Shown: positions 1-32,000 of the stretch, in pieces
Position numbering within the stretch: position 1 is the first letter of the stretch
How the letters are laid out: each line of letters begins with the position of its first letter
Source of the DNA: Candidatus Lokiarchaeum ossiferum
GTDB lineage: Archaea; Asgardarchaeota; Lokiarchaeia; Sigyniarchaeales; Promethearchaeaceae
DNA length: 32,000 nt
Direction: 5' to 3'
Assembly: GCA_025839675.1 (NCBI GenBank)
Contig: CP104013.1
Span: 2,160,001-2,192,000 of the forward strand
The notes under the pieces: model-generated
Seen by the model: only the letters and a program-made list of their open reading frames with translations
Told to the model about the DNA's origin: nothing
Database searches by the model: none
Position numbers and translations under genes: made by a program

Positions 1-477
1 ATTCAAATCTACAAGATGTAATTCAAGGGCATAATGAAAGGGATGAAAACCGAATTTTTCCAAGGCCCGATCAAAGGGTGCTGAAAGAGTCCCAGTTGTT
101 TCTATTTCTAGACCTTGAATATTTTGGGATTTTCCAAGAGAAATCCCTGCTTCGATGACTTGTTGCGGAAGGCGGGTATCAAAATATTCCGGAAGTATTG
201 CATAAAATAAAAAATGGGATTTAAAAAGTCCAGAGAGATTACTCATAGCAACATATCCAACAAATTTTCCATTATCATCCTCAAATCGTATTACATCACG
301 GGAGAGATCAAATCCTTTTCCAAACCACAAATCCAGAATGTCATCCTTAAATTCGATGTTATAATCCGGGTAGAGGTAGTTTCCCATAGTGTTATGCAAA
401 GTTAATAGATTGGAAAGTGAAATGTCTTTTTCCCATGATTTTTTCTGGAAATGATCATTTGAAGTTTTTTGGATCAT
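1..477 (-). CDS. GNAT-type acetyltransferase paralogue, N-terminal 159 codons (3' end lies beyond window start)
   Basis: Absent from the ORF track because it is open at the window edge. Reverse-strand ATG at 477-475. My translation, MIQKTSNDHFQKKSWEKDISLSNLLTLHNTMGNYLYPDYNIEFKDDILDLWFGKGFDLSRDVIRFEDDNGKFVGYVAMSNLSGLFKSHFLFYAILPEYFDTRLPQQVIEAGISLG..., aligns colinearly with the N-terminal half of the 544..1494 protein (..WFGKDGNISRDVIRFETPEGTLIGYVAITNLSGQLKSHMLFYAILPEYFETSLPQLVIESGISLG..). No stop codon before position 1. Confidence 0.6.
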   Translation of the reverse strand, partial: MIQKTSNDHFQKKSWEKDISLSNLLTLHNTMGNYLYPDYNIEFKDDILDLWFGKGFDLSRDVIRFEDDNGKFVGYVAMSNLSGLFKSHFLFYAILPEYFDTRLPQQVIEAGISLGKSQNIQGLEIETTGTLSAPFDRALEKFGFHPFHYALELHLVDLN

Positions 478-543
478 ATGATAGAAAAAATATATACATG
501 AATTTAAGTACATCGGGGAAATTCATACATTAAATTGTTCCAT

Positions 544-1494
544 TCAAAAAATTTTATAGGTTTTAATTTTCAACGAATCAATCACACAAAATCCAACACG
601 AGTATATAACTTCACGGCATTTTCATTGGAAACATCAGTATTCAATCTGATTTTGACACAGCCTTTCTCTTTGAAATGTTCAATTGCGAGTGAAAGCAAG
701 AAGCTACCAACACCTTGATGTTGATTAGCGGGCAATACGGCAAATCCTGACACAAGACCAACATTTTCCAGGGGATCAAACGAGAGGTTGCAAAAACCGA
801 TGAGGCGATCATCAATAGAAGCTTGCCAGATTGCAAAATCATACTGGTGATTTTGGAAGGTAATAAATTTCCTACAATTTTCAGTAGTCCATTCAATGAA
901 ATCAAAACTATTTTGAAATGCTTGGTTATAAACTTCAACAAATTGCTCATAGTCTACGGGCTCTGAAAGTTTCCGTAAAGTGATGCCTTCTGGAGGGTGA
1001 GAACGTAAAAAATCTTTGAAATCTAATAGTTGCAATTCCAAGGAGGATTTAACGGGATGATATCCCATTTCTTCCAACACTCTATCAAAAGGAGCGGCTC
1101 GAGTGCCATTTGTGGAGATTTTAAGATTTTGTAAATTTAGAGATTCCCCCAAGGATATGCCACTTTCAATAACGAGCTGTGGAAGTGAAGTCTCGAAATA
1201 TTCAGGAAGAATGGCATAGAATAGCATGTGTGATTTTAATTGTCCAGACAAATTTGTAATGGCCACATATCCAATTAAGGTGCCTTCTGGTGTCTCAAAG
1301 CGAATAACATCCCGAGAAATGTTACCGTCTTTTCCAAACCAAACTTTCAGAATGTCTTCATTAAATTCATGATAGTTTTCTGCCATAAGATATTTACCCA
1401 TGGTATTTTGCAAAGTAACTAAATATTTGGGTGAATGGTGCTTTTCCCATGGTTTTTTAAGAAAGAAATTTGGTGCATCATTTGCATTTACCAT
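544..1494 (-). CDS. GNAT-family N-acetyltransferase, two-domain (degenerate N-terminal GNAT-like half plus catalytic C-terminal GNAT)
   Basis: ATG at 1494, 316 aa. The C-terminal half carries the acetyl-CoA motif A (QHQGVGSFLLSLAIEHF, i.e. Q/R-x-x-G-x-G/A) and a NENAVKLYTRVGF segment typical of GNAT motif B. Substrate unknown. Confidence 0.8.
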   Translation of the reverse strand: MVNANDAPNFFLKKPWEKHHSPKYLVTLQNTMGKYLMAENYHEFNEDILKVWFGKDGNISRDVIRFETPEGTLIGYVAITNLSGQLKSHMLFYAILPEYFETSLPQLVIESGISLGESLNLQNLKISTNGTRAAPFDRVLEEMGYHPVKSSLELQLLDFKDFLRSHPPEGITLRKLSEPVDYEQFVEVYNQAFQNSFDFIEWTTENCRKFITFQNHQYDFAIWQASIDDRLIGFCNLSFDPLENVGLVSGFAVLPANQHQGVGSFLLSLAIEHFKEKGCVKIRLNTDVSNENAVKLYTRVGFCVIDSLKIKTYKIF

Positions 1495-1726
1495 ATAATA
1501 TTTTGTAGAAAAAACGACATTTAAGAATTATGAAATTATGCATGCATTCAAAGGATTATGGTCCTTAAAAGAGAAGAAGCAGTATTTTTTATTAAAAATC
1601 GATCTCACGTATTGTTATTTAATGACGACCTTTCCGTTATCTTTTTGGGTATATTGATGGTCTCATTTTTATAGATTAATTCCCAATTGTTAATCAAACA
1701 TTATTTATGTCTTTACTGGGATCATC

Positions 1727-2332
1727 ATGTCTAATAAACCAAACACCCTAGGAATTATCATTGCAAGCGTGTTAATCACCCTTGTAGTTACAGGAACCGG
1801 AATGTATTTCGGTTTACCTCTTCTTTTTCCAAATCTCACCGCCGACTTATCGGAATACGATCAATCGGAAGAAATTGAAAATATAACAACTAAAGGGATT
1901 CTCCTTCAAACCCAATATGCTGAATTTACTCAATATTTATCAATATATGATAGCGATTTAGTTCCCGAGATAATGACCGGTACAAATCTTACTATTACCA
2001 CCCAAGGCAGTTCCAAATTACATGTCATATTTACAGAAAATTTCGTGGCAAGATTTGGTCCGTCTTTTTCTGGAGACGCAATATTTAACGTGACCTTATC
2101 GATCGTGGGCATCCAGAATAAAACATTAAGCATTCTTGAATCAAGAATGAGTGCCACAGGAACCCAAGAACAGCAAAATCGGTTTGCCCAGATTACTCTT
2201 GAAACAGCAACCCTTCCTGCAGCCACATATTCCATTATCATGTATTGGTATTCCACACAGGATCCAACAGGTTCAGCCTATTTATTTACCTATGATTCCC
2301 GTGCCTTATATGCTCAAGAAATTGCAGTATAA
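1727..2332 (+). CDS. hypothetical membrane-anchored (probably extracytoplasmic) protein
   Basis: ATG start, 201 aa. N-terminal hydrophobic anchor LGIIIASVLITLVVTGTGMYFGL. The rest is Thr/Ser-rich with several N-x-S/T sequons. No family recognised. Confidence 0.5.
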   Translation: MSNKPNTLGIIIASVLITLVVTGTGMYFGLPLLFPNLTADLSEYDQSEEIENITTKGILLQTQYAEFTQYLSIYDSDLVPEIMTGTNLTITTQGSSKLHVIFTENFVARFGPSFSGDAIFNVTLSIVGIQNKTLSILESRMSATGTQEQQNRFAQITLETATLPAATYSIIMYWYSTQDPTGSAYLFTYDSRALYAQEIAV

Positions 2333-2344
2333 AAAAGATTGAGA

Positions 2345-2881
2345 CTATATTTGGGATTCGAGTTTTTTTTTATTAATATCTTTTATTTTTCGTTTTCCAA
2401 CGACTCCGCCACTGATAGATAAAGCAGCTCCGATAAAAGGAGTAAACATTCCAATATGTACGTTGTAGATTCTCCAAAAGTTATGAACAGCGTAATTAAT
2501 TCGCAGTGCAAATAAATTCCATCCTATCAACATTGCAATGACGTAGAAAACCGCGATTCCGATTTCAAAAAGTCCCACTATTTTCCATATTTTTTCTGCT
2601 TTGCCTTGGATTGCTTTTCCTGTCGCAACCAACAAGGCAAAAATGATAACTACAATAGAGGATAATAAGATTAATATTGCTGCGATTAAACCAGGAATAA
2701 ATAATTCTGAGGGCAAAATCTCAAACACATCACCCCCTGTAATATGGTGGATCATCCCCCACATCCACAAAGTTTCCCTAAATCCGGTGCTACTATACCA
2801 AACCGGAATAAAAAGACCGATAATTGAAAGAATTCCTCCATTCAGAGGCAATACCCAATATTTGGTTATGCTCAATTTCAT
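2345..2881 (-). CDS. hypothetical polytopic membrane protein
   Basis: ATG start, 178 aa with about five hydrophobic helices and a Lys-rich C-terminal tail. Convergent with the previous gene (12-nt gap). No family recognised. Confidence 0.55.
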   Translation of the reverse strand: MKLSITKYWVLPLNGGILSIIGLFIPVWYSSTGFRETLWMWGMIHHITGGDVFEILPSELFIPGLIAAILILLSSIVVIIFALLVATGKAIQGKAEKIWKIVGLFEIGIAVFYVIAMLIGWNLFALRINYAVHNFWRIYNVHIGMFTPFIGAALSISGGVVGKRKIKDINKKKLESQI

Positions 2882-3242
2882 TTTTTTTTCTCCGAATTTA
2901 GTAGTTTAATTTTTGAGCTTATAAGATTTTTGCCTCCTACCAGTCCAAACCAGCAAGTTATTCATGAAAACCGAAGCTTTTTGTATCAGCAAAATCGAAA
3001 ATCGGAAATGCTAAGAGCCACGATAATCAACAGTTATGTTTTTTGTAATTTCATCTAGGTTATACCTATTGAACATTTTCTAATCTGCATGTAACTATGA
3101 TTGAAAGGAGGTTTTTGGATAGAATGTTTGGCTGGGAAAAATAATGTGGCAAACAGGAACTCTTACCCAAGTATTATTAGTCGCGTTTGGAGGCTTTATC
3201 TATATCATTTTTATAGACAATCTCCCAATGTGTATTTAAACT

Positions 3243-3698
3243 ATGGTCACGCAAAAATGTTACTATCACAACAATTTCTCTGCTGCCGCAATATGTTGTA
3301 AATGTGGAAAACCAGTTTGTGCTGAGTGCCGGAAAGAAAAACGAACTGTTAATTATTACAAATCGAGAAATATAAAAAAAAGTAGAACAACAATAAAAAA
3401 ATATTGTCCAGTTTGTAAATATCAAGAAGACGAAAAAATCCATTGGGGAGCCCTAATTGGATTAAATAGTTTTATGTTATTAATATTATACTTGGGTATT
3501 GTTTCAGTTTCAAATAATATCTTCATTGGCCTCATAATAATCTTGTTGGCAATTTCATTAATTTCTCTTAATATTTACTATTATATTTTTAAGTTAAATG
3601 AAAATCGACAAGAAGCAACTCGAAAGAAACTTAATTTTATGAAAAAAATGGAATTAAGTGAAATCCCATATGAAAAAAACCAATTAAATAAAAAATAG
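3243..3698 (+). CDS. B-box-like zinc-finger membrane protein
   Basis: ATG start, 151 aa. N-terminal C-x2-H-x8-CC-x-C-x4-C-x2-C (CYYHNNFSAAAICCKCGKPVCAEC) plus a later CPVC pair. These are followed by two hydrophobic helices (ALIGLNSFMLLILYLGIVSV, IFIGLIIILLAISLISLNIYYYIF) and a charged tail. Confidence 0.55.
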   Translation: MVTQKCYYHNNFSAAAICCKCGKPVCAECRKEKRTVNYYKSRNIKKSRTTIKKYCPVCKYQEDEKIHWGALIGLNSFMLLILYLGIVSVSNNIFIGLIIILLAISLISLNIYYYIFKLNENRQEATRKKLNFMKKMELSEIPYEKNQLNKK

Positions 3699-3706
3699 AC
3701 TAAAAA

Positions 3707-5419
3707 TTACTCGGAATCCCATTTACCTTGTTCACGTAGATCTTGGGTCTCTTTTTCCGCCATATCATGGAGTATTTTATAATCCATTTTGGCAACTCGA
3801 TTGAGAGGAAGAGTACCTTCATCTAAGATAACTACATGACTGGGACGTTTATAGGCAGCCATTTCCTTGGCAGCAGCATAGATATCTTCTTCAGACACAT
3901 TTACTCCAGGTTTTCGTTCCACATAACAAACCACTCCTTCAGTAAAGACCTCATGTTGAGCCCCAACTATTGCCACAGCACTAATTTTATCCTTAAGTTT
4001 GGACATGAGGAATTCTTCTACTGCCGGAGGAAATACTTGATATCCTTTTGGTTTGATGACAAATTTAGCACGTCCAGCAAAATGCAAGCCTGTTTCCTCA
4101 TAAGTCCCGAGATCTCCCGTATAAATGAAGCCATCTTTAGATAATGTTTTAGCGGTCATCTCAGGATTATTGAGATACCCAGAAAAATTCTGAATCCCAG
4201 TGAAACAAATTTCACCTACTTCACCTGGAGCTTTTTCTGATCCAGCAGTTCCATCAGGATTCATAGGATCACGAATTGAAACCGGATAGAGAGGAGAATC
4301 GAAACCTACACTTGCACAAATTTCCTCAACGGTTCCATCTAAGGGACTATAAGTCACAAATCCTGCAGTTTCTGTCAGACCTAAGCCCGTACCCGCTAAA
4401 GGTGCCATAGATTTGAGTTGCTCTAAGAATTTTGTCGACACCGACTGACCACCATACAACGCAAAGCGTAATGATGAAAGATCATAATCATTATAATTGG
4501 GAAGGCGCCATTCCATAGAAAATAATGCGGGAATTTGGCCAATAGCAGTACACTTATATTTTTGAACGGCTTTCAAAGAATCTTCAGCAGTAAACATATG
4601 TAAAATAACGGCCACCCCTCCACCATAGATTGTTGTCGCGAGCTGTTCAGTCGTACATCCAACATGGCTTGGAGGAAGATTGATGAGCATTCGATCCGAC
4701 TCTTGGAGATCAAAACCCACACTAAGACTAATATTTTGGGCGATGATAGCTTGATGAGAGAGTAAAGCGGGCTTGGGCTTCCCAGTGCTTCCAGTAGTAA
4801 AAATAATCAAACAAGAATCTGTTTTAGCGACTTTCTTCTGAGCTTTTCTTACCTTGCCTAATATCAAGCCCTGTATAACAAATATTTTCTTAATATCAGC
4901 AGCAAAATCTTTGACTAATTGAGCCCCGTCAATAGCTTTTTCACCAGTAAATTGAATCCAATGTTTACAATAGGTAGAGTGTTTCTTCATTAATTCAACC
5001 GCTATGAGACTGAAATCAGTGACAGGGGTTGGTCCAAGGAAGAAATACGCTTTTGGCTTCATTTGAGAAAAGCAATAATCAACTTCACTTACTTTTAATC
5101 GGGGATCCAAGGGGGCAATGATTGCGCCGATACGAAAACAGGCATACATTAAATATATATGTTCTTTCAATAAAACTAATGTTGTTGCAACTACATCCCC
5201 CTTCCCAATTCCCATTGAGAGTAATTTTGCGGCAAATGCTTTACTTTTTGTAGCAAAGTCTTTCCATGTGATTTCTGATTCGGTATTATACTCAATAATT
5301 GAAATGTCCTCCGGCTTTTTTGAAGCCCAATAATCAACCCAATCGAACATACGATCTTTCCCATTTTGCATCTCTGCATATTTTCGCAAAATTTCTGCAT
5401 CCATTTCTTTATTTTTCAT
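3707..5419 (-). CDS. AMP-dependent acyl-CoA synthetase/ligase (class I adenylate-forming enzyme)
   Basis: ANL-superfamily core motifs: IFTTGSTGKPKPA, YGGQ, GLGLTETAG, YTGDLG and a C-terminal PLNRVAKMDYK. The ORF-track start at 5434 is TTG. The first ATG is 5419 (MKNKEMDAE...), with an A/T-rich TATA-like element about 20-30 nt upstream, so I prefer 5419. Confidence 0.9.
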   Translation of the reverse strand: MKNKEMDAEILRKYAEMQNGKDRMFDWVDYWASKKPEDISIIEYNTESEITWKDFATKSKAFAAKLLSMGIGKGDVVATTLVLLKEHIYLMYACFRIGAIIAPLDPRLKVSEVDYCFSQMKPKAYFFLGPTPVTDFSLIAVELMKKHSTYCKHWIQFTGEKAIDGAQLVKDFAADIKKIFVIQGLILGKVRKAQKKVAKTDSCLIIFTTGSTGKPKPALLSHQAIIAQNISLSVGFDLQESDRMLINLPPSHVGCTTEQLATTIYGGGVAVILHMFTAEDSLKAVQKYKCTAIGQIPALFSMEWRLPNYNDYDLSSLRFALYGGQSVSTKFLEQLKSMAPLAGTGLGLTETAGFVTYSPLDGTVEEICASVGFDSPLYPVSIRDPMNPDGTAGSEKAPGEVGEICFTGIQNFSGYLNNPEMTAKTLSKDGFIYTGDLGTYEETGLHFAGRAKFVIKPKGYQVFPPAVEEFLMSKLKDKISAVAIVGAQHEVFTEGVVCYVERKPGVNVSEEDIYAAAKEMAAYKRPSHVVILDEGTLPLNRVAKMDYKILHDMAEKETQDLREQGKWDSE

Positions 5420-5565
5420 GATATTCGTATCCAAAATCTTTATTGAATTTCTATTACTTAATTTTCATATACTTCATTATAAAAAAAAATTCGTTTCCGA
5501 TATTGAGTGTATTGAATAGAAATAGAAAAAAAAACCATTTTCAGATTTTTCTCCATTTAATTCAT

Positions 5566-6135
5566 ATGGATGCTACTTTACAATATGAAAAAAGTTTTAT
5601 ATCGCAAAAATTTTATATTTTTGTGCTACCATTATTTTCAAAAAAAGGTCTATTAAATTCCTTAATTCTTTTTATATTACGACATAAAGGTCCTTCCCAC
5701 GGATATGCTCTTTCACAATGTTTAGAAGAGAAATTTGGGTGGAAAACCAGCCAAACTTCAATTTATAATACTTTGAAAGATATGGAGAGCAACAATCTGG
5801 TTTCATGTGAAGAACAAATTAAAAATGGTCGAAATCAGAAGATATATTCGATTTCTGACACCGGTCTTCAATTTATGAGGAAAACCAAAAACCAACAAAA
5901 ACATGAGTTCAAGAAAACCATCTCAAAATTGTTAGTTTTAACACAACAATACGGAGAAAATGAATTCGATGTCGAATCGAATATGTTGGAAGACCTTATG
6001 CTAAAGTTGCGTCAAATTAATGATCATTCTTTAACTCTAATGAGTAATGCACCAATCGAAACTCAAGAGATCTTATTGGGTACTATTAACTCATTGGAAG
6101 AATTAGCAAATCAAAATGATATCAAATTAAGTTAG
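5566..6135 (+). CDS. PadR-family transcriptional regulator
   Basis: Winged-helix core LILFILRHKGPSHGYALSQCLEEKFGWKTSQTSIYNTLKDMESNNLVSCEEQIKNGRNQKIYSISDTG matches the PadR pattern (HGY..., Y..L..LE..G.., R.K.Y.iT..G). The track ORF starts at 5443, but its first 41 codons are a translation of the A/T-rich divergent promoter region. I prefer the ATG at 5566 (MDATLQ...); the start remains uncertain. Confidence 0.75.
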   Translation: MDATLQYEKSFISQKFYIFVLPLFSKKGLLNSLILFILRHKGPSHGYALSQCLEEKFGWKTSQTSIYNTLKDMESNNLVSCEEQIKNGRNQKIYSISDTGLQFMRKTKNQQKHEFKKTISKLLVLTQQYGENEFDVESNMLEDLMLKLRQINDHSLTLMSNAPIETQEILLGTINSLEELANQNDIKLS

Positions 6136-6179
6136 AAATTTCTTTTCTCTTTTTTTAGACAACAGGTGACGAATAAACA

Positions 6180-8420
6180 ATGAAAAAAATCTTGAAATAC
6201 GCGAAACCCCACATCCCCTTGATATTGGTGGCCATTGTTCTTCTATTTGGACAAGCTAATGCAGATTTAGCATTGCCAGACTATCTTTCCAAAATAGTGA
6301 ACACTGGAATTCAACAAGGAGGTGTGGAGGACCCAGCACCGATCGCCATTAGCAACAGTACAATGGAACGTTGCAAATTATTTATGAATGAAACAGAAAA
6401 GGATCTGGTTCTTAGTAAATATACCGCAATAACAAATATTTCAAACGAGTATGAGGATTATCTTGAAGATTATCCCTTACTGGAAAATGAGTCAGTTTTT
6501 ATTCAAAATAAACTGAAATCCTCAGAATTAGATGAATTAAACCCAATTATGGCGAAAACTATTATGACTGTTTCGATAATTGAGAATTTATTAAACAATG
6601 CGAGCCTCGCAGGTAACATTACTTTTGGATTAGGATTCAATGTTTCTGCAATACCGGAGGGAATGGATGTTTTCACAATCTTGGGTAATTTACCTCAGGC
6701 GAATAGAACAGAAATTGTCGACATGGTCACATCTGAATTTAATGCGATTGGAGAAATGGTTTTATTCCAAGCAGCCATTAATTCTGTTCGTCAAGAATAT
6801 ACTAAATTGGGAATGGATACAGATCAAATTCAAACAAGATATGTTATCATAGCAGGAGTATGGATGTTATTATTAACATTAGCTTCTGTGACATGTACCA
6901 TTTCAGTAGCATTGATAGCATCCAGAACGGCTGCTACTATGGGTAAAGAGATTCGGCATGATTTATTTGAAAGAGTAGAATCATTTGCAAGTGCAGAATT
7001 TGATCAGTTTTCCACTTCTTCCTTAATTACGCGAACAACCAATGATATAACCCAAGTCCAAATGGTCACAGTATTGGTAATCCGAATGGTCTTTTATGCA
7101 CCCATTATGGGAATCGGAGGTGTAATTCGAGCCCAAGGCAAAGCCCCATCACTCTCATGGATCATTGGTTTAGCTGTGTTAGTATTGATATGTGTAATTA
7201 TAACAGTATTTATTATTTCGGTACCGAAATTTAAAATTAATCAAAAATTGATTGATCGACTTAATCTGGTAGCACGGGAAAATCTCTCGGGTATGATGGT
7301 AATTCGTGCATTTAACATGCAGGAGTTTGAAGAAAACCGTTTTGACAAGGCAAATGTAGATTTAACAGCAGTTAGTTTGTTTATCAACCGTGTGATGGTA
7401 GTTTTAATGCCTGTAATGATGCTCGTAATGAATGGATTAGTAATTGCAATTATTTGGCAAGGAGCTCATGAAGTCGCAGATTTTAATATGCAAGTGGGAG
7501 ATATGATGGCTTTCATGCAATACGCAATGCAAATAGTTATGTCCTTCTTAATGCTTACAATGTTATTTATCTTCTTACCTCGATCATCTGTCTCTATTGG
7601 GCGCATTGAAGAAGTTTTGAAAACTAAACCGACAATTATTGACAAAGAAACTCCAGAAGAACTCCCCTCTCCATTAGAAGGAGTTATTGAATTTCGAGAT
7701 GTTTCATTTAAATATCCTGGAGCAGAACAAGAAGTATTGCAAAATATTTCATTTACCGCAAAACCAGGGGAAACTACCGCATTTATCGGATCAACTGGTT
7801 CTGGAAAATCGACCGTTGTGAATTTAATTCCCCGCTTTTATGATGTTACCTCGGGAAAAATTTTAGTGGATCGCAAAAATATTCGGGATGTGGATCAACA
7901 TGCTTTACGTGATAATATCGGGTATGTGCCTCAAAAAAGTCTCCTCTTTTCGGGGACGATTGAATCGAACTTGCGTTATGCTGACGAAAATGCGAGCACA
8001 GAAACAATTCAAATAGCAATTGAAGTTGCTCAAGCAAAAGAATTTGTCTCATCTAAACCCGAGGGAATTGCAAGTACAATTTCACAAGGTGGTTCAAATG
8101 TATCCGGTGGGCAAAAACAGAGATTGTCCATTGCGCGTGCTTTAGTTAAAGGATCTCAAATATTGATCTTAGATGATAGTGTTTCCGCACTGGATTTCAA
8201 AACCGATGCAGCCCTCCGCAGAGCTTTGAAAGAGACAACTAAGAATACCACCCTCCTAATAGTTACTCAACGGATTTCTACAGTGATGAATGCAGAACAG
8301 ATAATTGTAATGGATGAAGGGCGGATTGTTGGAAAAGGAACACATAAAGATCTTCTAAAGACGTGTAGCACATATCAAGAAATTGCGCAATCTCAATTAG
8401 CCTTGGAGGAATTAGCATGA
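6180..8420 (+). CDS. ABC exporter subunit A (fused permease + ATPase), carrying the degenerate nucleotide-binding site
   Basis: AGGTGA Shine-Dalgarno 8-9 nt upstream of the ATG. Walker A GSTGSGKST, signature VSGGQKQR. Walker B is ILILDDSVSALD, with Asp in place of the catalytic Glu. The H-loop position reads LIVTQRIST (Gln, not His). About 185 aa of extracytoplasmic insert lies between TM1 (aa ~11-33) and TM2 (aa ~221-248). Confidence 0.92.
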   Translation: MKKILKYAKPHIPLILVAIVLLFGQANADLALPDYLSKIVNTGIQQGGVEDPAPIAISNSTMERCKLFMNETEKDLVLSKYTAITNISNEYEDYLEDYPLLENESVFIQNKLKSSELDELNPIMAKTIMTVSIIENLLNNASLAGNITFGLGFNVSAIPEGMDVFTILGNLPQANRTEIVDMVTSEFNAIGEMVLFQAAINSVRQEYTKLGMDTDQIQTRYVIIAGVWMLLLTLASVTCTISVALIASRTAATMGKEIRHDLFERVESFASAEFDQFSTSSLITRTTNDITQVQMVTVLVIRMVFYAPIMGIGGVIRAQGKAPSLSWIIGLAVLVLICVIITVFIISVPKFKINQKLIDRLNLVARENLSGMMVIRAFNMQEFEENRFDKANVDLTAVSLFINRVMVVLMPVMMLVMNGLVIAIIWQGAHEVADFNMQVGDMMAFMQYAMQIVMSFLMLTMLFIFLPRSSVSIGRIEEVLKTKPTIIDKETPEELPSPLEGVIEFRDVSFKYPGAEQEVLQNISFTAKPGETTAFIGSTGSGKSTVVNLIPRFYDVTSGKILVDRKNIRDVDQHALRDNIGYVPQKSLLFSGTIESNLRYADENASTETIQIAIEVAQAKEFVSSKPEGIASTISQGGSNVSGGQKQRLSIARALVKGSQILILDDSVSALDFKTDAALRRALKETTKNTTLLIVTQRISTVMNAEQIIVMDEGRIVGKGTHKDLLKTCSTYQEIAQSQLALEELA

Positions 8421-10330
8421 GCACCCACAATAGTAATAATAATCATGAATCAAATCAAAATTCTCGCCCCAGATCTGAAATGAAAATGCGTGGCCCTCGT
8501 CGAGGACCAATGGGCAGAGGACACGGGATGAGTGCAGGTGACAAGCCTAAGGATTTCAAGAAAGCACTAAGAAGTTTGCTCGTATATTTACGGGAATATC
8601 GAATTCTGATAATAATTTCGATTCTTTTTGCGATTGGTTCTACGATTGCTTCCATTGTAGGTCCCAAAATTTTAGGACGAGCCACAACTCTTCTCTTTGA
8701 AGGGGTGATGGATAATATTCGAGGAATAGGAGAAGTGGATTTTGAAGGAATTGGAAAAATAATCCTCACTGTTTTAAGTTTGTATTTAGGTTCTGCAATC
8801 TTTGCCTATGTTCAAGGATGGTTGATGGCGAACGTGTCAACCAAATTGTCCTATCGACTTCGTCAAGATCTTTCGAGAAAATTAAATCGAATGCCGTTGA
8901 AATATTTTGATGGGACAACTCAAGGGGAGGTCCTTTCAAGATTCACCAATGATGTTGATACAGTTAATCAATCAATGTCACAGAATTTAAGTCAATTAAT
9001 CACATCCGTTGCAACAGTAATTGGAGTGGCGATAATGATGTTATCGATCAGCTGGCAAATGACTTTAGTCGCATTAATAGTAGTTCCACTCTCGATGGTA
9101 TTTCTTAAATTAGTCTTAGGAAAATCCCAAAAGTATTTTGCTAAACAGCAGAAATATCTCGGTGATGTAAATGGCCATGTTGAGGAAATGTATGGCGGTC
9201 ATGTTGTTATGAAAGCTTTCAACGGTGAAAAGAAAAGCATTGAGACTTTTAGTAAACATAATAAAAATTTGTATGAAGTAGGGTGGAAAGCACAATTTCT
9301 CTCTGGATTGATGATGCCCATAATGATGTTTATTGGAAATTTGGGATATGTTGCAGTCGCCATTACAGGTGGATATTTATCAATTAATGGCGGCATAGAA
9401 GTGGGAGATATTCAAGCATTTATTCAATATGTGCGCAACTTCACTAGACCAATGTCTCAGTTGGCAAGCAGTTCCAATGCATTACAGCAAACAGCCGCAG
9501 CGGCCGAGCGAGTCTTTGAATTTTTAAATGAAGAGGAAGAATCGTTAGATGCAACGGAGAGTATTGCGATTGAAAATGTCAAAGGTTCCGTGGAGTTCAA
9601 AAATATTCATTTTGGATATAACCCTGATAAGATAGTCATCAAGGATTTCTCTGCAATTGCTCAACCAGGTCAAAAAATTGCAATTGTTGGTCCAACGGGA
9701 GCAGGAAAAACAACAATTGTAAAATTATTAATGCGATTTTATGAACTCAACGCCGGAGAAATTCTTGTTGATAATCAAAAAATAACTGAAATGAGCCGAA
9801 ATGATTTAAGGAAAATATTTGGCATGGTTTTACAAGATACGTGGTTGTATAATGAATCAATCATGGAGAATATTAGATATGGGAATCCTAATGCATCTGA
9901 TGAAGATGTTGTTAAAGCGGCCAAAGCCGCCCACGTTGATCATTTTATCCATACTCTCCCCGATGGGTATAATATGGTGATTAACGAGGAAATTACGAAT
10001 TTATCCCAAGGACAAAAGCAACTGCTAACTATCGCGCGGGTAATATTAGCCGATCCAGCAATTTTAATTTTGGATGAAGCCACCAGTTCTGTGGATACGC
10101 GAACAGAGGTCTATATTCAAAAAGCTATGGATGCTTTGATGGAAAATCGAACCAGCTTTGTAATCGCCCACCGATTATCTACAATCCGAGATGCGGATCT
10201 TATATTAGTGATGAATGAAGGAGATATTGTCGAACAAGGTAATCATGAAACCTTGATCTGTGCAAACGGGTTTTATGCGGATCTCTATAATAGCCAATTT
10301 GAACCCGAAGAAACCGTATCGTGTAATTAA
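8417..10330 (+). CDS. ABC exporter subunit B (fused permease + ATPase), carrying the consensus catalytic site
   Basis: ATGA start/stop overlap with the upstream gene (8417-8420). Walker A GPTGAGKTT, Walker B ILILDEATSSVD (canonical Glu), H-loop FVIAHRLST, non-canonical signature LSQGQKQLL. Basic Gly/Arg-rich N-terminal tail (RGPRRGPMGRGHGMSAGDKPKDFKK), which I recall as typical of this heterodimeric exporter family. Confidence 0.92.
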   Translation: MSTHNSNNNHESNQNSRPRSEMKMRGPRRGPMGRGHGMSAGDKPKDFKKALRSLLVYLREYRILIIISILFAIGSTIASIVGPKILGRATTLLFEGVMDNIRGIGEVDFEGIGKIILTVLSLYLGSAIFAYVQGWLMANVSTKLSYRLRQDLSRKLNRMPLKYFDGTTQGEVLSRFTNDVDTVNQSMSQNLSQLITSVATVIGVAIMMLSISWQMTLVALIVVPLSMVFLKLVLGKSQKYFAKQQKYLGDVNGHVEEMYGGHVVMKAFNGEKKSIETFSKHNKNLYEVGWKAQFLSGLMMPIMMFIGNLGYVAVAITGGYLSINGGIEVGDIQAFIQYVRNFTRPMSQLASSSNALQQTAAAAERVFEFLNEEEESLDATESIAIENVKGSVEFKNIHFGYNPDKIVIKDFSAIAQPGQKIAIVGPTGAGKTTIVKLLMRFYELNAGEILVDNQKITEMSRNDLRKIFGMVLQDTWLYNESIMENIRYGNPNASDEDVVKAAKAAHVDHFIHTLPDGYNMVINEEITNLSQGQKQLLTIARVILADPAILILDEATSSVDTRTEVYIQKAMDALMENRTSFVIAHRLSTIRDADLILVMNEGDIVEQGNHETLICANGFYADLYNSQFEPEETVSCN

Positions 10331-10342
10331 ATTCTGGTTTAC

Positions 10343-10351
10343 TTTTTTTTT
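10343..10351 (+). terminator. oligo-T run (T9) 13 nt after the ABC operon stop, putative archaeal-type terminator
   Basis: The sequence taaattctggtttacTTTTTTTTTattctttcc follows the stop at 10330. Oligo-T tracts are the established archaeal termination signal. No experimental support. Confidence 0.35.
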
Positions 10352-10517
10352 ATTCTTTCCTTATATTTTTAATTTAAATGACCCGTAGAGTCCCAAGAAA
10401 TAGAACAACAAAATTAATTTGAAACTTACCCTCTTAAAACCTATGGAGAAGAAGAGTTTATAGTATTAGTTGCACCTCTATGTAAAATTCCGAAAAACTT
10501 AATCGACCAATATTATT

Positions 10518-11366
10518 TTAACGTAAATCTTTTATCTTAAAGCCTTCCCCTGGACCATGAAATCGCCGATATTTTTCAGGATCAGCAGTTCGATTAAAAA
10601 TTTGAATCGCAGAAGAAGGGCATCGATTATAACACCGCATGCATGCAGTGCAGGATTTGTGAAAAATAAATTTGTCATCGAAATATTCTATGGAATTAGT
10701 TGGACAATCTTTCACACATAATAAACATTGAGTGCATTTAGATCGATCGACACTCCAATATTTGCTTATTAATGATATTTCTTTTTCTCCAAATATACGC
10801 TGTAACCATCCAACGAAAATTAAGAGCGGATTACGCCCTTCCATACATTTTTTTCCTTTACTTAAGCGTAATATTAGTTTTCTCATCTTCTTACGATTTC
10901 GGTTTTTTCGGCTTTCTAATTTCTCCATACTCACTGGATTATAACGGAAGAAAGGAACACTTAAATTGGAAGTCATTTGGAAATTCATGGCACCCTGAAG
11001 TTGCAATCCAAGTATTTTCATCTTTTTTCGGGGAACAAGCGCACCATCACCACTGAACAATGCCACAGAAGTTAGAGTATAACCCACCTTGCAAGCATTA
11101 GACAGTTTTGAAAAATCTAACTGCCCCAATTCATCCAAAAATTGCCACATTATTTTTGGTAGTGTTGATCCATAAATTGGATATGCGATTCCTATTGCAT
11201 CCGATTCATTAAAAACAGTCTTTAGAAACTCAGAATCATGAATAGCTTTGTTTTCTAAAGAATAATATTGTGCTTCGTGGCCCAACTCTTGAACTAGGCG
11301 AGAAAATTCTCGAGTCACCCACCATGTATTACCAGTGCCTGAAAAGAAAAAAGTGGTAAAACGCAT
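10518..11366 (-). CDS. flavodoxin-like domain fused to a 2x[4Fe-4S] ferredoxin domain (EFR1-type ferredoxin family)
   Basis: ATG start. The N-terminus FFFSGTGNTWWVTREF matches the flavodoxin-like FSGTGNT signature. The C-terminus has two cluster motifs, CTQCLLCVKDCP and CTACMRCYNRCP. Confidence 0.75.
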   Translation of the reverse strand: MRFTTFFFSGTGNTWWVTREFSRLVQELGHEAQYYSLENKAIHDSEFLKTVFNESDAIGIAYPIYGSTLPKIMWQFLDELGQLDFSKLSNACKVGYTLTSVALFSGDGALVPRKKMKILGLQLQGAMNFQMTSNLSVPFFRYNPVSMEKLESRKNRNRKKMRKLILRLSKGKKCMEGRNPLLIFVGWLQRIFGEKEISLISKYWSVDRSKCTQCLLCVKDCPTNSIEYFDDKFIFHKSCTACMRCYNRCPSSAIQIFNRTADPEKYRRFHGPGEGFKIKDLR

Positions 11367-11489
11367 ACTCTTCTGTATTTACATTAATTAAAAGGATTTA
11401 TAATAATTTCTATCAGATTCTCAGAGATATAGTAGAAGAGAAAAAAACGAATGAAATAATTCCATATTAGGTTAATTTAACAATGAGAA

Positions 11490-12215
11490 TTAATTAGATT
11501 CATTCAGCACTGGAATCACTTCAAGCAATAGACTAGCTTCTCGGTAAAGAGAAGCGAGATTTTTTGAATTTTTGGACTTCTGAGTAATTTTAACTAAACT
11601 GGAATGAGCATCATTATATTTCATGTCTCGAAAATCTTTTCGGGCTTGTAAAAAGTCTTCTAAAAGAGATTTGACATTCCGCATTTTCCGGACACTTGAA
11701 GAAACTTTCACAGCCCCTCCTTTATAGCAAATTGATGCAACATTATCTTTGATCAGTGGTGGAAAAGTTGAAAATTGAGACACAACCGCTTGAACTAAAG
11801 CCCGTTGGGTATCAAAACGAACTTCCTTGATTGCTTTATCGGTAGGAACATCGTTCGTTCGTCGCTGTTTGATTCTATTAATGATAAATTGGGAAAGAAG
11901 AGACAAACAAAATGCTCCAATAATGCTGATGAAAATAGACCAGAAAATACTCTGAATGGGAGAAGTAATCCAGATGAGTAATAAGGTTTGAATTATATAT
12001 ACTCCCAATTTCAATAATATTTCAAAACGATTCACTTTTATTTTCTGACCTAAAGTTTGTTCCATTCGATCAATTTCCTCAATGTTATCAACATGGATTT
12101 GCTGCAAGCGTTTAATAGCATCCTTATCAAGTTCAGTATCGGGAGAATTTCGAATTAAACGTGTCTTTTCAGAATCATTCTCGGATTTTTCTTTGGAATT
12201 TTTGTTAATTGCCAT
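11490..12215 (-). CDS. hypothetical membrane protein, translationally abutted to the surface-protein gene
   Basis: The ATG at 12215 immediately follows the TAA (12218-12216) of the upstream gene. That gene's terminal GAGGAGGAGAAA codons form an SD-like sequence. 241 aa: charged N-terminal region, a hydrophobic pair (LGVYIIQTLLLIWITSPIQSIFWSIFISIIGAFCLSLLSQFII), and a soluble C-terminal domain. No family recognised. Confidence 0.5.
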   Translation of the reverse strand: MAINKNSKEKSENDSEKTRLIRNSPDTELDKDAIKRLQQIHVDNIEEIDRMEQTLGQKIKVNRFEILLKLGVYIIQTLLLIWITSPIQSIFWSIFISIIGAFCLSLLSQFIINRIKQRRTNDVPTDKAIKEVRFDTQRALVQAVVSQFSTFPPLIKDNVASICYKGGAVKVSSSVRKMRNVKSLLEDFLQARKDFRDMKYNDAHSSLVKITQKSKNSKNLASLYREASLLLEVIPVLNESN

Positions 12216-15200
12216 TTATTTCTCCTCCTCATCTTGTTCAATCAATTCATCTGAATTAATTTCGTCTTCTCCTGTGTCCTCAATCTTATCATCTATGTCA
12301 TTTTCAGAGTCTTGCGATTTTAATTCGTCGGCTGTTTTTTGGGCTTCGTGAGATAAATTCTCAAATTCTGCTTCCTTTGCATCTTCAGAGATCTTCTGTA
12401 ATGTGCTAATGCTTTCTGATTTACTCCCTTCCCGAAAAGCCATGAAAGTAGATAAATAACTTAAAGCTAAAGCGTGATGAGTATTTAGCAATATGAGTTC
12501 AGCCTGATCCTTGAATTTCAAGTAATTATCAACCGCCTTTAGGACTAAATTACGAGTATTCTTGGGAATCTGGGCCCAATGATGTTTTAAGGCTGCAGCA
12601 AGATCTGTAGGAGACAAATTAGGAATGGACGCAATTGAGATTGGTGTCCCATTTGGCATTTCTAACAGTTTGAAACTTGGATCAGATTGCATTTGGGGAG
12701 GAGAATCATTTTTTATTATCCCTTTTTTATCACCCGTTGTCTCGATGCCAGTGGAATCGTTTTTTGGAGCAATATCAGAAGGAGTTGTGGATTTCGAAAC
12801 TCTATTTTTGATTGTTGTGACAATTTTGTCAACTGGAGTGACATTTGCTGCGGTGATTCCGATGGCTGTCCCTCCAACACTCATAAAGACTAAAACAACT
12901 GGGAGAATTGGAGGATCATTTGATTTATTTTCTTCAATTTCCACATCAACGGAAATTACATTTGAAATGGTGCTCGTACTACTCGAGTTCACTGCAACAA
13001 TGGTAAAATAATAAGACCCATTTGTTAAGCCAGATATAAAGTACGATGTCTGGGTAGTATTACCAATTGGATTTAATGATCCAATTGAAGAAATGGGTTG
13101 CGTAGACAGATAGACTTTATAGAATTCTGCTCCAGGAACCGCATTCCAGTGTAGAGTAATATTTCCATCAGTATCATAACCTATTTCATCCAGATCCGCA
13201 GGAAGCAATTCTGGAGGTGATAAAGGAGGATTTTCAACAGGTTCTATTGCGACTACAACTTGGATAGAATTAGAAGGTAGACTTTCACCAGATGCATTGA
13301 AAGCAGTAACCGCAAAGAAATAGGTCCCATTTGGATAATTAACAATATTAAATGAAAGTAATATTGTGTCGTGGAAGTTAGTTAAATTACCAACATCATC
13401 GATAGATGAATTAGATACATATAAATTGTATCCACTTACTAGGGGAACAGAAGACCAAGAAAGTGTGAAATTACCATCTGTATCGGGTGAGGTTATATCA
13501 TCTAGGATTGGAGGGGCAGGATCAAATTGAGGTTCAAAGAAATTAGTGAGATTCACAAAATATTCAGATGTGATTGGAAGATTATCAAAATTCAATCCAT
13601 AGGATATTTCTTCAGAAGAATTTAGTATACGTTGATATGGAGTATTGTACACACCATTTACCGCAATAGCTTCAGAATAGAAATCCAAGTAATTTGCCCA
13701 ACAATTTCCAATGTTCGTATTATTCCAATAATTTGTTTCTTGATTGTCATAAGTAATATTTCCCAAATAATTTCCAAAAATATGACTCCTTTGAGCCCCC
13801 ATTAGATTAAGATCATAATTTTTTGACATATTCACATAATTGAACGTAATATTGCAATCTTGGGTACTAAAAAACACAATATTAGAAAATTGTGGTTTTT
13901 CAAAATAATTCTTTGATATCAAATTATCATTTGTCCTACTTAAATACAGATTATTGGTATTTTCTGAAAATATATTAGATTCAATGGTTATATTGCTTCC
14001 ATATAATACTTCAAATCCATTTTGAGAATTTTGTGTAACATTGTTAAGTGAAAATATTCCATTTGTTAAGGCATAGCTCCATATTCCACGCGAATTGAAT
14101 TTGATTGAATTATCTTCAACCGTAAAATTTTCAGATGTAAATATATATAAACCTTGAGTAGAATGATTAGAGATTATGTTTCCAGTAATTTGACAATAAG
14201 AAGAGTAGAATAAAAGAATTCCATTGAAGCTATTATTGCATATTTTATTATTTCTTATTTCAATTTCAGTATTATCATTAATGTAAATTCCATCAGAAAA
14301 ATGATTTTCAATTCTATTATTTTCAACAATAATTCCTTCAACTGAGACTGCTTTTATTCCTTCTAATCCACCATTGGTGATATTATTCCCACAAATTGAG
14401 ATGTTAAAGGATCTATCTATATCTATTCCACTAATTCCAGATTTATCATAGCCATCATGATAATAGAAATTATTCAAATTAAAGTCATTATCTTCAATAG
14501 ACAAATCAAAAGCCGAGATTATATTTAAACCATATTTATAATTCAATGTAAAATTATTTGATATACAAGTTGTCTGATTTGAATTAAGAAGCCTCAAACC
14601 CTCTCCTTCAATAACTTCACCATCCCACTTGAACAATGAATTATTAAAAACGGTATTCGTATGAATACTAAGATCTTGACAATGGCTTGCGAGAATTCCT
14701 ATAGGTTTGTTAAAAGAAATGGTATTATTTTGAATTTGAGTATCATTGCAAGAATATAAATTTATTCCAGTTTGATTATTGGAAGTTATAATATTGGAAT
14801 CAATAAGTATTTGTGAAGAGTTAATTATTTCGAGACCACCATCAATTAAATCACCCTCTATCCAATCTTCACCATTATTTCCAAATTCACATTCAGTAAT
14901 ATTCACATTTGAACAATTATCTAAAAAAATACCTGAATGAAGAGCAGATTGAAAATTGCAGTTAAATATTTGGACATTTTGGACATTGGTTAGATTAAGA
15001 TTACTTTGGTCAGCACTATGGATATATAAATTTTGAATTAACAGATATTTGGTAGTGTTTTGAATCAGAAGGCCTACTGGGGATTTAGAAGCATTTATTT
15101 CATCAAAGGGCAATATATATGGATCTTCAAACGTTCCAATACCACCGCTAGAAATTTCATCCAAATCTACATCTCCTGTTATTATGTAGGATGCTGAGGC

Positions 15201-15350
15201 AATAGGAAAAGGAATCTCATCATTTAGACAATTCATTTTTTGGTTTTCTTTAGTGATTTCAAAATTAGAGTAATTTACAAAGCTCGAAAAAACTAAGTTA
15301 AAGCCAATAAGCACATAACAGAAATATAACATTTTTCTATATTTTGACAT
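12216..15350 (-). CDS. large cell-surface protein: signal peptide, right-handed parallel beta-helix (PbH1/NosD-like) repeats, 2x Fn3-like domains, TM anchor, cytoplasmic helical domain with acidic tail
   Basis: ATG start, 1044 aa. N-terminal signal/anchor MLYFCYVLIGFNLVFSSF. From aa ~95-535, periodic ~22-aa repeats of the form N..I..N.I..N...GI.L (nt ~13746-15068). Two tandem Fn3-like modules lie at aa ~611-700 and ~708-804 (DTDGNFTLSWSSVP..GYNLYV..GTYFFAVTAFNASGES and DTDGNITLHWNAVPGAEFYKVYL..GSYYFTIVAVNSS; nt ~12939-13520). TM segment ILPVVLVFMSVGGTAIGITAA (nt ~12843-12914). More than 30 N-x-S/T sequons by eye in the ectodomain. C-terminal tail DSENDIDDKIEDTGEDEINSDELIEQDEEEK. Confidence 0.8.
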   Translation of the reverse strand: MSKYRKMLYFCYVLIGFNLVFSSFVNYSNFEITKENQKMNCLNDEIPFPIASASYIITGDVDLDEISSGGIGTFEDPYILPFDEINASKSPVGLLIQNTTKYLLIQNLYIHSADQSNLNLTNVQNVQIFNCNFQSALHSGIFLDNCSNVNITECEFGNNGEDWIEGDLIDGGLEIINSSQILIDSNIITSNNQTGINLYSCNDTQIQNNTISFNKPIGILASHCQDLSIHTNTVFNNSLFKWDGEVIEGEGLRLLNSNQTTCISNNFTLNYKYGLNIISAFDLSIEDNDFNLNNFYYHDGYDKSGISGIDIDRSFNISICGNNITNGGLEGIKAVSVEGIIVENNRIENHFSDGIYINDNTEIEIRNNKICNNSFNGILLFYSSYCQITGNIISNHSTQGLYIFTSENFTVEDNSIKFNSRGIWSYALTNGIFSLNNVTQNSQNGFEVLYGSNITIESNIFSENTNNLYLSRTNDNLISKNYFEKPQFSNIVFFSTQDCNITFNYVNMSKNYDLNLMGAQRSHIFGNYLGNITYDNQETNYWNNTNIGNCWANYLDFYSEAIAVNGVYNTPYQRILNSSEEISYGLNFDNLPITSEYFVNLTNFFEPQFDPAPPILDDITSPDTDGNFTLSWSSVPLVSGYNLYVSNSSIDDVGNLTNFHDTILLSFNIVNYPNGTYFFAVTAFNASGESLPSNSIQVVVAIEPVENPPLSPPELLPADLDEIGYDTDGNITLHWNAVPGAEFYKVYLSTQPISSIGSLNPIGNTTQTSYFISGLTNGSYYFTIVAVNSSSTSTISNVISVDVEIEENKSNDPPILPVVLVFMSVGGTAIGITAANVTPVDKIVTTIKNRVSKSTTPSDIAPKNDSTGIETTGDKKGIIKNDSPPQMQSDPSFKLLEMPNGTPISIASIPNLSPTDLAAALKHHWAQIPKNTRNLVLKAVDNYLKFKDQAELILLNTHHALALSYLSTFMAFREGSKSESISTLQKISEDAKEAEFENLSHEAQKTADELKSQDSENDIDDKIEDTGEDEINSDELIEQDEEEK

Positions 15351-15613
15351 GTTTATCCCAATATTCTCATTAGGATCCTTTCAATTTATTAGTGTTTTGT
15401 TGCAAAGAATTAGTCAAATAAGTGTTTGAATAATTAGATAGATTGCTAAATTAATTACAGAATCAATTAATAAAGGAAAAAGCATGAAATCCCGAGGGTT
15501 TTGGATATTAAAAGCAGGATAAATAATCAAAAAAAAGTATTCAGTTTGCAGAAAAGAAAATTAAAAATACTTCTCAAACAATCAGATTTGGAATAACGGA
15601 AACCATATTAGTC

Positions 15614-15958
15614 TTATATAGTATTTTTAATCACATCCAGAGTACTTTTGGCATCTGGAACCATTTTATGGAATGCTTCTAATTTTTGACAAGTATATTC
15701 TCCACAATAAGCACAATTGTTGATATTTCGGGGTAATCCACATTTTCGCATTTCACAGACAGAACAATGGCTAAAAAGAACGCCGTTTTTTGAATTACAT
15801 CCTTCGCAATTAATATCCTCAGGCTTTATTTGCTCATTAAATTCCTTACTCCACATTTCTGCAGCCTTAATTCGAGCTTCATCATCATTCACCATTGTTG
15901 CAATATATGCAGGACAATCCGAGCATACTATCCCGCAGTAACCAATTATTTTTTCCAT
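15614..15958 (-). CDS. DUF3795-family Cys-rich (metal-binding) protein
   Basis: ATG start, 114 aa. GYCGIVCSDCPAY at the N-terminus plus CEGC, CSVCEMRKC and CAYCGEYTC match the DUF3795 pattern (CG..C..C..Y ... C..C). Confidence 0.7.
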   Translation of the reverse strand: MEKIIGYCGIVCSDCPAYIATMVNDDEARIKAAEMWSKEFNEQIKPEDINCEGCNSKNGVLFSHCSVCEMRKCGLPRNINNCAYCGEYTCQKLEAFHKMVPDAKSTLDVIKNTI

Positions 15959-16046
15959 ATTTATCTACCGCTTTCTATAAAGAATGGTATTTTTATCAAA
16001 TACATAGACGAATTTAAAAGAAAAGGGGTTCACATTTTTTCAATTT

Positions 16047-17264
16047 CTAATAATTGCTTGAATTGAGCTTTCGTTCAATGAAAAAAATGATGATCACAAC
16101 CACCATCCAGATGATGCCGATGGATAGATGAGTAAATTTGAACCCAATCCAATCCCCTAAGGCAGAAATCGCCATCTGCCCTAACGCAGCCATCATAAAC
16201 CCAACGGATTGGATAATCCCACTACCAAACCCACGGATATCATTTGGAATTAAATTGGTTATGAAAGTAGTATTAATCGGATCTTGAAGGGCAATAAATA
16301 CCGCAAACACAATGTTCACCACAAAATAGATCCAGAATGTATGAAAATAGGCAGTAAAAATCAAAGTAAATGCTAAAATAGCCGAGGAAAATATCATCAG
16401 TTTGAAATAATCCCATTTTTTTTCTATGCGCGGTGCGAGCATTAAACCAATAATATAGCAAAGTGTTAATGGGATCAATATTAAAGAGGTTTGAATACCG
16501 GTAATGGAATAATAATTTCGATAATTCCAAATCTGGTAGGTTAAGAAACCACTAAAGACAAACTGTCGCAATCCATGCATGAATAATCCAAATTTAAAAG
16601 GCAGTGACCACATTTCCTTTGTTTGACTTCGACTTATTTTCTTTTTTTCTTCAACAATTCTAATACGGTGTTTTTTTGGATTAGTTTCAGGTAAAATGAC
16701 TATTAGTAAGATAAACGCAATTAAGTTAAACCCAGCAGCCCAAAAGAAAAGAGCCCGAACACCAATTAAATCTGTGACAATTCCACCAATAATGTTTCCT
16801 AAAATGTATCCGATTGTGAGAGAAACCGAATAGAGAGACACAGCGTGAGTTCGTTCTGTCTCATCATAAAGATCAGTTACTGTTGCAAAAATAACCGATG
16901 AAAATGCACCCGCCCCTTGAACTGCCCGAAAAATAATCAGTTGAGTAATAGTTTGGGCAAATCCGGAAAGAAACAATCCTACGATATAAATGAACATCCC
17001 TAAAGCAATGAGTTTCTTCCGACCAAAACGATCTGATAAAGAAGCATTAGGAATTTGAAAAAAAGTTTGGACGAATTGGAAAATTCCGATGGTCACTCCA
17101 TAAAGAGCGAGTGTCCCCGCTAATTCTAAGATAAAATCGGGTAACCCGATTGTGAGCGAAGATCCTCCCATAGATCTTAAAATATTAACAAAGATCAAGA
17201 ATCCAAAAATGGTTTTTCGTTTGGATGCCGAAAATAATTTTTGAGGAAGTTCTACATTACTCAT
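16047..17264 (-). CDS. MFS-family transporter
   Basis: ATG start, 405 aa, about 12 hydrophobic helices. MFS loop 2-3 signature LSDRFGRKKLI (D-R-x-G-R-[KR]). Central basic loop (NPKKHRIRIVEEKKKISRSQ) between the two six-helix halves. Confidence 0.85.
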   Translation of the reverse strand: MSNVELPQKLFSASKRKTIFGFLIFVNILRSMGGSSLTIGLPDFILELAGTLALYGVTIGIFQFVQTFFQIPNASLSDRFGRKKLIALGMFIYIVGLFLSGFAQTITQLIIFRAVQGAGAFSSVIFATVTDLYDETERTHAVSLYSVSLTIGYILGNIIGGIVTDLIGVRALFFWAAGFNLIAFILLIVILPETNPKKHRIRIVEEKKKISRSQTKEMWSLPFKFGLFMHGLRQFVFSGFLTYQIWNYRNYYSITGIQTSLILIPLTLCYIIGLMLAPRIEKKWDYFKLMIFSSAILAFTLIFTAYFHTFWIYFVVNIVFAVFIALQDPINTTFITNLIPNDIRGFGSGIIQSVGFMMAALGQMAISALGDWIGFKFTHLSIGIIWMVVVIIIFFIERKLNSSNY

Positions 17265-17288
17265 TAGCTGCTCTAATTAGATGCTTGA

Positions 17289-17296
17289 TTTAAATT
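17289..17296 (-). promoter_or_regulatory. TATA-like box (minus strand ATTTAAAT) about 29 nt upstream of the MFS ATG; implies a leaderless or near-leaderless mRNA
   Basis: The minus strand reads ggaaaATTTAAATcaagcatctaattagagcagctaATG. The spacing is consistent with an archaeal TATA box centred near -26/-27. Prediction only. Confidence 0.3.
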
Positions 17297-17322
17297 TTCC
17301 GAATCCAAGCTCCGATTGAAAC

Positions 17323-17492
17323 TGAAATTATTTTTTTGAGCAAATTGGTTCGTTTTCCAATTACCAATTTCAAGGTTCAATTATAAATTCTTATTTTCGA
17401 GTTCTTGAAACTATTTTTTTGAGCAAATTGGTTCGTTTTCCAATTACCATTTTCAAAGCTCAATTATTTGTTCTTATTTTCGTCTTCTTGAA
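17323..17492. repeat. 83-bp tandem direct duplication (two units, 17323-17405 and 17406-17488, plus 4 nt of a third)
   Basis: By hand alignment 74 of 83 positions are identical, with no indels. Unit 2 contains the last 8 sense codons and the stop of the 17464..18222 gene. Unit 1 holds a degenerate copy of that gene end. Each unit carries the palindrome AATTGG-N8-CCAATT (17343-17362 and 17426-17445). Confidence 0.85.
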
Positions 17493-18222
17493 CATTTAGC
17501 CATTTTTTAAACCAATTTGGCATGATCCATCCTAAATAGTAACAAATTATGGCGATCATTGGGAAAATCCAAGTAAGGTACAATAATAATGCATATACAT
17601 TAATTTGAGCAATAAAAATACTTGCTAGTGTATCTGCAACAAATGTTAAAAGAATCATGGATTGTCCAAGAGCGATTATTCTGAATCCAAGACTAAATTC
17701 ACCTACTTCAGTTCTACTTGCAATTTTTAGGGAAGATATAATTATACCAAGAATGGTAGGCAAAATAAAAATCACAACTAAGATACTAAATGCGAGGGAA
17801 ATTGTTAATAAGGGATAACCGCTACCATCCATAAACTCCGCAACATTCACAGAATTAAGTATCAAAGTGAATAAAATTATAATAACCCCAATAATCCAAT
17901 AGAAATAAATTACATTCTTCTTCAAAGAAAAGAAGATTTCTTGTGAGAATTGAAATGAGAACATAATTCCAAGAAATACTCCACAATAGACGATCTTTTG
18001 ACACCATATCACCATTTCGAGGTTGATTTCAGAGAAAAAATAAATAATGGTCGCAGCTAAAAATGCAAGATCCCAACAGAGAACAGAACAAGCGAGATAT
18101 AAAGTATTTTTCTTCTTTCGAGTAAAATATTTTTGTAATATCAATGTGAAAATGAATATGGTGATGATTGTTGCAACTGAACTTAAGCAACCAGCAATTA
18201 TTGCAATTGAAGATTGGGCCAT
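17464..18222 (-). CDS. hypothetical 7-TM membrane protein
   Basis: ATG start, 252 aa, seven hydrophobic helices, short charged C-terminus (NVQEDENKNK). No family recognised. Confidence 0.6.
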   Translation of the reverse strand: MAQSSIAIIAGCLSSVATIITIFIFTLILQKYFTRKKKNTLYLACSVLCWDLAFLAATIIYFFSEINLEMVIWCQKIVYCGVFLGIMFSFQFSQEIFFSLKKNVIYFYWIIGVIIILFTLILNSVNVAEFMDGSGYPLLTISLAFSILVVIFILPTILGIIISSLKIASRTEVGEFSLGFRIIALGQSMILLTFVADTLASIFIAQINVYALLLYLTWIFPMIAIICYYLGWIMPNWFKKWLNVQEDENKNK

Positions 18223-18292
18223 ATATTTGATAACATTGCGATTTATCGTTATAAAACTTCAGAAAAAAGAAGTTAGAATAGACACTTTTGTT

Positions 18293-19393
18293 TTATGCCC
18301 AAAATCGTCTTTTAGGGGTTGAAAGTCGAACCCCAGATTTGGCTTGAGCATAAACGTCATCTTCAATGCGAACACCAAATTTACCTGGTAGATATATCCC
18401 TGGTTCAACAGTGTATACATTGTTTAATAGTAGGGGATTTTCATTTGTTGCCAGCATATATGGCGATTCATGAATATCCAAACCAATACCATGGCCAGTC
18501 CGGTGGGTGAAAAATTCACCATAACCACTTTCTTGAATGACTTGACGGGCAGCAGCATCGACTTCTTGGCCAGTTTTCCCTATTTTTCCCATTAACACTG
18601 CTGCTTGATTTGCTCGTTCAACAATATCGTAAATTTTAAGAAATTCTTCTGTAGGAGTCCCAAAGAAAGTAGTATTGGTAATATCTCCCCAATAACCATT
18701 TAAAGTCGTCCCAGCATCAATTAGAACCACATCACCCTTCTTCAATTTACGTGATGTAGGCCCTGCATGAGGATTTGAGGAATTTTCTCCAAATTGAACA
18801 ATAACAAAAGAATCTTCTCCATTTGATCGCTCGGCATAGTAATCCTTGATAAATTTAGCAACTTCCAATTCTGTCATTCCTTCCGATAATATCTTAAAAG
18901 CAGCTTCAATTCCTTCTGCGGATAAATTGCTCGCCTTTTTCAACATTTCAATCTCAAGATCTGTTTTTGATATTCGAGCTTCTTCAAAAATCGATAAACC
19001 ATCACAAAATTGTGCTTTAGGTAATTTTTCTTGAATACGGCTGAACATCGTATAGGGCATTTGTGGAGAAATGGCGATCTTCCCTTCTTCAACATGAAGT
19101 TGTGCCAACTTTTCAGCAACGAGGGCAAAAGGATCTTCAATTTCTTCCCATCCAATAAGTTGATTTTCTAGAAGGAAAGTTCCTTGAGCAACATTACCAA
19201 TTTCAAAACAAGGTAAAATGATGAGAGGTTCGGAGAGAGGTGAAATTAAAGCAACAATCAATCGTTCAGAAGGATGAGCATTTAAGCCAAACACATAGCG
19301 AAAATTTTGCCCTAATGTACAAAGCATTGCATCGATCGTATGATTTTTGAGTAGAACTTGAATTCGTTTCAGATTTTGTTGGAGAGATTCCAT
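18293..19393 (-). CDS. M24-family Xaa-Pro dipeptidase / aminopeptidase P
   Basis: ATG start, 366 aa. Creatinase-like N-domain plus a pita-bread C-domain with the metal ligand set in VLIDAGT, GYWGDITNT, HRTGHGIGLDIHE, YTVEPGIY and GVRIEDDV. Confidence 0.9.
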   Translation of the reverse strand: MESLQQNLKRIQVLLKNHTIDAMLCTLGQNFRYVFGLNAHPSERLIVALISPLSEPLIILPCFEIGNVAQGTFLLENQLIGWEEIEDPFALVAEKLAQLHVEEGKIAISPQMPYTMFSRIQEKLPKAQFCDGLSIFEEARISKTDLEIEMLKKASNLSAEGIEAAFKILSEGMTELEVAKFIKDYYAERSNGEDSFVIVQFGENSSNPHAGPTSRKLKKGDVVLIDAGTTLNGYWGDITNTTFFGTPTEEFLKIYDIVERANQAAVLMGKIGKTGQEVDAAARQVIQESGYGEFFTHRTGHGIGLDIHESPYMLATNENPLLLNNVYTVEPGIYLPGKFGVRIEDDVYAQAKSGVRLSTPKRRFWA

Positions 19394-19452
19394 TGTTATT
19401 TCTAAAGATGCATAAAATTAAAATTATATACTAAGTAAAAAGATAGAAAAAT

Positions 19453-20625
19453 CTAGAAAACAATTAGCGGAACAAACATCTCATCTTCACTCAAGCCACC
19501 ATGATTACCAATGTGCAAATTTCGTTCTTCCCCTTCCAGTCTATCATTAAAAATGTAGTTATCACGCATCAAAAACACATAATCCCCAATTCGTTCTTCA
19601 AATTTAGGATGGCTTGGGAATAATCCAAAATAATTTGCAGCGATTAAATCCTCTCCTTTTTTAAGATCTCCAGCAAAGGAAAGATTTTTTTGAATATACG
19701 CTTCAAATTGAGCAACTTTTGCAGGTCGTACATAGAAAAATGGTGCACGTGGCTCCCCACTCAAAGGTAGAGTCAAACACTTATAAAGTTCAGGATGATC
19801 TTCCAAGAATAGCATTCTCTCAGGAGGAGTATCTATTAACCCATGGTCTGCTGTAATAAGTATTTTAGTTTGAGGGGATATTTGCTTAATTGAATGAATA
19901 AATTTTTCCAAATGATTCAAGAGGAGTGTAAAATGGTTTTGTGTATCCGGATGGGCAACACCCTTGCTATGGCAGGAGCTATCAAAATTTGGCCAATAAC
20001 CTAATAGAAAATTGGATGATTGGGATTTATTATTTTTTTTAAGGACTTTTAACATGGTTTTAAAGAATGACTTCAGACTGCCATATTTATAGCTGCATTG
20101 ACTGGTCTGACTTAAAACAACATTTCCATAAGGATTCCCGGCAATTTCTTTGGGGAGGAAAACAAATTGATTTCCATCACATTGGTTAAAAAGAGACTCA
20201 ATTTTTAAGATATTTTGAGCGCTAACAGTTTTAGTTTGAAGAGAATATCCCGTAGCACGATTATGGAAAGGAAGAATGGTTGAAATTAAGCCCAATTCCC
20301 GAAGATAAGTAAACCAAGAAGGAATAGCATGATCTTGAGGTGCTAAGCCCGTATAAAAAGTAGTCATCGCTGCTGCTGTAGTGGATGGAAATATGGAAGT
20401 CATTTTTGTTTTAACATTTTGAAATAAGAAGGATTTCGGAAAATATTTTGATAAGAAGTTGTAGCCCATGCCATCAACGACAAGTAATAACACATTTTTT
20501 GCCTCTGTTAGCTTTTCAGATGAAAAATTTTCTAACTCGCGATATGGCGAGTGTCCACCCATATGCGTTAAAATGGTGCTCATTAAGTTTACAATTGATT
20601 GATTTTCGTAGTTGGGCTTGATCAT
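19453..20625 (-). CDS. alkaline-phosphatase-superfamily metallo-phosphoesterase (stand-alone PglZ/COG1524-like)
   Basis: ATG start, 390 aa. AP-superfamily motifs LLLVVDGMGYNF, FPSTTAAAMTTFYTGLAPQDH (nucleophile Thr/Ser region), ITADHG and GNHGGLSEDEMFVPLIVF. The last resembles, from memory, the HGG-x-S-x-x-E-x-x-VP ending of PglZ-type domains. Confidence 0.7.
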   Translation of the reverse strand: MIKPNYENQSIVNLMSTILTHMGGHSPYRELENFSSEKLTEAKNVLLLVVDGMGYNFLSKYFPKSFLFQNVKTKMTSIFPSTTAAAMTTFYTGLAPQDHAIPSWFTYLRELGLISTILPFHNRATGYSLQTKTVSAQNILKIESLFNQCDGNQFVFLPKEIAGNPYGNVVLSQTSQCSYKYGSLKSFFKTMLKVLKKNNKSQSSNFLLGYWPNFDSSCHSKGVAHPDTQNHFTLLLNHLEKFIHSIKQISPQTKILITADHGLIDTPPERMLFLEDHPELYKCLTLPLSGEPRAPFFYVRPAKVAQFEAYIQKNLSFAGDLKKGEDLIAANYFGLFPSHPKFEERIGDYVFLMRDNYIFNDRLEGEERNLHIGNHGGLSEDEMFVPLIVF

Positions 20626-20638
20626 AAAAATTTCAACA

Positions 20639-21556
20639 CTATATTTCTTTTTCGGGGTAACGTTTTTTTAAAATTTCAGAAACTCGTTGGCGCAAAGCGA
20701 AATCGGAGAGGGGAATCTTATTGCGTTTTCGACCTAATTTTTCAACACAGCGCCAAGCTGTTTCGTCAATATTTGTTTCAGACCCCCATTTTGAGACAAT
20801 TTTCTCAAATTTCCCTTTCACCAATTTTTCGGTAAAAATTTTATGAATCAAGTTTTCAGCTTCCGTTTCATGCATTTTTTCCTTCAATTGAGAAAGATAT
20901 CGAATTTTATCATCAATGAATTCAATGAGAACTTGTTCTTTAACATAATTTCCATCATAAAACATTCGGGCGGAAGATAAATGCTCAATTTTATTATCTA
21001 ATTTTGATACAGATAAAGAATTCATTTCAAGGATACCCATTCGAAGAGATTTTTGAGCATCAGTAGACATTCGGTTTAGAAGATAAGATGAAAAAGCTGG
21101 AATCCTATCTAGGATATCCTCCACACTTTCATTTTTATTTTCTTTAGAGGATTCTTGAGGATAAACTTTCTCAACGGTGGAACCTTCTTCTTTTAAAGCT
21201 AGTTCATTATTTTTTTCCACTTTTTGGGATGACGAGGCAATTACTTCGTCAATTAGATCAGTATGTGATGGTTTATGGAGCTGGATCAATTCTGCAAGTC
21301 GGTTTTCATCTAAAACATAACCTGCTGGTTTTGTTCGAACATAATAAATTACATGGTTTTTTGTTAATTCCGCTTTGATTGTATTCACAGTCCATTTTTG
21401 AGGCAGTTGCGTCTCTTTTAATTTATCTAAAAGCGCTTTTGCGGGAGAAATTTTTGGATTACTTTGGAAAATTGCTTTAAGTTCAGCGATAAAAGGTTCA
21501 GAAATATACAATGGTGACTTTGATTTATGATTTGAATTGTTTTGAGTCTTCGACAT
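20639..21556 (-). CDS. hypothetical protein (305 aa), first gene of the minus-strand run; no family recognised
   Basis: ATG at 21556, 13-nt gap to the PglZ-like gene downstream. Charged, helical-looking sequence with a central low-complexity E/K/S region. The coding call rests on ORF length and operon context only. Confidence 0.5.
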   Translation of the reverse strand: MSKTQNNSNHKSKSPLYISEPFIAELKAIFQSNPKISPAKALLDKLKETQLPQKWTVNTIKAELTKNHVIYYVRTKPAGYVLDENRLAELIQLHKPSHTDLIDEVIASSSQKVEKNNELALKEEGSTVEKVYPQESSKENKNESVEDILDRIPAFSSYLLNRMSTDAQKSLRMGILEMNSLSVSKLDNKIEHLSSARMFYDGNYVKEQVLIEFIDDKIRYLSQLKEKMHETEAENLIHKIFTEKLVKGKFEKIVSKWGSETNIDETAWRCVEKLGRKRNKIPLSDFALRQRVSEILKKRYPEKEI

Positions 21557-23722
21557 GTTTTAAGCCATCGTAAATTTTTTTTTTTTTTCACAGAACAAAT
21601 TTTGCTTGAGTTTAATAATCCACAAAATCAAAAAAATTTTCTTAAAAAGCAATATGGAATATTTCTTAAAAGGACACTATTTGACATTCAGAACATAGAA
21701 AAAATTAGAGGAAAAAGAACTTTTTTTCAAATCTTGGTGAAATATTTGGGAGAACAACATCAGAAAGAAGAAATCGAAGCCGTGTATATTTCGATATTGT
21801 CTAATAATACACATCCATTTGAACAAGCAGTCAGTCGAAGTGATGTACGCTCCCAAAGCGATAGTTATGATATTGCTCGCCCTCATCAAGGAGCAGATCG
21901 CCGAATTGAACGAGCATTAAAATCGATCCAACGGAACCATCTTCCAAAATTATTGCCTTTATTAGGAGAAGCGGGAGCGGGGAAAACTCATTATTATTGG
22001 ATCTTAAAGGATCAGGAAACGCCTTCATATGAAGTTTTAGAATCAGATGAAAACCCTTGGGCAATCATTTATGTTCCTTCACCCCCAATGGCTCTTAATA
22101 TACCCCTTCATATATTAACATGTCTAATTGACGATCAAGGAGAAGATTTGATTGTTTCCACTGCCTTAAATCTTTTCAAGAAATTTAAAACTGATATTAA
22201 CTCTTCTTTTGAAAATGTGAAAAACCAAATTGTAAATTACTATGGAGGGCTACATTCCGATGTAATACGAGTATTACTACAATTCATTTGGCCAGGAATA
22301 ACCCAAGAAGAAAAAATATTATCAAAACGATGGTTATTTGCAGATAACTTAACTAAGGAAGAACTGACAAAGCTAAAGGTTAAAAATAATATTGAAAATG
22401 ATGATGTCGTCTTAAATTTACTCCATATCATTGATGAATACTCTGGAAGAACTTTAATTTACTTCTTTGATGAGATGGAATTAATATACCGAATGTTTGG
22501 AGCAGAAAGTGAAATAAAACTGTGGGAGATAATTAAAAAACTATTTAATGAATCCCGTAACTCTCTCTTTCTCACCACATGTTTGTTAGATGTTTGGGAG
22601 AGAGTAACAAATAATTTAGACTCAAGCGTGATTTCACGATTTGAACCTGAAATACAGCTTCAATCCTTCAATCAAGAGGAATGTCACTTACTTTTTGCAT
22701 CTCTAATGGAACATTTTTGGAAGCAATATTATTTGGCAAATCCTCCCAATCCATATTTCCCTCTTTCTGAAAATATAATCAACTTCATCTATACTAAATC
22801 AAAAGGCAATCCACGCCAAATTATCAAGCTTATTTCTAAAATTTTAGATCAAATTATATTGGAAGAAATTGAATATGCTGGGATAGATGAAGGAGCAGAT
22901 CCTCAAGAAGTATTACAATTTGTTGCCAAATATTCTGAACAAGAAGAATCAAACAAGTTTTCAGAACCCACTCCGGAAGATTTTCGAGTTTCTCAACAAA
23001 ATACTCGAGATGAGGTCATTGAGATTAATCAACTACTTCCTCAAGTGCTCCAACCCAAAAATCGTAAAGCGAAATTGAGTGTAAATGATGAAGAATATTT
23101 TGTTGAGATTAATCCAACATCTATTATATCGGCTTTAATGTCTTTATTAAATAAAATTGATGAAAAATTGTTCAAAAATGTATCTAATTTTCTCAAATTA
23201 ACAATTAATTCATCCTATGACCTCCAAGGTGTGAGAAAAAATTTAGCGATACTTTTAGAGCTCCCCCAGAAAAACAAAAAAATTGGAATAGATATTCCTG
23301 CCATAAATAAATTGGGAAACTTATCTAAAGCAAAGGCATATTATTCTGTTTTAGACTGCACAAATGCAATTAATCGAGGAAAATTCGATCGCATGATTTT
23401 GCTTCTCCCAGATGGGTTAATTGATAGAACAGGACAAATTATATCAACCCTACAAGATTATAGTGATGATTTTCTTCTTATAGAATTTTCTGAGGATGAT
23501 GCGCTGAAATTAATTGAAGCTACTGCTCCTATTAATGTGTCTACCTTAAACGAAATAGAACAATTGAAAATTTTTCTAAATTTTTGCTTCCCAAACCAAC
23601 GGATACTTTCTTCATTGGAAAATCTTCTAAAAAATGAAAGAAAACAAAAATCATCCCCCCCGGATGATTTAGATGAAAAAATTGACGATTTAAGAAATTT
23701 TCTATTGAAATTAAATAAATAG
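21542..23722 (+). CDS. P-loop NTPase (AAA+/ORC-like or DUF2791/BrxD-like ATPase core) with an unassigned ~280-aa C-terminal region; start codon uncertain
   Basis: Walker A LLGEAGAGKTH (aa 141-150 of the maximal ORF), Walker B TLIYFFDEMELI, and a lid-like KSKGNPRQIIKLISKIL. The segment RWLFADNLTKEELTKLKVKNNIENDDVVLNLLHIIDEYSG upstream of Walker B resembles, from memory, the pattern in DUF2791/archaeal-ATPase families. There is no in-frame ATG before aa 183, which lies past Walker A. A non-ATG start is therefore required: TTG 21542, TTG 21602, TTG 21734 or GTG 21737. Confidence 0.7.
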   Translation: MSLRHVLSHRKFFFFFTEQILLEFNNPQNQKNFLKKQYGIFLKRTLFDIQNIEKIRGKRTFFQILVKYLGEQHQKEEIEAVYISILSNNTHPFEQAVSRSDVRSQSDSYDIARPHQGADRRIERALKSIQRNHLPKLLPLLGEAGAGKTHYYWILKDQETPSYEVLESDENPWAIIYVPSPPMALNIPLHILTCLIDDQGEDLIVSTALNLFKKFKTDINSSFENVKNQIVNYYGGLHSDVIRVLLQFIWPGITQEEKILSKRWLFADNLTKEELTKLKVKNNIENDDVVLNLLHIIDEYSGRTLIYFFDEMELIYRMFGAESEIKLWEIIKKLFNESRNSLFLTTCLLDVWERVTNNLDSSVISRFEPEIQLQSFNQEECHLLFASLMEHFWKQYYLANPPNPYFPLSENIINFIYTKSKGNPRQIIKLISKILDQIILEEIEYAGIDEGADPQEVLQFVAKYSEQEESNKFSEPTPEDFRVSQQNTRDEVIEINQLLPQVLQPKNRKAKLSVNDEEYFVEINPTSIISALMSLLNKIDEKLFKNVSNFLKLTINSSYDLQGVRKNLAILLELPQKNKKIGIDIPAINKLGNLSKAKAYYSVLDCTNAINRGKFDRMILLLPDGLIDRTGQIISTLQDYSDDFLLIEFSEDDALKLIEATAPINVSTLNEIEQLKIFLNFCFPNQRILSSLENLLKNERKQKSSPPDDLDEKIDDLRNFLLKLNK
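21575..21588. repeat. T14 homopolymer tract in the divergent region between the 305-aa gene and the P-loop ATPase gene
   Basis: Direct reading gives cgtaaaTTTTTTTTTTTTTTcacag. The tract lies 19-32 nt from the minus-strand ATG (21556). It also lies inside the maximal plus-strand ORF (codons KFFFFFT). Confidence 0.9.
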
Positions 23723-23726
23723 CTCC

Positions 23727-24266
23727 TTAATTGGGATGTAAATATTTAATTAATCGATATGTTTTTTTACCTTGGCATTCAGGACATACCACTTTTGATC
23801 CCTTAGGCTTAGTCTTCTTCCCAACATCTGTAATAATGGAAGCCCATTCAAAACCACAATCTTGACAACCGAATCCTGAGAATTTAGTTTTGCTATCAAC
23901 ATCAGTAAGTTCTGGAACCAGTTTTGAATTTTTTTTTATAGTGTTCTCTTGATTTTTTTTAGATTTGGTTGATGAAGGGACATTATCTAAGGGATGAGAT
24001 TGAATTGAAATAGCATAACCTTCAATAAAGGCTTTTGCGAGCTTTTCATATGCCCGACTTACAATCCGAGAGTATGTAGTTTGACTGATGGCCATTTCTT
24101 CAGCAGCATCAGTTTGTTTTTTGTGATCATAATTTCTTAAACGTAAAGCTTCAAATTCTTCGGCTGTAAGAAAAATTTTTTCAGCATTCTTTATTCCTTC
24201 GGGCCGATAATTGCTCGATTTAGGACGAATACTAGAAATATTTCTATATTTGTGCGGTCTACCCAT
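23727..24266 (-). CDS. DUF134 (UPF0251, COG1342) putative DNA-binding protein with a C-terminal zinc ribbon
   Basis: ATG start, 179 aa. Canonical DUF134 N-terminus MGRPHKYRNISS...YRPEG....IFLTAEEFEALRLRNYDHKKQTDAAEEMAISQTTYSRIVSRAYEKLAKAFIEG (HTH-like). Then a K/N/S-rich linker, then CQDCGFEW...VCPECQGKKTY (C-x2-C ... C-x2-C). Confidence 0.75.
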   Translation of the reverse strand: MGRPHKYRNISSIRPKSSNYRPEGIKNAEKIFLTAEEFEALRLRNYDHKKQTDAAEEMAISQTTYSRIVSRAYEKLAKAFIEGYAISIQSHPLDNVPSSTKSKKNQENTIKKNSKLVPELTDVDSKTKFSGFGCQDCGFEWASIITDVGKKTKPKGSKVVCPECQGKKTYRLIKYLHPN

Positions 24267-24285
24267 TAGTTTTCCCTCTATATTA

Positions 24286-24321
24286 ATCTACAAAAATGAA
24301 TATTTATGATAAATTGTAGAT
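24286..24321. promoter_or_regulatory. 8-bp inverted repeat ATCTACAA-N20-TTGTAGAT bracketing a TATA-like box upstream of the DUF134 gene (candidate operator)
   Basis: Arms at 24286-24293 and 24314-24321. The spacer contains AATATTTAT (24299-24307; minus strand ATAAATATT) about 37 nt upstream of the ATG at 24266. A GAGGG SD-like element sits between them. A third half-site-like TTGTAGCT is at 24503-24510. Confidence 0.3.
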
Positions 24322-24567
24322 ATACAAAAAGTGGTTTTTCGTATATAAGAATCTTTCGACTATATATACAAATTTATCGTTTGAATCGATCATCCCAAAT
24401 AAATTAGGTTCAAATCTAAAAAAAAAAGGAAAAATATTCACTCCATTTTTAATTTACCCGTTTCACAACCATATTGGTTTTCTTAAATATAATAAATATT
24501 TTTTGTAGCTATAAAATTGTTTTTTTTTGAATTATAAATCGAAAAATTTGAAATTGAGTTATAGAAA

Positions 24568-24575
24568 ACTTTATA
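24568..24575 (+). promoter_or_regulatory. TATA-like box (ACTTTATA) for the plus-strand NifX-like/MinD-ferredoxin gene run
   Basis: The sequence is aaaACTTTATAcagtgggattacc. The predicted transcription start is near 24598, giving a ~28-nt leader with AGGT (24612-24615) before the ATG at 24627. Prediction only. Confidence 0.3.
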
Positions 24576-24626
24576 CAGTGGGATTACCTTTATGTGAATA
24601 GGTATTCGTATAGGTTTGAAAAAAAA

Positions 24627-25013
24627 ATGGAAAATCAAATTATTGCAATTCCAAGTCAAATACCTGGAGGCTTAGACGCTCAGGTAGACACACGATTTGG
24701 ACGATGCAGAGTATTCACAATCGTCAATATAGTGAATAATGCCATCGGAACAGTTAAAATTGTTCAAAATGGAGGAAACAACGCTATGGGTGGCGCAGGG
24801 CCTGTTGCAGCCCAAACTATAGCCCAAGAAAAAGCAAAATGTGTTATAGGTGGAAATTATGGTCCAAATGCTGCAAATGCATTGTCACAAGCGGGAATTG
24901 CAACTTATGGAACAAAAAATGGCACTGTTAAAGAAATTATTGATCTTTTTCTCGCAAATTCACTACCTTTGATCTCTGGATCGAATGTTGGATCCCATAA
25001 TGGTATGAATTAG
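24627..25013 (+). CDS. NifX/NifB-C-terminal-like protein (dinitrogenase FeMo-cofactor-binding domain family PF02579, COG1433), copy 1
   Basis: MENQIIAIPSQIPGGLDAQVDTRFGRCRVFTIVNI...GGAGPVAAQTIAQEKAKCVIGGNYGPNAANALSQAGIATY fits the family pattern (I.A.......l...FG.a..F.i.. ; G.G..aa..L...g...vi.g..Gp.a...L...gI). The track start at 24594 is GTG. I prefer the ATG at 24627. Confidence 0.8.
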   Translation: MENQIIAIPSQIPGGLDAQVDTRFGRCRVFTIVNIVNNAIGTVKIVQNGGNNAMGGAGPVAAQTIAQEKAKCVIGGNYGPNAANALSQAGIATYGTKNGTVKEIIDLFLANSLPLISGSNVGSHNGMN

Positions 25014-25048
25014 TCTTTTTTAATGGAAATTTTCAATCAGGTAGAACA

Positions 25049-25960
25049 ATGACAAAGACAATAGCCATCACAGGCGGAAAAGGGGGAACTGGTAAAACCC
25101 TCATTGCAACAAATCTTGCGATAAATTTAGCTAATAATGGATATAAAACACTTTTTATTGATTGTGATGTCGAAAATCCAAACTCTAATATTCTTTTGGG
25201 TAAGTCTCTTACGACTCCAGATGTAGAAAAGGAATCGATCGCGATATATAAACCGAGTTTTTTACAAGAATCATGCACTAAATGTGGAATATGCCGTAGT
25301 GCATGCTATCGCCATGCAATTTTGCAATTTCCGGACCATTTCCCTTCAGTTCTGGAACATATGTGTTCAGGATGCAAAACATGTCAAAAAGTATGCCCAA
25401 ACGGTGCCATCATTACTGATTCACGTATCATAGGAAGTCAATATTTTCTTAAGCAAGCATATTCAAACTTAGATCTTCTCGTAGGCGAGTTAAATCCCTC
25501 TGAAGCAATATCAGTAAAGATAGTGGAAGCTCTTTTCCACTACTCGGAGAAATTAAGTGAAAAAGCGAACTATGACTTCATAATAATTGATACTGCACCA
25601 GGAGCACATTGCGATGTAGAGAAATCTATTAGTGATGCCGATCTAGTTATAGCAGTCACTGAACCAACTCCCTTTGGGGAACACGATTTAAACAGAATTT
25701 TAGATCTATTGGATGTAGTTGGACAAAAAGCAGATATTATCCTAAATAGATCTAACCTAACCCACTATCAAGAACCTCTCCGTTCTCTCGCAAAAACTAG
25801 GAACTGCAACATAATTGGGGAAATTCCCGTAGATAGTGTAGTGATTGAAGATTATGCTAAAGGATTACCATTTGTTTTAGATACTCGTAATTTCCCAGCA
25901 AAATCTGCGTTTAATTTGATTTATTCCAAAATATTGGAAGGAATAACAATGGAGTTGTAA
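25049..25960 (+). CDS. MinD/ParA-superfamily P-loop ATPase with an inserted 2x[4Fe-4S] ferredoxin domain (COG1149), paralogue 1
   Basis: AGGT SD, ATG start, 303 aa. Deviant Walker A with signature Lys (ITGGKGGTGKT). Insert with CTKCGICRSACY and CSGCKTCQKVCP. Walker B/switch II FIIIDTAPGAHCD, with Cys seven residues after the Asp. Confidence 0.85.
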   Translation: MTKTIAITGGKGGTGKTLIATNLAINLANNGYKTLFIDCDVENPNSNILLGKSLTTPDVEKESIAIYKPSFLQESCTKCGICRSACYRHAILQFPDHFPSVLEHMCSGCKTCQKVCPNGAIITDSRIIGSQYFLKQAYSNLDLLVGELNPSEAISVKIVEALFHYSEKLSEKANYDFIIIDTAPGAHCDVEKSISDADLVIAVTEPTPFGEHDLNRILDLLDVVGQKADIILNRSNLTHYQEPLRSLAKTRNCNIIGEIPVDSVVIEDYAKGLPFVLDTRNFPAKSAFNLIYSKILEGITMEL

Positions 25961-25962
25961 TT

Positions 25963-26922
25963 ATGCCAGAGAATTATTACAAATTAGGAATTGTTTCAGG
26001 AAAGGGAGGAGTTGGAAAAACTTCTATTACAGCATCGCTTGCTTGTTCATTAAGTGATCAAGGTATAAATCTTATTGCAGCCGATACGGATGTGGATGCT
26101 CCAAACCTCCAAATTCTTTTTCAAACTAATGGAGTACCAAAGAAATCCTTTACTCTGCAGACTACAGAAAAGGCGACTTTTATTGCTTCATCATGTTCTC
26201 ATTGTAAAAGATGCATTTCAGAAGAATTTTGTTCTTTCGGAGCACTATCATGGGACGAAAAATGTTTAGAACCAATTATTGACGTTGTAGCATGTGAAGG
26301 TTGCCGTGCTTGCTCACTACTTTGCCCAGAAAAAAGTTTTGAAATAAATCCAGTAGATAGTGGAAATGTAGTTCATTTAGAAGGAGAATTTGGATTTGAT
26401 GTAATTACAGGCCAAACAATCTTGGGATCCCAAACTTCTGGAAAGCTAGTCACGGAATTAAAGAAATATGCGGGAAAAATTGCAGATTTAGAAGAAAAAG
26501 ATCTCTTAATCATCGATGGCCCCCCTGGGATAGGATGCCCTGTAATTGCAGCAGTAGCTAATTTAGACTACTGCATCGTTGTCATTGAACCAAGTTCCGC
26601 GGCATTACATGATGCAAAGCGTGTGATAGAAGTCATTTCACAGTTTAAAATACCTATTGGTATTATCATTAACAAATCAGATATGTTTCCTGATGGCTAT
26701 CAATTAATATCTCAATACATTAAGGATTATCAACTTGAATTGCTAGGGGATATTCCTTTAGACGATAATTGGCCTCAATCGATAGCTCAAGGATTACCAA
26801 TTATTAAATTTGATCCAAAGGGGATACCGGCAGAAAGACTGCGGGTGATCTCAACTAAATTATTGAAAAAAATTAAATTAAAAACAAAAATAATAGGAGT
26901 AGAAAAAAATGAAAAGATATAG
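25963..26922 (+). CDS. MinD/ParA-superfamily P-loop ATPase with an inserted 2x[4Fe-4S] ferredoxin domain (COG1149), paralogue 2
   Basis: GGAG SD, ATG 2 nt after the previous stop, 319 aa. Walker A VSGKGGVGKT. Insert with CSHCKRCISEEFC (atypical spacing) and CEGCRACSLLCP. Walker B/switch II LLIIDGPPGIGCP. Confidence 0.85.
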   Translation: MPENYYKLGIVSGKGGVGKTSITASLACSLSDQGINLIAADTDVDAPNLQILFQTNGVPKKSFTLQTTEKATFIASSCSHCKRCISEEFCSFGALSWDEKCLEPIIDVVACEGCRACSLLCPEKSFEINPVDSGNVVHLEGEFGFDVITGQTILGSQTSGKLVTELKKYAGKIADLEEKDLLIIDGPPGIGCPVIAAVANLDYCIVVIEPSSAALHDAKRVIEVISQFKIPIGIIINKSDMFPDGYQLISQYIKDYQLELLGDIPLDDNWPQSIAQGLPIIKFDPKGIPAERLRVISTKLLKKIKLKTKIIGVEKNEKI

Positions 26923-27301
26923 TATAGCCACGGATAATGGACAAGTTTCGCAACATTTTGGAAGATGCCCAACTTATACTTTTATCGATGTGGAAAATAG
27001 CACAGTTGTAAAAAAAACGACGGTTCAAAACCCAGGCCATCAAGTTGGAACTATTCCAAAATTTCTCCATGAAAATTCTGTAAATGTCATTATTGCAGGA
27101 GGGATGGGGAGAAGAGCCATAGATTTTTTTAATCAATACAATATTCAACCTATATTGGGCGCATCGGGCACTATTGAAAATATAGTCGACGTAATTTTAT
27201 CCGGCGAATTGAAAAGTGGAGATAGTACTTGTGTTCCCAGAAAAGGGAAGGATTACGGTCTCCCTAAAGAAGAATGCGATGAATCTCACCACGAACATTA
27301 A
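26909..27301 (+). CDS. NifX-like protein (PF02579/COG1433), copy 2, with a Cys/His-rich C-terminal tail
   Basis: AGGAG SD. The ATG overlaps the previous gene by 14 nt. MKRYSIATDNGQVSQHFGRCPTYTFIDV...NPGHQVGTIPKFLHENSVNVIIAGGMGRRAIDFFNQYNIQPILG. Tail: STCVPRKGKDYGLPKEECDESHHEH. Confidence 0.8.
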   Translation: MKRYSIATDNGQVSQHFGRCPTYTFIDVENSTVVKKTTVQNPGHQVGTIPKFLHENSVNVIIAGGMGRRAIDFFNQYNIQPILGASGTIENIVDVILSGELKSGDSTCVPRKGKDYGLPKEECDESHHEH

Positions 27302-27433
27302 CTTCAATATTTTTTATTTTATTCTTCCTTTTTCCCTTTTTCCATCTTGTTAATTACATTCAAATGATATTCTATAATCGTAATCTTCTTATTTTGCCAA
27401 TTGTTTGAATAGATATTCAGAAAAGTGATTACT

Positions 27434-27802
27434 ATGAGTTTATTAAAAGTAGCATTTCCATCCACAGTTGAAGGATTAACTGGGGAACTAGTCCCTCATT
27501 TTGGCCACACCCCAGCCTTCACTATTTTAGAATATGATGAAGAATCCAAGGAGGTATCGAATGTTGAAGTACTTCAGAACGCACCACATCAACAGGGAGG
27601 CTGCATGCAGCCCGTAATGTTCTTGAAAAATGCAGGTGTTAATTCCGTCGTTTTAGGTGGGATTGGACAAAGGCCTTTGATGGGATTCTTACAAGTTGGT
27701 GTCGAACCTTATGCAGGAATTCAAGGAACAGTTAAAGAGAATTTTGAAGCCTTTGTGGCTGAAAAACTGCAAAAAATGGCTAAAGCTTCATGTAATCATT
27801 AA
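27434..27802 (+). CDS. NifX-like protein (PF02579/COG1433), copy 3
   Basis: MSLLKVAFPSTVEGLTGELVPHFGHTPAFTILEYD...APHQQGGCMQPVMFLKNAGVNSVVLGGIGQRPLMGFLQVGVEPYAG. The track start at 27425 is GTG. I prefer the ATG at 27434. A 123-nt T-rich gap separates it from copy 2, so it may have its own promoter. Confidence 0.75.
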   Translation: MSLLKVAFPSTVEGLTGELVPHFGHTPAFTILEYDEESKEVSNVEVLQNAPHQQGGCMQPVMFLKNAGVNSVVLGGIGQRPLMGFLQVGVEPYAGIQGTVKENFEAFVAEKLQKMAKASCNH

Positions 27803-27809
27803 GCTAAAA

Positions 27810-27820
27810 TTTTTTTTTTT
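27810..27820 (+). terminator. oligo-T run (T11) 8 nt after the stop of NifX-like copy 3, putative terminator
   Basis: The sequence is taagctaaaaTTTTTTTTTTTattctttga. It shows the same T-run + ATTCTT arrangement seen after 10330 and 27301. Confidence 0.35.
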
Positions 27821-27946
27821 ATTCTTTGATATTATCTTTGAAAAATAAGCTTCTTCGCAAGGTTTATTATTTTAATATTTAAAAAAGTTAATAAATTTCT
27901 GAATCCAGATTTAATCATTGAGTGGATTGTATATATCTGGTGAAAA

Positions 27947-28414
27947 TTGGAATTGCCAAAAAAGAAATTAAGGGAAAGTTATGATAAAGACCTTTTCCAA
28001 AAACAAAACTTGTTTTATAGAAATGTCCGTAATGAAAACGATGTTGATCAGCCAATCACGATAACCTTGGAAGAATACAGCGCTTTAAGATTAAATAGCT
28101 ATATACATAAGGATGTAAAAAAGGGAAGGCAAGCACTATGTGCAAAAGAGTTCAACGTAAGTCAGCCTACTTTTAGCCGAATATTAAAAAGTGGAACCGA
28201 AAAAATAGTTCAAGCGTTAGTGGAAGAAAGGAACTTTCAAATAGCTGGAGGTAATATTGGATATAAATTAAATGGGTGGGGTTGCTGGAATTGTAATTGG
28301 GAAAGTGAAGTTGAAGAGCAGGATGAGTCCCTCCCAAAACCTGATAAATGTCCAAAATGTAGCTCCAAAAAATTATTCCAATTGAAAAAAATTGTTACCA
28401 AATGGAGTACTTAA
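27947..28414 (+). CDS. divergent DUF134-like putative DNA-binding protein with a C-terminal zinc ribbon; TTG start
   Basis: The core ITLEEYSALRLNSYIHKD...QALCAKEFNVSQPTFSRILKSGTEKIVQALVEERNFQIAGG is colinear with the DUF134 core of 23727..24266 (LTAEEFEALRLRNYDHK..TDAAEEMAISQTTYSRIVSRAYEKLAKAFIEG). The C-terminal ribbon is CWNCNWE...CPKCSSKK. A stop at 27941-27943 sits in frame just upstream and there is no in-frame ATG, so TTG 27947 is the only plausible start. Confidence 0.6.
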   Translation: MELPKKKLRESYDKDLFQKQNLFYRNVRNENDVDQPITITLEEYSALRLNSYIHKDVKKGRQALCAKEFNVSQPTFSRILKSGTEKIVQALVEERNFQIAGGNIGYKLNGWGCWNCNWESEVEEQDESLPKPDKCPKCSSKKLFQLKKIVTKWST

Positions 28415-28435
28415 AATAATACAGAAGGAATTGGG

Positions 28436-29155
28436 ATGAAAAATTGCCCCCCACACTTTTTTCGAATCCACCCAAGCAGTTTAATTGCATTTCTAATCAT
28501 TTTCATTAATGCTGGATTGAATTTATTTTATCGAGGATATAACTTAAGTTTTTTTACAATATTACTTGTAGCTTCGATTTCAACAGTGCTAGCAATTTTG
28601 AGTTTAATTTTACATGAGCTAATTCACGCAAGTATAGGAAAAGCTCGTTCAATCCCAGTTCAAAATATCATAGTTAACTTTTTGGGAGGATTTACTGTCT
28701 TTCAAGAAGAGACCATTGAAGCAAAAGATGAATTCTGGATAACATTAGGAGGACCCTTATCCAATGCAATACTCGGAATACTACTATATTTACCAAATTG
28801 GTTAGAAGAGTCGACCACAATGTCATTATACTTTCAATTTATGTTGAGCTATTGTGCACTCATCAACTTTCTTTATGCAGGATTTAATCTTCTTCCCATA
28901 TACCCCTATGATGGTGGCCGAATTTTGCGTTCAATTCTTTGGATGAGAAAGAAAGAATACAATAATGCTACAATTAAGTCAATATATGTTGGATATTATA
29001 CCGGAATTGTCGTAGTTGCATTAGGATTCTATTTTTTGATTGAAAAGTTTTTTCCATTCTATAATTTCGGAATAATAATAATTGGATTTTACTTCATATC
29101 CGTTTCTCGCACTTATATCAAACAAATTAATGAATTCAATTCAACTAAAACATAA
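28436..29155 (+). CDS. M50-family site-2 protease (intramembrane zinc metalloprotease)
   Basis: GAAGGA SD, ATG 21 nt after the previous stop, 239 aa, polytopic. HExxH in a TM helix (LHELIHA) and the second signature FNLLPIYPYDGGRIL (N-x-x-P-x-x-x-x-D-G). Confidence 0.8.
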   Translation: MKNCPPHFFRIHPSSLIAFLIIFINAGLNLFYRGYNLSFFTILLVASISTVLAILSLILHELIHASIGKARSIPVQNIIVNFLGGFTVFQEETIEAKDEFWITLGGPLSNAILGILLYLPNWLEESTTMSLYFQFMLSYCALINFLYAGFNLLPIYPYDGGRILRSILWMRKKEYNNATIKSIYVGYYTGIVVVALGFYFLIEKFFPFYNFGIIIIGFYFISVSRTYIKQINEFNSTKT

Positions 29156-29199
29156 AGTACGCTAAAATAATCAAACCTGCTTGAAAAATTGAAAAAAAA

Positions 29200-29406
29200 T
29201 CAACTTGTAAATGGTTTCTTATCTGATTTGAAAAATGTCTCTTTATCTAAACCATCCATGTTTAATAAAAGAGAAAAATTGGCTTTGGAAAGTTCTTCTA
29301 CACCTAAATCTTGAATATTTTTTTGACCTTTACTCAATTTCTCTTTAACGGTTTTTTTCTTAGAATCATCTTTACTAACCATGTTGTTTTTTGCTTGTTC
29401 TGTCAT
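29200..29406 (-). CDS. small hypothetical protein (68 aa), paralogue of 29490..29693
   Basis: The track ORF starts at TTG 29463. I prefer the ATG at 29406 (MTEQAKNN...), preceded by GAGGGAG 5-6 nt upstream and a CATAAATATC TATA-like box. Its C-terminus, ANFSLLLNMDGLDKETFFKSDKKPFTS, aligns without gaps to the neighbour's C-terminus. A T8 run follows the stop on the coding strand. Confidence 0.4.
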   Translation of the reverse strand: MTEQAKNNMVSKDDSKKKTVKEKLSKGQKNIQDLGVEELSKANFSLLLNMDGLDKETFFKSDKKPFTS

Positions 29407-29489
29407 ACAACTCCCTCTAACTAAAATATCGTTTTTAAGATATTTATGTGTTGTCATAAACAATAAAAATAAAAAATTATAGAAAAATA

Positions 29490-29693
29490 TTATTTTGTGA
29501 AGGGTACCTTTCTAGACCACAAAGGTCCTTCGTTTTCACAGCCATGATGTTCCATTAAACGGGCAAAATTTTTTCTTTCTGGTTCACTATTCCCATCTAT
29601 TGTATCTTCTAACCTATATCCACGTTCACTAGTCGGTTTTTTGCCCACTTTATCAATTTTAAAGTGTGTTTTTTCCGACATTAAATTCCCCAT
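29490..29693 (-). CDS. small hypothetical protein (63-67 aa), paralogue of 29200..29406
   Basis: The track ORF starts at TTG 29729. The first ATGs are 29693 (MGNLMSEK...) and 29681 (MSEKTHF...). A TTTTAAATATTT TATA-like box lies at ~29745-29756. Its C-terminus is KNFARLMEHHGCENEGPLWSRKVPFTK. Confidence 0.4.
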   Translation of the reverse strand: MGNLMSEKTHFKIDKVGKKPTSERGYRLEDTIDGNSEPERKNFARLMEHHGCENEGPLWSRKVPFTK

Positions 29694-29786
29694 AATCCTT
29701 ATCGTCTTAGCCTTTAAAATATTACTCAAAACTCGATAAATTTCAAATATTTAAAATTTTAGAAATTAATTGAAAGAAAAAATGGA

Positions 29787-32000
29787 TTAAAATCCCATCG
29801 ACTTGGGTTTAGCAGAAAAAAAACCATAGTGGAAAGTTCCCAGAAAATCGATCCCACATAATTCCCACACATCTACATTAGATTTTGGATCACTTAGCAT
29901 GTCACCGATTAATTTTAGATTTTCTTTTGCACAATACATGTTTTTCAATTTTAAATGAATATACTTGGAATAGAATGGAAGCTGCACCCACTTAAAATTT
30001 TTGGGATTATTAGATAATTCAGGAACTTTAAACTTATGAGGACGAAAACCCCAGAATGCCAATTTATCAACACTTAAGGGCAGTTTTTTTCCATTTTTAA
30101 AATTGAAATATGAAAAGCTAAATTTGCGAGTAGAAGGATTATAAGAAATGTCTCCAAGTATCTTGATACTCTCTTTATGGTTACTAAATTCTAATCCATC
30201 AACAACTAAATCGGAATGTGAAATGGCGAACAATACACAGAATTTAGACTTTAAGTGCTGATTTGTGGAGGAACCATTCATTAACTTTGAAGTTAGTTTG
30301 TAGATGAAATCGGGCAAAATAGAATGAGAAATGATTATAATATTCTTAATTTTAATTAATAGATGTAAGATTGCTTGTATTTTCGAGATGGAATTCTCTT
30401 CAATCAGATCCAAGGATGGAGAAAGCATCAAAACAAAATGAGAAATATTATTAATATCTCCTTGCATTAACCGAATTTTTTTTGATAGTTTGAAATCTTG
30501 GAAAGCAATTTCAGAAGAACTACCATCGAAATCAGTGATATCTTCAAGATTGGTGATTTTTACATTATCTCCATCAGATAAGAAAAATCCATTTTGGTTT
30601 AAAATTTGATGAATGTGCTCATCCCACCTATCAATGCTCTTGAAATTTACCTCTTCTACCGAAAACGGAGACACAACCCTATCTTTTTTTTTATGTTGAA
30701 GAGGCAATTCATATCGAACTTGATCTTTCGATTTTCGTTCATGGGCCAGATCACTTAAACTAATTTTATTTACTGGGGTATAATGAAAGTCATTTGATTC
30801 AATATTCCATTTAAAACAGGGAAAAATAGTACCAATTAACCAATTACAAGTCGATAGAATGGCCGTCGGACTTGTATCGAAAACAATCCACTTTCTTTCC
30901 AATTTTTCAGCGACCATCGCTGTCGTTCCAGAACCACTTGTAGGATCAAGCACTAAATCCCCCGGACGTGTGGTCATAGCCATACATCTTTGAATCACTT
31001 TTGGGTTAGTATGTACGGTGTAATGTTTTTTAGCTGCAAAAGTACTTGTAGATGTATCAGTCCATAGATTTGTTAATATCATTGCAGGAAAATCAGATTC
31101 ATAACGTTTTCCATATAGTTTATTGTTAATTATTTGCACTCGATCCAGCTCAATCAACTTTTGAATAGCTGTTTTCTCCCAGCGCCATTCAAATCCATTT
31201 GGAGAAGCGATTTTTTTACCTTGATATTCAATTATGAATTGTCTTTCAAAACGATTTGGCTTCAGAGGATTGATGCGTTTAACTAATTCTTGAGGTTTAA
31301 AGCGGATAATTTCTCCATTTTTGGGATTTTTAGAAGAATAAGTGAATGTTTTGGCGATTTTATCCATAGGACGCTCAGTGAAAAGATTTCGTCGAAAAAC
31401 TTGTTTTTTATCTTTCGCATACCATAGAAGATAATCTGCGATGCCTTGAACCTTATTGGTACTTATAGCCGTTCTAAATGTTATTTGACTGACGCAATTT
31501 TCGATGCCAAAAATTTCATCAAGTAAACAGCGAACATAATGTAAGTTTTTTTCTCCAATTTGAACAAAAATCGAACCACTACTGGTTAATAATTCCCGAA
31601 AAAGAACGAATCTTACTCTGAGATAGGCTAAGTAAGAACTTAGACCATTTTTCCAAGTATCCAGATAACCTTCAGATTGAGATGACCCTGAAGTGTGTTT
31701 TGCATCAAAATTTATTCCAAAAGGAGGATCCATATAAATCATCTGAACTTTAGAACCATATCCCGCCTTTAAAAGAGCATTCATCCCAATTAATGAATCT
31801 CCGTGAATTATTCGATTATGCCAAACTTCATCTTCATCTCCCAAAAATTTGATGTATTTAGTGGTTTCGAATTCATTTTCAAATTTCTCCTTTCCAAGAA
31901 TCATCTTTAAATTGCTTAAAATTTTCTTTGAATCGAAAAAATTAATCGAATTTAATTTGGCTTCGGGGACAGAAAAAGAAGTTTGAGGTTTATCCTGCCA
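29787..32000 (-). CDS. beta-class (motif IV before motif I) N6-adenine/N4-cytosine DNA methyltransferase, PF01555-type, with an unassigned ~355-aa C-terminal half; probably 5'-truncated by the window end
   Basis: NRIIHGDSLIGMNALL, then motif IV IYMDPPFGINF (aa 57-66 from the ATG at 31904). LLWYAKDK follows, then motif I GDLVLDPTSGSGTTAMVAEKLERKWIVFD (aa ~315-343). The frame stays open for all 32 codons from 31905 to 32000 (WQDKPQTSFSVPEAKLNSINFFDSKKILSNLK). The true start is therefore either the ATG at 31904 or beyond the window. Confidence 0.85.
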   Translation of the reverse strand, partial: WQDKPQTSFSVPEAKLNSINFFDSKKILSNLKMILGKEKFENEFETTKYIKFLGDEDEVWHNRIIHGDSLIGMNALLKAGYGSKVQMIYMDPPFGINFDAKHTSGSSQSEGYLDTWKNGLSSYLAYLRVRFVLFRELLTSSGSIFVQIGEKNLHYVRCLLDEIFGIENCVSQITFRTAISTNKVQGIADYLLWYAKDKKQVFRRNLFTERPMDKIAKTFTYSSKNPKNGEIIRFKPQELVKRINPLKPNRFERQFIIEYQGKKIASPNGFEWRWEKTAIQKLIELDRVQIINNKLYGKRYESDFPAMILTNLWTDTSTSTFAAKKHYTVHTNPKVIQRCMAMTTRPGDLVLDPTSGSGTTAMVAEKLERKWIVFDTSPTAILSTCNWLIGTIFPCFKWNIESNDFHYTPVNKISLSDLAHERKSKDQVRYELPLQHKKKDRVVSPFSVEEVNFKSIDRWDEHIHQILNQNGFFLSDGDNVKITNLEDITDFDGSSSEIAFQDFKLSKKIRLMQGDINNISHFVLMLSPSLDLIEENSISKIQAILHLLIKIKNIIIISHSILPDFIYKLTSKLMNGSSTNQHLKSKFCVLFAISHSDLVVDGLEFSNHKESIKILGDISYNPSTRKFSFSYFNFKNGKKLPLSVDKLAFWGFRPHKFKVPELSNNPKNFKWVQLPFYSKYIHLKLKNMYCAKENLKLIGDMLSDPKSNVDVWELCGIDFLGTFHYGFFSAKPKSMGF

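Follow-up and report, generated by a model that had tools for sequence, protein, structure and literature searches.

The locus at positions 23727–28414 of the analyzed window, the whole 32,000-nucleotide stretch of Candidatus Lokiarchaeum ossiferum DNA, is rather probably a version of the orange protein (ORP) system of Desulfovibrio, a reading in which we include the ATPase mechanism and the DUF134 regulation proposed below. The ORP system itself is already known, and the locus is a further member of it. Likely new is the regulatory lead: DUF134 with a zinc ribbon as a different likely regulator and a conserved palindrome ahead of the genes. The evidence strongly supports a core operon that begins with NifX-1 (orange-protein type), continues with ATPase 1 and ATPase 2, and ends with NifX-2 (MrpORP C-domain type); its parts and order correspond to Orp8/Orp3/Orp4 together with the Orp9 Di-Nase domain. 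The evidence equally supports conservation of this core in Asgard archaea, other anaerobic archaea, and some anaerobic bacteria. The features of the locus were as follows:

23727–24266, minus strand: DUF134a, DUF134 HTH and Cys4 zinc ribbon (Pfam DUF134, E 1.7e-20)
24267–24626, no strand: divergent intergenic region, AT-rich, with TATA-like elements, holding ORP box 1 (sequence)
24595–24608, no strand: ORP box 1, TGAATAGGTATTCG, candidate operator (palindrome with one mismatch to TGAATANNTATTCA)
24627–25013, plus strand: NifX-like 1, ORP/Orp8-type PF02579, first core-operon gene (Pfam, E 3.3e-18; open from GTG 24594)
25049–25960, plus strand: ATPase 1, member of the Orp3/Orp4-type pair with the signature PGAHCDVE (Pfam, AF2, Foldseek)
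25963–26922, plus strand: ATPase 2, paralogue of ATPase 1 in the Orp3/Orp4-type pair, with the signature PGIGCPVI (Pfam)
26909–27301, plus strand: NifX-like 2, stand-alone homologue of the MrpORP/Orp9 C-terminal Di-Nase domain, last core-operon gene (Pfam PF02579, E 1.6e-21)
27310–27321, plus strand: oligo-T run downstream of NifX-2, possible archaeal terminator ending the core operon (sequence)
27406–27419, no strand: ORP box 2, TGAATAGATATTCA, candidate operator (perfect palindrome)
27434–27802, plus strand: NifX-like 3, with GGCMQP and a C-terminal SCNH (Pfam PF02579, E 8.2e-20; open from GTG 27425)
27947–28414, plus strand: DUF134b, diverged DUF134 HTH and Cys4 zinc ribbon, TTG start (Pfam DUF134, E 1.5e-8)

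An ORF check located the seven genes and all motifs of the first-pass annotation where it had placed them, and Pfam returned the domains it had named: DUF134 in two proteins, PF02579 in three, and CbiA/ParA with Fer4 in both ATPases. Neither nif structural genes nor radical-SAM NifB were found among the ORFs of 100 aa or more in the window, which upholds the earlier exclusion of nitrogen fixation. The cluster had also been described as having no experimentally defined function; the physiological function is indeed still undefined, but the cluster has been studied experimentally as Desulfovibrio ORP (PMC6345978, PMC8359166). As a whole, the earlier reading—an ATP-driven metallocluster assembly, transfer, or redox-delivery machine with dedicated carriers and DUF134 regulators—was partly supported.

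For the Desulfovibrio cluster, published work has described the make-up of the complex, Fe-S transfer from MrpORP, a Mo-Cu-S cluster bound by the orange protein, and control by OrpR in response to redox state (PMC6345978, PMC8359166). The orp1 and orp2 operons of D. vulgaris Hildenborough encode Orp3 (DVU2103), Orp4 (DVU2104), Orp5, Orp7, Orp8, and Orp9, which is MrpORP; the regulator is OrpR (DVU2106). Orp3 and Orp4 were described as MinD-like paralogues of ~31 kDa that both possess a pair of [4Fe-4S] ferredoxin motifs and an amphipathic helix at the C-terminus; together with Orp8 they receive Fe-S clusters from MrpORP, their role being "still unclear" (PMC6345978). In Archaeoglobus, A. fulgidus AF2378-2380 were already tied to orp genes by their own authors (PMC3949148).

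Lokiarchaeum shares with Desulfovibrio the adjacent paralogous MinD-like ATPases with two [4Fe-4S] ferredoxin motifs each, several PF02579 proteins of small size, one of them homologous to the orange protein, a homologue of the MrpORP C-domain, restriction to anaerobes, and a locus-specific regulator, putative in Lokiarchaeum, at palindromic sites before the operons. In contrast to Desulfovibrio, the window lacks the Mrp/NBP35 P-loop domain, and the Di-Nase domain is a separate gene (NifX-2); the genes run NifX-ATPase-ATPase-NifX on a single strand instead of forming a divergent pair of operons, the operator has a new sequence, and two DUF134 proteins with zinc ribbons stand in place of sigma-54/OrpR. 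To our knowledge, regulation by sigma-54/OrpR is impossible in archaea. A divergent upstream Mrp/NBP35 gene was found in 25/56 Asgard loci and was absent from the window.

In 74/80 related loci, the two ATPase genes were neighbors, and ATPase 1 was directly preceded by a NifX gene in 64 of the 67 loci with this region visible; the NifX-ATPase-ATPase arrangement is therefore far beyond chance. The paralogues had been suggested to act together, and this is supported in two ways: archaea and bacteria agree in the order of the a and b genes and in which ATPases match each other best reciprocally, and in D. vulgaris, Orp4 and Orp8 co-purify with Orp3-His (PMC6345978). The putative orthology to Orp3/Orp4 rests on architecture, synteny, and a MrpORP-containing clostridial locus rather than on a tree. 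In that locus, from Peptoclostridium acidaminophilum (EAL2_808p, EAL2_RS11320-11300), NCBI annotates DUF134, NifB/NifX, two ATP-binding proteins, and MrpORP. DUF134 thus lies beside NifX and the ATPase a/b pair in identical order, and the ATPases, 28–33% identical to those of the window, share Walker A, the two ferredoxin motifs, and the Cys of switch II (DCPPGSAC, DGSPGIGC). The clostridial locus differs in its fused and present MrpORP and in a single DUF134 protein instead of two, which carries no Cys4 zinc ribbon but an N-terminal VCC and a C-terminal C...C-x2-C.

Regarding the NifX-like proteins, PDB sequence matches of NifX-1 were the D. gigas ORP (2wfb, E 3e-12, full length, residues 4–120) and MTH1175 (1eo1, E 1.5e-12). 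NifX-2 matched positions 265–364 of the NCBIfam MrpORP model (95.8 bits), the C-terminal domain of P. acidaminophilum MrpORP (41.5% identical), and TM1816 (1t3v/1o13, E 2.5e-19), and NifX-3 matched PH0822 (2yx6, E 1e-9). NifX-2 has HFGRC near its N-terminus and a C...C-DESHHEH tail; the C-terminal features reported earlier for copies 2 and 3 read as claimed.

The 2-nt gap (25961–25962) and the 14-nt overlap (26909–26922) noted before are correct. Archaeal RNA polymerase terminates at oligo-T runs; such runs follow NifX-2 (27310–27321) and NifX-3 (27810–27821), and separate boxes precede NifX-1 and NifX-3, so the plus-strand run is probably more than one operon. NifX-3 has a box to itself and probably a separate promoter too. 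ATG 24627 and ATG 27434 are the likely starts of NifX-1 and NifX-3, since the longer GTG ORFs would swallow or abut the conserved promoter-proximal palindrome and the NifX-3 ATG was called in another assembly.

ATPase 1 is a MinD-fold SIMIBI ATPase with a deviant Walker A motif (GKGGTGKT, residue 10), an inserted 2x[4Fe-4S] ferredoxin domain (Cys76–116; CTKCGICRSAC and CSGCKTCQKVC), and a switch-II Cys188. ATPase 2, 29% identical to it, has the same architecture (GKGGVGKT, residue 13; CSHCKRCISEEFC and CEGCRACSLLC) with a switch-II Cys192. Its first ferredoxin motif is C-x2-C-x2-C-x5-C, and the x5 spacing recurs in 59/74 orthologues; the earlier description of both Walker motifs, both inserts, and the atypical motif of paralogue 2 was confirmed in the sequence. 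Walker A, the switch I Asp, Walker B, and the eight ferredoxin Cys were invariant across 150 ATPase sequences. His187 was conserved in the ATPase-1 lineage only.

The AF2 model of ATPase 1 (pLDDT 90.1, pTM 0.86) was closest in Foldseek to MinD, FleN, and FlhG (E about 1e-13), ahead of NifH (2nip, E 3e-10, TMq 0.63), so NifH was ruled out as the nearest fold; MinD was also the best PDB sequence match of the ATPases. These matches, which concern the P-loop core, favor a spatial-positioning function, in which the ATPases would be MinD/FlhG-like membrane-associated, ATP-dependent dimers positioning a division or envelope machine, with Fe-S clusters as a redox switch only and NifX as an accessory. 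The C-terminus of ATPase 2 (KLLKKIKLKTK) is cationic and amphipathic, possibly a helix, with a net charge of +6 and a hydrophobic moment of 0.47, resembling a MinD membrane-targeting peptide, for which we take the moment to be 0.45; such a score is suggestive at most. A positioning role was tentatively proposed for the Desulfovibrio ORP complex, whose authors prefer a link to cell division: Orp3/Orp4 were reported with such a helix, MrpORP is polar in D. vulgaris (PMC6345978), and OrpR mutants show morphological defects (PMC8359166). However, neither MinC/MinE-like nor division genes were found in the window and the conserved neighborhood; instead of MinC/MinE or flagellar proteins, the invariant partners are metal-cluster carriers and Mrp/NBP35 Fe-S carriers. 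Unlike MinD, FlhG, and FleN, the Lokiarchaeum ATPases carry a ~70-residue ferredoxin insert, and its eight invariant Cys and the conserved switch-II Cys are poorly explained as a mere switch. We consider the positioning function unlikely.

The switch-II Cys lies seven residues past the Walker-B Asp, the spacing of NifH Cys132, in both proteins (DTAPGAHC, Asp181 to Cys188; DGPPGIGC, Asp185 to Cys192), and this earlier observation holds. Cys188 is in register with NifH Cys132 in an alignment of the C-terminal half that is itself weak (hhalign probability 34%, E 4e-4). The switch-II Cys was retained in 144/150 ATPases: in all 75 ATPase-1 orthologues, together with the eight ferredoxin Cys, and in 69/75 of ATPase 2. 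In the remaining six of ATPase 2, from Hadarchaeota and relatives, Asn takes its place, so this Cys is not universally required. In the first-pass annotation, the two residues bridged a [4Fe-4S] cluster in a NifH-like heterodimer, in series with the internal ferredoxin clusters. Beyond the retained Cys, this version is favored by NifH being a structural match and by the Fer4_NifH Pfam cutoff of 25 bits, which both ATPases pass (31.0 and 27.9). NifH and its relatives BchL and CfbC have in common with the ATPases a SIMIBI fold, the signature Lys of a deviant Walker A, and the +7 Cys. But the column of NifH Cys97 holds Arg, Ile, or Thr, and apart from the switch-II Cys, no conserved Cys was found outside the insert across the 150 sequences. 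A bridging [4Fe-4S] takes two Cys per subunit; two thiolates per dimer are thus too few for a NifH-type site, and other ligands or a different cluster type would be needed. Together with the six orthologues lacking the Cys, this makes the bridged heterodimer doubtful. Further differences from NifH are the proposed heterodimer of paralogues instead of a homodimer, the fold and sequence nearer to MinD, and the lack of a NifDK/NifEN-like partner.

In the ORP-type reading that we prefer, the MinD-fold paralogues ATPase 1 and ATPase 2 would form an ATP-dependent heterodimer. Each subunit would contribute two [4Fe-4S] clusters in the ferredoxin domain, inserted where NifH has the Cys97 cluster loop, and its conserved switch-II Cys. 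Low-potential electron delivery would be gated by ATP binding and hydrolysis, possibly via a metal site on both switch-II Cys, whose placement at the interface is hypothetical. The electrons would pass to a metal-sulfur cluster carried by the small NifX-like proteins, and a cluster of Fe-S or heterometal-S type would in this way be matured reductively or handed over. This proposed maturation would be analogous to the maturase role of NifH with NifEN/NifX, where NifX/NafY-type carriers are likewise partners. Storage of Fe-S or buffering of sulfide or metal, with NifX-like proteins resembling the thioferrate protein IssA of Pyrococcus and ATPases that load and unload them, is very improbable: IssA is a PF02579 member (as cited in PMC6345978), loci carry one to three NifX copies and sometimes more, and the Desulfovibrio system is expressed at a very low, sulfide-poised redox potential (PMC8359166), but IssA holds thioferrate by a cationic C-terminal tail (PMC6345978), whereas that of NifX-2 is acidic/His-rich and that of NifX-3 very short, and NifX-1 is nearest to the orange protein, the holder of a discrete Mo-Cu-S cluster.

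Both DUF134 matches exceeded the Pfam curated cutoff (for DUF134b, 35.5 bits against 27). DUF134a (NCBI: "hypothetical protein NEF87_001799") comprises an N-terminal HTH, a disordered basic linker, and a C-terminal Cys4 ribbon (CQDC...CPEC), the four Cys of which were invariant in 12 sequences. In the AF2 model, block-mean pLDDT was 86–96 for the HTH (residues 20–90) and below 50 for the linker (95–125). Foldseek matched the HTH to sigma-70 region 4/DeoR HTH (rmsd 0.5–0.6 Å), which supports the earlier view of DUF134 as a DNA-binding regulator; DUF134a, encoded divergently to the core operon, is a candidate regulator of transcription. DUF134b (ribbon CWNC...CPKC), 28% identical to DUF134a, has orthologues that are placed identically in its nearest relatives (L004, L006, L084–L086). 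An in-frame TGA at 27941–43 confines its start to TTG 27947 or TTG 27953, with GGTGA upstream (27939–27943); the need for a TTG start was thus correctly recognized. The zinc-ribbon DUF134 proteins are not dedicated to the cluster: of 80 metagenome loci, only 18 belonged to the ORP type, and 46 adjoined another kind of Cys-rich Fe-S protein. In bacteria, the analogous regulator is OrpR, which senses redox state through Fe-S and activates orp only when the redox potential is very low (PMC8359166). The DUF134 proteins would replace this sigma-54 activator as locus regulators, with the Cys4 module as a candidate metal or redox sensor. Judging from co-occurrence, they would most likely bind TGAATA-NN-TATTCA boxes as repressors.

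This palindrome had 2 matches in 32 kb (one with one mismatch) against 0.38 expected. The boxes would sit between TATA-like elements and the start codons, ending 18 nt ahead of ATG 24627 (NifX-1) and 14 nt ahead of ATG 27434 (NifX-3); no significant single-sequence repeat was found in 24267–24626, and neither DUF134 gene of the window has a box nearby. Related loci contained 223 sites versus 18 in shuffles, ahead of NifX (118 sites), Mrp (16), and DUF134 (10) as well as 28 DUF5320 genes, and the palindrome marks ORP-type loci across Asgard archaea. A box was present in 29/29 loci with zinc-ribbon DUF134 versus 1/13 with ribbon-less DUF134, a co-occurrence confounded by phylogeny because the box is an Asgard trait; another 27 loci had a box with no DUF134 in view. 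Where zinc-ribbon DUF134 genes lie in the Cys-rich-Fd context, which is unrelated, the half-site TTGAATA was 7-fold enriched upstream of them (p 4e-11).

The seven genes that the first-pass annotation had placed here—DUF134a on the minus strand, then NifX-1, ATPase 1, ATPase 2, NifX-2, NifX-3, and DUF134b—were all recovered at their positions by an ORF search of the window, and their domain calls were upheld by Pfam. The two flanking proteins, each with a Zn-ribbon, matched DUF134 (PF02001) with 73.8 and 35.5 bits (cutoff of 27); the three small proteins matched PF02579 (Nitro_FeMo-Co) with 66.2, 76.8, and 71.4 bits (cutoff of 26.3); CbiA/ParA plus 4Fe-4S ferredoxin domains were found in ATPase 1 and ATPase 2. 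The spacing given earlier, with a 2-nt gap and a 14-nt overlap, held up, as did the C-terminal features of the small NifX-like proteins. In the ATPases, Walker A was as described, each paralogue had its two ferredoxin motifs (the first of the second paralogue being C-x2-C-x2-C-x5-C), and both had a Cys at +7 from the Walker-B Asp (Cys188 in ATPase 1 and Cys192 in ATPase 2). Pfam scans of the window ORFs of at least 100 aa detected no nifHDK, nifEN, or nifB, in line with the earlier exclusion of nitrogen fixation. The observation thus stood, but its interpretation was supported in part: the bridging cluster proposed for the ATPases and the dedicated role of the DUF134 proteins had to be revised. 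NCBI lists a protein 100% identical to ATPase 1 as “Iron-sulfur cluster carrier protein” and DUF134a as “hypothetical protein NEF87_001799”. An Rfam search of the window revealed no known RNA family, in particular no Moco/Wco riboswitch, and a tRNA search of the window found none.

The cluster belongs to the known orange protein (ORP) system, itself of unsolved function, rather than to a system of a new kind. In NCBIfam, the MrpORP model was matched by each of the three NifX-like proteins and the two ATPases, always below its cutoff. NifX-1 was alignable over nearly its full length with the orange protein of D. gigas (2wfb; E 3e-12, residues 4–120 on 5–119); NifX-2 and NifX-3 had no match to 2wfb in the PDB sequence search. 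The “Di-Nase” domain at the C-terminus of MrpORP was matched best by NifX-2 (95.8 bits vs. a 450-bit cutoff in NCBIfam), which was 41.5% identical to this domain of a Clostridial MrpORP. The two adjacent, paralogous MinD-like ATPases each carried two [4Fe-4S] ferredoxin motifs, an arrangement of the Orp3/Orp4 type.

The ORP complex of Desulfovibrio vulgaris comprises Orp3, Orp4, Orp5, Orp8 (the orange-protein homologue), and Orp9 (MrpORP); Orp3 and Orp4 are alike, with two [4Fe-4S] ferredoxin motifs each, and the apo Orp3–Orp4–Orp8 complex receives Fe-S clusters from holo-MrpORP (PMC6345978). A physical complex of these ATPases with the orange protein, and the Fe-S and Mo-Cu-S cluster contents, have been shown only for the D. 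vulgaris and D. gigas proteins (PMC6345978). The orp genes are on at about −425 mV and off near −280 mV via OrpR, which senses redox by a [4Fe-4S] cluster (PMC8359166). In Archaeoglobus fulgidus, AF2378–AF2380, tied by the authors to the orp genes, are constitutively highly expressed (PMC3949148). The window ATPases fit Orp3/Orp4 as published, a link drawn from architecture and synteny rather than from an alignment with DVU2103/DVU2104. Many strict anaerobes carry the system, which is strongly expressed wherever this was measured and on only at very low redox potential, and whose function has stayed unsolved for more than 15 years; a complete, compact version in a cultured Asgard archaeon, Candidatus Lokiarchaeum ossiferum, is now added.

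Two features set the window apart from the Desulfovibrio locus. There, the Mrp/NBP35 P-loop domain is fused to Di-Nase; in contrast, the 32-kb window encoded no Mrp/NBP35, and only the Di-Nase part of MrpORP was present, as the stand-alone NifX-2. Furthermore, the archaeal cluster was flanked by two DUF134+Zn-ribbon genes instead of being accompanied by sigma-54/OrpR: Pfam scans of the window found no gene for an OrpR-type enhancer-binding protein. Sigma-54 is absent from archaea.

The strongest synteny evidence for the ORP link comes from a replicon of the bacterium Peptoclostridium acidaminophilum, on which DUF134, NifB/NifX, ATP-binding, ATP-binding, and MrpORP proteins are annotated by NCBI as five consecutive same-strand genes. 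Its ATPases paired with ATPase 1 and ATPase 2 as reciprocal best matches, the gene order being unchanged, and retained Walker A, the two ferredoxin motifs of each, and the Cys that follows Walker B. With one genome taken per species, a scan annotated with profiles built from the window’s own proteins yielded 80 loci, mostly from Asgard archaea and some from Hadarchaeota, Bathyarchaeia, Thermoproteota, Methanomethylicia, and Micrarchaeota. The ATPase pair was adjacent in 74 of the 80, and a NifX-like gene lay directly upstream of it in 64 of the 67 loci with that region visible. Of the 45 loci in which 3 kb could be seen to either side, 29 had a DUF134 gene, and one, two, or three NifX genes were present in 9, 15, and 21 loci, respectively. 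An unfused Mrp/NBP35 ATPase with the CPHC motif was encoded divergently upstream in 25/56 Asgard loci, resembling the divergent operons of Desulfovibrio. One locus, L067 (DATKTP010000221.1, labelled Candidatus Deferrimicrobium sp.), encoded an ATPase 71% identical to Helarchaeota proteins along with a Helarchaeota-type short DUF134; no Desulfovibrio protein was among the matches listed for this ATPase. The contig is probably mis-binned or reflects a very recent transfer and was therefore left out as bacterial evidence.

A functional link of the cluster to the flanking BrxC-like ATPase, DNA methylase, and M50 peptidase was rejected, since none of them was kept beside it in relatives. Three further genes of a metalloprotein flavor lay upstream in the window, and no link to the cluster was found for them.

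Other genes of the window
21542–23722, plus strand, P-loop protein of 726 aa, matching BrxC/BrxD weakly and below cutoff (E 2.7e-4)
28436–29155, plus strand, M50 peptidase, starting 22 nt after DUF134b
29787–31904, minus strand, N6/N4 DNA methylase (E 7e-30)
10518–11366, minus strand, 282-aa protein whose C-terminus carries a 2x[4Fe-4S] domain
12216–15350, minus strand, NosD/beta-helix protein of 1044 aa that includes an fn3 domain
15614–15958, minus strand, DUF3795 protein

The AlphaFold model of ATPase 1 was confident (pLDDT 90.1, pTM 0.86). Foldseek matched it first to MinD, FleN, and FlhG (E about 1e-13) and then to HypB, ApbC, and NifH (2nip: E 3e-10, TMq 0.63); the ferredoxin insert was absent from every solved structure matched in the PDB sequence and Foldseek searches. 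The window ATPases share with MinD the deviant Walker A, its signature Lys, and the fold; the NCBIfam model minD_arch gave 86.5 bits vs. a cutoff of 201.75. Their identity as Mrp/NBP35/ApbC carriers was rejected: the P-loop domain contained no CxxC, and the NCBIfam scores for ApbC and MrpORP were far below the cutoffs.

Residue conservation was counted over 150 ATPases, 75 of each type. Walker A did not vary in any sequence that included the N-terminus; the Asp residues of switch I and Walker B and the eight ferredoxin Cys were invariant. The Cys after Walker B, in switch II, was kept in 75/75 ATPase-1-type and 69/75 ATPase-2-type proteins, the remaining six, mostly from Hadarchaeota and relatives, having Asn; PGAHCDVE and PGIGCPVI were the lineage signatures, and the C-x5-C spacing was kept in 59 of 74 members of the ATPase-2 lineage. 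We found no earlier description of this near-universal Cys in the literature searched. It is common, together with the two-paralogue layout, to archaea and bacteria, which provides concrete residues and a heterodimer model to work with. In five loci of Hadarchaeota and Methanomethylicia (L073, L075, L076, L077, and L081), the ATPase-2-type protein had Asn at this position, and a NifX-domain protein of ~300 aa was encoded upstream of the pair; these proteins are a natural variant useful for probing the role of the Cys.

The first-pass annotation had compared this Cys with the cluster ligand of NifH and proposed a bridging cluster of the NifH type. Neither ATPase matched the NifH/BchL/CfbC family over its full length: NCBIfam nifH scored 24.6 bits vs. 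a cutoff of 394, and Pfam matches to PF00142 were partial (ATPase 1 residues 5–53; ATPase 2 residues 189–303 on profile positions 131–247). We compared the ATPase alignment with A. vinelandii NifH, whose reference sequence was 289/290 identical to that in the PDB. Over the full length, hhalign covered no more than the first 51 columns, the alignment being broken by the ferredoxin insert; with the insert removed, the C-terminal half placed Asp181...Cys188 on NifH Asp125...Cys132, weakly (probability of 34%), but in a secure register, as there is no indel from Walker B to the Cys. In the same alignment the NifH Cys97 loop fell on a Cys-free segment: in the Cys97 column, ATPase 1 has Ile, its orthologues mostly have Arg, and those of ATPase 2 mostly have Thr. 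Outside the insert, Cys39, Cys188, and Cys253 were present in ATPase 1 and Cys28, Cys101, Cys192, and Cys204 in ATPase 2. The equivalent of Cys132 is thus kept and that of Cys97 is absent; with one Cys per subunit available outside the insert, a four-Cys bridging cluster as originally proposed is not supported. The insertion of the ferredoxin domain falls where NifH has its Cys97, a position compatible with the insert acting as an electron-transfer module at the same dimer face.

We propose that an ATP-gated heterodimer of ATPase 1 and ATPase 2 would pass low-potential electrons via its ferredoxin clusters, perhaps through a site built at the interface on the switch-II Cys of both subunits, to a metal-sulfur cluster on the NifX-like carriers, for its reductive maturation or hand-over. 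By analogy with Desulfovibrio, the ATPases may form a complex with the orange protein, receive Fe-S clusters from a Mrp-type carrier, and be made only under strongly reducing conditions. The main alternative is a MinD-like role of the ATPases in positioning or cell division, which the authors of the Desulfovibrio work proposed themselves; it is favored by the ranking of MinD-type folds first and by the C-terminus of ATPase 2, which is cationic and amphipathic (KLLKKIKLKTK, hydrophobic moment of 0.47), but leaves the invariant cluster-carrier partners unexplained. Neither MinC nor MinE genes were found near the cluster.

Upstream regions of the core operon were compared over 64 loci, and an inverted repeat was found in 30–34 of them vs. 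a maximum of 6 in shuffles. This palindrome, TGAATA-NN-TATTCA (the ORP box; wider consensus TTATGAATAATTATTCATAA), emerged only from the cross-locus comparison: a repeat search of the divergent intergenic region alone gave only low-complexity AT-rich pairs. It occurred exactly twice in the 32-kb window vs. 0.38 expected, both times close to a promoter; with two mismatches allowed, no further sites above chance were gained in the window, and none near the DUF134 genes.

ORP boxes of the window
24595–24608, box 1, ending 18 nt before the ATG (24627) of NifX-1, with a TATA-like element ~30 nt upstream
27406–27419, box 2, ending 14 nt before the ATG (27434) of NifX-3, with a TATA-like element ~30 nt upstream

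These two boxes with their TATA-like elements, along with oligo-T runs downstream of NifX-2 and of NifX-3, suggest three transcription units on the plus strand: NifX-1 to NifX-2, NifX-3 alone, and DUF134b. Repression is favored because the boxes sit between the TATA-like element and the start codon.

All fetched loci together contained 223 box sites vs. 18 in shuffled sequence: 118 just upstream of NifX-like genes, 16 near Mrp/NBP35, and 10 near DUF134; 28 further target genes formed one family, confirmed as DUF5320. The palindrome offers a way to read the archaeal ORP regulon from sequence alone, and TGAATANNTATTCA is a pattern by which the full regulon in the L. ossiferum genome could be listed. 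Among related loci of the scans, DUF5320 was the second commonest family directly downstream of the box (e.g., L022:6915–7340(+), L014:6962–7378(+), and L158:9760–10176(−); a further DUF5320 gene at L165:2948–3211(−); Pfam E 1.8e-21), its proteins having a Gly/Arg-rich N-terminus and a C-terminal coiled coil. One DUF5320 gene adjoined a bacterial Chloroflexota NifX–ATPase–ATPase locus; none was found in the window. No earlier description of the Asgard ORP box and its DUF5320 targets was found in the literature searched. The box also preceded a Prismane/CO-dehydrogenase family gene in two loci (L012:1204–3552(−) and L055:1–1443(−); Pfam E 4.6e-32), which hints that the regulon may reach other Fe-S enzymes.

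The box was present in 29/29 genome loci with a Zn-ribbon DUF134 vs. 1/13 with a ribbon-less DUF134 (Fisher p 1e-9, the loci not being phylogenetically independent), and in 27 further loci without DUF134 in view. The metagenome scan was narrowed to the Zn-ribbon type, as the broad DUF134 alignment was too diverse, and gave 80 loci: 18 were ORP-type, 16 were neither, and in 46 non-ORP loci DUF134 lay upstream of 1–3 copies of a ~365-aa Cys-rich protein with a C-terminal 2x[4Fe-4S] domain. The earlier view of DUF134 proteins as dedicated regulators of the cluster is tempered by this 18/80 share. The strict palindrome occurred in only 17 of the 80 and was largely absent from the 46; in the non-ORP loci, the 150 nt preceding the DUF134 gene showed a 7-fold enrichment of a TTGAATA half-site in a single orientation (p 4e-11). 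This enrichment gives moderate support to the recognition of TGAATA-type sites by DUF134+Zn-ribbon proteins, and the palindrome with its link to DUF134 provides a first regulatory handle on DUF134 and DUF5320, two large domain-of-unknown-function families. In the Cys-rich-protein group (L087–L163, e.g., L090:5956–9021 and L097:5956–8704), the Zn-ribbon DUF134 genes were paralogous, with the Cys-rich protein downstream on the same strand, and the upstream regions carried repeated TTTTGAATA half-sites. The Cys-rich protein had the motifs CYCRH... and CNCCKCCCG, and its Pfam match was limited to the ferredoxin part.

In the model of DUF134a, an HTH domain predicted with confidence was joined through a disordered linker to a small ribbon; the HTH could be laid over the DNA-binding domains of sigma-70 region 4 and of DeoR at 0.5–0.6 Å, and a PDB search matched no solved structure by sequence. 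The four ribbon Cys were invariant in an alignment of both window copies with ten Asgard relatives, and the ribbon was absent from the Hadarchaeota, Bathyarchaeia, Helarchaeota, and bacterial versions. DUF134b occupied the same downstream position only in the closest relatives (L004, L006, and L086). An exact-word literature search found no functional study of DUF134, and the literature searched held no earlier description of its cross-domain association with ORP-type loci. At the ORP box, the DUF134+Zn-ribbon proteins would act as repressors of the transcription units that begin with NifX, and the Cys4 module of these proteins may be a metal or redox sensor by analogy to OrpR. The full reading is tentative and, taken jointly, rather unlikely to hold: the DUF134+Zn-ribbon proteins would be an uncharacterized archaeal family of Cys4 metal/redox-sensing repressors that bind the 20-bp TTATGAATAATTATTCATAA, control an Asgard-wide “ORP regulon” (NifX-like carriers, Mrp/NBP35, DUF5320, and ferredoxin-insert ATPases), and are functional analogues of OrpR, and the ATPase pair would represent a class of its own among SIMIBI heterodimers, delivering electrons in an ATP-dependent manner, with an inserted ferredoxin domain in place of the NifH Cys97 loop.

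At least 12 Asgard DUF134+Zn-ribbon genes, e.g., L069:9857–10159(−), L031:9905–10207(−), and L052:9884–10186(−), seem N-terminally truncated to an ORF caller using ATG/GTG/TTG. A conserved N-terminus, I-G-R-R-R-H-R-R-W-V, continued in frame from an ATA located right after a stop codon and 5–6 nt past a conserved GGTGA; ATA is thus the probable start codon of these genes. DUF134b of the window could start only at TTG (27947 or 27953), after GGTGA at 27939–43.
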